Source: Betaproteobacteria bacterium RIFCSPLOWO2_12_FULL_64_23
Lineage (GTDB): Bacteria > Pseudomonadota > Gammaproteobacteria > Burkholderiales > SG8-39
Direction of reading: 5' to 3'
DNA length: 53,806 nucleotides
Assembly: GCA_001770575.1 (NCBI GenBank)
Contig: MERK01000111.1
Span: 1-53,806, forward strand
Made by a program: the position numbers and the translations under genes. This document shows, in pieces, positions 1 through 53,806 of the stretch. A model generated the notes under the pieces. That model ran no database searches. It saw nothing but the letters and a program-made list of their open reading frames with translations, and was not told where the DNA came from. Each line of letters opens with the position of its first letter. The stretch's first letter is position 1.

Positions 1-828
1 GAAAACGATGGTCTGGCCTTCGTCCTGCGACAGTTCTTTCAACACGGCCTTCAATCGTTCCTCGAATTCGCCGCGGTATTTGGTGCCGGCGAGCAACGCA
101 GCCATGTCGAGCGACAGCACGCGCTTCCCCTTCAGGGTCTCCGGCACTTCGCCGTTGACAATGCGCTGCGCCAGGCCTTCGACGATGGCGGTCTTGCCCA
201 CGCCGGGCTCGCCGATCAGCACCGGGTTGTTCTTGGTGCGCCGCTGCAGAATCTGGATCACGCGGCGGATCTCGTCGTCGCGCCCGATCACCGGGTCGAG
301 CTTGCCCGCGCGGGCGCGCTCGGTCAGGTCCATGGTGTATTTCTTCAGCGCCTCGCGGCTGCCCTCGGCATCCTGGCTGGACACGCTCTCCTTGCCGCGC
401 AGGGCGGTGACCGCCTGCTCCAGCGCTTTCTTGCTGCCGCCCGCCTCCTTCAGCAGGCGGCCGGCCTCGCCCTTGTCCTCGGCCAGGGCGAGGACGAACA
501 TTTCCGACGCGATAAACTGGTCGCCGCGCTTCTGCGCTTCCTTGTCCGTAAGGTTGAGCAGGTTGTTGAGCTCGCGCGAAATCGACACTTCGCCGCCCTG
601 GCCCTCGACCTTGGGCATGCGCGCGATCGCGCCCTTGAGGGCATCGCGCAGCCGCGTCACGTTGACCCCGGCGCGCGCGAGGAGCGACGCCGTGCCGCCG
701 TCTTCCTGCGCGATCAAGGCCGACAGGACATGCACCGGCTCGATGTAGGAATTGTCGTTGCCCACGGCTAGGCTCTGCGCGTCGGCCAGCGCCTGCTGGA
801 ACTTGGTGGTGAGTTTGTCTAAGCGCAT
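1..828 (-). CDS. clpB: ClpB disaggregase chaperone, N-terminal 276 codons only (gene runs off the left edge)
   Basis: Reverse-complement translation from the ATG at 828 reads [35 protein letters not shown]... and continues through the first AAA+ Walker A ([18 protein letters not shown]). It is absent from the ORF track because it has no stop in the window. The listed + ORF 8..748 is its shadow. Confidence 0.9.
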
Positions 829-856
829 GGGAAGCTCCCTGGAGTCATTGCTTCCC

Positions 857-884
857 AGATGCGGCCACATTGCGGATTTTCAAG
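857..884 (-). promoter_or_regulatory. sigma32 (RpoH) heat-shock type promoter upstream of clpB
   Basis: The minus strand reads CTTGAAA (884..878), a 13 nt spacer, then CCGCATCT (864..857). This closely matches the CTTGAA-N13-15-CCCCATNT consensus and lies 29-56 nt upstream of the clpB ATG. Confidence 0.6.
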
Positions 885-951
885 CGATGAGAGGGAACCG
901 TTCCTCACCGAATCGTCATCAAGGCGCCGGTCTACCTCGCGTCGGAGTCCC

Positions 952-2376
952 TCAAACCGTCACACCCGAAGATTGATGACCGGCGGCAACGCGCCGCGCC
1001 GGAAAACGCACCGTAAAGCGGCTGCCCTTGCCCGGTTCGCTCTCGATCTGCAGGCTGGCCTGGTGTCGCAGGAGCGCGTGCTTGACAATCGCGAGCCCGA
1101 GACCCGTTCCGCCCGTCTCGCGCGATCGGCCGCTGTCCACGCGGTAGAAGCGCTCGGTGAGCCGCGGGATGTGCTCCGGCTCGATTCCGACGCCGCTGTC
1201 CTCGACGGCAAAGGACGCGCCGTCCGCCGAAGCCCGCCAGATCAGCCGCACTTCACCGCCCGCAGGCGAGTAGCGGATGGCGTTGGTAATCAGGTTCCGC
1301 AGCGCGCTGGCGATCTCGCTTTCGGCGCCCAGAAGGTCCCAATCGCCCTGTGCGTCCAGGCTGATGCGGTGGCGCCCGCCGGATAGCGCTTCCGCGTCGG
1401 CACACAGGCTGTCGAGCACTGCCCTCATCGGGACCTGCCGGTCCCAGGGGGGCTGGGGCGCGGATTCCAGTGCCGAGAGCGTGAGCAGGTCGTCGATGAT
1501 GCGCTGCATGCGGCTCGCCTGGCCGGCCATCATGCCCATGTAGTTGCGCGCCCGGTCCGGATCCAGCTTCAGCTCCCGCACGGTCTCGAGAAAACCCGTG
1601 AGCACGGTGAGCGGCGTGCGCAGCTCGTGCGACACGTTGGCGACGAAGTCGCGCCGCATGGTGTCCAGCCGCTCCGCCTGAGTTATGTCGCGCGCCAGCA
1701 GCAGCTTCTGCGCATCGTCGTAGGGAATGATCTGAACCGAAAGCGACAGGGCCGCGCCTCTAGCGGTCTTCAGCTGGGCGGGACCGGTGTAATCGCCAGC
1801 CGCCAGGTATTTGACGAACTCCGGCTGCCTGACCAGATTCGTAATCGGCTGGCCGACATCGGTTTTGCCGTCGATGCCGAAACGCGCCTCGGCCTTGCCG
1901 TTGCACCAGACGATCCGGTCGTCGCCATCCAGGATCACCACGCCGTCCGGCAGGGCACGCCCCGCCTGGCTATAGCGGACCACGAGGCGCGCCAGGCGTT
2001 GACGTTCCTGCGCCAGGCGCCGCTCGCGCCGATGCAGCAGGGCAAAGGCGTCATCCCAAGCACCGCTCGCCTCAGGCACATCCCCTGGATCCGGGTTGCC
2101 AAGCCAGTCGAGCAGGCGACGCAGGTTCCTGGCGTGGTATCCGGACACGATCAGCAGTCCGCCGGCGAACAATGCCCATCCGGCGTCGGCGCCGAACGCC
2201 AGGCGCCCGATCAATGCCGGAACAGCCAGCCAGGCTGCGGTGGTGAGCGTCTGAACCAGAACGCTGTTCAATGTGTGCGCCGGGAACACGAGGCCGGCAT
2301 TATCGCACGGCTGTTTCCAACCCTGTTCGCCCCGCGCGTGCCGGGGCCGGGAATCAGGCGCTGGAACCGAACCCAT
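952..2376 (-). CDS. phoR: Phosphate regulon sensor histidine kinase PhoR (start codon uncertain; may be slightly downstream)
   Basis: 474 aa ORF with two N-terminal TM segments, a PAS region, the H-box FVANVSHELRTPLTVL and an HATPase C-terminus. It sits directly downstream of phoB and overlaps it. Confidence 0.9.
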   Translation of the reverse strand: MGSVPAPDSRPRHARGEQGWKQPCDNAGLVFPAHTLNSVLVQTLTTAAWLAVPALIGRLAFGADAGWALFAGGLLIVSGYHARNLRRLLDWLGNPDPGDVPEASGAWDDAFALLHRRERRLAQERQRLARLVVRYSQAGRALPDGVVILDGDDRIVWCNGKAEARFGIDGKTDVGQPITNLVRQPEFVKYLAAGDYTGPAQLKTARGAALSLSVQIIPYDDAQKLLLARDITQAERLDTMRRDFVANVSHELRTPLTVLTGFLETVRELKLDPDRARNYMGMMAGQASRMQRIIDDLLTLSALESAPQPPWDRQVPMRAVLDSLCADAEALSGGRHRISLDAQGDWDLLGAESEIASALRNLITNAIRYSPAGGEVRLIWRASADGASFAVEDSGVGIEPEHIPRLTERFYRVDSGRSRETGGTGLGLAIVKHALLRHQASLQIESEPGKGSRFTVRFPARRVAAGHQSSGVTV

Positions 2377-3043
2377 AGCCGCTCCCGCGAACGGTCTGGA
2401 TCAGCCGGTCGTGTCCCGACGGCGAAAGCGCCTGACGCAGCCGGCGTATGTGAACATCCACGGTGCGCTCCTCCACGAACACGTGATCCCCCCAGACCGC
2501 ATCGAGCAGCTGTGCGCGCGAATAGATCCGGTCCGGATGCGTCATGAAGAAATGCAGAAAGCGGAACTCGGTGGGACCCAGTTCGATCTTGCGGCCGCCG
2601 CCGGCAACCCGGTGGGCAACGGGATCCAGGCGCAGGCCCGCTATCTCCACGGTGTCGTCGGTCAATTCCGGCGCCCGCCGGCGAAGCACCGCCTTGATGC
2701 GCGCGACCAGCTCCCGCGGCGAAAAGGGCTTGGTGATGTAATCGTCCGCGCCCGCTTCGAGCCCGGCAAGCTTGTCCCGCTCGTCGGCGCGTGCCGTCAG
2801 CATGATAATCGGAATGGCTTTCGTGCGCCGGTCCGCGCGCAGCCTGCGCGCGAAAACCAGCCCCGATTCACCCGGGAGCATCCAGTCGAGCAGGACGACA
2901 TCCGGCAGTGCCGCCATGATCAGCTTCTCAGCCTCGGCTACGGAGCGCGCGCGCCAGGGCTCTTGCCCCGCATGCTCGAGGTTGACCGCGATCAGCTCCA
3001 GGATCGGCTCTTCGTCCTCGACGATCAGGATCGAACTGGGCAT
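2354..3043 (-). CDS. phoB: Phosphate regulon response regulator PhoB (OmpR family)
   Basis: 229 aa. Receiver domain (ILIVEDEEPI...LLDWMLPG...ADDYITKPFSPRELVARIKAVLRR) plus a winged-helix C-terminus. Lies between phoU and phoR. Confidence 0.92.
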   Translation of the reverse strand: MPSSILIVEDEEPILELIAVNLEHAGQEPWRARSVAEAEKLIMAALPDVVLLDWMLPGESGLVFARRLRADRRTKAIPIIMLTARADERDKLAGLEAGADDYITKPFSPRELVARIKAVLRRRAPELTDDTVEIAGLRLDPVAHRVAGGGRKIELGPTEFRFLHFFMTHPDRIYSRAQLLDAVWGDHVFVEERTVDVHIRRLRQALSPSGHDRLIQTVRGSGYGFGSSA

Positions 3044-3093
3044 GCCGGCTCCTGCAACCCCGCACTTGCGTGCATTCCGGACCAGTACGCCAT

Positions 3094-3801
3094 TCAGCTT
3101 TTCGCCTCGCGCTCGAGATCCTCGAAGCGGGTGTGGCGTACGTCGGTGCCCTTGACGATATAAATTACGTTTTCGGCCACGTTCTTGGCATGGTCACCGA
3201 TGCGTTCGATCGCCTTGGCAATCCAGAGAACTTCCAGGGCACTGGAAATCGTGCGCGGATCCTCCATCATGAAAGTGACCAGCTGGCGCACGATGGAGCG
3301 GAATTCGTCGTCGATGGTCATGTCCTCGCGCACGACCTGCGCGGCCTGCTCCGCATCCAGGCGCGCAAACGCGTCCAGCGCCTGGCGCAGCATCTGCACC
3401 GCGATGTTGCCGGCATGCCGGATCTGCCCGAAGCGCTGCACCTTGAGCCGGTCGCGTTCGTGAATCTGCTTCGACATGCGCGCGATTTTTTCCGCCTCGT
3501 CCCCCATGCGCTCGAGGTCCGTCACTGTCTTGCTGACCGCCATGATCAGGCGCAGGTCGGTCGCGGCCGGCTGCCGCCTGACGATGATATGGCTGCAGTC
3601 GGTATCGATGCTCACCTCGTAGCCGTTGACGCGCAACTCGGTTTCAATCACCCGCTCGAACAGCTCCGGGTTTCCAGTGGAAAAACCCTCGATGGCCGCA
3701 AGAATCTGCGCCTCGACGAGGCCGCCCATTTGCAGGACGCGCGAACGCAGCGCATCGAGGTCGCTGTCGTACTGTTTCGAAAGGTGTTCGGTGGTAGGCA
3801 T
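3094..3801 (-). CDS. phoU: Phosphate signalling accessory protein PhoU
   Basis: The C-terminal 235 aa of track ORF 3094..4203, starting MPTTEHLSKQYDSDLDALRS, show the PhoU two-repeat pattern (E/DxxxD motifs, ...ERIGDHAKNVAE). The ATG at 3801 was verified. The longer ORF would overlap pstB. Confidence 0.9.
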   Translation of the reverse strand: MPTTEHLSKQYDSDLDALRSRVLQMGGLVEAQILAAIEGFSTGNPELFERVIETELRVNGYEVSIDTDCSHIIVRRQPAATDLRLIMAVSKTVTDLERMGDEAEKIARMSKQIHERDRLKVQRFGQIRHAGNIAVQMLRQALDAFARLDAEQAAQVVREDMTIDDEFRSIVRQLVTFMMEDPRTISSALEVLWIAKAIERIGDHAKNVAENVIYIVKGTDVRHTRFEDLEREAKS

Positions 3802-3821
3802 GTTCGCGCTCCTTGGGCTGT

Positions 3822-4619
3822 CTAACCGAAACGCCCGGTGATGTAGTCTTCGGTCTGCTTGTTCCGCGGCTTGATGAACAGGTTGTCGGTGTCGCCGAAT
3901 TCGATCAGCTCGCCCAAGTACATGTAAGCGGCGTAATCGGAAACCCGCGCAGCCTGCTGCATATTGTGAGTGACGATGACAATGGTGAATTCCTGCTTCA
4001 GGTCGTGGATCAGTTCCTCTATTCTCGCGGTGGATATCGGATCCAGCGCAGAGGTGGGTTCGTCCAGCAGCAGAATCTCCGGATGAACGGCGATGCCGCG
4101 CGCGATGCACAGGCGCTGCTGCTGCCCGCCGGAGAGGCTCATGCCGCTCTGATTCAGCTTGTCCTTCGCCTCGTCCCATAGCGCCGCCTTGCGCAGCGCC
4201 CATTCGACGCGATCGTCCATCTGCGCGCGCGTCACGTCTTCGTGCAAACGCACGCCGAAAGCGATGTTCTCGTAGATCGACATCGGAAACGGCGTCGGCT
4301 TCTGGAACACCATGCCGACGCGTGCGCGCAAATCGTTCAAATCGATATCGGCGTCGAGCAGGTTCTTGCCGTCGAGCAGCAATTCCCCCTCGGCGCGCTG
4401 CTCGGGATAGAGCGCGTACATCCTGTTCATCGCGCGCAGCAGCGTGGATTTGCCGCAGCCGGAGGGGCCGATGAAGGCCGTGACGCTGGCCTTGTAGACA
4501 TCCATGTTGATGTCCTTCAGCGCATGGTACTTGCCGTAAAAGAAATTCAGGCCGCGGATCGTTAGCTGGACCGCCGGCGCAGGCGTGGTGCTCGTCTCGG
4601 TGATTGGCGTTGTCATCAT
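3822..4619 (-). CDS. pstB: Phosphate ABC transporter ATP-binding protein PstB
   Basis: 265 aa with Walker [10 protein letters not shown], signature LSGGQQQRL and Walker [12 protein letters not shown]. Position in the pst operon fits. Confidence 0.93.
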
Positions 4620-4644
4620 CGGGTATGTGTGCAGGAACGTCGGA

Positions 4645-5484
4645 TCAGGACTTCGCCTGTTCCCTGAAGAACACGCGCGCCGCGATGTTCAGCGCAAGCA
4701 CGCCCACGGTGATCAGGAACACGCCCGCCCAGGCCAGCTCCTGCCAGTCGCTGAACGGGCTCATGGCGAACTTGAAGATGGTGACCGGGAGATTCGCCAT
4801 CGGCTCGTCGAGATCCAGGCTCCAGAATTGGTTCGACAGCGCGGTAAACAGCAGCGGCGCGGTTTCCCCGGAAATGCGCGCCACCGCCAGTAATACGCCA
4901 GTGACGATGCCGGCCTTGGCGGATCGGATGGTCACCCGCATGATCACGATCCATTTGGGCGCTCCCAGGGCGAACGCGGCCTCGCGCAGGCTGTTCGGGA
5001 TCAGCAGCAGCATGTTCTCCGTCGTGCGCACCACCACCGGTATGACGATCAGCGCGAGCGCAAACACGCCCGCAATCGCCGAGAATTTCCCGACCTGGGC
5101 CACGTAGGCGGCGTAGATGAACAGGCCGATCACGATGGATGGCGCCGAAAGAAGGATGTCGTTGATAAACCGGGTCGCGAACCCCAGCAGGGTACGCTGT
5201 CCGTATTCCGAGAGATAAGCGCCGGCCAGAATACCGACCGGCGTCCCGAGCAGCGTCGCCAGGCCCACCATGATCGAGCTGCCGACGATGGCGTTCAGCA
5301 GCCCGCCCGGGCTTCCCGGTGCGGGGGTCATCTTGGTGAACAGGGCCAGGGACAGTCCGCTCAGGCCGAGATGAAGGACGGTGTACAGAATCCAGCACAG
5401 CCAGAACAATCCGAAGGACATTGCCGCCAGGGACAGCCCCAAGGCAAAGCGGTTCACCAGTCTGCGCTTGCTGCGAATATTCAT
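4645..5484 (-). CDS. pstA: Phosphate ABC transporter permease PstA
   Basis: 279 aa polytopic membrane protein with a BPD-type permease pattern, located between pstC and pstB. Confidence 0.88.
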
Positions 5485-5497
5485 CCGGATCTAGGTC

Positions 5498-6523
5498 TCA
5501 GGTCTGCGCGCCTTCGTGGCGTCCCAGGCGCATCAACAAAATCTTGGACAGCGCAAGAACCACGAAGGTGATCAGGAAAAGGATCAGGCCGAGCTCGACC
5601 AGGGCCGCGCTGTACATGCCCTGCCCGGCTTCGGCAAATTCGTTCGCCAGTGCGGAGGTGATGCTGTTCCCGGGCGCGAAGAGCGAGATGGTGTTCAACA
5701 CATTGTTGTTGCCGATGACAAAGGTCACCGCCATCGTTTCGCCAAGCGCGCGCCCCAGTCCGAGTATGATGCCGCCGATCACCCCGACCTTGGTGTACGG
5801 GAGCACGATGCGCCGAACGACTTCCCAGGTCGTCGCACCCAGGCCATAGGCCGACTCCTTCAGCATTCGCGGCGTCACCTCGAACACGTCGCGCATTACC
5901 GAGGCGATGAATGGAATCACCATGATTGCCAGTATGATGCCCGCGCTCAACAGGCCGATCCCGATCGGCGGCCCGCGAAACAGCGCCCCGACGCCCGGAA
6001 CCTGTCCCAGCGTGCTGGTCACGAACGGCTGCAGGTACTCGGAAACCAGGGGGGCAAACACCAGCAGTCCCCACATTCCATAAACGATGCTGGGGATGCC
6101 CGCCAGAAGCTCGATCGCAATGCCGAGCGGCCGCCGCAGCCAGGTCGGCGAGAGCTCCGTAAGAAACAAGGCGATCCCGAAGCTGACCGGAACCGCGATC
6201 AACAGAGCAATGATCGAGGTTACCAGCGTGCCGTAAATGGGCACCAACGCGCCGAAGCGCTCGACCGGCGGATTCCATTCCGATCGAAACAGGAATGCAA
6301 TCCCGAAGCGCTCGATGGAAGGCCACGCGCCGTATAGCAGCGACACGATGATGCCGCCGAGCATGATCAGAACCAATGCGGCGAAGGCGCGCGAAACATT
6401 GAAGAATACGATGTCCCCGATCGCCGATGATTTCTTTCTTCTGGGCAGGTTCATTGTGAGCGCGCGGGCCGCAGCACCTTCCCGGATAGGTGCGCCGCCG
6501 ATGCCGATATTCATGCTGGCCAA
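5498..6523 (-). CDS. pstC: Phosphate ABC transporter permease PstC
   Basis: 341 aa polytopic membrane protein downstream of pstS, with the EAA-like loop ...[12 protein letters not shown].... Confidence 0.88.
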
Positions 6524-6537
6524 TCCGGAAAGCAGCC

Positions 6538-6564
6538 CCGTTCGGCGCCGGGAGCGCCGGACGG
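6538..6564 (-). terminator. Intercistronic stem-loop between pstS and pstC (possible partial terminator or mRNA stabiliser)
   Basis: Arms 6538..6548 and 6554..6564 pair at 10 of 11 positions around a 5-nt loop, starting 17 nt after the pstS stop. There is no clear U-tract, so it is not a classical strong terminator. Confidence 0.35.
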
Positions 6565-6580
6565 ATCCAGCCCTTCTTGC

Positions 6581-7639
6581 TTAACGGCTGCTCCAGAGCG
6601 CCTTGCCGGCTGCGTCCTTGATGTTGGCCGCCCAGGCACTCTTGATCAGTTTCACCAGGCTATCCGGGAGAGGCACGTATATGAGATCCGCGGCCATTTT
6701 ATCCCCGTTGGCGTAGGCCCAGTCGAAGAATTTCATCACCTCGGTCCCCTGCTCGGGTTTGGCCTGGACCTTGTGCATGAGGATGAATGTCGCGCCCGTG
6801 ATCGGCCAGCTGTTCTTGCCAGGCTGGTTGGTCAGGATTTCCGCGAACGCAGATCTGGTCCAATCCGCGCCGGCTGCGGCCGACTTGAACGTCGTTTCCT
6901 CGGGCGCAACGAACTGGCCGTCGGCATTGCGCATCAAGGCGTAAGAAAGCTTGTTCTGCTTGGCATAGGCGTATTCCACATAGCCAATTGCGGCCGGGAT
7001 CCGCTGAACGAATGCCGCAACGCCCTCGTTGCCCTTTCCCCCCAGGCCCACGGGCCACTGCACCGCGGTGCCCTCGCCGACCTTTTGCTTCCACTCGGCG
7101 CTGACCTTGGACAGGTAATTGGTGAATATGAAGGTCGTGCCGGAGCCGTCGGCGCGTCGCACCACGGCGATATCCTGGTTTGGCAGGGCAAGCTGGGGGT
7201 TCAGATCCGCAATCGCCTTGTCGTTCCATTTCGCCACCTTGCCGAGATAAATGTCGGCCAGCAGCGCGCCGGTCAGATGCAGGTCCCCAGGCTTGATTCC
7301 CTGCACGTTCACCACGGGAACCACCCCACCGATCACCGTCGGGAACTGGAACAGGCCGTCCTTGTCCAGATCGGCGGGCTTGAGCGGCATGTCGGAGGCG
7401 CCGAAATCGACTGTCTTCGCGATGATCTGTTTGATGCCGCCACCCGAGCCGATCGACTGGTAATTCATCTTTACGCTCGTGGCTTTCTGGTAGGCCTCCG
7501 CCCATTTCGCGTAGACCGGCGCCGGAAAGGAGGCACCTGCTCCGGTAAGTTCCTTGGCAGCCAGCGCCTGGCCTCCGAAACCCAGCGTCGCCAACGCGAG
7601 TACCCCGACCGACTGTCTTGTAGACCTCAACATGTTCAT
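6581..7639 (-). CDS. pstS: Periplasmic phosphate-binding protein PstS
   Basis: 352 aa with a signal peptide (...[13 protein letters not shown]) and PstS-family motifs ([21 protein letters not shown]). First gene of the pst operon. Confidence 0.92.
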
Positions 7640-7694
7640 CGATTCACCCCAATGGTTGAAAGAAAATATTCGGAGGTGAGTCTACAACGGGCAT

Positions 7695-7712
7695 ATGACA
7701 GCAGCATTACAG
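7695..7712 (-). promoter_or_regulatory. Pho box (PhoB binding site) upstream of pstS
   Basis: The minus strand reads CTGTAAT-gctg-CTGTCAT: two 7-bp direct repeats with 11-bp periodicity, 56-73 nt upstream of the pstS start. This matches the CTGTCAT-N4-CTGTCAT consensus. Confidence 0.6.
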
Positions 7713-7816
7713 CAGAGCGAGCACGGGGCGCTCGCCGATCCCGGTCAAGGATGAGCGTGCCGGGCGCCGCCTGGTTCGTTCCACAGCCGGCGCGCAGTTC
7801 CACCTGCGCGTAGGGA

Positions 7817-8137
7817 TCAGTCCCCGCCCAGTATCCCGAACTCGGCTTCAGTCCTGGAGTAGAACAGGTTCAACCCCTCGCGCGTCAACTGCGCGAGGAG
7901 TTGTTCGGCGAGCTCTGGGCTGGTGATGAATATGACCTCCACCGGGAGCTCGCCCGCGAGCTCGAAAAACGTCTGTTCGTGCAGCACCCCGTGGCGACCG
8001 TAGCCGGCCACCGCGCGGAACGCCGAGCCGCCGGGGACGCCGAGCTTCTTCGCTTTCTCCAGCAGCCACTCGTACATCAGCTCGCCATCGTGCTTTTCGC
8101 CCTCGGGAACGAAGAACTGCAAAGAAACGCCGCGCAT
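7817..8137 (-). CDS. DUF190 domain protein (commonly partnered with crcB)
   Basis: The last 106 aa of track ORF 7817..8590 (MRGVSLQFFVPEGEKHDGELMYEWLLEKAKKLGVPGGSAFRAVAGYG...). ATG at 8137 verified. It starts 11 nt downstream of the crcB stop. Confidence 0.75.
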   Translation of the reverse strand: MRGVSLQFFVPEGEKHDGELMYEWLLEKAKKLGVPGGSAFRAVAGYGRHGVLHEQTFFELAGELPVEVIFITSPELAEQLLAQLTREGLNLFYSRTEAEFGILGGD

Positions 8138-8148
8138 CGCTTTCTCCC

Positions 8149-8532
8149 CTATCCGTGCAGCCATTTGAATGTTGCGAAACCAAGCAAGGTCATGATGAGC
8201 GATCCCGCCAAATGCGACAGGATCAGTCCCGCGGCCCAAGCGTACTGGGCGCGCACCAACAGCGTGACCGCTTCCGCGGAAAATGTCGAGAACGTCGTCA
8301 GCCCGCCGAGGAAGCCGGTGATCACGAACAGCCGCCATTCGGGCGGAATTGCGGCGTTGTCGGCAAAATAGGCGACAGCGAGGCCGATCAGGTAACCGCC
8401 GATCAGGTTGGCCGTGAGCGTGCCCAGGGGAAGCGTAGGGAACGCCGGGTTGAGCACGCTTCCCAATCCCCAGCGCAGCCACGCGCCTATGGCGGCGCCG
8501 ATGCCGATGGCTGCGAAAGCGGCGGCGGTCAC
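8149..8532 (-). CDS. crcB: Fluoride ion channel CrcB/FluC
   Basis: 127 aa, four TM segments, CrcB motifs ([25 protein letters not shown]). GTG start. Confidence 0.88.
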
Positions 8533-8640
8533 GACGAAGAAATCCCGCTGAGTCCGATTGGCACTTACCTACGCCTCTTTTCTGTGGCAACTTCGATCAT
8601 CGTCTCAGTAGCTTGACCTGCAACAAGACTTTGGTTGGGC

Positions 8641-8698
8641 GTGGGAGCGAGCTTGCTCGCGATTGCGTGCCGGATATCGCGAGCAAGCTCGCTCCCAC
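8641..8698. repeat. REP-like perfect palindrome (22-bp arms, 14-nt loop)
   Basis: GTGGGAGCGAGCTTGCTCGCGA (8641..8662) and its exact reverse complement (8677..8698). The same arm sequence recurs at 43520..43573. Located in the moaE-crcB intergenic gap. Confidence 0.85.
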
Positions 8699-8724
8699 GA
8701 AACAATTCGTCAACCTAGGAGAGC

Positions 8725-9180
8725 TCAATCCTTGTTCCAGCGTTCGGCCGCCAGCTCGTCGTCCGAGCGCGCCTCGACCCAGCGCGCGCCCTGCGCAGTC
8801 TGCTCTTTTTTCCAGAACGGCGCCTGCGTCTTGAGGTAGTCCATGATGAACTCGCAGGCGGCGAAGGCTGCGCCGCGGTGCGCGCCCGTCACCACCACCA
8901 GCACGATTTGGTCCAGCGGTTTCAATTCGCCGACGCGATGGATCACCAGCGCATCGGCGATGTCCCAGCGCTTCTTGGCCTCGGCGACAATGCCCGCCAG
9001 CGCTCTTTCGGTCATGCCCGGATAGTGCTCCAGCGTCATGCCGGTGACCGCGTCGCCGTTGTTTACGTCGCGCACCAGGCCGATGAAACTGGCGATGGCG
9101 CCGATCCCTGCATCGGCGCCGCACAGTGCCGCTATTTCCGCGCCAATATCGAAATCCGCCTGTTGCACCCGCACCGCCAT
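8725..9180 (-). CDS. moaE: Molybdopterin synthase catalytic subunit MoaE
   Basis: 151 aa with a MoaE pattern (...FIGLVRD...LEHYPGMTE...IHRVGEL...VVVTGAHR...FWKKE). Directly follows moaD. Confidence 0.9.
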   Translation of the reverse strand: MAVRVQQADFDIGAEIAALCGADAGIGAIASFIGLVRDVNNGDAVTGMTLEHYPGMTERALAGIVAEAKKRWDIADALVIHRVGELKPLDQIVLVVVTGAHRGAAFAACEFIMDYLKTQAPFWKKEQTAQGARWVEARSDDELAAERWNKD

Positions 9181-9181
9181 A

Positions 9182-9439
9182 TCACCCCCCGGTCACCGGC
9201 GGGAAGAATGCGATCTCATCACCCGCCTTCACCGGCGTATCGTCGCGCGCGAGGTCCTGGTTGACCGAAACGCGCACCGCCTTGCCTTGGCCGAGCGCCG
9301 CGGCCGAGGCGCCGCCGCGCGCGACCAGCTGCGCGCGCAGGCCCTTCACGTCACTGGCCTCCGCCGGCAGCTCGAACATCTCCCCGGCGATGCCCATATC
9401 CTCGCGCAGCCTGGCGAAGTACAGAATTCTGATGCTCAT
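9182..9439 (-). CDS. moaD: Molybdopterin synthase sulfur carrier subunit MoaD
   Basis: 85 aa (MSIRILYFARLRE...) ending in the diagnostic C-terminal PPVTGG. ATG at 9439 verified. It overlaps the moeA stop by 4 nt. Confidence 0.88.
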   Translation of the reverse strand: MSIRILYFARLREDMGIAGEMFELPAEASDVKGLRAQLVARGGASAAALGQGKAVRVSVNQDLARDDTPVKAGDEIAFFPPVTGG

Positions 9440-10656
9440 TGGAACAGCTCCGAGAAAGGAAGAAATTTCACCATGTCGCCACGGCGGATCGGCTGCTTGG
9501 CCGGATTGTCGATGAAGCCGTCGCCCCACACCGCCGAAGTCAGCACCGCCGAGCTCTGGTTCACGAACAGATCGAGTCCGCCGGCTGCATTCAATTTTAC
9601 GCGCAGGAATTCGCGTCGGGAATCGGGCTTCGGCCAATCGAAATCGGCGCGCAGCGGGTAACTGAGCGGCGCTACCCGGGCGACGCCCTGGCAGCGCAGG
9701 ATGAACGGCCGCACGAAAATCAGAAAAGTCACAAAGCTCGAAACGGGGTTACCGGGCAGGCCGATGAAATGCGCTTTGTGCCCCGCGCCCGCATCGACTT
9801 GGCCGAAAGCCAGCGGCCTGCCCGGTTTGACCGCGATTTTCCACAGGCTGAGCTTGCCCTCCGCTTCGACCGCGGGCTTGATATGGTCTTCCTCGCCCAC
9901 CGACACGCCGCCCGAGGTGACGATCAGGTCGTTGCCTGCAGCGGCTTGGCGCAGCACTGCGCGCGTCGCCTGCAGCTGGTCGGGGACGATGCCGTAATCG
10001 GTGACCTCGCAACCGAGCAGTTGCAGCAGGCCGTTCAGGGTGTAGCGATTGGAGTTGTAGATGCGTCCCGGCGGCAACGGTTCGCCCGGCATCACCAGTT
10101 CGTCGCCGGTGAAAAACACCGCAACTTTCAACCGGCGATACAGCGGCAGCGCCGCAATCCCGACCGAGGCGGCAAGGCCGGTATCCTGCGGCCGTAATTT
10201 CATTCCCGCCGCAAGGATTTCGCTCCCCGCCCGGATGTCCTCGCCCGTGCGGCGCACCCATTCGCCCGGTTCGGGCCGATGCTTCACGATGACCGCGTCG
10301 CCGTCCTGCGTACAGAGCTCCTGCATCACCACCGCGTCGGCCCCGGCAGGGATCGGCGCGCCGGTGAATATGCGCGCCGCCGTGCCGCGGGCGAGCGGCT
10401 GCGGCATGCTACCTGCGGCGATGCGCTGCGACAGCGGCAGGCGCGCCTCGCCCGAGGCGCAATCCGCCGCATAGACCGCGTAACCGTCCATGGAAGTGTT
10501 GTCCACCGAAGGCACGGTGAGGGTGGAGTGTTGCGCTTGCGCCAGCACGCGGCCGCTCGCGGCGCGCGTTGAAACCTCCTCCGTCCCGGCCACGGTTGTT
10601 GCACCCTCGAGCAGAAAGGCAAGCGCCTCGTCCACCGACAGCATGCCCGGTTTCAT
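9436..10656 (-). CDS. moeA: Molybdopterin molybdenum/tungsten transferase MoeA (copy 1)
   Basis: 406 aa from the ATG at 10656 (MKPGMLSVDEALAFLL...), with MoeA motifs (SMDGYAV, TGDELV, SGGVSVGEEDH, PGNPVS). The 72-codon N-terminal extension in the track ORF would overlap mobB. Confidence 0.9.
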   Translation of the reverse strand: MKPGMLSVDEALAFLLEGATTVAGTEEVSTRAASGRVLAQAQHSTLTVPSVDNTSMDGYAVYAADCASGEARLPLSQRIAAGSMPQPLARGTAARIFTGAPIPAGADAVVMQELCTQDGDAVIVKHRPEPGEWVRRTGEDIRAGSEILAAGMKLRPQDTGLAASVGIAALPLYRRLKVAVFFTGDELVMPGEPLPPGRIYNSNRYTLNGLLQLLGCEVTDYGIVPDQLQATRAVLRQAAAGNDLIVTSGGVSVGEEDHIKPAVEAEGKLSLWKIAVKPGRPLAFGQVDAGAGHKAHFIGLPGNPVSSFVTFLIFVRPFILRCQGVARVAPLSYPLRADFDWPKPDSRREFLRVKLNAAGGLDLFVNQSSAVLTSAVWGDGFIDNPAKQPIRRGDMVKFLPFSELFQ

Positions 10657-11159
10657 CGTTTCAGCTCCAGGGTGTCGACCACAAAAGCGGTTATCGCATC
10701 GTAGTCCTCGAGGCCAAACTGCGGCAAGCGGCAGGGGACGGGCGTGTCGGTGGCCAGCGCCACGATATGCTCGTCCTCGGGATGCAGCAGCGGCTTGCCG
10801 TTGGCCTCGCGGTAAATCTCCAATTTGGGCAAGGGATAGCGCTTGTAGCCCTCGATCAACAGCAGATCGCAAGGCGACATGCGCGCGATCTGCTGCTCCA
10901 GCGTCGCCTCCGGCGCGCCGCGCATCTCGTGCATCAGCACCCAGCGCTCGCCCGAAGTGACCAGCACCTCGCTGCAGCCGGCCGTGCGGTGGCGGAAGGA
11001 ATCCTTGCCCGGCTGGTCGACGTCGAAGCGATGGTGCGCATGCTTGATCAGCGACACCTTGAGGCCGGTACGCACGAAGCGCGGAATCACCTGCTCGATC
11101 AGCGTGGTCTTGCCGCTACCGGACCAGCCGGCAAAGCCGAAAATTTTCATCGCAGGCAA
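10653..11159 (-). CDS. mobB: Molybdopterin-guanine dinucleotide biosynthesis adapter MobB
   Basis: 168 aa with P-loop GWSGSGKTTL and the MobB pattern (IKHAHH.FD.D.PGKDS). ATGA overlap with moeA. Confidence 0.88.
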   Translation of the reverse strand: MPAMKIFGFAGWSGSGKTTLIEQVIPRFVRTGLKVSLIKHAHHRFDVDQPGKDSFRHRTAGCSEVLVTSGERWVLMHEMRGAPEATLEQQIARMSPCDLLLIEGYKRYPLPKLEIYREANGKPLLHPEDEHIVALATDTPVPCRLPQFGLEDYDAITAFVVDTLELKR

Positions 11160-11210
11160 TGCGCTCCAGCCTCCCCGGAACCGCGGTCGGCACTATTGAT
11201 TGAACCGCGC

Positions 11211-11240
11211 ATTTTAGCAGCTTCTTCGGCCCGTTCTGAA
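11211..11240 (-). promoter_or_regulatory. Candidate sigma70 promoter for mobB-moeA-moaDE
   Basis: The minus strand reads TTCAGA (11240..11235), an 18 nt spacer, then TAAAAT (11216..11211), about 50 nt upstream of the mobB ATG. Based on sequence pattern only. Confidence 0.3.
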
Positions 11241-11290
11241 CTATACGTGGCGACTCAAATCGCGCGCCCCGTTGTTGCAGAGTTGCGACT

Positions 11291-11580
11291 TTGCGCGGAC
11301 GAAAAAGCCCGTCCGCACGCAATCGGCGATCTTGTATCAAAGCGAACTTAAACCGTTTTGGGTGTTAACCATAACCGTATTTTCCGTACGGATGCGCTTT
11401 TCATCCGTACGGAAAATACGGTTGGCGCGCGCAGCGCGCAATGGCTGCTCCTCGGCAACCCCTGAATATAGCTGGGTAGTTCGAACTGCCGCGTCCCCCT
11501 TGCGCGGACGGCGACCCGTCCGCGCGGATCGCCGATTGCGTGCGGATGAAAAGCACATCCGCACGCAATCGCCGATCTTG
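11291..11580. repeat. Composite multi-hairpin intergenic repeat, copy A (~290 bp)
   Basis: Bounded by direct copies of AATCG(G/C)CGATCTTG (11321..11334 and 11567..11580). Contains a perfect 22-bp-arm hairpin (11373..11394 / 11402..11423), a GC hairpin (GCGCGGACGG-cgac-CCGTCCGCGC) and a ~22-bp-arm terminal hairpin (11527..11577). Homologous to 51677..51936. Confidence 0.85.
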
Positions 11581-11682
11581 TTAAAAGCCCCTAAGCAGCA
11601 TTCAGTGTCAGCCATAGCGAGGGCATTCAAGACGCCCAACGGAAGTCCTCTTGGAGGACACCGTATATGGAACGAACAGGCC

Positions 11683-12324
11683 CTAAGCCTCATCCAGCTT
11701 GCCGTTTTCCAGATGGAAACGCCGCGTGCCCGGTAACTCGATCAATTCGCGGTCGTGGCAGGCGATGAGCAAGCTGCCGTTGTCCTGCACCAGTTGCCGG
11801 ATCAGGGCGATCGCCTGGGCGCGCGCCTCGCCGTCGAGGTTGGCGGTCGGCTCGTCGAGCAGGAACAAGTGCGGCTTGAGCACCTTGGCGCGCGCCAGGG
11901 CCACACGCTGCTTCTCGCCGCCGGAGAGCTTGGCCGGCGGCACGCCGCGCAAGTGGTCCACGCCGGCCCAGGCAATGGCCTGCGCCGCCAGGCGCCTGCG
12001 CTCGACGCCGGCAATCCCGCGCGCCGCCAGCCCATAGCCGATGTTGTGCGCAACCGTCGAATGAAACAGATAGGGATGCTGGTGCACATACACGATGTCG
12101 TGGCGCACGTCCTCCGGCAGCCTGCCGTGGATCAGCGGCACGCCGCGGAACTCGAAACCCGCAATCTCGCCCGGCTCGAGTCCGGCCAGAATGCGCAGCA
12201 GCGTGGTCTTGCCCGAGCCGTTATCGCCGGTAATGACATACGCCTCGCCCGCGCCAACGGCGAACGGACCGAGGTCGAGCAACTTTCGCCCGCCGAAAGA
12301 CTTGCGCAGATGCCGGAACGACAT
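11683..12324 (-). CDS. tupC: Tungstate ABC transporter ATP-binding protein (TupC-like)
   Basis: 213 aa from the ATG at 12324, with Walker A GDNGSGKTTL, signature LSGGEKQRVALA and Walker B LFLLDEPTANLD. Downstream of the tupB-like permease. Confidence 0.8.
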   Translation of the reverse strand: MSFRHLRKSFGGRKLLDLGPFAVGAGEAYVITGDNGSGKTTLLRILAGLEPGEIAGFEFRGVPLIHGRLPEDVRHDIVYVHQHPYLFHSTVAHNIGYGLAARGIAGVERRRLAAQAIAWAGVDHLRGVPPAKLSGGEKQRVALARAKVLKPHLFLLDEPTANLDGEARAQAIALIRQLVQDNGSLLIACHDRELIELPGTRRFHLENGKLDEA

Positions 12325-12332
12325 CAGAACGC

Positions 12333-13028
12333 TCACTTGAGCCCGCCCCTGCCTTGCAGCAGGCCCAGGGTGATGCTGATGCCGAGGGCGAACAACATCA
12401 GCACCACACCCAGGGCGATGCCTTGCGCGAAATCGCCCTTGCTCGTCTCGAGCGCGATGGCCGTCGGAATATTGCGCGTGACCCCCGCGATATTGCCGCC
12501 CACCATCATGGCGCAGCCGACTTCGGAAATCACCCGGCCGAAACCGTTGAATACGCCCGCCACCACGGCGAAGCGCACTTCCAGCAGCGTCGTCAGCGCG
12601 GCGCGCAGGGGCGAGGCGCCCAGGCTCACCGCGGTCTCGTGCGCGCGCGGATCGGCGCCCTGCACCGCCGCCAGCGCGAACGCGGCCAATACCGGGAACG
12701 CAATCACCGCCTGGCCCATGATCATCGCTTCCTGCGTGAACAGCAATTGCCAGGAACCCAGCGGTCCCTGGCGCGTGAGCAGGATGTACAGGATCAGCCC
12801 GACCACTACCGTGGGGAACGACAGCAGCCCCTGGATCAGAACGACGAGTATGCGCCGGCCGAAAAAGCGTTTCTGCGCCAAAGCATAGCCGAGAATGACC
12901 GCGGGGGGCGTGGCCAGGGCAAGCGCGGTGAGCGATACGCGTAAGGAGATCCAGATGATGGTCCAAAGCTCGGCGTCGCCGGAGAACAGCAGAGCAAATG
13001 CCTGACGCGTCGACGCGAGGATATCCAT
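12333..13028 (-). CDS. tupB: Tungstate ABC transporter permease (TupB-like)
   Basis: 231 aa from the ATG at 13028 (MDILASTRQAFALLF...). Five to six TM segments of the BPD permease type, located between the binding proteins and the ATPase. Confidence 0.8.
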   Translation of the reverse strand: MDILASTRQAFALLFSGDAELWTIIWISLRVSLTALALATPPAVILGYALAQKRFFGRRILVVLIQGLLSFPTVVVGLILYILLTRQGPLGSWQLLFTQEAMIMGQAVIAFPVLAAFALAAVQGADPRAHETAVSLGASPLRAALTTLLEVRFAVVAGVFNGFGRVISEVGCAMMVGGNIAGVTRNIPTAIALETSKGDFAQGIALGVVLMLFALGISITLGLLQGRGGLK

Positions 13029-13035
13029 CCGGGAT

Positions 13036-13854
13036 CTAGCGCGCCTTTGCCGGCGCGAAAAAAACCTGCTGCCCGCCGATGCGGAAACCGGCAATCAGCC
13101 GTTGCGCTTCAGCCGAAGTCAGCCAGGAGACGAACCTGGCGGCGGCATCGGCATTGATTCCGGGAAACCGGGCCGGGTTCACTGCGACGACGCCGTATTC
13201 GTTGTACAGCCGCGCATCGCCTGCGGCCAGAAGTTCCAGGCCGGTCCTCGCGCGAAAAGCGGCAAACGTCGCGCGGTCGGAGAGCGTGTACGCCTGCATC
13301 TCGCCTGCCATCATCAGTACCCTGCCCATGCCTACGCCCGCCGACATATAGCCCGCCCATCTGGGTTCCAGCCCGGCGGCGCGCCACAGCTCCCGCTCTT
13401 TGACATGCGTCCCGGACGCGTCGCCGCGCGATATGAAGCGCGCCTTGGCAGCACGGATCCTGCGCATGACCTCGACTGCGTCCTGAAGACCGCGGATCCG
13501 GGCCGGATCCTGCGGCGGGCCGGCAATGAGAAAATCGTTGAAGGCAACGGCATGGCGCTTCAGCCCCGCGCCGGAGGCCACCAGTTGTTCTTCTTGCGCC
13601 TTGACATGCGACATGACCGCGTCCACGTCGCCGTTCGCGGCCAACCTGATCACCTGCCCGGTGCCGCCTATGGCCAGCCGGACCTTGACGCCCGAGGCCG
13701 CTTCAAACGCGGGAATGAGCGTCGCGAGCAGGCCCGAATCCTCCAGCGTATGCGTCGCCGCCAGTTTGAATTCGGCCGCCGCCAGCGGCAGTGCCGGCAA
13801 CGCCAGACCGAGCGCAGCGACGATGCGGCAAAAGCTGGCCAGTTTGGATCGCAC
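13036..13854 (-). CDS. TupA-family periplasmic oxyanion-binding protein, divergent paralog (start assigned to GTG 13854)
   Basis: Signal peptide (VRSKLASFCRIVAALGLALPALPLAAA), then FKLAATHTLEDSGLL... and the conserved FISRGDASGTH. Alignable along its full length with the upstream TupA. The track start (TTG 13917) lies inside that upstream gene. Confidence 0.8.
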   Translation of the reverse strand: MRSKLASFCRIVAALGLALPALPLAAAEFKLAATHTLEDSGLLATLIPAFEAASGVKVRLAIGGTGQVIRLAANGDVDAVMSHVKAQEEQLVASGAGLKRHAVAFNDFLIAGPPQDPARIRGLQDAVEVMRRIRAAKARFISRGDASGTHVKERELWRAAGLEPRWAGYMSAGVGMGRVLMMAGEMQAYTLSDRATFAAFRARTGLELLAAGDARLYNEYGVVAVNPARFPGINADAAARFVSWLTSAEAQRLIAGFRIGGQQVFFAPAKAR

Positions 13855-13861
13855 GCTCGCC

Positions 13862-14671
13862 CTATTTTCCTGCGTTGGGGAAGAACATTTGTGCGCCTTC
13901 CACCTTGAAATCAGCAATGAGCTGTTGGCCTTCGGCGGAAGTAATCCACTCGATCAATGTCATCGCGCCCCGATAGTTCACCCCCGGATACTTCTTCGGG
14001 TTGACGGCGATAATACCGTAAGGGTTATACAGCCGCGGGTCTCCTTCGACCAGGATTTCCAGCCCGGTGCGACTGCGATAGGCGGCGTAGGTGGCGCGGT
14101 CAGTCAGTGTGTAGGCGCGCAGGCTCGCGCTCATGGTCAGCACCTCGCCCATGCCCTGCCCCGCCGACAGATAGGCCGGCCCGCCGGGTTCGGCATGCGC
14201 CAGCTTCCAGTAAGACCGCTCCATCTTGTGCGTACCCGAGTCATCGCCGCGCGAAACGAAGCGCGCGCCCGGCTGCTTCAGCTTGCGCATCGCTGCGACC
14301 ACGTCTTTCATGCCGCGGATGCCGGCTGGATCGTCCCCGGGACCGACAACGACGAAATCGTTGTACATGACGTCGCGCCGGTTCACGCCATGGCCCGCGG
14401 CCACGAAAGCGGCCTCAGCCGCCCGTGCGTGCACCAGGGTCACGTCCACGTCGCCGTTCTCCGCGAGTTTGAGCGCCTTGCCCGTGCCCACCGGGATCAC
14501 CTGCAGTCTGACGCCGTATTTCTTCTCGAACGCAGGCAGAATGGCCCGCAGCAATCCGGAATTGTCGGTGCTGGTAGTAGTGGACATGCGGATGTCGCCT
14601 GGATCCGCCCCGGCGCCAGAGGCGAGGCCGAGCGCGAATCCCAGTACGGCCCCGGATAATAGCGACTTCAT
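13862..14671 (-). CDS. tupA: Periplasmic tungstate-binding protein TupA
   Basis: 269 aa with a signal peptide, the canonical TupA anion-binding motif STTTSTDNSGLL and the SRGDDSGTH motif. First gene of the tup operon. Confidence 0.85.
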   Translation of the reverse strand: MKSLLSGAVLGFALGLASGAGADPGDIRMSTTTSTDNSGLLRAILPAFEKKYGVRLQVIPVGTGKALKLAENGDVDVTLVHARAAEAAFVAAGHGVNRRDVMYNDFVVVGPGDDPAGIRGMKDVVAAMRKLKQPGARFVSRGDDSGTHKMERSYWKLAHAEPGGPAYLSAGQGMGEVLTMSASLRAYTLTDRATYAAYRSRTGLEILVEGDPRLYNPYGIIAVNPKKYPGVNYRGAMTLIEWITSAEGQQLIADFKVEGAQMFFPNAGK

Positions 14672-14790
14672 CCCGCCCCCTGTCCTTCTGATTGATCCGA
14701 AACCATCGTTTATGTTATTTATTGCATATTTGTTTCTTTTTCATTATCACCTATTGCCACATCGGTGAGAATAGGCTATTTTTTGCATAA
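14672..14790. promoter_or_regulatory. AT-rich divergent control region between tupA and its regulator
   Basis: Markedly AT-rich compared with its flanks. TTGCATA occurs twice (14722..14728, 14783..14789). A 6-bp inverted repeat CCTATT-N14-AATAGG lies at 14750..14775. No exact ModE operator consensus was recognised. Confidence 0.45.
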
Positions 14791-15873
14791 ATGGTCAAGC
14801 TCGTCCCAGCGATCCAATGGCACATGCCGGGCGTCGACGGCGCCGCGCTCGACGCGCGGCTGCTGCCGCTGCTGGCCGCCATCGACGGCGGCGCCAACCT
14901 CGCCGCCGCGGTGGCGCAAGTTGGTCTGTCCTATCGCCATGGCTGGGGCCTGTTGCACGCGCAGGCGGCACTGCTCGGCGCGCCGCTGGTCGATATGCAG
15001 CGCGGCAAAGGCGTCAGCTTGACGGCGGCGGGAAAGCAACTGCTGCAGCTGACCGCCGGCGCCGAGCAGCGGCTGCTGCGCAAAGCGGCGGCGATCGAGA
15101 TCGCGCCCCTGCCGCCTGCGGCAGCGCAACCGTCGCGGCTCGTCATGCATGCCAGCCACGACCTGGCGTTGATCGAGTTGCGCGAGCGCATCGCCCCCGC
15201 GTTCGGCCTGGAACTGAATCTCGAGTTCAAGGGCAGTCTGGAAGCACTGGCCTCGTTTGCCGCCGGCCACGCCGATCTGGCCGGCTTCCACATCCCGCTC
15301 GGAGCGCACCCGGGCGCGCTGGCGCCTTATCAGCGCTGGCTCAAGCCGCGGCAGCATCGTCTGATCGGATTCATCGAGCGCGAGCAGGGCCTGATGCTGC
15401 CGCCGGGCAACCCGGCGAAAGTGCGCGATCTGCGCGACCTGGCCGCCAAGCGCTTGCGCGTCATCAACCGCCAGCGCGGCTCCGGCACGCGGCTGCTGTT
15501 CGACCAGTTGCTGCAGGAATCAGACATCGACGGCCAATCCCTGCGCGGCTATTCCGACGAGGAATTCACGCATCTGGCCGTCGCGGCCACTGTCGCCGCA
15601 GGCAAGGCCGATGCCGGATTCGGCGTCAAAGCGGCCGCCCTGCAGCACGGGCTCGACTTCAAGTCGCTGGAGTGGGAGCGCTATCTGCTCGCCTGCCGCA
15701 GCGAAGCGGCGGACCAGGCCGCGGTACGGCTCCTGCGCCAGGCCATCGCGAGCCGGCCAATGCTGCAGGTGCTGCAAGGCCTGCCAGGCTACGCCGCCGC
15801 AAATACTGGCAGCCTGCTAGGTTTTGCCCGCGCCTTTGCGCTTGGCCGCGCTCACGCCAAGAAGAAGGCCTGA
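14791..15873 (+). CDS. ModE-type HTH regulator fused to a periplasmic-binding-protein-like oxyanion-sensing domain (TunR-like architecture)
   Basis: The N-terminus matches the ModE/LysR-type HTH (LDARLLPLLAAIDGGANLAAAVAQVGLSYRHGWGLLHAQAALLGAPLV). The C-terminal ~230 aa is a PBP-type domain, with no TOBE/Mop domains. Divergent from tupA. The start could be the internal Met 11 codons downstream. Confidence 0.75.
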   Translation: MVKLVPAIQWHMPGVDGAALDARLLPLLAAIDGGANLAAAVAQVGLSYRHGWGLLHAQAALLGAPLVDMQRGKGVSLTAAGKQLLQLTAGAEQRLLRKAAAIEIAPLPPAAAQPSRLVMHASHDLALIELRERIAPAFGLELNLEFKGSLEALASFAAGHADLAGFHIPLGAHPGALAPYQRWLKPRQHRLIGFIEREQGLMLPPGNPAKVRDLRDLAAKRLRVINRQRGSGTRLLFDQLLQESDIDGQSLRGYSDEEFTHLAVAATVAAGKADAGFGVKAAALQHGLDFKSLEWERYLLACRSEAADQAAVRLLRQAIASRPMLQVLQGLPGYAAANTGSLLGFARAFALGRAHAKKKA

Positions 15874-16018
15874 GCCGCGCCCGCCGCGCCCGCCACCGCG
15901 CCCGCCGTCATTGCGCGCTCCCGCAGGAGGCTGTATATTTCCCGCACCGGGAAATGCAGACTCCCGGTCAGACGGTGTCCCGTCCAAGTTCTGCGACTCT
16001 CTTCGCGCGAGGATCATC

Positions 16019-16534
16019 GTGGACACCGTTATTTCCAGCGTTTCAATTTCGCAGCTTCTGCAGCATACGCACTCCAAGTGGGTCACGCGCGAGCGCCCCA
16101 AGATCGATCGCATCGCCTGTCCCTGGCTGATCAGGCGTTTCATCGACCCGGGTGCGGAATTCCTGTACGTGCCCTCAGCTGACGTTCTCACAATTGCAAA
16201 GGCCGAGCAGGCCATCCCGTATGACGTGCCGGATGTGCAGTTTTCGCACCGCGGCGAATACTGCAGCTTTGACGCATTCATTGCGGACTTCGGGCTCCGG
16301 GATCCCGCGCTCGCCGATCTCGCGCTGATCGTGCGCCGCGCCGACACCGGCAAACCCGAACTGACACCGCAATCGCCTGGCCTGCTCGCAGTCTCGCTCG
16401 GGCTCTCGGTCAACTACCCCGATGACCATGCCATGCTCGATCACGGGATGGTCGTGTACGATGCCCTCTACGCTTGGATCCGCTCGACGCGCGCGGAGGT
16501 TCATAGCGCCGACCTGTCCAAGAAGCAACCATGA
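16019..16534 (+). CDS. Chromate-resistance ChrB-domain protein (short form)
   Basis: 171 aa from GTG 16019, preceded by GAGGA. Carries the conserved RPKIDRIACPWLIRRFIDPGAEFLYV motif of the Chrome_Resist/ChrB C-terminal domain. ATGA overlap with chrA. Confidence 0.7.
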   Translation: MDTVISSVSISQLLQHTHSKWVTRERPKIDRIACPWLIRRFIDPGAEFLYVPSADVLTIAKAEQAIPYDVPDVQFSHRGEYCSFDAFIADFGLRDPALADLALIVRRADTGKPELTPQSPGLLAVSLGLSVNYPDDHAMLDHGMVVYDALYAWIRSTRAEVHSADLSKKQP

Positions 16535-17877
16535 CCCAGGACAAGCAGCAAACCCCCGCACCGGTGAGCCTTGGGGAAGCATTCTGGTACTGGCTCAAGC
16601 TCGGCTTCGTCAGTTTCGGCGGACCGACCGGACAAATCGCGATGATGCACCAGGATCTGGTGGAGCGGCGGCGCTGGATCTCGGAGAAGCGCTTCCTGCA
16701 TGCGCTCAACTACTGCATGCTGCTGCCCGGGCCGGAGGCCACGCAGCTCGCCACCTATATCGGCTGGATGATGCACCGCACTTGGGGCGGCCTCATCGCC
16801 GGGGTGCTGTTCGTGCTGCCCTCGATGTTCATCCTGATGGCGCTGACGTGGGTGTACCTGGTCTACGGCAACGTGCCGCTGGTGGCGGGCATACTCTACG
16901 GCATCAAGCCTGCGGTCACCGCCATCGTGGTATTCGCCGCCTACCGCATCGGCTCGCGCGCGCTCAAGAACAGCGTGCTGTGGGCGATCAGCGCCGCCGC
17001 CTTTATCGCCATTTTCGCTCTCAAGCTCCCTTTCCCCTACATCGTGCTGGCGGCAGGCATCATCGGCGCCCTGGGCGGGCGCCTCGCGCCGGGGAAATTC
17101 GCCACCGGCGGGGGACACGGCGCAGGCGGCAAGAGTTATGGCGCGGCGATTATCGACGACGAGACGCCTACGCCCGCGCATGCGCGCTTCGCCTGGCAGC
17201 GCTTCATCGGCTTTTCCGTCGCCGGGCTCGCGCTCTGGGCCGGCGCGATGGCCTGGCTCGGCGCCGCGTACGGCTGGGACGGAACGCTGACCCGGATCGG
17301 ATGGTTTTTCACCAAGGCCGCGCTGCTGACTTTCGGCGGGGCCTATGCGGTACTGCCCTACGTCTACCAGGGCGGCGTGGAGACCTACGGCTGGCTCACG
17401 CCGACGCAGATGATAGACGGCCTCGCGCTGGGCGAGACCACCCCCGGTCCGCTGATCATGATCGTGACCTTTGTCGGCTTCGTCGGCGGCTGGACCAAGC
17501 AGATCTTCGGGCCGGATGCGCTATCCCCGCTATGGGCCGGCATAGCCGGCGGTAGCGTGGCCACTTTTTTCACTTTTCTGCCTTCGTACCTATTCGTACT
17601 CATCGGCGGGCCGCTGGTCGAAGCCACGCACGGCGACCTCAAGTTCACCGCCCCGCTCACCGGTATCACCGCGGCGGTAGTCGGAGTGATCCTCAACCTT
17701 GCCGTGTTCTTCGCTTGGCATGTGCTGTGGCCGGCCGGTTTCGGTGGCAGCTTCCAGTGGTTCGCCGCGCTCGTTGGCTTGGTCGCGTTCATCGCCTTGT
17801 TCAAGTACAAAGCCGGTATCATCCCGCTGATCCTGGCTTGCGGCGCAGCGGGATTCGCTTACACTTCACTGTTTTGA
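16531..17877 (+). CDS. chrA: Chromate ion transporter ChrA (long, two-CHR-domain form)
   Basis: 448 aa polytopic membrane protein. The N-terminal FGGPTGQIAMMH and the second-half FGGAYAVLPYV motifs are typical of the CHR family. Confidence 0.88.
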   Translation: MTQDKQQTPAPVSLGEAFWYWLKLGFVSFGGPTGQIAMMHQDLVERRRWISEKRFLHALNYCMLLPGPEATQLATYIGWMMHRTWGGLIAGVLFVLPSMFILMALTWVYLVYGNVPLVAGILYGIKPAVTAIVVFAAYRIGSRALKNSVLWAISAAAFIAIFALKLPFPYIVLAAGIIGALGGRLAPGKFATGGGHGAGGKSYGAAIIDDETPTPAHARFAWQRFIGFSVAGLALWAGAMAWLGAAYGWDGTLTRIGWFFTKAALLTFGGAYAVLPYVYQGGVETYGWLTPTQMIDGLALGETTPGPLIMIVTFVGFVGGWTKQIFGPDALSPLWAGIAGGSVATFFTFLPSYLFVLIGGPLVEATHGDLKFTAPLTGITAAVVGVILNLAVFFAWHVLWPAGFGGSFQWFAALVGLVAFIALFKYKAGIIPLILACGAAGFAYTSLF

Positions 17878-17897
17878 CAGCATTGACAGGAGAAAAA

Positions 17898-18185
17898 ATG
17901 GCGGCCTATCTCGTAGTGGACATCGACGTCACCAATCCGGCGCAGTTCGAGGAATACAAGAAGCTTGCACCGGCGGCGATCGCCAAGTACGGCGGGCGCT
18001 ACCTCATCCGTGGCGGCGCTTACGAGGCGATCGAAGGTGATTGGAAACCGCAACGGCTGACGGTGGTCGAATTCGAGTCGATGGAGAAAGCGAAAGCCTT
18101 CTACGACTCGCCGGAATATCAGCTGGCGATCAAGGTGCGCAAGGGGGCGGCGAACATGAAGATGCTGCTCGTGCAGGGAATATAG
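17898..18185 (+). CDS. DUF1330 domain protein
   Basis: 95 aa (MAAYLVVDIDVTNPAQFEEYKKLAPAAIAKYGGRYLIRGG...VVEFESMEKAKAFYDSPEYQ). ATG at 17898, preceded by AGGAGAAAA. Confidence 0.75.
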   Translation: MAAYLVVDIDVTNPAQFEEYKKLAPAAIAKYGGRYLIRGGAYEAIEGDWKPQRLTVVEFESMEKAKAFYDSPEYQLAIKVRKGAANMKMLLVQGI

Positions 18186-18199
18186 GCGCTCCAGGCAAT

Positions 18200-18229
18200 G
18201 ACAAAGGGGCGCACGGGCGCCCCTTTGTC
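18200..18229. terminator. Bidirectional stem-loop terminator between convergent DUF1330 and FDH operons
   Basis: Perfect 13-bp stem GACAAAGGGGCGC / GCGCCCCTTTGTC with a 4-nt loop. It lies 15 nt after the DUF1330 stop and 15 nt after the stop of the minus-strand small gene. Confidence 0.6.
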
Positions 18230-18243
18230 GATTGCGTGTCCGA

Positions 18244-18522
18244 CTATTTCTTGGTTGCCGCCGCCGGCTTGGCGCCCTTGGCCGCAGCCGCAGGCTTGCC
18301 GCCCTTGACCTGGCTTTTCTTGTAGCGCTCGGCCACCCGGTCCTGCGCCTTCGCCAGCTGCTCCCCTGCCTTTTTCGCGGCTTCGGCTTCCTTGACTTTC
18401 TTTTCCTCAGCCTTGGCCTTGGCCGCGTCATCCATCGGCGGAACGGGTATCTTGGCCTGAGCCAGCCCTGCGCTCAATGCAAAAACCAGCGCCCCTGCCA
18501 TCAGCAATTTTGCGGTTTTCAT
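18244..18522 (-). CDS. Small exported Lys/Ala-rich protein, last gene of the FDH operon
   Basis: 92 aa with a Sec signal peptide (MKTAKLLMAGALVFALSAGLAQA) and a K/A/E-rich mature part. GGGAGG Shine-Dalgarno. It starts 13 nt after the FDH gamma stop. Confidence 0.6.
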   Translation of the reverse strand: MKTAKLLMAGALVFALSAGLAQAKIPVPPMDDAAKAKAEEKKVKEAEAAKKAGEQLAKAQDRVAERYKKSQVKGGKPAAAAKGAKPAAATKK

Positions 18523-18535
18523 TTCAGCCTCCCAA

Positions 18536-19594
18536 TTAGTGTTGGACCTGTGGCGGGGCGGTCGCGGCAGCTGCTGCGCCGGGCGCACCCGACGGCAACT
18601 CTCTCCTGCCGGCCTTGACGTCGTCGTACCAGTACTGCGCATGCTCGCGCGCCCAAGTCTCGTCCACGTAGCCGTTGCGCATCCCCTCGTAGGCGCCGGT
18701 CGTTCCCACAGTGCCCAGATAGATATGGGAAAGCCCCCAGGTGATGAACAGAATCCCGGCAATGACATGCACGATGTTGGCAAGCATCATCAGCCAGCGC
18801 GACTGGTCGAAGTTGGGAAAATCCAGCACCAGGCCGCTGGCGCTCGCCACGATGCCGAGGCCGATCACTCCGCCCCAGAACCAGATTTTCTCCCCGGCAT
18901 TGAAGCGGCCGGCAGGTACCACTTCCCCGGTGAGCACGCCGCCGCCTTTGACCAGCCAAGTGATGTCGTAGGCGCGCGGAAAATTGTCGCGAATGAACGT
19001 CACCACGAACACCACGATGCTGAACATGAATATCGGCCCGGTGAAGTTGTGCAGGATCTTCCCCACCTCCGCCAGCCAGCTGAACAGCGTGTGGCCGATC
19101 AAGGGCAACAACACATGCTTGCCGAACAGCATGACGAGGCCGGTGACGGCGAGAATGCAGAAGCTGATAGCCATGGTCCAGTGCGCCATGCGCTCGAAAC
19201 TGGAGAAACGCTCGATCATCTTGCCGCTGGGCGGACTGTGCAGCCCCATCGGCCCGCGCAACTTGTAGAACAGGCCAAGCGCGATCAGCGTCAGGACCAC
19301 CCACCAGCCGCCGTAGAGCGTGATCGGACCGTTGCGCAGCCTGCGCCAGGTTTCGCCCTCGGTCTGAATCAGAACGCCGGTCTCGCGCCCCTGGATCGAG
19401 GTGTACCCCTCCTTGCCCGAGCGCACGTCGCGCCACACCGGCGCGTTGTTGCCCGGCTGCACCTGCTGGCGTTGCGCCTGGGTTTGGTCCATCCGGCTTT
19501 CCTGCGCCTGGGCGTAAGCCGTCCCGCCGGACAACGGCAGCAGCAGCATCAATCCCAGGAAGAAATGCCGCACGCCTGAAACATTGGCTCGCAT
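18536..19594 (-). CDS. fdhC: Formate dehydrogenase gamma subunit (cytochrome b, FdnI/FdoI type) with a long N-terminal periplasmic extension
   Basis: 352 aa. A signal-like N-terminus is followed by four TM helices with conserved His residues (FERMAHWTMA..., ILHNFTGP..., ANIVHVIAG...) typical of FDH-N gamma. Confidence 0.85.
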   Translation of the reverse strand: MRANVSGVRHFFLGLMLLLPLSGGTAYAQAQESRMDQTQAQRQQVQPGNNAPVWRDVRSGKEGYTSIQGRETGVLIQTEGETWRRLRNGPITLYGGWWVVLTLIALGLFYKLRGPMGLHSPPSGKMIERFSSFERMAHWTMAISFCILAVTGLVMLFGKHVLLPLIGHTLFSWLAEVGKILHNFTGPIFMFSIVVFVVTFIRDNFPRAYDITWLVKGGGVLTGEVVPAGRFNAGEKIWFWGGVIGLGIVASASGLVLDFPNFDQSRWLMMLANIVHVIAGILFITWGLSHIYLGTVGTTGAYEGMRNGYVDETWAREHAQYWYDDVKAGRRELPSGAPGAAAAATAPPQVQH

Positions 19595-19603
19595 GATTCC
19601 TCC

Positions 19604-19867
19604 TTAATCGCCGATGCGCACGTATTCGTTTTGATTCTGGCTGCGCGACCTGAGCGCGGACTCCCAACTGCTCTTGTCGCCCTTCGCCCACTTGGAAGTG
19701 GTGTAAAGGCTGGCGCCGGGCTCGTTCTCCCACGGCCTGGTATCGGGCTTGCCCTGGTACTTGCCCTGCTCGTACACGATCACCTGCTCTGTTTCGCCGC
19801 AGCCGGCCAGGCCGGCCGTAACGGCAAGAGCAGCAACGGCAACTGCGAGTTTGCGTGCGCTGATCAT
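19604..19867 (-). CDS. Small lipoprotein encoded between the FDH beta and gamma genes
   Basis: 87 aa with the lipobox LAGC at residues 20-23. Its ATG overlaps the fdhB stop (ATGA), and it ends 9 nt before fdhC. Confidence 0.6.
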   Translation of the reverse strand: MISARKLAVAVAALAVTAGLAGCGETEQVIVYEQGKYQGKPDTRPWENEPGASLYTTSKWAKGDKSSWESALRSRSQNQNEYVRIGD

Positions 19868-20490
19868 GATTTCCCCCCTTTCGGTGCCGGCTGCTGCGCT
19901 TTGTCGGGTTTGCCGTAGGCCGTGCTCCAGCCCCACACTTCGGCGCCCTTGCCGCGCTTCAGCGCGCGATCGCGGAAAATGTCGGCGATGACATCGCCGT
20001 CGCCGCCGAGCAGCGCCTTGGTCGCACACATCTCGGCGCACGCGGGAAGCTTGCCCTGCGCCAGGCGGTTGGAACCGTATTTGGCGAACTCTTCCTTGGA
20101 GTTGTCCTTCTCCGGGCCGCCGGCGCAGAAAGTGCACTTGTCCATCTTGCCGCGCATGCCGAAGGCACCCGCCTGCGGGAACTGCGGCGCGCCGAACGGA
20201 CAGGCGTAAAAGCAGTAGCCGCAGCCGATGCACATGTCCTTGTCGTGCAACACCACGCCTTCCTCGGTGCGGTAAAAGACGTCCACCGGGCAGACCGCCA
20301 TGCACGGCGCATCCGAGCAGTGCATGCACGCGACCGAGATCGATTTCTCCCCCGGAACGCCGTCGTTGAGGGTGACCACGCGGCGCCGATTCACGCCCCA
20401 GGGCACCTCGTTCTCCTGCTTGCAGGCGGTCACGCAGCCATTGCACTCGATGCAGCGCTCGGCGTCACACAGGAATTTCATTCTGGCCAT
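19864..20490 (-). CDS. fdhB: Formate dehydrogenase beta (4Fe-4S) subunit
   Basis: 208 aa with four Cys cluster motifs (CIECNGCVTAC, CMHCSDAPC, CIGCGYCFYAC, CTFC...). Directly downstream of the alpha subunit. Confidence 0.88.
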   Translation of the reverse strand: MARMKFLCDAERCIECNGCVTACKQENEVPWGVNRRRVVTLNDGVPGEKSISVACMHCSDAPCMAVCPVDVFYRTEEGVVLHDKDMCIGCGYCFYACPFGAPQFPQAGAFGMRGKMDKCTFCAGGPEKDNSKEEFAKYGSNRLAQGKLPACAEMCATKALLGGDGDVIADIFRDRALKRGKGAEVWGWSTAYGKPDKAQQPAPKGGKS

Positions 20491-20502
20491 GATGGTCTCC
20501 CC

Positions 20503-23421
20503 TTATCCTTGAAATTTCTCGATCTGGCACAGGGTGGTCTTGGTCTCCTGCATCATGGTCACCGCATCGTAGCCATAGGTCGTGGCGGTGTTGACCGCCT
20601 CGCCGCGCACGATCGGCGCCGCACCGTCCGGGTAGTAGTCGAGCATGTCCTTGCCCATCCACCAGCCGGAGAAGTGGAACGGCAGGAACACCGTGTCCGC
20701 GCCGACGCGCTCCGTCACCATGGCCTTGACCTTGAGCTGCGCGCCGGTCGGAGTTTTCACCCATACGTACTCGCCTTCCCGTATGCCGCGGTCGTTGGCC
20801 GACTTGGGATTGATCTCGACGAACATGTCCTGCTGCAGTTCCGCCAGCCAGGGGTTGGAGCGCGTTTCCTCGCCGCCGCCCTCGAACTCGGTCAGGCGGC
20901 CGCTGGTCATGATCAGCGGAAATTCCTTGGAAATGTTCTTGTTCTTTTCCTGCACCGACTTGAACAGCGTCGGCAGGCGCCAGAACGCTTTCTTGTCGTC
21001 GTGCGTGGGGTACTTGTCCACCATGTCCGGCCGCGGCGAGTACAGCGGTTCGCGGTGCAGCGGGATGGCATCGGGGAAGTTCCACACCACGGCGCGCGCC
21101 TTGGCGTTTCCAAAGGGGTGGCAGCCGTGAACTTTCATCACCACGCGCTGGATGCCGCCGGAGAGGTCGGTCTTCCAGTTTTTGCCCTCTGCCGCCGTTT
21201 TCTCCGCCTCGGTCAGGTCGTCCCACCAGCCCAGTTTCTTCAGCAGCACATGGTCGAATTCCGGATAGCCGGTGGTCAGCTCCGCGCCCTTGGAGTGCGA
21301 CCCGTCTTCGGCCAGCAGGTTGATGCCGTCTTTCTCCACGCCGAAGTTGGCGCGGAAATTTCCGCCGCCGTCCATCACGTGGCGCTCGGTCATGTACAGA
21401 TTGGGCGAGCCCGGATGCTTCATCTCCGGCGTGCCATAGCAGGGCCAGGGCAGACCGAAATAATCGCCGTCGCAGGGCCCGCCCTTGGCGCGCAGTGTCT
21501 TCACGTCGAAGGTGTTCATGTGCTTCATGTGCAGCTTCAGCCGCTCCGGACTCTGGCCGGTATAGCCTATGGTCCAGGTGCCGCGGTTGAATTCGCGCGT
21601 GATGTCCTCGATCACCGGCTCGTCTTTCACCACCTGAATGTTCTGCTTGCCGTCCTTCTTGCCGACCAGCTGGTCGGCGAAACCGAACTTCTTGGCGAAC
21701 AGGTACATGATGGTCTGGTCGGGTTTCGCTTCGAACAGCGGCTCGATCACCTTCTCCCGCCACTGCAGCGAGCGGTTGGAGGCAGTGACGCTGCCCGAGG
21801 TTTCGAACTGCGTCGCCGCCGGCAGCAGGTACACGCCGTCCTTCCTGATCATGGCCGCCATCGCCGCCGTGGCCGAGGGATACGGATCGATCACCACCAG
21901 CAGGTCGAGCTTCTTCATCGCCTCGACCATTTCCTTGCCGCGCGTCTGGCTGTTGGGCGCGTGGCCCCAGAAGACCACCGCGCGCAGGTTCGGATCCTGG
22001 TCGATCAATTCGTTCTTCTCGGTCACGCCGTCGATCCAGCGCGACACCGTGATGCCGGGCTTGTTCATCATGCCGGCGGCGTACTGTTTCTTCAGCCATT
22101 CCAGATCCACATTCCAGACCTTGGCCCAGTGAGCGAAGGCGCCCGGGATGATGCCGTAATAGCCCGGCAGCGAATCCGGGTTCGGGCCGATGTCGGTCGC
22201 GCCCTGCACGTTGTCGTGGCCGCGGAAAATGTTGGCGCCACCGCCCATCTTGCCGATATTGCCCAGGGCCAGCTGGAAAATGCAGAAAGCGCGCACCATG
22301 GCGTTGCCGATGGTGTGCTGGGTCTGCCCCATGCACCAGACGATGCTGGAAGGCCGGTTCTTCGCCATGGTCTCGGCGATCTTGTAGCAGTCCGCCTCGG
22401 ACACGCCGCACACCTCCTGCACCCGTTCGGGCGTCCACTTCATCACCTCGTCCTTCACCTTCTCCATGCCGTAGACGCGGTCGTGAATGTATTGCTTGTC
22501 CTCCCAGCCGTTCTTGAACACGTGGTAGAGCACGCCGAATATGACCGGGATGTCAGTGCCGGAACGAATGCGCACGAAATGGTCGGCCTTGGCCGCGGTG
22601 CGGGTGAAGCGCGGGTCGGCGACGATGATCTTGGCACCTGCCTCCTTCGCATGCAGCACATGCAGCATCGACACCGGATGCGCCTCTGCCGCGTTCGAGC
22701 CCATGAACCAGATCGCTTTCGCGTTCTGCATGTCGTTGTAGGAATTGGTCATCGCACCGTAACCCCAGGTGTTGGCGACGCCGGCGACCGTGGTCGAGTG
22801 GCAGATGCGCGCCTGATGGTCGGTGTTGTTGGTGCCGAACAGGCGCACGAACTTGCACATCAGATAGGTCTGTTCGTTGTTGTGCTTGCTCGATCCGATC
22901 CAGTAGCTGGCGTCCGGACCGCTTTCCTTCCTGATCGCGAGCAGCTTGTCGCCGACCTCGTTGATCGCCTGATCCCAGCTGATGCGTTTGTACTTGCCGT
23001 TCTCCAGCTTCATCGGATACTTCAGGCGGTGCGAATTCTCGGTCACGCCGTGCTCGCGCACCGCTGCGCCCTTGGCGCAATGCGCGCCCAGGTTGAGCGG
23101 CGAATCGAATACCGGCTCGTGCCGCACCCACACACCGTTCTGCACCACCGCGTCGATGGCGCAGCCGACGGAGCAGTGGGTGCAGACCGTGCGTTTGATT
23201 TCGACCTTGCCGCCGGCGGACTTATCACTGGCAGCCTCGGCGCGGCCGATCATGTTGAACGGCCCGGCCAGGGTGGCCAACGAGGCACTCGCGCCCACCG
23301 CCACGCCGGAGCGCTTGAGGAAGGAGCGGCGGTCGATGGTCTTGGCCAGCATGCCGGCCAAGCCGCGCGACAGGCGGGTTTGCGCCGAGGGCGCGCTTGC
23401 GGATTTCCGGGTGAGTAACAT
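20503..23421 (-). CDS. fdhA: Formate dehydrogenase alpha subunit, Mo/W-bis-PGD, Tat-exported, cysteine type
   Basis: 972 aa with the Tat motif DRRSFLKRSG and an N-terminal 4Fe-4S motif CTHCSVGC. The active-site segment QARICHSTTVAG has Cys where Sec-type enzymes have U. There is no in-frame TGA. A GAGGAGG SD precedes the ATG at 23421. Confidence 0.92.
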   Translation of the reverse strand: MLLTRKSASAPSAQTRLSRGLAGMLAKTIDRRSFLKRSGVAVGASASLATLAGPFNMIGRAEAASDKSAGGKVEIKRTVCTHCSVGCAIDAVVQNGVWVRHEPVFDSPLNLGAHCAKGAAVREHGVTENSHRLKYPMKLENGKYKRISWDQAINEVGDKLLAIRKESGPDASYWIGSSKHNNEQTYLMCKFVRLFGTNNTDHQARICHSTTVAGVANTWGYGAMTNSYNDMQNAKAIWFMGSNAAEAHPVSMLHVLHAKEAGAKIIVADPRFTRTAAKADHFVRIRSGTDIPVIFGVLYHVFKNGWEDKQYIHDRVYGMEKVKDEVMKWTPERVQEVCGVSEADCYKIAETMAKNRPSSIVWCMGQTQHTIGNAMVRAFCIFQLALGNIGKMGGGANIFRGHDNVQGATDIGPNPDSLPGYYGIIPGAFAHWAKVWNVDLEWLKKQYAAGMMNKPGITVSRWIDGVTEKNELIDQDPNLRAVVFWGHAPNSQTRGKEMVEAMKKLDLLVVIDPYPSATAAMAAMIRKDGVYLLPAATQFETSGSVTASNRSLQWREKVIEPLFEAKPDQTIMYLFAKKFGFADQLVGKKDGKQNIQVVKDEPVIEDITREFNRGTWTIGYTGQSPERLKLHMKHMNTFDVKTLRAKGGPCDGDYFGLPWPCYGTPEMKHPGSPNLYMTERHVMDGGGNFRANFGVEKDGINLLAEDGSHSKGAELTTGYPEFDHVLLKKLGWWDDLTEAEKTAAEGKNWKTDLSGGIQRVVMKVHGCHPFGNAKARAVVWNFPDAIPLHREPLYSPRPDMVDKYPTHDDKKAFWRLPTLFKSVQEKNKNISKEFPLIMTSGRLTEFEGGGEETRSNPWLAELQQDMFVEINPKSANDRGIREGEYVWVKTPTGAQLKVKAMVTERVGADTVFLPFHFSGWWMGKDMLDYYPDGAAPIVRGEAVNTATTYGYDAVTMMQETKTTLCQIEKFQG

Positions 23422-23430
23422 GGCGCCTCC

Positions 23431-23637
23431 TCAGACTTTCGCGGTTCGGTAGTAATTGCGGATGTGCTCGGAGGCGTGGTAACCCCTGGTCTTCTTCTTG
23501 CCCTCGCCGGTCACGGCCGGCTGCGGCTCGACCTGCGGCACGGTCTTCGCCACAATCGCGGCGGCGCTTGCCGCGCCGCCTGCGCCGACCGCGAGCAGGA
23601 AATTTCTGCGGCTCAGTTTGGTCTGGCCTTGGCTCAT
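23431..23637 (-). CDS. Small Tat-signal protein of the 'formate dehydrogenase region TAT target' type
   Basis: 68 aa with the twin-arginine motif SRRNFLLAVGAGGAA. Immediately upstream of fdhA. Confidence 0.7.
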   Translation of the reverse strand: MSQGQTKLSRRNFLLAVGAGGAASAAAIVAKTVPQVEPQPAVTGEGKKKTRGYHASEHIRNYYRTAKV

Positions 23638-23670
23638 GTTCGTCTCCTCACAAATGACCGCCGCTGACGG

Positions 23671-24297
23671 TCAAATCATTTCGAAAGAAACCGCTTCTAC
23701 GTCCAGAAATGCCTTAGTGAAAGTCGCCACTTGCTTATAAAAATTTGTATTGGGCGAAGCCATCACGGCGGCATAAAAATCAGCATACCAAGGATTAAGA
23801 TACTCGATAAAGAACTTTTTTTGTTCTTGCACTGCAGCATCGCTCGAGCCCGCGGCGATCAGGTGGCGCATGACTTCGCACAGGCCGGAGAAATGATCTT
23901 CGTACTCGGCCGCAGACGGGTTCTTCGCCAGCCCCATTTCGGCCAGCGCGTCGCGCAGCCGCACCAGCACCCGTTCCTGCATGGATTCAGCAAGATAGTG
24001 CGAGGCATAGGGGGTGATCTCGGCCTTGCCCGCGCCGACGAACACCTGGTCGTATTCCGCCCGCGCCGCTTCCGCATCCATCGCCGCCGCGGCCGCGCCG
24101 AGTGCGCTCCACGCCGCGGCCAGGGGCGCGGTTTCGCCTGCGCCCGCGATTTTCTCGGCGCCGGCGATGGCGGCGAGCAAGTGCGCGTCCGGTCCGGCGT
24201 AGAACAGGCGCGCGATCAGCGCATAGAAACCGGCGCGCGCCTGATCTTCCTCGAACACGGGCGGCGCGGACGCTGGCTGGGTGGACTGGCCGTTCAC
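23671..24297 (-). CDS. TorD/DmsD-family redox enzyme maturation chaperone
   Basis: 208 aa from GTG 24297 (GTGA overlap with the upstream gene). All-helical TorD-like sequence (...ARAGFYALIARLFY...EYDQVFVG...EDHFSGLCEVM...). Confidence 0.7.
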   Translation of the reverse strand: MNGQSTQPASAPPVFEEDQARAGFYALIARLFYAGPDAHLLAAIAGAEKIAGAGETAPLAAAWSALGAAAAAMDAEAARAEYDQVFVGAGKAEITPYASHYLAESMQERVLVRLRDALAEMGLAKNPSAAEYEDHFSGLCEVMRHLIAAGSSDAAVQEQKKFFIEYLNPWYADFYAAVMASPNTNFYKQVATFTKAFLDVEAVSFEMI

Positions 24298-26387
24298 GAG
24301 CGAATGCCGAAGATGGTCTGCTCGTTCTTGTTTTCCATCATGTCGATGACGCGGCAATCGCCGCACATCTGCAAGCGCTTCGCGCCGTCGCCCGAAAACA
24401 TGGGGTGAGTGCCCAGCTTGCCCGCCATGTTGTCTATCAACTGCTTGTTGCCGAAAGGCTTGCCGCAGCGCACGCAGTCAAACGGAACCGCCTCGTGCAG
24501 CACCACTTCCGCCTTGGCCCGCGACGTAAGCAGCAACCGCGGCGCGAGCGTGACCGCCTGTTCCGGGCAGGTGTTGACGCACAGGCCGCATTGCACGCAA
24601 TTGCGCTCGATGAATTTGAGCAAAGGCCGGTCGCGGCCGTCGACCAGGGCCGAGGCCGGACAGGCGCCGACGCAAGCCATGCACAGCGTGCAGGTGTCGC
24701 GGTTGACCTGGACCCGGCCCCAGGGCGCGCCCGCTTCCAGCGCGATCTCCTCCCGCGGCGTGGGCGCCAGGCGCGCCAGGTGCTCGAGCGCGAATTCCAG
24801 GGTGCTGCGCTTGTCCGTGCTCAGGTTGAAACTTGCCGCATCGGCGACTGCCCGGGCCGGCGCGAGCGCCCACACCTCGCGCTCCAGCATGGCCGCATCT
24901 TCGGTGGCGAGCCACTTGAGGTGCATGCCGGCGTAGCCCAGCGCGCTGACGATGGTTTGGGCATGGCGCATCTGCTTTTCCACGGCCGCGCCGTATTCAT
25001 CGGCCTCTTGCTCGTTTGCAAGCAGCACAACCTGACTGGCGCCGTAGGCGAGCGCGCCGAGCAGCGTATCCATGCCGAGCGCGGCGACACTGTGCACCTC
25101 CAGCGGAATCACCCGTGCCGGCAGGCCGCCGCTTTTCCCCGGCTGCGCGCGGCGGCCGAGCTTTGCGATCAGGTCGCGGCTGGTACCCGCATTGTGGAAC
25201 AGGATGCACGCGTCTGTTCCGCCTGCGCCGCGATAGGTAGCGAGCAACGTCTTGAGCTGCCGGCCCAGATCGGACACGCGCGGATAGGCATGGGTCATCG
25301 CGCCCGAGGGACAGACGGTGGCGCAGCCGCCGCAGCCCATGCACAGCTGCGGTTCGACTTTGACCTTATCGCCATCGGCCGAAATCGCGCCGGTGGAGCA
25401 GGTGTCGATGCAATTGTTGCAGCCTGCCTTGGCCGAGCGGCTGTGCGCGCAGATCCTGGCGTCATAGGCAAAGAACTTCGGCTTCTCGAATTCCCCCACG
25501 AGTTGCGCCAACTGCCCTGCGGCGAGCGCCTGCGCGAGCGGATCGCGCCCCGGCGCGAGATAGCCTTGCGGCGGTTGCGCGAGTTTGATGCTGGGTTCGG
25601 CACCGAGATCGAGCAGCAGATCAAAGCGTTCGCTGCGCGCGCGTTCGACGCGCTCGAAATCGATGGCGCCGATGTCGCCGCAGGCTAGCACGCAGGCGCG
25701 ATGCGACTTGCACTTGACCAGATCGATCTGATAGCTGAAATCGATGGCCTGCTCCGGGCAGGCGCGAATGCAGGCGTTGCAGCGCGTGCACACTTCCAGG
25801 TCGATCGGATTGGCCTGCTCCCACGCGACCTCGAACGCGCCGAGATAGCCGCTGACCGAGGCGAGCTTGCCCGACCAGACGGGGTAGCTACGCACCGCCG
25901 CAAGCTCGGCACCCGCGCTGTCTGTCACGAGGACGCTTACTTCGAGCCGCTCCTTCAACCGCTCGGCCCACTGCACCGCGACTTCCGCCGGACCGGCGAT
26001 GAGCAACTGCCCATCCGAGCGGTAGCTGGTGCGAGCCACCGGTTCGGGCTCGGGCAGATCGGCCAAAGCAAGCAGCGCGGCGATCTTGGGCATGGCCTGC
26101 CTGGATTCCTTCGACCAGCCGGCGGTCTCGCGGATATTGACGAACTTAAGCTCGTGCTTTGCCCCGGCCTGCTCGGCCAATTCGGCGAACAGCGGCGCCT
26201 CCTGGGTACAGGCCACCAGGCAATCGCCGCCTTTCAGCGCTTCGTGAAACGCGCCGGCTTCGCGCCGGCATAGTTCGGTATGGATGGTGATGGGCGAATC
26301 GAGCTTCAACGCGATCGCCAAGGCCTTGGCGTCGAGCGCCATGGTCTGGTTGCAGTTGCACAGCTTGATCGTCTTGTCCGTCGACAT
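24294..26387 (-). CDS. Large multi-cluster 4Fe-4S (polyferredoxin-like) protein of the FDH operon
   Basis: 697 aa with at least five CxxCxxCxxxCP-type motifs (CTRCNACIRACP, CMGCGGCATVCP, CTLCMACVGACP, CVQCGLCVNTCP, ...) plus extra Cys pairs. Confidence 0.8.
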   Translation of the reverse strand: MSTDKTIKLCNCNQTMALDAKALAIALKLDSPITIHTELCRREAGAFHEALKGGDCLVACTQEAPLFAELAEQAGAKHELKFVNIRETAGWSKESRQAMPKIAALLALADLPEPEPVARTSYRSDGQLLIAGPAEVAVQWAERLKERLEVSVLVTDSAGAELAAVRSYPVWSGKLASVSGYLGAFEVAWEQANPIDLEVCTRCNACIRACPEQAIDFSYQIDLVKCKSHRACVLACGDIGAIDFERVERARSERFDLLLDLGAEPSIKLAQPPQGYLAPGRDPLAQALAAGQLAQLVGEFEKPKFFAYDARICAHSRSAKAGCNNCIDTCSTGAISADGDKVKVEPQLCMGCGGCATVCPSGAMTHAYPRVSDLGRQLKTLLATYRGAGGTDACILFHNAGTSRDLIAKLGRRAQPGKSGGLPARVIPLEVHSVAALGMDTLLGALAYGASQVVLLANEQEADEYGAAVEKQMRHAQTIVSALGYAGMHLKWLATEDAAMLEREVWALAPARAVADAASFNLSTDKRSTLEFALEHLARLAPTPREEIALEAGAPWGRVQVNRDTCTLCMACVGACPASALVDGRDRPLLKFIERNCVQCGLCVNTCPEQAVTLAPRLLLTSRAKAEVVLHEAVPFDCVRCGKPFGNKQLIDNMAGKLGTHPMFSGDGAKRLQMCGDCRVIDMMENKNEQTIFGIRS

Positions 26388-26473
26388 CTTCTTATAATGG
26401 TTTGTTTGCGCAACCCGTCGAACGCGGGCTCCTCCAGCGCAGACATATACTACAAGCTAACAAAAACTCCTGG

Positions 26474-27040
26474 CTAGTTATTCTTGCTGCCTTGCGCCGG
26501 CGGCGCCGCCGCGGCGCTGGTCGCAACCTGTGCATCCTTGTCGGAATCGCCTGCCGCTGACGTTTCCGGCAATGCGCTCGTGTCAACTGCGGCCACAGGC
26601 GCTGCGGCTTCCCCAACTGCGGCCGGGCCGCCCGCGCTCTCGGCTGTTTTCCCCTTCCCCTCGTCCTCGAACAGGAACAGGTTTTTCGCCTGATTCAGTT
26701 GGCGCAGCATCGCCTCCGGAATCGGATCGGCTATGGAGTAGTCGTCGATATAGGTATCCAGGCCATCCATGACATTGAACTGCGGGTCGCTGAACAACTG
26801 CTTCAACGCCGTGCGGCGCAGTTCTTCGTCCACCCGCGGGTCGAAGTATTCGCGGTACTCGGCGCTGGTACCCTGCGGTGCTCCCGGCGCCGCCGGTTCG
26901 GTTGCGGGCGCGGCAGCAGCGCCAGGCGCGGTAGCGGGCAAGTCAGCCGCGGGTGCCGAGGCGGGCGGAGTCTCCTTCGCCTCCAGCTTGCGTCTGGACC
27001 AGCGCGAGAGGAAGGGTTCCTTGTCGTCCACGGCCGTCAA
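26474..27040 (-). CDS. DUF3306 domain protein (start TTG 27040 or GTG 27031)
   Basis: Contains the family-typical N-terminal FLSRWSRRK motif, an Ala/Pro-rich linker and a conserved acidic C-terminal part (DGLDTYIDDYS). Its start overlaps the DUF3305 stop. Confidence 0.7.
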   Translation of the reverse strand: MTAVDDKEPFLSRWSRRKLEAKETPPASAPAADLPATAPGAAAAPATEPAAPGAPQGTSAEYREYFDPRVDEELRRTALKQLFSDPQFNVMDGLDTYIDDYSIADPIPEAMLRQLNQAKNLFLFEDEGKGKTAESAGGPAAVGEAAAPVAAVDTSALPETSAAGDSDKDAQVATSAAAAPPAQGSKNN

Positions 27041-27510
27041 TCTCTCTTCGCGCCCTTGAACGAGGGCGGACGGCTGCGCCGCTTGGGCTCGGGCCGGTAG
27101 TGCTGGTTGACGAATTCGCCCAGCCAGTCGCACATGTCGCGCGGCATGGGCACCGTGTCCACCTGTTCGTCCGCGTCCATGAAGCGCGCCGCTTCGCCAT
27201 AGCTGACAGTGACAAATTTCGGCACGGCCAGGTCCTCCTCCATGCGCCAGACAATGAATACACAGGGTTGCGACGCCGACAGGTTGAGGTAGTAGTTCTC
27301 GGCTTCGTCGCGATGCAGTTCCAGCTGGAAGCCGCAGTGCAGCCATTGGGAACGCGCCGCGTCCTGCAGCAACACGCGCGGCGGCGCGGCGGCGCCGGGA
27401 TCCGGAATGATGCCGATGGCCTCCCAGGTCTGCGCCTGCCAGCGATTGGCGAGCGCGCGCCGCTCCATGATTACCGCGATGTGAAAAACCGGATGACCCA
27501 TATGCGACAA
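27037..27510 (-). CDS. DUF3305 domain protein
   Basis: 157 aa (…VIMERRALANRWQAQTWEAIGIIPD…YYLNLSASQPCVFIVWR…). The pairing with DUF3306 upstream of FDH genes is a known association. Confidence 0.7.
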   Translation of the reverse strand: MSHMGHPVFHIAVIMERRALANRWQAQTWEAIGIIPDPGAAAPPRVLLQDAARSQWLHCGFQLELHRDEAENYYLNLSASQPCVFIVWRMEEDLAVPKFVTVSYGEAARFMDADEQVDTVPMPRDMCDWLGEFVNQHYRPEPKRRSRPPSFKGAKRD

Positions 27511-27572
27511 CTATACTAGCGTAGCAGTCGCTCTGCTATCATATCCGGCGTGATTCAAATCGAAAAAGCCAC

Positions 27573-28667
27573 ATGACAGAAAGGGTTATCGCGCTGGTCG
27601 ACGCCGGGCGGCACAAGCCCTTGCCGCCCGTGACCGGTCCGGCCGCAAGCCCGGCGCAGGACAGGCTCGGCCGTGCGCTGCGCGACTTGCGCATTTCGGT
27701 CACCGACCGCTGCAATTTCCGTTGTGTCTATTGCATGCCCAAAGAAGTGTTCGGCAAGGACTACCCGTACCTGGCGCACAGCGAACTGCTGTCTTTCGAG
27801 GAAATCACGCGCCTGGCGAAAATCTTCGTGGACCAGGGCATCGAAAAAATCCGGCTCACCGGAGGAGAGCCGCTGCTGCGCAGGAACATCGAGCGCCTGA
27901 TCGAAATGCTGGCCGCGATCAGCCTGCCCAACGGCGAGAGCGTCGAGCTCACGCTCACCACCAACGCCTCGTTGCTCGCGAAAAAAGCGCGCGCGCTGAA
28001 AGACGCGGGCCTCGCGCGCGTCACCGTGAGCCTGGACGCGCTGGACGATCCGACCTTCATGGCCATGAACGACGCCGATTTCCCGGTGGCCAAAGTACTC
28101 GCGGGCATCGATGCCGCGGATGCGGCCGGCCTCGCGCCGGTGAAAATCAACATGGTGGTGAAGCGCGGCGTGAACGAGCATTCGATCCTGCCGATGGCGC
28201 GCCGGTTCAAGGGCTCGGGCCACGTGCTGCGCTTCATCGAGTTCATGGACGTGGGCGCGACCAACGGCTGGCGCATGGACGACGTGATTGCGTCGCGCGA
28301 GATCATCCGCATGCTGTCTGAGCACATGCCGATCGAGCCGATCGATCCCAATTATCCGGGCGAAGTCGCCGAGCGCTGGCGCTACCGCGACGGCTCGGGC
28401 GAGATCGGCGTCATCTCGTCGGTGACCCAGGCGTTCTGCCGCTCCTGCACCCGCGCCCGCATCTCCACCGAGGGCATGCTCTATACCTGCCTGTTCGCCA
28501 CTGCGGGTTACGATTTTCGCGACTTGCTGCGCGGCGGCAAGTCGGACGCGGAAATCCGCGCGGCCATCGCCGCCGTGTGGAGCGTGCGTGATGACCGCTA
28601 CTCGGAGATCCGCAGCGCGGAAACGGCGCCACAGCGCAAGATCGAAATGTCGTATATCGGCGGCTGA
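27573..28667 (+). CDS. moaA: GTP 3',8-cyclase MoaA (radical SAM)
   Basis: 364 aa with the canonical CNFRCVYC cluster motif, a C-terminal CxxCxnC auxiliary cluster ([19 protein letters not shown]) and a GG tail. Confidence 0.93.
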
Positions 28668-28710
28668 CGATGCCGGCGCACCCAAGCTGCTGCCGCATGA
28701 CGACTTTGCC

Positions 28711-29583
28711 ATGAAGCCGCGCCATCGTCCTGAAATCACCCGCGCCAGCCGCCCGCTCACTTTCGAGGTCGAGGCCATCAACGAACGCGGTGAGATGGTG
28801 CCCACCGCCGTCGCCGGCGAAAACCCGCTTACGCTCTATGTCGACAAGCGCGAGATCGTCACGCTGATGACCCTGGGCCAGGCGCCGGAAGCGCTGGCCA
28901 TCGGCTACCTGCGCAACCAGCGGCTGGTGCAGTCGATCGAAGAAATCGCCGCGGTGCAGGTGGATTGGGAGACCGACTCGGTGGTGGTGACCACGCGCAA
29001 GGCCACGAGCGGGGAAGCGCGCGCGCGCGCGAAGGGCATGACGGACAAAATGAAAAAGCGCACCGTCACCACCGGCTGCGGCCAGGGCACGGTGTTCGGC
29101 GACCTGATGCAGGAAATCGACCAGGTGAAGCTGCGCGCTGATGTCCGCCTGTCCGAGGAAACGCTGTACGCGCTGATGCAACAGCTACGCCAGCATGAAA
29201 CCATCTACAAGACTGCCGGCGCGGTGCACGGCTGCGCCCTGGCGACAAACGAGCCGGGGGCCAGCCGCATTCTCAGCTTCGTCGAAGACGTGGGGCGCCA
29301 CAACGCCGTGGACGCGATCGCCGGGCAGATGTGGCTGGAGCGCATCGACGGCTCGGACAAGATTTTCTATACCACCGGGCGGCTCACCTCGGAAATGGTG
29401 ATCAAGGCGGCGCAGATGTCGATCCCGTTCCTGGTGTCGCGCTCCGGCCTGACGCAGATGGGCCATGCGATCGCCCAAAAGATAGGCATCACCATGGTCG
29501 GCCGCGCCAGCGGCAGGCATTACCTGCTGTTTACCGGCAAGCAGCGCTTCGTGAAACCGATCGGCCCGACTCTACTCGCATGA
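28711..29583 (+). CDS. fdhD: Formate dehydrogenase sulfurtransferase/accessory protein FdhD
   Basis: 290 aa from the ATG at 28711. FdhD pattern (...TGCGQGTVFG..., GAVHGCAL, GRHNAVDAIAG, SRSGLTQMG). Confidence 0.88.
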   Translation: MKPRHRPEITRASRPLTFEVEAINERGEMVPTAVAGENPLTLYVDKREIVTLMTLGQAPEALAIGYLRNQRLVQSIEEIAAVQVDWETDSVVVTTRKATSGEARARAKGMTDKMKKRTVTTGCGQGTVFGDLMQEIDQVKLRADVRLSEETLYALMQQLRQHETIYKTAGAVHGCALATNEPGASRILSFVEDVGRHNAVDAIAGQMWLERIDGSDKIFYTTGRLTSEMVIKAAQMSIPFLVSRSGLTQMGHAIAQKIGITMVGRASGRHYLLFTGKQRFVKPIGPTLLA

Positions 29584-30194
29584 GCGACAGTCCCATAAAT
29601 GCCGGGCGCATCAACCACACGGTCACCGGACTCATACTTGCCGGCGGTCAGGGCCGGCGCATGGGCGGCGTCGACAAGGGACTGGAGATTTTCCGCGGCA
29701 AGCGCCTGGTCGACCACGTCTACGAGCGGCTCGCGCCGCAAGTCGGCGGCGTCATCATCAATGCGAACCAGAATCACGACGCCTACAGGACTTTCGGCGT
29801 GCGCGTGGTGAGCGACGCCATCGGCAATTTCGCCGGCCCGCTCGCAGGCTTGCACGCCGGATTGTCCATCCTGCGCCGCCCCTATCTGGTCTCGGTGCCC
29901 TGCGACTCGCCGTTTCTGCCCGAGGATCTGGTCGCGCGCCTGTATGCGGGGCTCGACGGCGCGGGTGCGGACCTCGCGGTGGCCAGGACCGGCAACCAGC
30001 CGCAACCCGTGTTCTGCCTCGCGCGCAAGAGCGTGCTCGAACACCTCGGCCTTTTCCTCAAGGGCGGCGGGCGCAAGGTCGACGCCTGGTATGCGACGCT
30101 GCGCGTGGCCGAGGTGGCGTTCGACGACGAGGCGGACGCCTTTTACAATATCAATACCAGCGATGAACTCAGGGCGATTGAAACAGCACCATAG
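29580..30194 (+). CDS. mobA: Molybdenum cofactor guanylyltransferase MobA
   Basis: 204 aa from the ATG at 29580 (ATGA overlap with fdhD). Motif LILAGGQGRRMGGVDKGL and the MobA fold pattern. Confidence 0.9.
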   Translation: MSDSPINAGRINHTVTGLILAGGQGRRMGGVDKGLEIFRGKRLVDHVYERLAPQVGGVIINANQNHDAYRTFGVRVVSDAIGNFAGPLAGLHAGLSILRRPYLVSVPCDSPFLPEDLVARLYAGLDGAGADLAVARTGNQPQPVFCLARKSVLEHLGLFLKGGGRKVDAWYATLRVAEVAFDDEADAFYNINTSDELRAIETAP

Positions 30195-30207
30195 CCGCGC
30201 CATAGTC

Positions 30208-31473
30208 ATGAAATCCTTAATCGAGATTATCGGCTGCATCGACGACTACGACCCGGACGCGCTCGCAGTGGACCAGGCGCGCGCGGTCGTGCGTGCCTTC
30301 ATCACACCGGTCACCACCAATGAAAGGATTGCGCTGCGTGCAGGCCTCGGACGCGTACTGGGCGAGGACATCGTCTCCACGCTCGACGTGCCGGCGCACG
30401 ACAACTCCGCCATGGACGGCTATGCCCTGCGCCATGCCGACCTGAACGCCGAGGGCGAGACGGTGCTGCGCCTCGCCGGCAGCGCTTTTGCCGGACGCCG
30501 GTTTGACGCCGCCATCGGACCGGGCGAATGCGTGCGCATCATGACCGGCGCGGTAATGCCGGACGGAGCCGACACGGTGGTGATCCAGGAAATCGTCCAA
30601 GCCGAAGGCAACGAAGTGCGCGTCCCCGCGGGCCAGAAGCGCGGCCAGAACCGGCGTCTTGCCGGCGAGGATCTGGCCGTGGGCAAAGCGGTGCTTCGGG
30701 CGGGGAGATCCATAGGACCTGCCGAACTCGGCTTGCTCGCTTCCCTGGGAATGGCTGAAGTGACGGTGCGCCGGCGGCTGCGCGTGGCTTTTTTTTCCAC
30801 CGGTGACGAACTGTCACAGGTCGGCACGCCCCTCGCGCCGGGTCAGGTGTACGACAGCAACCGCTACACGCTGTACGGCATGCTGACGCGCCTGGGCTGC
30901 GACATTATCGACATGGGCGTGGTGCGCGACGATCCGGCCAGTCTGGAGCGCGCGCTCAAGACCGCGGCGGCCGACGCGGATGCCGTCATCACCTCGGGCG
31001 GCGTGTCCGTGGGAGAAGCCGATTTCATCAGGGAACTGCTGTCCCGGCTGGGCGAGGTCGTGTTCTGGAAAATCGCGATGAAACCGGGCCGGCCGATGGC
31101 GTTCGGCAGAATCGGCTCGGCCAGCTTCTTCGGCCTGCCGGGCAACCCGGTGGCGGTGATGGTGACCTTCTATCAGTTCGTGCGCGAATCGCTGCTCGTT
31201 CTGTCCGGCCGCACGGACGACTGCGCGCTGCCGCTGTTGCGCGTGCCCTGCACTGCCGCCATCAGGAAGAATCCGGGGCGCACCGAGTTCCAGCGCGGCA
31301 CCCTGTCGCGCGACGCTCAGGGGCAATGGAGCGCATGCCCGACCGGCGCACAAGGCTCGGGCGTGCTGCGCTCGATGGCGGAAGCCAACTGCTTCATCGT
31401 GCTCGAGCATGAGCGCGGCCCGGTCAAGCCGGGCGACCTGGTGCAGGTGCAGCTGTTCGATGGGTTGGTTTAG
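30208..31473 (+). CDS. moeA: MoeA paralog (copy 2), molybdopterin Mo/W insertase
   Basis: 421 aa from the ATG at 30208. Same motif set as copy 1 (AMDGYAL, TGDELS, SGGVSVGEADF, PGNPVA) but clearly divergent in sequence. Confidence 0.88.
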   Translation: MKSLIEIIGCIDDYDPDALAVDQARAVVRAFITPVTTNERIALRAGLGRVLGEDIVSTLDVPAHDNSAMDGYALRHADLNAEGETVLRLAGSAFAGRRFDAAIGPGECVRIMTGAVMPDGADTVVIQEIVQAEGNEVRVPAGQKRGQNRRLAGEDLAVGKAVLRAGRSIGPAELGLLASLGMAEVTVRRRLRVAFFSTGDELSQVGTPLAPGQVYDSNRYTLYGMLTRLGCDIIDMGVVRDDPASLERALKTAAADADAVITSGGVSVGEADFIRELLSRLGEVVFWKIAMKPGRPMAFGRIGSASFFGLPGNPVAVMVTFYQFVRESLLVLSGRTDDCALPLLRVPCTAAIRKNPGRTEFQRGTLSRDAQGQWSACPTGAQGSGVLRSMAEANCFIVLEHERGPVKPGDLVQVQLFDGLV

Positions 31474-31551
31474 CGCGCGACGGGCGTAGAACGGGGCGAA
31501 GCCCGCCGCGCGGCAAGCGCGACTCCAATTCGCGGGTGGTATCATCGGCGC

Positions 31552-32367
31552 ATGCGTCAGGTCTCTTCATTGCATCGCGGGTTTTCTCGCGTCCTCGGCG
31601 AGCTCGGAACGGCGTTTCTGGGAGGGGGCGCAAGCTGGTGGCGCGTATTCCATTTTGGCGCGCTCGCGCTGGTGATGGCGCTCTCGCCCGCGACCTACGA
31701 TAGAGAGAACCGTGCGGTGACGGCGAATCAGATCTATTTCACCGCCTGGCAGGTCCTGCCGTGGTTCACGCTCCTCGCCGCGCTGCTCAGCCTGGTGCTG
31801 ATCCGCATCGTCGTGGAGACCACCATGAGCTACGGCCTGTCGCAGTACGCGCTCGAAATGGTGGTGCGCGTGCTGGTGCTCGAGCTGATTCCGCTGTTCG
31901 CCGCGCTGTTTGTCGCGCTGCGCTCCGGCGCCGCGATCAACACCGAGGTCGCGCTGATGCACATCCGCGGCGACTTCGATGCGCTGCGGCGCGCGGGCGT
32001 CGACCCGCTGCGCCGCGAGCTGGTGCCGCGGGTGATCGGCAGCGCGGTATCGGTGGTGGCGCTGGCCGCCGTCAGCGGCGTCATCGCGCTCGCGCTCGCC
32101 TACATCGGCGTCTACGGTTTCTCTCCCTGGGGCTTCGCCGGCTACACCCGCATGGTCGGCCACGTGTTCGATCTGCAGGTCACGCTCGGACTCGCGCTGA
32201 AGACGCTGCTGTTCGGTCTCGCCGTGGCCGTGATCCCGATCACCGCCAGCCTGGAGACGCCGCGCGAAGTTCGTCTGGCGCCGGTGGCGGTGCTGCGCGG
32301 CATGGTGCGGCTGTTCCTGGTGCTGGTGCTGCTCGAGGGAGCGTCCTTGGCAGTCAAGTACATCTAG
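31552..32367 (+). CDS. MlaE-family ABC transporter permease
   Basis: 271 aa with about five TM segments and an MlaE/YrbE-like pattern (...ELIPLFAALFVALRSGAAINTEVALM...). Confidence 0.75.
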   Translation: MRQVSSLHRGFSRVLGELGTAFLGGGASWWRVFHFGALALVMALSPATYDRENRAVTANQIYFTAWQVLPWFTLLAALLSLVLIRIVVETTMSYGLSQYALEMVVRVLVLELIPLFAALFVALRSGAAINTEVALMHIRGDFDALRRAGVDPLRRELVPRVIGSAVSVVALAAVSGVIALALAYIGVYGFSPWGFAGYTRMVGHVFDLQVTLGLALKTLLFGLAVAVIPITASLETPREVRLAPVAVLRGMVRLFLVLVLLEGASLAVKYI

Positions 32368-32386
32368 GACGCATAAGGAACCAGGC

Positions 32387-33364
32387 ATGCTGCCCGAACC
32401 CCAACCCGCACCGGTGATTCCCCACGCCGAGTTCAAGGCGGCGCTGCTGCTCGCGCTGACGCTGGCGTTGATCAGCGGCTTTCTCGCCTATGTGATGTAC
32501 GCGCGCGGCGTATTCGCGAGCACGCAGCGGCTGGTACTGGTCGCGGACGACTCCGAAGGCGCCAAGGTCGGCATGGATCTGACCTTCTCCGGCTTTCCGA
32601 TCGGGCGCGTGCAGCGCATCGAACTCGCCGCGGACGGCAAAGCGCGCATCCTGATCGACGTGCCGCGCGAAGAAGCCCGCTGGCTGCGCACCTCCACCGT
32701 GTTCACCATGGAACGCGGCTTGGTCGGGGACACGCGTATCCGCGCCTACACCGGGGTGCTGGACGATCCGCCCCTGCCCGAAGGGGCGATGCGGCCGGTG
32801 CTGCGCGGCGACGCCAGCGCGGAGATCCCGCGCCTTATCGCTACCATGCGCGCCCTGCTCGAGAACCTGGAGCACATGTCGGGCGCCGAATCGAGCCTCA
32901 GTGCAAGCATCACCAACGTGCAGACGGTCACCGAACGCATGAAAGGCCGCTACGGCGCGCTGGCGGGTGTGCTCGGCAGCGGGGACAACGCAAGGAAAGT
33001 GATCACCGCGCTCGATCGCACCAATGCGCTGCTCGCATCCGTGGGCGAGGTGTCGGCCAAGCTGGACCGCATGATCGTCAAGGCCGACGAGCGGGTGTTC
33101 GGCGCGGCCGGCGTGATGGACGAGACGCAAAAGACCATCGTGCAGCTCAATGCGGTGCTGCGCGATGCGCGCGAGAGCCTGAAGAAAGCCGACGCAGTGC
33201 TCGCCGAGGCGCAGGCGGTCGGCGCGAACACGCGCGCGGCCACCACCGACCTCGCTGCCCTGCGCGCCGAGGTGGAGGCGAGCCTGCGCAAGGTCGCGCA
33301 CCTGGTGGACGAGATCAACCGCAAGTGGCCGTTTGCGCGCGACACGCAGCTGAAGCTGCCATGA
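32387..33364 (+). CDS. MlaD/MCE-domain protein
   Basis: 325 aa with an N-terminal TM anchor, an MCE domain (GMDLTFSGFPIGRVQRIEL...) and a long helical C-terminus. Confidence 0.75.
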   Translation: MLPEPQPAPVIPHAEFKAALLLALTLALISGFLAYVMYARGVFASTQRLVLVADDSEGAKVGMDLTFSGFPIGRVQRIELAADGKARILIDVPREEARWLRTSTVFTMERGLVGDTRIRAYTGVLDDPPLPEGAMRPVLRGDASAEIPRLIATMRALLENLEHMSGAESSLSASITNVQTVTERMKGRYGALAGVLGSGDNARKVITALDRTNALLASVGEVSAKLDRMIVKADERVFGAAGVMDETQKTIVQLNAVLRDARESLKKADAVLAEAQAVGANTRAATTDLAALRAEVEASLRKVAHLVDEINRKWPFARDTQLKLP

Positions 33365-34038
33365 GGGCGCTCCTCCCCGCCGCGCTGCTGCTGCTCGGCC
33401 TCGGTGTAGCCTCGCTGCTCGCCGCGTGCGCCGGCGCACCGGTGCCGCCTGACTGGCAGGCCAACGCGCAGGCCGCACTCAAGAATTTCTCGGCAGCGTA
33501 CTACGCCGGCAACACGCGCCTGGCCGCGCAGGAGTTCGCGCGCGCGCGCGCCGAGATTGCCAGCACCGGCCGTCCCGACCTGCTCGCGCGCGCCGAACTG
33601 CTGCGCTGCGCCGCGCGCGTGGCGAGCCTGGAATTCGACGCTTGCGCCGGGTTCGAGGCGCTCGCCGCGGACGCGGGCGTCGAGGAGCGCGCCTATGCCG
33701 CCTTTCTCGCCGGACGCTGGCAGGGCCTCGACGCGTCGCTCCTGCCGGCGCACCATCGCGCGCTGCTCGCGGGCGCAGCCGATGCCGGCGCGCTGGCCGG
33801 GATAGCGGACCCGATGTCGCGCCTGGTCGCCGCGGGCGTGCTGTTCCGCATGGGGCGCCTGGCGCCGGCGGGCATCGCCGCCGCCGCCGAAACCGCATCG
33901 GCCAACGGCTGGCGCCGGCCGCTGCTCGCCTGGCTGGGGGTGCAAGCCGCGCGCGCGGACGCGGCCGGCGATAGCGCCGCCGCCGCGCACATCCGCCGCC
34001 GCATCGAACTCGTGTTGACCAGCGCAGCCGCGCCCTGA
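33361..34038 (+). CDS. Ala-rich lipoprotein of unknown function
   Basis: 225 aa from the ATG at 33361 (ATGA overlap with the MCE gene). Lipobox LAAC (MRALLPAALLLLGLGVASLLAACAG). Confidence 0.6.
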   Translation: MRALLPAALLLLGLGVASLLAACAGAPVPPDWQANAQAALKNFSAAYYAGNTRLAAQEFARARAEIASTGRPDLLARAELLRCAARVASLEFDACAGFEALAADAGVEERAYAAFLAGRWQGLDASLLPAHHRALLAGAADAGALAGIADPMSRLVAAGVLFRMGRLAPAGIAAAAETASANGWRRPLLAWLGVQAARADAAGDSAAAAHIRRRIELVLTSAAAP

Positions 34039-34081
34039 CAGGCGCCCCTGGTACGAATGAAACGGGTGAATCCACACGGGC

Positions 34082-35197
34082 GTGGCGATGACGGCGCACA
34101 GCAATAGCCTGCGGAAACACGTCGCGAAGCTGCGTACGCTGTCCTTCAAGACAGGTGCCTACCGGCCGCCGAGCGAGGGGGGCAGCGGCTCCCTGCTGCT
34201 GCAGGTGAACGAAAATTGTCCGTGGAATCACTGCACCTTCTGTGAGATGTACAAGGGACACCGCTTCATCTATCGGCCTGCTGCGGAGATCAAGGCCGAT
34301 ATCGACCGGGTTGCGGCGATCCGCGATGAAATCACCGCGATGTCATGCAAGCTCGGCATGGGCGGGGAAATCAGCCGCGAGTTAGGGGTCGCCCTGCTCG
34401 CCGAGGGCCGCGACCTGCTCGAGAATTCCAGCTTCGTCACCGTTTTCAACTGGCTCTCCGGCGGCGGGAGAACGGCCTTCCTGCAGGATGCCGACAGCAT
34501 GAGCATGCGGCCGCGCGAGTTCATGGCGGTGCTGAAACACCTGCGGCACACGCTGCGCTCTCTGTCCCGGGTGACCACCTATACCCGTTCGAAAACACTG
34601 TTCAAGAGAAAGCCGGAGGAATTGCGCATGATCCGCGAGGCCGGTCTGGACCGCTTGCACATCGGTCTGGAAACCGGGGATGACGAAGTACTGGCCAGCG
34701 TGAACAAGGGAGTAACGGCAGCCGAGCAGATCGAAGGGGGGCGCAAGGCCATCGCCGCGGGTTTTCAGGTGTCAGAGTACTGGATGCCGGACCTGGGCGG
34801 TCGACAGCGCTGGCGCCAGCATGCGCAGAACACGGCCCGCGTGCTTTCGGCGATCAATCCCCACTATATTCGTTCCCGCCCGCTGGTGCCGCGGCCAGGA
34901 ACACCGCTCTACGAAGAAGTCGCGCAGGGACGCACGCACCTGTCCTCGCCGCATCAGCGCCTGGAGGAACTGGCATTGATGGTCGGCGGCCTCGATGTGA
35001 CGTCGAGGGTCTGCTTCGACCATGCGATGAACGCCTGGACGGACCGCCGCGGCGGTCTTCTGTTCCGGCAGGATTACGAAGGGTATCGTTTTCCGGAGGA
35101 AAAGCCGCTGCTGCTGGAACGGATCCAGGAAGGCTTGGCCGTCGAAGAATCGAGGCACGTCCATGTGCGCACGCTGATGGCCGCGCAATCCCTCTGA
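34082..35197 (+). CDS. Radical SAM superfamily protein with non-canonical Cx4Cx2C cluster motif
   Basis: 371 aa. N-terminal NENCPWNHCTFCEMYKG, followed by an Elp3/B12-less radical SAM-like core (..AFLQDADS.., ..LHIGLETGDDEVL..). Start is GTG 34082 or ATG 34088. Confidence 0.7.
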   Translation: MAMTAHSNSLRKHVAKLRTLSFKTGAYRPPSEGGSGSLLLQVNENCPWNHCTFCEMYKGHRFIYRPAAEIKADIDRVAAIRDEITAMSCKLGMGGEISRELGVALLAEGRDLLENSSFVTVFNWLSGGGRTAFLQDADSMSMRPREFMAVLKHLRHTLRSLSRVTTYTRSKTLFKRKPEELRMIREAGLDRLHIGLETGDDEVLASVNKGVTAAEQIEGGRKAIAAGFQVSEYWMPDLGGRQRWRQHAQNTARVLSAINPHYIRSRPLVPRPGTPLYEEVAQGRTHLSSPHQRLEELALMVGGLDVTSRVCFDHAMNAWTDRRGGLLFRQDYEGYRFPEEKPLLLERIQEGLAVEESRHVHVRTLMAAQSL

Positions 35198-35314
35198 ACC
35201 GCCGGCCCAGCAACATCAATGCGAACGAGCAATGGATTGCGCAACGTCAAGACGACCGCGCCCGTTCCAAGCTAGAATTTGCAGGTCACATCGCTGTCAG
35301 AGAAGGAGAATACC

Positions 35315-35472
35315 TTGGCCACCCGCGCACGGCAGCAATCTGCCAGCATCTCGCTTCGCCGTACCAAAGCGGGGGACATGGAATCGGTGGTCGCTTCGGG
35401 CTGCTAGAGTTCTTCTACGCCACCGGCTTCGAACGCTCGGAGCGCCTGTCGTTCGGCAAGCGGGTGAGCTAA
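35315..35472 (+). pseudogene. Possible remnant of a GNAT acetyltransferase gene (N- and C-terminal scraps in different frames)
   Basis: AAGGAG SD plus TTG 35315 opens a 29-codon frame (…ISLRRTKAGDMESVV…, like a GNAT N-terminus) that ends at TAG 35405. A +2 frame from 35401 reads LLEFFYATGFERSERLSFGKRVS*, like a GNAT C-terminus. Judged on sequence pattern only. Confidence 0.25.
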
Positions 35473-35482
35473 CCGCCCGGCT

Positions 35483-36082
35483 TCAGGCGTTGGCTACGCC
35501 CGCCTTGCGTCTGCCGGGAAACGCGAGCGCTTCGGTAAGGAAGTAGGCAGCCTGCGCGTACGAAGTCGGGCACAGCGCAAAGCACTCCTGGCAGTCCCAG
35601 CATTCCTTCGCTGCGATCTCGGGAATGAAACTGATCTCCCGCCGCGCGCCTCTTTCGATGAAGTCGACGGCGTTCTTCTGCTTGACCTCGGCGCAGTAGC
35701 GCACGCACAGGCCGCAGAGTATGCAGAACGAGGCGTCCTTCTCGAACCGGTCGCGGTCGGCGCGGTACTCGCGCGCCAGCGCCACGAGTTCGGGCGAGTT
35801 CGGCGCATGCGCGAGCAGTTCCTCCAGGATCACCCGGCGGATCTTGTCGACCCGCTCCGAGCGCGTGCGCACGACGAGGTCCTGCGCCACCGGGTAGAGG
35901 CAGGACACGACGTAATTCTTCCGTCCGCGCGCCTCCACTTCCACCATGCACATGCGGCAGGCGCCGAACGGCTCCAGCTTCTCGTGATGGCACAAGGTCG
36001 GTATGTGTATCCCCGCGGTCCGTGCCGCCTGCAGCACGGTCATGTCATCGCGGGCCTTGACCTCCCTGCCGTCGATCTGCAT
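35483..36082 (-). CDS. bamI: BamI-like subunit: NuoG/HndD N-terminal-type 2Fe-2S plus 4Fe-4S protein
   Basis: 199 aa from the ATG at 36082 (an alternative GTG at 36097 overlaps the bamH stop). 2Fe-2S ferredoxin-like N-terminus (CHHEKLEPFGACRMCMVEV) and CILCGLCVRYC. Last gene of the 8-gene operon. Confidence 0.75.
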   Translation of the reverse strand: MQIDGREVKARDDMTVLQAARTAGIHIPTLCHHEKLEPFGACRMCMVEVEARGRKNYVVSCLYPVAQDLVVRTRSERVDKIRRVILEELLAHAPNSPELVALAREYRADRDRFEKDASFCILCGLCVRYCAEVKQKNAVDFIERGARREISFIPEIAAKECWDCQECFALCPTSYAQAAYFLTEALAFPGRRKAGVANA

Positions 36083-36093
36083 CAGGACGTCGC

Positions 36094-37782
36094 TCACGTC
36101 GCTGCACTCCCCGCGGCTTTGCCGCCCTTGCCCTCGCTTCCCCGGGCGATCTGCGTCTCGTATTCGTCCTTGAAGTAGCGCAGCATGCTCTTCAGCGGAT
36201 CGGACGCGGTCCGTCCCAGCGCGCACAGGCAGGCAGCGCCGGTCACGTCGTTCAGGTCTTCCAGCCGCGCGATGTCGCCGTCCCGGCCTTTGCCTTTGGT
36301 GATGTTGGTCAGGACTTTCAGCGTCTGCCGCATGCCTTCGCGGCAGGGCACGCACTTGCCGCAGGATTCGTTGGTGAGGAACTCGAGGAAATAGCGCGCC
36401 ACGTCCACCATGTCGGTGTCCTCGTCCATCACCAGCAGGCCGCCGGCGCCGATCGGCGCGCCGAGCTTCGCAAGCTCGTCGAAATCGAGCGGCGCATCGA
36501 TCAGGTTCGCCGGAATGGACCCGCCCATGGGCCCGCCGAAATGCACCGCCTTGGCCGCCTTGCCGCCCGGGATGCCGCCGCCGATGTCATAGACGATCTT
36601 GCGCAGCGGCGTCCCCATCGGGACTTCCACCACACCGCTGTTGACCACGTTGCCCGACAAAGACACGAGCTTGGTTCCCTTGCTGCCCGCAGTGCCGATG
36701 CCGGCGTACCACTCGGCGCCGCGGCTGATGATCTGCGGCACGTTCGCCCAGGTCTCGACGTTGTTGAGGTTGCTCGGCCTGTTCCAGATCCCGGCGACCG
36801 AGGTGCGGATGTACTTGGGCCGCGGCTCCGGCGGGAGACCTTCGATCGAGCGCATCAGCGCGCTCGATTCGCCAGAGACAAAAATGCCGACGTCGAAGTG
36901 CACCTCGACGCGGAAATCGAAGCCGGAACCGAGAATATTCTCCCCCAGCAGCCCGTATTCCTCCGCCTGGGCGAGCGCCTGCTCGATGTGCCGGATGAGC
37001 TGCGGGGAGTCGTGGCGAGTGTAGATGAAACCGCGGTGCGAGCCGATTGCATAGGCGCCGATGATCAGACCCTCCAGCACCTTGTGCGGATTGCCGGTAA
37101 AGAGCGCTCGGTCCATGAACGCGCCGGGCTCGCCTTCGTGGGCATTGACGATGACGTACTTGTCTTTGCCGGGCGCATTCTTCGCGGTTTCCCATTTCTG
37201 CCCGGCGGGAAATCCGCCGCCGCCGCGGCCGCGCAGATTGGCCTTCTTTACCTCGTCGAGGACCTGGTCCGGTGTCATCTGGAACAGCGCTTTTGCGAGC
37301 GCCGCGTAGCCGCCCAGCGCCAGGTAGTCGTCGATGCGCATCGGGTCGATGCGCACGTTGTCGCCTATCAGCAGCCGCGTCTGGTGCTTGTAGAAAGGCA
37401 CCTCGCCCATGTGGACCGCGCGCTCGCCGGTGTCGGGGTGCGCATAGACCAGGCGCTCGACCACCGCTTTCTTCAGGGTGCTTGCGACGATTTCCGGGGC
37501 ATCCTCGGGCTTGACCTCGAAGTAGCAGACGTCGTCCGGTCCGACGACGACGTTGGGCCCTTTCTCGCAGTAGCCGTGACAGCCCGTGACCCGTACCTCG
37601 AGCCCGGCGTCGCGACCGAGCTTGCCGACTTCGGTCCTAAAGGCCTGTGCGACCCGGGCGGAATCCAGCCCGTGGCAGGCCGCGCCGGCGCAGACCGCGA
37701 TGCAGGGCTTGGCCGGATCGCGGGCGGCGACGATGCCCGCGCGAAAGTGTTCGAGTTCAGCGGCTGATTCGAGCCTGGTCAT
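36094..37782 (-). CDS. bamH: BamH-like subunit: NuoF/HoxF-type NAD(P)H-binding FMN flavoprotein with N-terminal thioredoxin-like 2Fe-2S domain
   Basis: 562 aa with the FMN/NADH site RGRGGGGFPAGQKWE, a C-terminal 4Fe-4S motif ESCGKCVPCREG, and N-terminal Cys pairs (CAGAACHG...GCHGYCEKGP). Confidence 0.82.
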   Translation of the reverse strand: MTRLESAAELEHFRAGIVAARDPAKPCIAVCAGAACHGLDSARVAQAFRTEVGKLGRDAGLEVRVTGCHGYCEKGPNVVVGPDDVCYFEVKPEDAPEIVASTLKKAVVERLVYAHPDTGERAVHMGEVPFYKHQTRLLIGDNVRIDPMRIDDYLALGGYAALAKALFQMTPDQVLDEVKKANLRGRGGGGFPAGQKWETAKNAPGKDKYVIVNAHEGEPGAFMDRALFTGNPHKVLEGLIIGAYAIGSHRGFIYTRHDSPQLIRHIEQALAQAEEYGLLGENILGSGFDFRVEVHFDVGIFVSGESSALMRSIEGLPPEPRPKYIRTSVAGIWNRPSNLNNVETWANVPQIISRGAEWYAGIGTAGSKGTKLVSLSGNVVNSGVVEVPMGTPLRKIVYDIGGGIPGGKAAKAVHFGGPMGGSIPANLIDAPLDFDELAKLGAPIGAGGLLVMDEDTDMVDVARYFLEFLTNESCGKCVPCREGMRQTLKVLTNITKGKGRDGDIARLEDLNDVTGAACLCALGRTASDPLKSMLRYFKDEYETQIARGSEGKGGKAAGSAAT

Positions 37783-37793
37783 GATTTGCCTGC

Positions 37794-38246
37794 CTATTGG
37801 TAGTCTTTCAGCACGTCCTCGACCTTGGCCGGCGTCATCCGGGCATGGTGCGTGCCGTTGACGATGATTTCAGGCCCGATGCTGCAGCTGCCGAGGCAGC
37901 TCCCCGTGTCCACGCTGTAGCGCCAGTTGGCGTCGGTCTCGCCCGGCTTGATGCCGGTGACGCGCTGCACCGCATCCAGCAGTTTGTTCGCGCCGCGCAG
38001 ATGGCAGGATATGCCGGTGCACACCTGCACCTCGTTGCGCCCCTTGGGCGTCAGGCTGAAGGTTTTGTACAGAGTGGCGATGCGCAGGACCCGGCTGAAC
38101 GGGATGTCCAGTGCCGCCGCGACCTGGTGCAGCACGTCCCGGGGCAGCCAGTGGTTCTGGTGCTGGATTTCCATCAGCACGTGGATCAGGTCGCCGGGCT
38201 TGCCGCGGTGTTTTTCGATGATCTGATCTATGTTGGCGCTATCCAT
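37794..38246 (-). CDS. bamG: BamG-like subunit: NuoE/HoxE-type 2Fe-2S protein
   Basis: 150 aa with the NuoE pattern (VCTGISCHLRG ... GSCLGSCSIGP). Confidence 0.82.
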   Translation of the reverse strand: MDSANIDQIIEKHRGKPGDLIHVLMEIQHQNHWLPRDVLHQVAAALDIPFSRVLRIATLYKTFSLTPKGRNEVQVCTGISCHLRGANKLLDAVQRVTGIKPGETDANWRYSVDTGSCLGSCSIGPEIIVNGTHHARMTPAKVEDVLKDYQ

Positions 38247-38312
38247 GGCCTCTTATCCAATCCCTATCAAAATCCGGTTTTCCGTCCGATTCTCGTGTCC
38301 CATCCGTGGCGC

Positions 38313-39080
38313 TCAGACCGCGGCCAGCAGCGACTGGCCAGCATCGAACTTGATCAGCCCGCGCTCGGTCAATTGCCGCAGATGCCGCGCGACCTCGGAC
38401 GGCTCCAGGGCCAGGCTCCCCGGAATCTCCATGGCCGCCGCCGGTTTTTTGCGCAGGAAACCCATGATGCGGCTCATCACCAGCTTGTCCAGGATCAGTT
38501 CGTTGAACAGTTGGTCGAACTCTTCGCTACCGAAGAATTTCCGGTAGCCTTCTTCGGTGCGCACCGGCACTCTGAGCCTTTCTCTCTCCACCAGTTTGAT
38601 GTAGGGGACGAGATCCTCGGCGGTTTGCATCCGCGATGAAAGTTCGGCGACGGCTATGCCTTCCGAAGAGCCCAGCGGCCCGAGGCTCTTGATCTTCGCG
38701 GAGAGCTCGTTCATGACCTCGGCGAAGCGCACGCCTTCGCCCGCCGACACCCATTCCAGCCGCAGCCGGTCCGGATTCACGCCCAGCTTCTCCAGGATGC
38801 GCTTGGCCATCAGGGTATTGCCCATCGCATCGTAGTTGCCCTCTGGATTGTAGTGGCAGTCGTTCAGGTGACAGCCGCCGATGAACACGGCGTCGGCTTT
38901 TTTCGCGAAGGCGCGGAAGATGAACGCCAGATCGACCCGGCCCGAGCACATCAGCCGGATCACGCGCAGATGCGGCGGATACTGGAAGCGCGAGACGCCG
39001 GCGAGGTCGGCCCCGCCATAGCAGCACCAGTTGCACAGGAATCCGACGATGGTCGGCTTGAACTCGGTTGGAGCAGCCAT
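38313..39080 (-). CDS. bamF: BamF-like subunit: MvhD/FlpD-type iron-sulfur protein with ~110 aa C-terminal extension (winged-helix-like)
   Basis: 255 aa with MvhD signature residues (FLCNWCCYGGADLAG, LMCSGRVD, GGCHLNDCHY). Cys is used throughout and there is no in-frame TGA. Confidence 0.8.
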   Translation of the reverse strand: MAAPTEFKPTIVGFLCNWCCYGGADLAGVSRFQYPPHLRVIRLMCSGRVDLAFIFRAFAKKADAVFIGGCHLNDCHYNPEGNYDAMGNTLMAKRILEKLGVNPDRLRLEWVSAGEGVRFAEVMNELSAKIKSLGPLGSSEGIAVAELSSRMQTAEDLVPYIKLVERERLRVPVRTEEGYRKFFGSEEFDQLFNELILDKLVMSRIMGFLRKKPAAAMEIPGSLALEPSEVARHLRQLTERGLIKFDAGQSLLAAV

Positions 39081-39152
39081 GGTTCAGTTCACTCGTTCGG
39101 TTGGCGATGCACGCACTGCGTTACATTCGGCCCGTCTGATCCGGTGCGCATC

Positions 39153-42100
39153 TCAGTGCGCAAGCGCGGCATCGATCTGGCCGAACACTTCGTCGTCGGT
39201 GTAATGCTTCAGAAACACCGCGCCTGACGGACACTTCGCGTTGCACAGGCCGTCTCCCTTGCACAGCACGGGATTGATCGTGGCTTTCTTGCCGCGCTTT
39301 GTTTCGCGGAACTCGATCGCCCCGTACGTACAGGAGGTAATGCAGGCCCCGCAGGAGACGCAAAGGCTCTCGTCCACCTCGCACACGGAACCGGAGGCGA
39401 CGACGGTGTCGTGCGTAAGCAGCGTCAGGGCGCGGCCGGCCGCGCCGTACGCCTGGCTGATCACTTCGGACAGGTGCTTGGGATACTGCGCGGTCCCGCA
39501 TAGATAGACGCCTTCCGCGGCGAAATCGACCGGCCGCAGTTTCACGTGCGCTTCCTGGAAAAAGCCGTCCGGACCGAGCGGCACCTTGAACAGGCGCGCC
39601 GTGTCCTCGCTGCCGGCCGACGGTATAACCGCAGCCGACAGGACCACGGTATCGGCATCGATGGCGAGCCTCTTGCCCAGCACCGGATCGGTCACCGTCA
39701 CTTTCAGCACACTGCGTCCGCCCTCCTCGACGGCTTCCACCTGGGGCTTGTCCTGCGGCTCAAAGCGGATGAACCTGACGTCCTTGCCCGATGCTTCCAG
39801 GTAATAGTCCTCGTTGAAGCCGTAGGTCCGCATGTCGCGGAACAGCACGTAGATGTCCATGTCCTTGTTGACGGACTTGAGCTTCAGCGCGTTCTTCATC
39901 GCGCCGCTGCAGCAGACGCGGGAGCAGTAGTTCCGGTCTTCCTGCCTACAGCCCACGCACTGGATCATGACCAGACTCCGCGCCTTGCGCACCTCTTCGT
40001 CGCCGCCGGCGATTCTCTCTTCCAGCTCGAGTTGGGTCATGACCCGGGAATCCTGTCCGTACAGGTACTCGGTCGGCTTGTACTCGTCGGCACCGGTGGC
40101 GATGATGGCCGCGCCGTGCTTGATCTCCTGCACCCGGCCCTTGGACTTCACCTTGGTGAGGAAATTGCCCACGTATCCGGAGACGTCGGTGATGATGGCG
40201 TCGGTGATGACCCGGATCAGCTGATGCCGGTAGGTCTTCTTCTTCAGATCGTTGAGGTAGGCCTGCACGTCGAGCCCTTCGACCGTATAGTGAATGCGGC
40301 GCGCCATGCCGCCGAGGTCGGAGGCTTTCTCGATGAGATAGGTCTGGAAGCCCTGCTCGGCCAGCGTCAGGGCGCTGGTCATCCCGGCCACGCCTCCGCC
40401 GACGACCAGGGCGGCCTTGTTCACCGGCAGGGAGAATTCATCCAGCGGCTCCAGCAGGGCGGCCCGCGCCACCGACATGCGCACGATGTCCTTCGCCTTC
40501 TTCGTCGCGTCCGCCTGCTCCTTGGAGTGGACCCAGGAGCAATGCTCGCGGATGTTCGCCATGTCGAAGAAATACTGGTTGATGCCCGCCTCGCGCAGGG
40601 TGTCGCGGAACAGCGGCTCGTGCGTCCTGGGCGTGCACGCGGCGACCACGACCCGGTTCAGACCCTTGTCGCGGATGGTGTCCGAAATCGCCTTGGCCGT
40701 ATTCGTCGCGCAGGCGAACAGGCTCTCCTCGGCATGCACCACATTGCCCAGGGTCCTGGAGTATTCGACGACCGCGGGCACGTCCACCACGCGGCCGATG
40801 TTGGCGCCGCAGCGGCAGACGAAAACGCCGACCTTCGCTTCTTCCTTGGTGACGTCCTTCTCCAGCGGGTATACCCGTTCCTGGCTCAGCCGTCCGCGCC
40901 GCGCCTTCAGCATCTGGCCGGACAGAGCCCCGGCCGCGCTCGCGCTCATAACGGCTTCGGGGATGTCCATCGGACCGCGGAAGGCACCGCTGATGAAAAC
41001 CCCGGCGCGCGTGGTCTCGATCGGGTTCACCGGATCGGTCTTGCAGAATCCCTGGGGTCCCAGCTCGACGCCGAACTTTTGCGCAAACGCCTTGGCATCG
41101 GCGGGCGGGTTGAGCCCGACGGACAGCACCACCAGCTCGAATTCCTCTTCCTTCACGCCGGCGTCGTTGGTGGCATAGCGGATGGTGATGTTCTTCGTGA
41201 CCGGATCTTCCCCGCCTATGGAGACATAGCTGCGGACGAATTTCACGCCGGGCAGGTTCTCCGCCCGCTGGTAGAAGCGCTCGAAGTCCTTGCCGTAGGA
41301 GCGGATGTCGTTGTGGAAAATCGTCGCCTGCATCTCCGGCACGTGGTCCTTGGCCAGGATCACCTGTTTTTGCGTGTACGAACAGCACACCGCGGAGCAA
41401 TAGGTGTTGCCGCCGGGGATCACCTGCCTGGAACCGACGCAGTGTATCCAGGCGATCTTTTGCGGATGCTTCTTGTCCGACGGGCGCAGGATGTGCCCGT
41501 CGTGCGGCCCGGTGGCGCAGAGCAGCCGCTCGAAGTCGAGGCTGGTGACCACGTTCTCGTAGGTGCCGTAGCCGTAGTCGCCCCGCAGCTTGGGGTCGAA
41601 AGTCTCGTAGCCGGGCGAGAGCACGATCGCCCCGACCTTGACTTCGACTTTCTCCGGCGTCTGGTTGAAGTTGATGGCGTCGTTCTCGCACACGCCCTGG
41701 CAAATCGAGCAGGTCTTGTCCTGCAGATAGAGGCAGGTCTCGTCGATGTAGGTCACGAGCGGCACCGCCTGCGAGAAGTAGATGTGCACCGCCTTGTTCA
41801 ATGACAGGTTCTGGTTGAACGGGTCCGGAATCTTGACCGGGCAGTACTCGACGCAGACGGTGCAGCCGGTGCACTTGTCCTCGTCGATATACCGCGGTTT
41901 CTTGTTCAGGGTCACCTTGAAGTTGCCGGCCGATCCTTCCACGCCGACCACCTCGGTGTAGGTCATGATTTCGATGTTGGGCTGCCGGTCGCACTCGATG
42001 AACTTCGGCGATTCGATGCACATCGAACAGTCGTTGGTGGGAAAGGTTTTGTCGAGCTGGGCCATCTTCCCACCGATGGTGGGTGTCTTTTCCACCAGGT

Positions 42101-42263
42101 AGACCTTGAAGCCGGAGGTCGCCAGATCGAGCGCCGCCTGGATGCCGCTGATGCCACCGCCGACGACCATCACGTCGCCGCGCTGATCGTCATGCGCACG
42201 CAGGGAGCGCTGACCCACCGCTTCGTGCGCGTGTTCGATTGCGCGTTCTAGTGTGTGTGCCAC
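39153..42263 (-). CDS. bamE: BamE-like subunit: double HdrA-type FAD/FeS protein
   Basis: 1036 aa with two dinucleotide-binding HdrA modules (VMVVGGGISGIQAALDLA... and ALVVGGGVAGMTSALTLAEQG...), several ferredoxin motifs (CTGCTVCVEYCP, CVSCGACITSC, CNAKCP) and HdrA-type Cys clusters. Confidence 0.85.
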   Translation of the reverse strand: MAHTLERAIEHAHEAVGQRSLRAHDDQRGDVMVVGGGISGIQAALDLATSGFKVYLVEKTPTIGGKMAQLDKTFPTNDCSMCIESPKFIECDRQPNIEIMTYTEVVGVEGSAGNFKVTLNKKPRYIDEDKCTGCTVCVEYCPVKIPDPFNQNLSLNKAVHIYFSQAVPLVTYIDETCLYLQDKTCSICQGVCENDAINFNQTPEKVEVKVGAIVLSPGYETFDPKLRGDYGYGTYENVVTSLDFERLLCATGPHDGHILRPSDKKHPQKIAWIHCVGSRQVIPGGNTYCSAVCCSYTQKQVILAKDHVPEMQATIFHNDIRSYGKDFERFYQRAENLPGVKFVRSYVSIGGEDPVTKNITIRYATNDAGVKEEEFELVVLSVGLNPPADAKAFAQKFGVELGPQGFCKTDPVNPIETTRAGVFISGAFRGPMDIPEAVMSASAAGALSGQMLKARRGRLSQERVYPLEKDVTKEEAKVGVFVCRCGANIGRVVDVPAVVEYSRTLGNVVHAEESLFACATNTAKAISDTIRDKGLNRVVVAACTPRTHEPLFRDTLREAGINQYFFDMANIREHCSWVHSKEQADATKKAKDIVRMSVARAALLEPLDEFSLPVNKAALVVGGGVAGMTSALTLAEQGFQTYLIEKASDLGGMARRIHYTVEGLDVQAYLNDLKKKTYRHQLIRVITDAIITDVSGYVGNFLTKVKSKGRVQEIKHGAAIIATGADEYKPTEYLYGQDSRVMTQLELEERIAGGDEEVRKARSLVMIQCVGCRQEDRNYCSRVCCSGAMKNALKLKSVNKDMDIYVLFRDMRTYGFNEDYYLEASGKDVRFIRFEPQDKPQVEAVEEGGRSVLKVTVTDPVLGKRLAIDADTVVLSAAVIPSAGSEDTARLFKVPLGPDGFFQEAHVKLRPVDFAAEGVYLCGTAQYPKHLSEVISQAYGAAGRALTLLTHDTVVASGSVCEVDESLCVSCGACITSCTYGAIEFRETKRGKKATINPVLCKGDGLCNAKCPSGAVFLKHYTDDEVFGQIDAALAH

Positions 42264-42290
42264 GACTCTGTTCCTCGGCTTGCGCCCTGC

Positions 42291-43442
42291 CTAAATGGCT
42301 TCCCGGATAACTTCGGTGATGTCCTTCACCTCGATCGCATCTCCACCTTTCACATTCAGTCTGCTGTCCTCGAAGTTGGTGATGCAGTAAGGACAGGAGG
42401 TCGCCAGAACCTGTGCCCCGACGCCCATCGCCTGCGCCAGCCTCAGGTCGGAGAAGCGTTCGCACTTGGGGGTTTCCATCCAGATCCGGCCACCGCCGCC
42501 GCCGCAGCAGAAGCTGTTCTTGCGCGATTCCGGCATTTCGGCGAGTTGCAGGCCGGGCACCTTCTTCAGCGCTTCCCGCGGCTGGTCATAGACGCCGTTG
42601 TGCCGGCCGAGGTAGCAGGGGTCGTGGTAGGTCACCGTTTTGGCGAATTCCTTCTTCAGTTCCAGCCTGCCTTCGGCGATCAGGCTGTGGACGAGCTGCG
42701 AGATGTGCACCACCTCGAAGTGCACCATGAACTCCGGGTACTCCCTGGTGAAGCTGTGATAGCAATGCGGCGAGGACACCAGGACCTTCTTCACCCCGCG
42801 TTCGACGAAGGCGCGGATGTTCTGCCGCGCCAGAGCCTTGAACAGCGCCTCGTCGCCGGTCTTGCGGATGCTCTCGCCGCAGCAGCTTTCCTCCGCGCCG
42901 AGGATGCCGAAATCCACTCCCGCCTTATTGAGGATTTCGACGGTGGCGCGGGCAATCTTCCGCGCCCTGGGGTCGTAGGACAGGTAACAGCCGGGGGAAT
43001 ACAGGAATTCCATTCCCTCGGTGAAGGACTTGACGGACAGGCCCTCGGCCCATTTGGCGCGCTTGGCGCGCTCTTCGCCGAACGGGTTGCCCTCGGCACG
43101 CAGGTTGGCGGCCACCACCCGGATCGGCTGCACCGAGTGCGGGAATACGTCGTACTCGGTGGCGATCCGGCGCAGCGCCACGCCGGACTCGATCTGCTTG
43201 ACATCGCGCGGGCAGACCTGCGGGCACTTGCCGCAGGTGGTGCAGCGCCAGATGTCTTCGCTCTCGATCTCGGTCAGACCGAAGGTCGCCTCGCGCACGA
43301 GCTTGCGCATGCTGAAGTTGCGCACCCGGTTCCACGGGCAGACCGTATCGCACAGGCCGCACTGGTAGCAGTACTTGAACGCATCGCCGCCGCTCGCCTT
43401 GATCGCGTCGATGATTTCCTTGAAGGGGGTAACCAATTCCAT
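42291..43442 (-). CDS. bamD: BamD-like subunit: HdrD-type (HdrC+HdrB fusion) FeS protein with two CCG domains
   Basis: 383 aa with two 4Fe-4S motifs (CYQCGLCDTVCP, CTTCGKCPQVCP), followed by CCG-domain signatures (ESCCGES..., PCYLGRH..., NSFCCGGGGG). Confidence 0.85.
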   Translation of the reverse strand: MELVTPFKEIIDAIKASGGDAFKYCYQCGLCDTVCPWNRVRNFSMRKLVREATFGLTEIESEDIWRCTTCGKCPQVCPRDVKQIESGVALRRIATEYDVFPHSVQPIRVVAANLRAEGNPFGEERAKRAKWAEGLSVKSFTEGMEFLYSPGCYLSYDPRARKIARATVEILNKAGVDFGILGAEESCCGESIRKTGDEALFKALARQNIRAFVERGVKKVLVSSPHCYHSFTREYPEFMVHFEVVHISQLVHSLIAEGRLELKKEFAKTVTYHDPCYLGRHNGVYDQPREALKKVPGLQLAEMPESRKNSFCCGGGGGRIWMETPKCERFSDLRLAQAMGVGAQVLATSCPYCITNFEDSRLNVKGGDAIEVKDITEVIREAI

Positions 43443-43470
43443 GTTCGTTCCCTGCCCCTGTTCGCGCGCC

Positions 43471-43644
43471 GTCCTAGTACGATGACACGCTAATTTCGAA
43501 GCGTGCCTGCCTTATAGGTGTGGGAGCGAGCTTGCTCGCGAATCTTGGAATTCGCGAGCAAGCTCGCTCCCACAAGGTGGTGCGCCAGCACGGACAAGTT
43601 GCTCGCCACATTGTTTCGCAATTAAGGTGTCATCGTACTAGGAC
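43471..43644. repeat. 174-bp nested inverted-repeat (MITE-like) element between bamC and bamD, containing a REP-like palindrome
   Basis: Outer perfect 18-bp inverted repeats GTCCTAGTACGATGACAC (43471..43488) and its reverse complement (43627..43644). The right repeat overlaps the bamC stop codon. The inner perfect palindrome has 24-bp arms, GTGGGAGCGAGCTTGCTCGCGAAT (43520..43543 / 43550..43573), identical in its first 22 nt to the arms at 8641..8698. Confidence 0.85.
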
Positions 43645-44177
43645 TTCGACATCCTTGCGACCGTGTCCAGCACCTGCTGCAGCCCGTGCTTGTCGATGAG
43701 CGCCTCGATGCCGACCTCGATGTCAGGCGGGCTCGCCTGCGGCTCCTCGACTTCCTCTTCGCGCTCTTCGTAAATCAGCGCGTCGTTCAGGCACCACTCC
43801 ACGCACTTGGGTTTCGCCAGCGGCGGCTCGTCTTCGCACATATCGCATTTCAGCGGCAGACCGGAATCGGGTTCCTTGAACAGGTCGCGCGAGGGACAGG
43901 ACGCGCGGCAGAAATCGCACTCGTCGTATTTCTTGCCGTCGATGATGTAGGTATCGCGGCCGGTGCATTCCGCCGCCGTGTATTCGCCGGCATAGACCGG
44001 AAGGTAGATGTCGCGCAGAGGCTCGCGCACGATCCGGATGCGCGAGCGCGCCGGGTTGTTGCTGCTATAGCGCGGCGAGGCATGAAACAGGGAGCAGATG
44101 ACCTCGCACGCCCGACAGCCACTGCACTTGTCGGCGTCGATGGTGATGGATTTGATCTTCTTCATGACCTTAGGCAT
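43638..44177 (-). CDS. bamC: BamC-like subunit: 4Fe-4S ferredoxin partner of the AOR-family enzyme
   Basis: 179 aa from the ATG at 44177 (8-nt overlap with bamB; an alternative ATG at 44165). Cluster motifs CSGCRACEVICS, CDFCRASCP, CDMC...CVEWC. Confidence 0.8.
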   Translation of the reverse strand: MPKVMKKIKSITIDADKCSGCRACEVICSLFHASPRYSSNNPARSRIRIVREPLRDIYLPVYAGEYTAAECTGRDTYIIDGKKYDECDFCRASCPSRDLFKEPDSGLPLKCDMCEDEPPLAKPKCVEWCLNDALIYEEREEEVEEPQASPPDIEVGIEALIDKHGLQQVLDTVARMSKS

Positions 44178-46197
44178 GGCTGAGAACCTCCTTCCCTTCC
44201 TCTGCTTCTCCGGTCGGCGTCTTCTGGCTGGTCGCGTTCGCCTTGCCGAGGATCCCCCTTTGCTCCAGGTCATCGGCGACACAGGCCAGGTCGAGATCCA
44301 GCAGCGACTCCTTGGTGGGAATGCCGTTGCTGTCAAAGCCCTTGAGCTTGTAGTACGCATCCAGCAGTTTCGTTTCCAATTCGGGAAAGCGCTTCTTCCA
44401 ATGGTCTTCCGGCGGTTTGTCGTCGGCACGCCGCATTCCGCGTCTCACGTTGATGGCGCGCAGCAAGGTCCGGTTTCTCGTGGCCGCCTTCCAGATCCCG
44501 GCTTCGTCGAAGTCGATGCCGGTCCCCGCCGAAACGAAACTGGGGAAATTGTGGATGTGGTACGGGGGCTTCAGCGGGAAGGACGACAGCCCGGCACAGG
44601 TCCCGAGGGCGTCGTCGAGGTAATGCATCTTCTCCTGCCAGTCCACGATGTCGCAACTGGCTTCGATAGTCGGATAAAGCGGGTTGGAATTGTCTCCGCG
44701 CAGCTCCCAGTCCAGCAGGTACTGCTTGAACTTCTCGTGCGGAACCTGGAACCAGTCCTTGACGAACGCTTCGCGCTCTTCCATGGTCGGGAACGGCGCC
44801 TGGGGAAACTGACCCTCGATCTGGGTGATGTTGATCTTCTCTCCGGTCGAGTACATCAGGTAGTAGACCGGGTTCAGCATGCCGAGCTTCAGCGGCAACT
44901 GCTCGTGTTTCTTGATCGTGTTGTGATCGAATTTCTCCGCGCCCTTGCCGATGCGCCTGGCCGCCCAGTAGGTGCCGTCGGCGAGCACGTCGCCGATCCC
45001 TTCGCGCCTGACGATCCGGTCGAGCAACCAGAAGAAGCGACCCTCGACGTCGGCCGGCATGCCCGGAAAATCCGCGTCGGTGAGGATGCCGGCCTCGAGC
45101 AGCTCGAGCGCGAAGGCCATGACCTGCGGCGCCGAGAATCCGTCCACGCCGTATTCGGTCGCGCGCTGCGCGATCTTGAAACCGAACTCCAGGTCGGAAT
45201 AGGCCGCCATGGTGTAAGTGAGCTTGGAGTAGCACTTCATCATGTAGGTAGGCTGCCCCGGAACAGAGATGGTTGCCCCGCATTTCATCGGACAGTTGTA
45301 GCAGCCGATCAGGCGCGTGCGCACGCTCTCCTGGGTCTCGCGCCATTTTTCCTCTATTTCATGGGTCCAGAAGTCCTTGCGCCGGGTGCGCGCATTGCCC
45401 CACATGAAATTGGTGGTATGCCACTCCTCGTCGACAATTCGCATCTCCTGCGGGGAACCGAGCACGGCCAGGATAGCGGGGACCCCCGGAATCGGATGAT
45501 CTTCCCTGAACTTGATGTATTTCAGCACGTCGTCGCACAGGCTCATGAATTCGGCCGGCCGGGCGACGTTGACGTCCTTGGTTCCGCGTACGGCGATCGC
45601 CTTGAGTCCCTTGTCGCCCATGACCGCGCCGATGCCGCCGCGGCTGGCACTGGACCTGCCCTGCTCGATGGAAGCGTAAAAGACCCTGTTCTCCCCGGCC
45701 AGGCCGATGGAGGCCACCTGGGCGTCCGGCTCCTTCAGTTCCCGTCGGATGCATTCGGCGGTTTCGGTGGCACCCTTGCCGCGCAGGTGCGTCGCGTCGC
45801 GGATTTCGACCTTGTCGTTGTGTATCCACAGATAGACCAGCTCGGGCGACTTGCCGCGTAGGATCACCTTGTCGTAACCGGCATGCTTCAACTCTGGCGC
45901 CCAGAATCCGCCCATCATCGAATAGGCGAGCAACTGAGTCTGTGGAGAAAACGTGGAGACGATGGTGCGATTGCAGCCGGGTGCCGCAGTGCCGCAAAGA
46001 AGGCCGGAAGCGAAGATCAGCAGATTGTCTTCGGAAAACGCGTCGGTCTCGGCAGGAACCCTGTCCCACAGTATTCTGGCGCTGGTGCCAAGCCCTCCCA
46101 GATGCAGTTTAGTCAGTTCCGGATCGGACTCCACCCTGTCGATACTGCCGCGGGAAAGATCGATTTCCAGCTCGAACCCTGTTTCCGCATACCGCAT
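44170..46197 (-). CDS. bamB: BamB-like tungsten-pterin enzyme of the aldehyde:ferredoxin oxidoreductase (AOR) family (class II benzoyl-CoA reductase catalytic subunit type)
   Basis: 675 aa with AOR N-terminal and pterin-binding motifs (GGLGTSARILWD, GRSSASRGGIGAVMGDKGLKAIAV, CYNCPMKCG). A strong AGGAGAGGA SD precedes the ATG at 46197. The call as BamB-type rests on the diagnostic downstream gene order (FeS, HdrD, HdrA x2, MvhD, NuoEFG-like) and on recalled similarity to Geobacter BamB. Confidence 0.85.
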   Translation of the reverse strand: MRYAETGFELEIDLSRGSIDRVESDPELTKLHLGGLGTSARILWDRVPAETDAFSEDNLLIFASGLLCGTAAPGCNRTIVSTFSPQTQLLAYSMMGGFWAPELKHAGYDKVILRGKSPELVYLWIHNDKVEIRDATHLRGKGATETAECIRRELKEPDAQVASIGLAGENRVFYASIEQGRSSASRGGIGAVMGDKGLKAIAVRGTKDVNVARPAEFMSLCDDVLKYIKFREDHPIPGVPAILAVLGSPQEMRIVDEEWHTTNFMWGNARTRRKDFWTHEIEEKWRETQESVRTRLIGCYNCPMKCGATISVPGQPTYMMKCYSKLTYTMAAYSDLEFGFKIAQRATEYGVDGFSAPQVMAFALELLEAGILTDADFPGMPADVEGRFFWLLDRIVRREGIGDVLADGTYWAARRIGKGAEKFDHNTIKKHEQLPLKLGMLNPVYYLMYSTGEKINITQIEGQFPQAPFPTMEEREAFVKDWFQVPHEKFKQYLLDWELRGDNSNPLYPTIEASCDIVDWQEKMHYLDDALGTCAGLSSFPLKPPYHIHNFPSFVSAGTGIDFDEAGIWKAATRNRTLLRAINVRRGMRRADDKPPEDHWKKRFPELETKLLDAYYKLKGFDSNGIPTKESLLDLDLACVADDLEQRGILGKANATSQKTPTGEAEEGKEVLSHA

Positions 46198-46394
46198 TTT
46201 CCTGGTCCTCTCCTAGACTACGTTCCAGTTCGAGCATCTTGCGCATGTTCGCGCGCGAGATACCCTGTCATTCGAAACGGAGCGCCATGCTGGGGCGGCG
46301 AGGGGCCGCGCCTCCCGTAGCAGTCGATTGCTCAGGTACCGGAAACCCGCGTTGCAATTGCTTGCATTCCGAGGATAATCGGTATTGTCGTACT

Positions 46395-46423
46395 ATAATG
46401 CTTATTTATCGGGCCTACGTCAA
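46395..46423 (-). promoter_or_regulatory. Candidate sigma70 promoter for the bam operon
   Basis: The minus strand reads TTGACG (46423..46418), a 17 nt spacer, then CATTAT (46400..46395), inside the only AT-rich stretch of the 424-bp divergent region. This implies a ~190-nt leader. Based on sequence pattern only. Confidence 0.35.
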
Positions 46424-46437
46424 TTGATTTACGTCAA
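46416..46437. promoter_or_regulatory. Direct repeat TACGTCAA x2 (14-bp period), candidate regulator binding site
   Basis: TACGTCAA at 46416..46423 and 46430..46437. The first copy embeds the palindrome TCAATTGA and overlaps the candidate -35 of the bam promoter. Confidence 0.4.
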
Positions 46438-46621
46438 ACTTATCGATTTTTCCGCCTAAATCGAGCACCGCGATCGGGTATTCCTCCGCCCCCGCTCTCA
46501 ATGCCTCCAAGGGCGTGAGGCGCGGCGCAGGTGCCGGACTGCACGCCGTAGCGGACGCGTCGAGGGCGTGTCAAAATCGAATTGCCAAGTACGGTAGACG
46601 AACTCGGACTGGGAACCGACG

Positions 46622-47521
46622 ATGAACGAGGTGCGAAAACTTCTGCGGTCACGCTTTCCCGGGCTGCACGCGCGCATCGAGCAGACGCTCATCGAGGCCG
46701 AGGCGCGCTACAACCGCCAGGCCAAGCAGGCGCCCTCGGAATTCCTCCTGGAGCATACCCGGCGCACGGCGGCCATTGCCCACAAGATAGCCACAATGGA
46801 ACGAGTCGATGCGCTCCTGCCGGTGCTGGTCGCGCTCTACCATGATGCAGGCAAATTTCATGAGGGCGAATACCACAAGGACGACGTGGCGGAAGAGGAG
46901 CACGCGGCGATCCTCGCCGAGCGCATGCTCGCCGAGTCCGGCGCGGAACGCGCCGATATCGAGGCTGTGGGCAGCGCGCTGCGCGCCCTGTACGACGACC
47001 GGTTGCCGTGCGTCGAATCCTGCCGCATCGTGCAGGATGCGGACCGGCTGGACAAGCTCGGCGCGTTGGGCGTCGGCGCCTTCTTCACCAAGGCAACGCT
47101 GCGCGGGCGCGGCCTCGTCGATGCGCTGGTGCACACGCTGAGCCGGGAACTGAGCTACGCCCTCGCGGCGCCGCGATCGATGCTGACCGAAACCGGACAG
47201 ATGCTCGCCCGCGAGCAGACGCCGAAGACGGTCGCTTTCTTTGACGAGCTTCTGCACGACTTGGAACGTTGGGGCATCGCCGCTTTCGAACGCCGCACCC
47301 TCCTGGTGGAAGGGGATTTCCGCACCCGCGGCGGCGCTCGTGTGCAAAAAACGCAGGTGACCATCGTCATGCCGCGCGACTGCCCGGATTGCGAAGCGCC
47401 GCTCGAGCTGACCCATCGGTGCGAACGCGGCCTGAAATGCGAGATGCTCAAGGCACGCTTCGCCTGCCAGTCCTGCGACTATGCGCGGGACATCTCCTTC
47501 TGCCTCCCGGTATTAGCCTGA
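46622..47521 (+). CDS. HD-domain phosphohydrolase with C-terminal Cys-rich (zinc-ribbon-like) domain
   Basis: 299 aa. HD motif (LYHDAGK ... QDADRLDKLGA) and a C-terminal CPDC...C...C...CQSC pattern. Divergent from bamB. Confidence 0.75.
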   Translation: MNEVRKLLRSRFPGLHARIEQTLIEAEARYNRQAKQAPSEFLLEHTRRTAAIAHKIATMERVDALLPVLVALYHDAGKFHEGEYHKDDVAEEEHAAILAERMLAESGAERADIEAVGSALRALYDDRLPCVESCRIVQDADRLDKLGALGVGAFFTKATLRGRGLVDALVHTLSRELSYALAAPRSMLTETGQMLAREQTPKTVAFFDELLHDLERWGIAAFERRTLLVEGDFRTRGGARVQKTQVTIVMPRDCPDCEAPLELTHRCERGLKCEMLKARFACQSCDYARDISFCLPVLA

Positions 47522-47530
47522 CAAGATGCG

Positions 47531-47683
47531 ATGAAATACGCGGAAACAGGGTTCAGCCCGGAAACGCAGGTCGACGAGCGCGTGGAACGCGAAGCGATGG
47601 AGAGGGGACTCGCGTCGCTGATGAATCAGCACGGCATCGAGGCGGTGATCAACAGGGTAAAGCAGCTGTTCAAAAGGCAATAG
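47531..47683 (+). CDS. Unlisted 50-codon ORF whose first 8 residues (MKYAETGF) mirror the BamB N-terminus
   Basis: ATG at 47531 to TAG at 47681..47683, 10 nt after the HD gene stop. It is below the size cut-off of the ORF track. Third-position usage is GC-rich, the SD is weak, and there is no family assignment. Confidence 0.3.
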   Translation: MKYAETGFSPETQVDERVEREAMERGLASLMNQHGIEAVINRVKQLFKRQ

Positions 47684-47758
47684 CGCCAAGGGGGCCGATG
47701 CTGGCGTGCCCTGCCCCGCCGGGCCGCCCTCCTGCGTCGGCCAGCTGAGGCAGCTTGA

Positions 47759-49030
47759 CTAGTTGTCCTGCGCTTTGGAGGCATCCGCGAGCCGCACCAC
47801 TTTGTCCGCTGCGTGCTTCTCCTCCAGCTGCACCGATTCGATCTGCTCGAAGCGCTGGGTGATCTTGCGGCTGGAGACGTGGATTTCCTCCACGTCCTTG
47901 CCGGCGAGGCGGATGTGGTCGGCGAGTTTTTTCATGCGATCATCGAACAGGTTGAAGTCTTTCGACAGCTTGAACAGCGCATCCTTGATGACGTGAATCT
48001 GCTTGCGCGTCTCGACGTCCTTCAACACGGCGCGCGCGGTATTCAGCACGGCCATCAGCGTCGTCGGCGAAACGATCCACACGCGCTTGGCCATGGCATA
48101 GTCCACCACCTCTGAATGATAGGCGTGAATTTCGGCAAATACCGCCTCCGCCGGGATGAACATCACCGCGCCCTCGGAGGTCTCGCCGGAAATGATGTAC
48201 TTGATGCTGATGTCATCGACATGTTTTCTTATGTCCAGGCGAAACTGCTTCTGCGCCTGTGCACGCTCCAATTCGCTTACGCTCGAATCAAGCATGATGC
48301 GGTAGTTGCTCAGGGGAAACTTCGAGTCCACCGCCACCATGCCGGTAGGCGCAGGCAGCTTCAATACGCAGTCGGCGCGGTAGTTGTTCGAAAGCGTGAA
48401 CTGAAACTCGTAGGCGTCTGGCGGCAGCATATTGCGCACCAGCGCTTCGAGCTGCACTTCGCCGAAGGCCCCGCGGGATCTCTTGTCGCCGTCCAGCAGT
48501 TCCTGCAGGCTGACGACGTTCACCGCCAGGCTATCGATCTTCTTCTGCGCCTCATCGATCACGGCGAGCCGTGACATGACGTTGGTAAAGGTCTCGTTGG
48601 TCTTCTTGAAGCCCTCGTCCAGGCGTTCGTTGACCTTGCCGGAGATCTGCTCGAGCCGCTCGTCCACCTTGGCGGTGAGCGCCTGCGTGGTCTCGGCCAG
48701 CTTGGTGACCATTGCCTCGCGGCTCTCGCCGAGGTTGTTCGCGAGCGAGAGCTGCAGCGCATGCAGCGTGTCGCGCGTCTGCTTGAGTTCCTCGGCAAGG
48801 GTGCCGCGCAGGCGCTCGGAGGACTCGCCGAAGTTATTGCCCAGGCGGTCGCCCTGCTGCGTCAGGCCGCGGTGCAGATCGTCGAGCATGGCGCGGTGCT
48901 TTTGTTCCAGGCCCTGCGCCATGCCGGCGGGCAGCTCCTCCAGCTTTCGGCTGACGGCAGCCACGCGCCAAGCAAGCCAACCCGCGAGCAGCAACAGCAT
49001 AACCAACAAGACGAGCAATATTTCCAGCAT
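47759..49030 (-). CDS. rmuC: DNA recombination protein RmuC
   Basis: 423 aa with an N-terminal TM anchor, a long coiled-coil and the RmuC nuclease-like C-terminal domain (…RGAFGEVQLEALV…DSKFPL…MFIPAEAVF…). Confidence 0.88.
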   Translation of the reverse strand: MLEILLVLLVMLLLLAGWLAWRVAAVSRKLEELPAGMAQGLEQKHRAMLDDLHRGLTQQGDRLGNNFGESSERLRGTLAEELKQTRDTLHALQLSLANNLGESREAMVTKLAETTQALTAKVDERLEQISGKVNERLDEGFKKTNETFTNVMSRLAVIDEAQKKIDSLAVNVVSLQELLDGDKRSRGAFGEVQLEALVRNMLPPDAYEFQFTLSNNYRADCVLKLPAPTGMVAVDSKFPLSNYRIMLDSSVSELERAQAQKQFRLDIRKHVDDISIKYIISGETSEGAVMFIPAEAVFAEIHAYHSEVVDYAMAKRVWIVSPTTLMAVLNTARAVLKDVETRKQIHVIKDALFKLSKDFNLFDDRMKKLADHIRLAGKDVEEIHVSSRKITQRFEQIESVQLEEKHAADKVVRLADASKAQDN

Positions 49031-49163
49031 GGATCTCAGTATAGCCCATCCGAAATATCGCCCGCACCAGCGGAATCATGCCTCCTCTGCCTTTCTCCGC
49101 TGGTGGCGTCACCGACGAACGGATCCGCCCCGCCCAACGCCCGGCAGGGCGTCGATTCATCGC

Positions 49164-51659
49164 TCATCCGGCTTCACGCAAGGCCAGCATCGGCGGATGG
49201 TTCAACGCGGCGCGCCCGCCGAGCCAGGCATTGAGTGCGACGCAAGCCAGTCCTGAAAGCGGCCCGACGATCCAGATCGCGGCATTGAACTGCCACGGGA
49301 ACTGGAACACGCGCTCGGCCAGGACGTAGCCGATCGCGCTGGCGCCGGCGGCGGCGAGCACCCCCGCGACCAGTCCCAGAGCGAGAAATTCGGCGCGCTG
49401 CGCCCCGGCCACCTGAGCGCGGCTCGCCCCCAGCGCCCGCATCAGCGCCGCTTCCTGCAAGCGCTCGTCCTGGGTGGAGAGCAGCGCCGCATACAGCACC
49501 AGCACGCCCGCAACCAGCGCGAACAGGAACACGAACTGCACGGCGCGGATCACCTGGTCGAGCACGCCGTTGACCTGGCGCATGACCGCGCTGACGTCGA
49601 TCACGGTGAGGTTCGGAAACGCCTTGGTCAGGCGGGTGGTGAACAGAGGCTCGGCGCCGGTCAGGCGAAAGGTGCTCATGTAGCTCACCGGAAAGCCCGC
49701 CAGCGCCCCGGGCGTGGTCACGAAAAAGAAATTCGGCCGCATCGAGTCCCAGTCGAGCTTGCGCACGCTCGACACCGGCACGGTGATGCTTGCGCCGCCT
49801 CCGGCGAAACTCAAGGTGTCGCCGAGTCCGATTCCCAGGCGCTCGGCGATCCAGACCTCGACCGAGACCGAGCCTTGCGCCAGGTCTTCGGCGCTGAACC
49901 AATGTCCGCCGGTCACCTGATTTCCCGGCGGCGGCGTCCGCATGAAGCTCAGGTTGAACTCGCGATCGATCTGGCGCCTGGCGCGCTCATCGGTGTAGTC
50001 GGCCGCGCCCACCGCGCGGCCGTTGATCTCAGTCAGCCGCGCCCGCACCATGGGAAAGGTCGAAGGCGCCGCGACTCCGTTTTGCGCCAGGAATTGCGCC
50101 AGCGGCTGCACCTGCTCCGGCTGGATATTGACGACGAAGCGATTGGGCGCGTCTTGCGGCAGCTTGGTGCGCCAGGACTCGAGCAGGTCGCCGCGGATAA
50201 ACGTCAACAGCAGCAGCACCGTCAGGCCCAGGGCGAGCGCGACGATCTGCACCGCATTGGCGCGGCTGCGCCGGCGCAGATTCGCCAGGCCGTAGCGCCA
50301 GGACACGCTGCCCGAGCGGCCCAGTGCGGCGAACAGGCGCAAGGCGCCCAGGCTCACCAGCCAGAACGACAGGAACGCCGCGGCAAAGCCGCCGAACACG
50401 GTGGCGCCGAGTTTGAGTTCGCCCGCCTGCCACAGCAGCAACGCCGCCAGCGCGGCCAGCCCCAGCGCGTAGGCCGCAAGCGCGCTTTGCCTGGGCGCGC
50501 CGACCTCGCGCCGGATCACGCGCAGCGCCGGCACGTTCTTCAGCTGCAGCAGCGGCGGCAGCGCGAAGCCGAGCAGCAGCAGCAGTCCTGCGGCAAATCC
50601 CTGCAGCACCGGATAGAACCCGGGCTGCGGCAGGGAGGAAGCGACAAAGTCGGTGAGCCAGAGCGCGATCACCGCCTGCCCGGCGAAGCCCAGCACGCAG
50701 CCTATGGCGCACGCCGCCAGCCCCAGCAGCACGAATTCCCAGCTGAACAAGGCAAACAGCCGGCTTTGTAAAGCGCCGAAGCAGCGCATCACAGCGTAGC
50801 CGTCCAGATGGCGCTGGGTGTAGCGGCGCGTGGACAGCGCGATGGCGACGGCGGCGAGGATCACCGCGAGCATGGCCGAGAGGCCGAGGAATTGCTGCGC
50901 GCGGTCCAGCCCGGCGCGCACCTCGGGGCGGGCATTGCCCAGACTTTCGATGCGCTGCCCCGGCCCCAGCCTCGGCTTGGCCCAGCTCGCGTAGGCTTCG
51001 GCAGTCGCGCGCGCGCCGGCGACGTAGAGCTGATAATGCGCGCGGCTGCCGGTCTGGATCAGCCCGGTGGCGGGCAGATCGTCCATACGCATCAGCAGGC
51101 GCGGCGCGATATTGAAAAAGCTCACGCCGCGATCGGGCTCCAGAGTCAGCACCGCACCCAGCGTGAGGCGCGCGTTGCCGAGTTCGATTCTCTGGCCCGG
51201 CTCGACGCCGAGCGCGGCGCTCAAACGTTCGTCCATCCAGACGGTTCCCGGCGGCGGGATGGCGTCGGTTTCGGCATCCTCCGCATTCAGCCGCGGGGCG
51301 ATGCGCAGCTTGCCGCGCAAGGGGTAGCCCGCGCTCACCGCCTTAACCCCCGCGAGCTGGGTTGCGTCGCCCGCGCGCGCCATGCTGACGAAGCTCACGC
51401 CGTCGGCCCGGGCGAGGCCGCGCCTGGCGATTTCTTGGTGCAATTCCGCAGCAAAAGGATGGTCGGACAACAGCAGCACGTCGGCCCCCAGCATCTGGTT
51501 CGCCTCGTGCGTCAACGCCTGCCACACGCGGTCGGCGAAAAAGGCGACGCTGGTGACGCTGGCGACCGCAATCACCAGAGCCAGCGCGAGCACGCGCAGC
51601 TCGCCCGCGCGCCAATCGCGCAGCAGCATGGTCAGTGGCAGGGGCAGGTTATTGGTCAC
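49164..51659 (-). CDS. ybbP: YbbP-type ABC transporter permease (double FtsX domain)
   Basis: 831 aa with about 10 TM segments in two FtsX-like modules, downstream of the ybbA-type ATPase. Confidence 0.8.
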   Translation of the reverse strand: MTNNLPLPLTMLLRDWRAGELRVLALALVIAVASVTSVAFFADRVWQALTHEANQMLGADVLLLSDHPFAAELHQEIARRGLARADGVSFVSMARAGDATQLAGVKAVSAGYPLRGKLRIAPRLNAEDAETDAIPPPGTVWMDERLSAALGVEPGQRIELGNARLTLGAVLTLEPDRGVSFFNIAPRLLMRMDDLPATGLIQTGSRAHYQLYVAGARATAEAYASWAKPRLGPGQRIESLGNARPEVRAGLDRAQQFLGLSAMLAVILAAVAIALSTRRYTQRHLDGYAVMRCFGALQSRLFALFSWEFVLLGLAACAIGCVLGFAGQAVIALWLTDFVASSLPQPGFYPVLQGFAAGLLLLLGFALPPLLQLKNVPALRVIRREVGAPRQSALAAYALGLAALAALLLWQAGELKLGATVFGGFAAAFLSFWLVSLGALRLFAALGRSGSVSWRYGLANLRRRSRANAVQIVALALGLTVLLLLTFIRGDLLESWRTKLPQDAPNRFVVNIQPEQVQPLAQFLAQNGVAAPSTFPMVRARLTEINGRAVGAADYTDERARRQIDREFNLSFMRTPPPGNQVTGGHWFSAEDLAQGSVSVEVWIAERLGIGLGDTLSFAGGGASITVPVSSVRKLDWDSMRPNFFFVTTPGALAGFPVSYMSTFRLTGAEPLFTTRLTKAFPNLTVIDVSAVMRQVNGVLDQVIRAVQFVFLFALVAGVLVLYAALLSTQDERLQEAALMRALGASRAQVAGAQRAEFLALGLVAGVLAAAGASAIGYVLAERVFQFPWQFNAAIWIVGPLSGLACVALNAWLGGRAALNHPPMLALREAG

Positions 51660-51676
51660 GAATCAAGTATCGACAT

Positions 51677-51936
51677 AATCGGCGATCTTGGATAAACGCA
51701 ATCCCAAGCCGGCGTTACCTTTATCCGGAACCGTGTTTTTTGGACGGATGCGCTTTTTATCCGTCCAGAAAACACGGTTGGCGCGCGCGAGCGCGCAATG
51801 GCCGCTCGCCGACATCGGCAGACGTCGGACGATACTTCGAACTGCGGCGCTCGAACTTGCGCGGATGGCGGCCCGTCCGCGCGGATCACCGATTGCGTAC
51901 GGACGAAAATCCGTCCACACGCGATCGGCGATCTTG
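51677..51936. repeat. Composite multi-hairpin intergenic repeat, copy B (~260 bp)
   Basis: Homologous to 11321..11580. Bounded by AATCGGCGATCTTG (51677..51690) and GATCGGCGATCTTG (51923..51936). Its 21-bp-arm hairpin (51729..51749 / 51759..51779) carries base changes relative to copy A that are compensated on the opposite arm. Confidence 0.85.
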
Positions 51937-51995
51937 TGTAAAAACCACACTGAGCCGTGGTTGCTTTTATCCATAGCCGCAATCGAATATGTCTT

Positions 51996-52679
51996 TCATG
52001 CGAAGATGCGCCCGCCGACCAGGCGAATCTGGCGCTGGCAGCGGCGCGCGATCGCGTCGTCGTGGGTCACCATGACCAGCGTGGTAGCGGCCGCGGCATT
52101 GAGCGCAAACATCAGATCGATAATGCCGGCGCCGGTGTCGGCATCGAGATTGCCGGTGGGCTCGTCGGCAAGCAGCAGCTTGGGCTGCATCACGAAAGCG
52201 CGCGCCAGCGCGACGCGCTGCTGCTCCCCGCCGGAGAGATATTTCGGATAATGCCCGAGGCGCTCGCCCAGGCCGACGCGCTCGAGCATCGCCGTCGCGA
52301 GCTGCGCCGCGCCGGCGGTGCCGGCCAGCTCCAGCGGGAGCATCACGTTCTCCAGCGCATTCAGCGCCGGCAACAGCTGGAACGACTGGAACACGAAGCC
52401 GAGCAGTTTCGCGCGCAGCGCCGCGCGCCCATCCTCGCCCAGCGCAAACAGATCGACGCCGTCCAGATGCACGCTGCCGGCGCTGGGCGTATCCAGCCCG
52501 GCGAGCAGGCCGAGCAGCGTGGACTTGCCCGAACCCGAAGCGCCGATGATGGCCACCGCCTCGCCCGCCATGACCGCGAGGTCGATCTGATGCAGAATGA
52601 CGAGCTGGCTCGCGCCGTTCGGCACCACTTTGGACAGGCCGGCCGCTTTTACCATGGGTGCATTGATGGGTTGGGTCAT
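51996..52679 (-). CDS. ybbA: YbbA-type ABC transporter ATP-binding protein
   Basis: 227 aa from the ATG at 52679 (an alternative Met lies 8 codons downstream). Walker A GASGSGKSTLL, signature LSGGEQQRVALA, Walker B LLLADEPTGNLD. Confidence 0.85.
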   Translation of the reverse strand: MTQPINAPMVKAAGLSKVVPNGASQLVILHQIDLAVMAGEAVAIIGASGSGKSTLLGLLAGLDTPSAGSVHLDGVDLFALGEDGRAALRAKLLGFVFQSFQLLPALNALENVMLPLELAGTAGAAQLATAMLERVGLGERLGHYPKYLSGGEQQRVALARAFVMQPKLLLADEPTGNLDADTGAGIIDLMFALNAAAATTLVMVTHDDAIARRCQRQIRLVGGRIFA

Positions 52680-53301
52680 GCTGCGAGGATTATCGATCAC
52701 CTGGTTGACGTCGTTGATGTTGTTGCCGCTCACCGCCTGGGCCGGCGGCACTATCCTGATCTATGGCGACAGCCTGTCCGCAGCGTATGGCTTGAGCCGG
52801 GATGCGGGCTGGCCCACCCTGTTGCAGGCGCGTCTGAAGCAGGAAGCGATGGATTATAGCGTGACCAACGCCAGTATCAGCGGCGAAACCTCGAGCGGCG
52901 GCGCGGCACGCATTGCCGAGGCGCTGAAGACCCACAGGCCCAGTGTAATCATCGTCCAACTCGGCGCAAACGATGGCCTGCGCGGGTTGCCGCCGGAGCA
53001 GATGCGCGCCAACCTGGCGAAAATCGTTATCCAGAGCCAGCGGGCCAAGGCCCGGGTTCTGCTCGTCGGCGTGCGCATGCCGCCCAATTACGGCGAAACC
53101 TATACGCGGCAGTTCGCGCAGGTCTACGCCGATCTCGCGCGCGAGTACAAGACGGCGCTCGTTCCCTTCATGCTCCAAGGCACGGACCGGCGGCGCGAGT
53201 TGTTTCAATCGGACAATATGCATCCGACCGCGGCGGCGCAGCCGATACTGCTGGAGAACGTATGGAAGGCGCTGGCGCCCCTGTTGCAACGAACCGGCTG
53301 A
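52678..53301 (+). CDS. tesA: SGNH/GDSL arylesterase-thioesterase (TesA-like), secreted
   Basis: 207 aa from the ATG at 52678, with a signal peptide (MLRGLSITWLTSLMLLPLTAWA), the GDSLS block (IYGDSLSAAYG), the GANDG block and a DNMHP catalytic His block. Divergent from ybbA, as in the E. coli tesA-ybbA-ybbP arrangement. The start is uncertain. Confidence 0.8.
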   Translation: MLRGLSITWLTSLMLLPLTAWAGGTILIYGDSLSAAYGLSRDAGWPTLLQARLKQEAMDYSVTNASISGETSSGGAARIAEALKTHRPSVIIVQLGANDGLRGLPPEQMRANLAKIVIQSQRAKARVLLVGVRMPPNYGETYTRQFAQVYADLAREYKTALVPFMLQGTDRRRELFQSDNMHPTAAAQPILLENVWKALAPLLQRTG

Positions 53302-53368
53302 CAGGCCAAAACCGGATATCCAAGCGGGATTCGCGGCGGATCGTGCGATAATTTGCGCTCGCAGCTCG

Positions 53369-53617
53369 ATGAGGGCCTGGACCGTGATCAAATTCGGTTT
53401 CAAGATCAAGACCCGCGGCGGCACGGTAGTGGACAATCTGATGATCGCGGCGCGCGACCGCATCGACGCCGAGCGCAAAGTCACCCAGATTTACCACCAT
53501 TGCGAAATTCTCGACTGCCACGAAGTACAGCCGGTAATAGACGAAGCGCTCGATCTGGAACGGGCGATCAATCTGATCGGCAAAGAATCGGGTCCCGAGC
53601 CGCCGGCAAACGATTAG
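53369..53617 (+). CDS. Small hypothetical protein (82 aa)
   Basis: The C-terminal part of track ORF 52973..53617, taken from the ATG at 53369 (MRAWTVIKFGFKIKTRGGTVVDNLMIAARDRIDAERKV...). Coding-like composition, no family recognised. Confidence 0.45.
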   Translation: MRAWTVIKFGFKIKTRGGTVVDNLMIAARDRIDAERKVTQIYHHCEILDCHEVQPVIDEALDLERAINLIGKESGPEPPAND

Positions 53618-53806
53618 CTGACAAAGCCCGCCGCTTCCAGCTCTTCCAGCAGGGCGGCATAATCGCGCGCGCCGCGACTCTCCGGCGCATGAGTGAATAC
53701 GTCGCAATGGTGCGCCGGGCTCTCGGCCAGGCTTACGCTTTCGGAAATCCGCGTCTCGCACATTTCCGCACCGAAGCGCTGGCGCAACTTCCGCTCGATA
53801 TCCCAG
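53614..53806 (-). CDS. ParA/MinD-superfamily ATPase, C-terminal 63 codons only (gene runs off the right edge)
   Basis: Reverse-complement translation reads ...ETRISESVSLAESPAHHCDVFTHAPESRGARDYAALLEELEAAGFVS*, matching the ParA-type C-terminal pattern (I..SV.L.E.P....V....P.S.GA..Y..L..E). The stop at 53614..53616 overlaps the convergent small ORF stop. Confidence 0.45.
   Translation of the reverse strand, partial: WDIERKLRQRFGAEMCETRISESVSLAESPAHHCDVFTHAPESRGARDYAALLEELEAAGFVS

Follow-up and report, generated by a model that had tools for sequence, protein, structure and literature searches.

An eight-gene cluster on a contig of the Rifle-aquifer MAG 'Betaproteobacteria bacterium RIFCSPLOWO2_12_FULL_64_23' is predicted to be the operon of a benzoyl-CoA reductase (BCR) of class II, the tungsten-dependent type that works without ATP. 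This assignment is based on its domains, its matches to the 4Z3W structure, the catalytic residues that it keeps, its placement in the BamB clade, the conserved gene order, and the had-oah-dch genes that accompany the operon in sister loci. Judged by the sequences compared, it is a lineage-specific variant of the known enzyme, common to Burkholderiales and Rhodocyclales MAGs, in which cysteine replaces both selenocysteines (Sec) and BamH is short throughout the lineage.

A complete bam operon

Using Pfam and NCBIfam for domain assignment, we found eight co-directional minus-strand genes, bamBCDEFGHI, at 35483-46197 of the window, that is, the whole 53.8-kb stretch of DNA that was analysed. Every open reading frame is uninterrupted, and the products are predicted as follows.

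bamB, 44170..46197, minus strand: 675 aa; AFOR_N and AFOR_C; W-bis-metallopterin catalytic subunit of the AOR family
bamC, 43638..44183, minus strand: 181 aa; 12 Cys; electron-transfer subunit with three [4Fe-4S] clusters
bamD, 42291..43442, minus strand: 383 aa; Fer4 (Fer4_8) and two CCG domains; HdrD/HdrBC-like high-potential output subunit
bamE, 39153..42263, minus strand: up to 1036 aa; fused double HdrA-like flavoprotein (bifurcating FAD)
bamF, 38313..39080, minus strand: 255 aa; FlpD/MvhD-like adaptor with a C-terminal winged-HTH extension
bamG, 37794..38246, minus strand: 150 aa; NuoE/HydC-like [2Fe-2S] subunit
bamH, 36094..37782, minus strand: 562 aa; NuoF/HydB-like FMN/NADH subunit, short form
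bamI, 35483..36082, minus strand: 199 aa; NuoG-N/HoxU-like subunit; Fer2_4; [2Fe-2S] and two [4Fe-4S] clusters

The earlier note had proposed a complete BamBCDEFGHI-type cluster in this span, and its domain composition and gene order are indeed those expected, with the cofactor-binding cysteines intact in all eight subunits. Two gene boundaries needed revision: the last gene is present, but the 290-aa frame listed for it (to 36355) runs into bamH and the conserved start lies at 36082, while bamC, also present, is 181 aa long and not the 263 aa of the listed frame. The start of bamE (GTG at 42263) is uncertain by some 20-30 codons, the GenBank version being 1005 aa long; the bam genes are not recognised in the GenBank annotation of the source record. 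The gaps from bamB through bamI measure -14, 195, 27, 72, 66, 11 and 11 nt, the bamC start overlapping the bamB stop by 14 nt and bamI starting 11 nt past the bamH stop. Within the operon, bamCDEF form a co-linear series that encodes the protein with three [4Fe-4S] clusters, the HdrD-like protein, the double HdrA, and the long MvhD with its wHTH. Dozens of public loci (16 betaproteobacterial, hereafter beta, and 17 other) have the eight genes in this order, and this recurrence, together with the BamB and BamC bit scores, places the bam match far above chance. The source record name and the closest BamB relatives (76-93% identity), all of them Burkholderiales or Rhodocyclales MAGs, agree with the betaproteobacterial host that had been deduced earlier.

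BamB and BamC

In phmmer searches, BamB aligned without gaps over residues 1-651 with the crystallised BamB of Geobacter metallireducens (4Z3W_A; 1136 bits, 72.6% identity), and other AORs scored at most 207 bits against it. BamC matched 4Z3W_E with 257 bits, and 12/12 of its cysteines are invariant across loci. BamB conserves Glu251 and His260, which form a proton relay, and Cys322, the protein ligand to W (PMC12096430), as well as Glu257 and the FeS cysteines 299, 302 and 306. Position 255, in the Zn/proton-relay motif, is Val here and His in Geobacter; it is variable within every clade, even among loci that have had-oah-dch next to bamB. In a tree built by neighbour joining only, with no bootstrap, BamB sits inside the BamB clade and the paralogs of about 55% identity fall outside it. 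A phylogeny of the AOR protein and an alignment of its active site had been proposed as checks on the assignment, and both favour it: BamB is orthologous, not paralogous, to the characterised enzyme.

Remaining subunits and the selenocysteine positions

The first CCG motif of BamD ends C227-Y-H-S, so that the fifth cysteine is missing, in agreement with the disrupted distal cluster of Geobacter BamD (bioRxiv 10.64898/2026.04.10.717634). BamE matches HdrA2 (NCBIfam) with 943 bits in three stretches, and its invariant Lys299, behind the VCC motif, probably corresponds to Geobacter Lys280. In BamF, Pfam places FlpD at residues 11-134 and, with a weak match, an ArsR HTH at 203-244. The winged-helix tail of about 110 aa on this MvhD-like subunit, which had been remarked on, is no oddity but a standard BamF feature; cryo-EM of the Geobacter complex shows it touching BamI (bioRxiv 10.64898/2026.04.10.717634). 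BamG matches 2Fe-2S_thioredx (Pfam) with an E-value of 2e-44, its Cys76, 81, 117 and 121 being invariant, and BamI has Fer2_4 and Fer4_7 matches (Pfam) and 12/12 invariant cysteines. The statement that the role of BamDEFGHI lacks a biochemical resolution is outdated, as a 2026 cryo-EM preprint describes the complex (bioRxiv 10.64898/2026.04.10.717634).

The earlier note had also called the cluster Sec-free, and comparison of BamE and BamF bears this out. BamF position 19, which is Sec19 in Geobacter (bioRxiv 10.64898/2026.04.10.717634), is Cys here and TGA in 39-40 non-beta loci; in BamE, position 82 of the pair Cys79-x-x-Cys82 is TGA in 39-43 non-beta loci. Both positions are Cys in every beta-clade locus. 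Since a few non-beta loci likewise have Cys at the Sec positions, lack of Sec does not exclude membership of the class II BCRs.

Set against the G. metallireducens Bam[(BC)2DEFGHI]2 complex (4Z3W; cryo-EM, bioRxiv 10.64898/2026.04.10.717634), the operon thus has the same eight genes in equal order, a closely related BamB with its W-ligand Cys and Glu251/His260 relay, a BamC with three clusters, a BamD with a disrupted distal non-cubane site, a double-HdrA BamE with the Cys pair and conserved Lys, a long BamF with the winged HTH, and conserved BamG and BamI. It differs in having Cys at BamF-19 instead of Sec, in a BamH that lacks the C-terminal H1/H2 domain and has His and Glu for two motif aspartates, in its betaproteobacterial host, and in the absence of adjacent bamVW-type or lower-pathway genes. 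BamE-82 is Cys here and Sec in most non-beta lineages.

BamH lacks a ferredoxin-like domain and has an altered FMN motif

BamH consists of an N-terminal thioredoxin-like 2Fe-2S domain (2Fe-2S_thioredx, residues 24-101, Pfam) followed by Complex1_51K, SLBB and NADH_4Fe-4S. Its Pfam domains stop at residue 543, the protein terminates just past the NADH/[4Fe-4S] core, and HydB homologues in the PDB (597-630 aa) align with it only to residue 545; neither Pfam nor this alignment revealed the C-terminal ferredoxin-like domain of about 96 aa with two [4Fe-4S] clusters. In 16/16 complete beta loci the tail after the core is 0-19 aa long and has 0 Cys; in 16 non-beta loci it extends over 92-97 aa and contains 10-11 Cys. 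In Geobacter BamH, the H1/H2 clusters take external reduced ferredoxin (bioRxiv 10.64898/2026.04.10.717634).

The loss is accompanied by a change in the FMN pocket, where the motif reads NAHEGEPG here and NADEGDPG in long BamH. N[AG]HEGE occurs in BamH of all beta loci, the 16/16 complete ones combining it with the short form, so that D216H/D219E covaries perfectly with domain loss; the sole non-beta locus with a decayed BamH domain (L057) has the motif change too. Asp219 lies near FMN N5 in Geobacter BamH (bioRxiv 10.64898/2026.04.10.717634), its equation with the second motif Asp following the numbering of 642-aa homologues and not the Geobacter sequence itself. Taken together, domain loss and aspartate replacement suggest a changed flavin chemistry, not a neutral deletion. 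Moreover, bamGHI are absent altogether from 18 non-beta loci, and therefore the input module varies within the class II BCR family. These features are new relative to the earlier note: the subunit is a short form with an altered FMN motif, not a full HydB/BamH-type protein.

The best BamH matches in the PDB (569-590 bits) come from electron-bifurcating NADH modules of the HydABC/Bfu type, e.g. HydB of Thermotoga (8A6T) and the Acetomicrobium protein 7T2R_B. They have in common with BamH an FMN/NADH core and a [4Fe-4S] helical bundle, preceded at the N terminus by a thioredoxin-like [2Fe-2S] domain, and also a HydC-like partner, here BamG; unlike the 562-aa BamH with NAHEGEPG, however, HydB has 597-630 aa, a C-terminal domain with two [4Fe-4S] clusters, and NADEGDPG. 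The NuoE/NuoF/NuoG-N module of complex I resembles the short form in having a flavoprotein without a C-terminal ferredoxin domain and in passing electrons from NADH through FMN to FeS clusters. The non-bifurcating NuoF of E. coli is 38% identical to BamH and has the motif NADEMEPG, with Glu at the second acidic position as in BamH; it differs in lacking the N-terminal [2Fe-2S] domain and in keeping the first Asp of the motif, where BamH has His.

Putative regulation and cofactor supply

The flanking features are as follows (Tup, Moco and regulator assignments by Pfam and NCBIfam).

46395..46437, minus strand: putative bamB promoter; FNR/CRP-type box and sigma-70-like -35 TTGACG / -10 CATTAT
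46622..47521, plus strand: HD-domain phosphohydrolase gene (Pfam HD, HDIG), divergent from bamB
8597..15873, strand not given: tungstate-uptake/cofactor region (Pfam and NCBIfam)
8725-9180: MoaE (Pfam/NCBIfam)
9436-10872: MoeA (Pfam/NCBIfam)
10653-11159: MobB (Pfam/NCBIfam)
12333-13094: TupB-like (NCBIfam, 174 bits)
13036-13917 and 13862-14671: two TupA-like (NCBIfam, 223 and 167 bits, under the equivalog cut-off)
14791-15873: ModE/PBP regulator (Pfam/NCBIfam)
27573-28667, plus strand: MoaA (Pfam)
28588-29583, plus strand: FdhD (Pfam)
29944-31473, plus strand: second MoeA (Pfam)
43471..43644, strand not given: insertion of a REP-like nested palindrome between bamC and bamD

The putative FNR/CRP-type box TTGACGTAAATCAA (46424-46437) abuts the sigma-70-like -35/-10 site and is centred some 42 nt ahead of the predicted start. 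TTGA-N6-TCAA occurs once in the window, upstream of bamB, where 0.43 occurrences would be expected over the whole 53.8 kb. Upstream of bamB, seven other loci (L004, L008-L012 and L014) have such a box with 0-1 mismatch. Expression of bam is probably induced anaerobically through this putative site; FNR-family control of class I BCR genes is known in such hosts (AadR, AcpR). In 11 beta loci an orthologue of the HD-domain gene lies beside the bam cluster, and loci of the Sterolibacterium/Sulfuritalea type likewise have MoaA, MobA and MoeA ahead of bamB. The neighbouring Tup and Moco genes would supply the tungsten. The REP-like palindrome has outer arms of 30 nt (90% complementary) around a perfect 25-nt inner hairpin (43519-43574), and a second copy of its core lies at 8643-8696, with 0 matches expected by chance. 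In the closest relative, L004, the bamC-bamD spacer measures 33 nt only.

Proposed electron flow and alternative explanations

Because both Sec positions are Cys and the ferredoxin-accepting domain of BamH is missing, electron intake probably differs from that of the Geobacter enzyme. The explanation that we favour, and hold to be reasonably probable, is a lineage-variant class II BCR of an aquifer betaproteobacterium from an uncultured clade, with NADH as the only input and a single HdrA-type bifurcation. BamGHI would act as a plain NADH dehydrogenase module, passing electrons from FMN over the [4Fe-4S] cluster to the BamI clusters, and not as the confurcating input for NADH and reduced ferredoxin described for Geobacter. 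From BamI, electrons would reach the bifurcating FAD of BamE through BamF; the uphill electron would then pass via BamC to the W-pterin of BamB, reducing benzoyl-CoA to 1,5-dienoyl-CoA, and the downhill electron via BamD to a high-potential acceptor. This acceptor is ETF in Geobacter (bioRxiv 10.64898/2026.04.10.717634), and here the electrons may end up in the quinone pool of a host that respires nitrate or oxygen. Given potentials of -622 mV for the uphill branch and +16 mV for ETF (bioRxiv 10.64898/2026.04.10.717634; PMC12096430), splitting NADH (-320 mV) between -622 mV and at least +16 mV would yield about -7 kJ per benzoyl-CoA with ETF, which is just feasible; NADH alone leaves little driving force where ETF (+16 mV) takes the electrons, and the energetics are more favourable with ubiquinone as the sink.

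An ordinary class II BCR with Geobacter-type confurcation of NADH and ferredoxin, in which loss of the BamH domain is functionally neutral and ferredoxin docks on the exposed [2Fe-2S] of BamG/BamH, on BamI or on BamC, seems to us unlikely. It would account for the conservation of all other subunits and cluster ligands, and since BamG and the [2Fe-2S] domain at the N terminus of BamH, both parts of bifurcating HydBC, are retained, ferredoxin might dock elsewhere. A KGOR-like two-subunit 2-oxoacid:acceptor oxidoreductase beside had-oah-dch-bamB in L029 also hints that reduced ferredoxin is still relevant; this linkage, however, is confined to one of the roughly 24 beta loci. Against this reading, too, ferredoxin is stated to enter through the very domain that is lost (bioRxiv 10.64898/2026.04.10.717634), and wherever that domain is gone the FMN-pocket aspartates are replaced as well.

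The remaining alternatives concern what the enzyme reduces and whether it works at all. The earlier note had rightly observed that lower-pathway genes are absent from the window, where NCBIfam found no dch, had or oah and Pfam and NCBIfam no CoA ligase or ETF gene, and had argued that the substrate need not be benzoyl-CoA. Another aryl-CoA (e.g. a substituted benzoyl-CoA), or a non-aromatic low-potential reduction outside the benzoyl-CoA pathway, would fit this absence, the Val at BamB position 255, and the occurrence of BamB paralogs, substrate not known, in related MAGs. Yet dch, had or oah lie within 10 kb of bamB in only 19/80 loci, the other 61/80 having none nearby, and therefore their absence here tells little; position 255 varies even beside had-oah-dch, and Glu251, His260 and Cys322 are kept. 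BamB, moreover, falls together with the characterised enzyme, apart from the paralogs of 55% identity, and in three sister beta loci (L029, L050 and L065) had-oah-dch, exceeding the NCBIfam equivalog cut-offs, stand directly upstream of bamB and co-directional with it, so that we regard a different substrate as improbable and the argument for one as not upheld. Less credible still is that the cluster arrived by horizontal transfer and has since lost its reductase function in this host. Its patchy distribution, the REP-like element inserted between bamC and bamD, and the failure of GenBank annotation to recognise the genes speak for such a relic; against it stand eight intact frames with all metal ligands, found in 16 MAGs that span several genera (60-94% protein identity), the conserved promoter box, and the co-located W-uptake/Moco genes.

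Implications for class II benzoyl-CoA reductases

By the textbook rule, strict anaerobes use class II BCRs, whereas class I BCRs are those of facultative anaerobes (bioRxiv 10.64898/2026.04.10.717634; PMC12096430). The predicted enzyme shares its reaction, ecological niche and host class with the class I, ATP-dependent BCRs (BcrABCD/BzdNOPQ) of denitrifying Betaproteobacteria; the protein families are unrelated, and ATP-binding subunits do not occur here. We tentatively propose that the beta class II BCR may be a natural 'confurcation-free' enzyme, fed with NADH by a complex-I-like BamGHI and relying on a single HdrA-type bifurcation. If so, facultative anaerobes that respire nitrate or oxygen would dearomatise without ATP and without low-potential ferredoxin, and the rule that equates class II with strict anaerobes would be overturned.

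Identity of the operon and of BamB

Eight co-directional, uninterrupted open reading frames occupy 35483-46197 on the reverse strand, and Pfam and NCBIfam searches recovered exactly the composition given in the earlier note, with the following products.

bamB, (-), 675 aa: AOR family, AFOR_N and AFOR_C domains
bamC, (-), 181 aa: ferredoxin with 12 Cys
bamD, (-), 383 aa: HdrD-like, Fer4 and two CCG domains
bamE, (-), 1036 aa: HdrA matches in three stretches, two FAD-binding halves
bamF, (-), 255 aa: MvhD/FlpD with a weak ArsR-type HTH tail
bamG, (-), 150 aa: NuoE-like
bamH, (-), 562 aa: NuoF-like
bamI, (-), 199 aa: NuoG-N/HoxU-like

The intergenic gaps from bamB to bamI are -14, 195, 27, 72, 66, 11 and 11 nt, where the trimmed reading frames of bamC and bamI start at 44183 and 36082, respectively, and the start of bamE carries an uncertainty of 20-30 codons. 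The long bamC-bamD spacer holds a REP-like nested palindrome (43471-43644) with 30-nt outer arms and a perfect 25-nt inner hairpin, a second copy of whose core lies near moaE (8643-8696); in the closest relative this spacer measures 33 nt only. The Geobacter complex contains two copies of BamBC per copy of BamD-I (10.64898/2026.04.10.717634), so it is tempting to speculate that expression might be skewed by a stabilising hairpin downstream of bamC.

BamB aligns end to end and without gaps with its crystallised Geobacter metallireducens homolog (PDB 4Z3W_A; 1136 bits, 72.6% identity), and BamC matches 4Z3W_E with 257 bits. The tungsten ligand Cys322, the [4Fe-4S] cysteines, and Glu251, Glu257 and His260, which are proton-relay and former Zn-site residues of BamB (PMC12096430), are all kept. 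Glu251, Glu257 and His260 do not vary across the 80 bamB loci found by scanning species-representative genomes (numbered L003 to L082). The window has Val in place of the fourth Zn-site residue, His255, and a changed active site was considered on this account and rejected, because position 255 varies in every clade and is thus not diagnostic: contrary to a review that terms it invariant (PMC12096430), it is His in just 28 of the 80 loci, and otherwise Val, Ile, Phe, Ala or Asn.

In a neighbour-joining tree, BamB from the window belongs to a betaproteobacterial clade, which is monophyletic and has all other BamB, including that of Geobacter, as its sister group. Tree position and conserved residues together argue firmly for an orthologous BamB, and against the possibility, raised in the earlier note, of an AOR protein outside the BamB clade or devoid of BamB-specific residues. 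Paralogs with 55% identity that adjoin bam in some relatives are placed outside the BamB clade in the same tree. In the closest relatives, though not in the window, a second, divergently transcribed BamB/BamC-like pair (around 55% identity to BamB) was observed just upstream of bamB:

L003, 5983-8513: pair adjoining a ThDP enzyme (PRK06112, 943 bits) and an SDR
L005, 6212-8939: pair
L009, 6697-8673: pair with a PaaK-like aryl-CoA ligase nearby
L010, 2872-4779: pair
L013, 6127-8798: pair

Substrate and lower pathway

Genes for the lower pathway (dch, had, oah) and for a CoA ligase are indeed missing from the window in Pfam and NCBIfam searches, as noted earlier. This is a common situation, because only 19 of the 80 bamB loci have any of had, oah or dch within 10 kb. 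Moreover, three betaproteobacterial loci, L029 (Rhodoferax), L050 and L065 (Comamonadaceae), carry had-oah-dch immediately upstream of bamB and in the same orientation, with scores of 560 bits (TIGR03201), 621 bits (TIGR03200) and 380 bits (TIGR03189), respectively, all exceeding the NCBIfam equivalog cut-offs; these three operons are also selenocysteine-free and encode a short BamH. Therefore, the doubt previously cast on benzoyl-CoA as the substrate is not upheld. A functional class II benzoyl-CoA reductase acting on benzoyl-CoA or a close analogue is very probable, and the physiological substrate could also be a closely related aryl-CoA. A Liv/Urt-type ABC transporter operon, which may be an aromatic-acid uptake system, was observed directly upstream of had-oah-dch-bamB in the betaproteobacterial MAG of L050 (1988-6795).

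Comparison with the Geobacter complex

The earlier note regarded the role of BamDEFGHI as unresolved and the winged-helix tail of BamF as an oddity. Both statements are superseded by the cryo-EM structure of the Geobacter complex in a 2026 preprint (10.64898/2026.04.10.717634), in which BamF exceeds MvhD by more than 100 aa in length and its terminal winged HTH contacts BamI. In that structure BamGH is a HydBC-type module taking electrons from NADH and reduced ferredoxin, the latter through the H1 and H2 [4Fe-4S] clusters of a C-terminal ferredoxin-like domain of BamH; Asp219 of BamH lies near the FMN N5; BamE holds the bifurcating FAD (Lys280, Cys59-Cys62); and BamD, in which the distal non-cubane cluster is disrupted, hands the high-potential electron on to ETF. 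Confurcation of NADH and ferredoxin is thereby coupled to HdrA-type bifurcation (10.64898/2026.04.10.717634).

We compared BamD-I at residue level using about 55 loci from outside the betaproteobacterial clade as Geobacter proxies, with residue numbers from the structure (10.64898/2026.04.10.717634). As in Geobacter, the window retains the C-x-x-S/T arrangement of BamD, the Cys pair of BamE, where Lys299 is invariant, and every cluster ligand in BamC, D, E, F, G and I. Unlike in Geobacter, its BamH has neither the ferredoxin entry domain nor the FMN-pocket Asp.

In codon-level comparisons, TGA occupies BamF position 19, which is Sec19 of the Geobacter structure (10.64898/2026.04.10.717634), in 39-40 of the loci outside the betaproteobacterial clade, and BamE position 82, the second residue of a C-x-x-C pair near the bifurcating FAD, in 39-43 of them. 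Both positions are Cys in the window and in every betaproteobacterial locus, which bears out the selenocysteine-free state proposed earlier. The formate dehydrogenase alpha gene of the window (20503-23421) is likewise uninterrupted, and the simplest explanation for the Cys forms would be a host that does not use selenocysteine.

A clade-wide short form of BamH

The short BamH, which has no ferredoxin-like domain, was overlooked in the earlier note. The protein ends 17 residues past its NADH_4Fe-4S domain, in a tail without Cys, and HydB homologs in the PDB (597-630 aa) align up to its residue 545 and continue for about 70 further residues each. The same form is found in all 16 betaproteobacterial loci with a complete gene, where a tail of 0-19 aa devoid of cluster motifs follows the core and the start of bamI lies around 12 nt past the end of bamH; in 16 loci from outside the clade, the tail measures 92-97 aa and contains 10-11 Cys. 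A truncation artefact was ruled out, given that bamI is out of frame 11 nt past the bamH stop, that the upstream extension of the bamI reading frame has no Cys, and that the short form is common to sixteen independent MAGs.

The FMN pocket differs as well. The 642-aa form of BamH has the motif N-A-D216-E-G-D219-P-G, and all betaproteobacterial loci have N-[AG]-H-E-G-E, with Glu at the second position as in the NADEMEPG motif of E. coli NuoF. Domain loss and motif change go together, because both are also seen outside the betaproteobacterial clade, in L057, a Desulfobacteraceae-labelled MAG. Its BamH (9150-10933) is of the betaproteobacterial type (73% identity, NAHEGE motif) and its C-terminal ferredoxin domain is decayed, with a stop inside and a distal remnant readable out of frame; BamF of this locus keeps its TGA codon. 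L057 may be an evolutionary intermediate, a donor lineage or an assembly error.

Furthermore, bamGHI is missing after bamF in 18 loci from outside the clade (e.g. L023, L030, L041, L045, L053 and L075), which make up about half of the non-betaproteobacterial bamBCDEF loci whose downstream sequence is long enough, and BamF of such loci aligns only to about residue 217. Therefore, the electron-input module is the variable part of the family.

Electron input and energetics

Because BamH lacks both the ferredoxin entry domain and the semiquinone-stabilising Asp, BamGHI would most likely act as a simple NADH:FeS oxidoreductase that supplies BamF and BamE, with HdrA-type bifurcation as the sole energy-coupling step. 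We hold NADH-only input, which is proposed from sequence, at slightly less than an even chance. Two points speak against it: BamG and the N-terminal [2Fe-2S] domain of BamH have both been kept, and the driving force is thin. For the latter we assumed potentials of -320 mV for NADH, -622 mV for benzoyl-CoA and +16 mV for ETF (10.64898/2026.04.10.717634; PMC12096430). The computed NADH-only reaction is exergonic by around 17 mV for each electron (roughly -7 kJ per benzoyl-CoA), and the reaction with NADH and ferredoxin by about -41 kJ. A ubiquinone- or nitrate-linked sink is expected in such hosts, and would widen the NADH-only margin.

A further point against NADH-only input comes from one locus only, the Rhodoferax MAG of L029, where a KGOR-like, two-subunit 2-oxoacid:acceptor oxidoreductase (3348-5998, reverse strand; alpha subunit TIGR03710, 528 bits) lies beside the operon, divergent from had-oah-dch-bamB. 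This arrangement recalls Thauera, in which KGOR genes adjoin the class I bcr genes. With this exception, no conserved ferredoxin, ETF or KGOR partner was found in the flanks of the betaproteobacterial loci.

Regulation and genomic context

The 425-nt region between bamB and a divergent HD-domain gene contains the only TTGA-N6-TCAA palindrome of the window:

46424-46437: TTGA-N6-TCAA palindrome, TTGACGTAAATCAA, in the bamB/HD-gene intergenic region
46622-47521, (+): HD/HDIG-domain phosphohydrolase gene, divergent from bamB

A sigma-70-like -35/-10 pair is predicted directly downstream of the palindrome, whose centre lies around 42 nt from the predicted start, the typical position in FNR class II promoters. 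Since boxes with zero or one mismatch recur upstream of bamB in seven close relatives, this putative FNR-type box suggests oxygen-responsive control of bamB. Orthologs of the HD/HDIG gene (cluster 5) sit beside bam in L004, L008-L013, L015, L018, L021 and L026: in subclade A they are transcribed divergently to bamB, and in subclade B they lie downstream of bamI. In the Geobacter bam set as described, this gene is not seen. An Rfam gathering scan of the whole window revealed no riboswitch or RNA element near bam; its sole match is a chrB-b motif (RF03086, 65.5 bits; 15947-15994, forward strand), flanked by a chromate-transporter gene (16531-17877) and the gene of a ModE/PBP regulator.

W/Mo cofactor genes abound in the window, namely MoaA, MoaE, two MoeA, MobB and FdhD, together with a tungstate-uptake-like set at 12333-15873 (two TupA-like genes, one TupB-like gene and the ModE/PBP regulator); MoaA, MobA and MoeA also precede bamB in Sterolibacterium/Sulfuritalea-type loci. 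The interval 18536-26387, near the Tup-like set, holds an FDH3-type formate dehydrogenase made up of a cytochrome b, an alpha subunit of 972 aa and a beta subunit whose score of 338 bits exceeds the cut-off; next come genes for a 697-aa polyferredoxin and a 290-aa product without family match.

Host lineage and significance

The window comes from a Rifle aquifer MAG, and the loci with 76-93% BamB identity are all from MAGs, with no cultured strain among them, labelled Burkholderiales, Comamonadaceae, Ramlibacter, Rhodoferax, Sterolibacterium, Sulfuritalea and Rhodocyclaceae. By the stated rule, class II enzymes occur in strict anaerobes and class I enzymes in facultative denitrifiers (10.64898/2026.04.10.717634; PMC9290046; PMC12096430), and Georgfuchsia toluolica uses a class I enzyme (PMC9290046). 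Thus, the suggestion of a beta- or gammaproteobacterial host, atypical for class II, is supported, and the earlier note was right on enzyme class, selenocysteine-free state and host class. We found no description of a betaproteobacterial class II reductase or of a short BamH in the literature searched, whose coverage is incomplete, so that absence is not proven. GenBank names the bam products 'aldehyde dehydrogenase', 'NADH dehydrogenase', 'hydrogenase iron-sulfur subunit' and 'heterodisulfide reductase', and because of these labels standard annotation does not reveal the class II capacity; in IMG, members of the cluster carry the label BamB.

The locus is a variant of a known enzyme and not a new kind of system. 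Its value would lie in the apparent clade-wide loss of the ferredoxin-input domain, together with predicted class II ring reduction in Betaproteobacteria. Class II benzoyl-CoA reductase serves as the textbook example of life operating below the potential of ferredoxin, and a widespread, intact lineage that has lost both selenocysteines, the FMN-pocket aspartates and the domain through which ferredoxin enters is a natural experiment on which parts of this 1-MDa machine are essential. The loci would also extend ATP-independent ring reduction to aquifer, soil and permafrost members of Burkholderiales and Rhodocyclales, groups to which class I enzymes or oxygenases are normally ascribed, which would affect the reading of bamB and bcr marker genes in bioremediation surveys.
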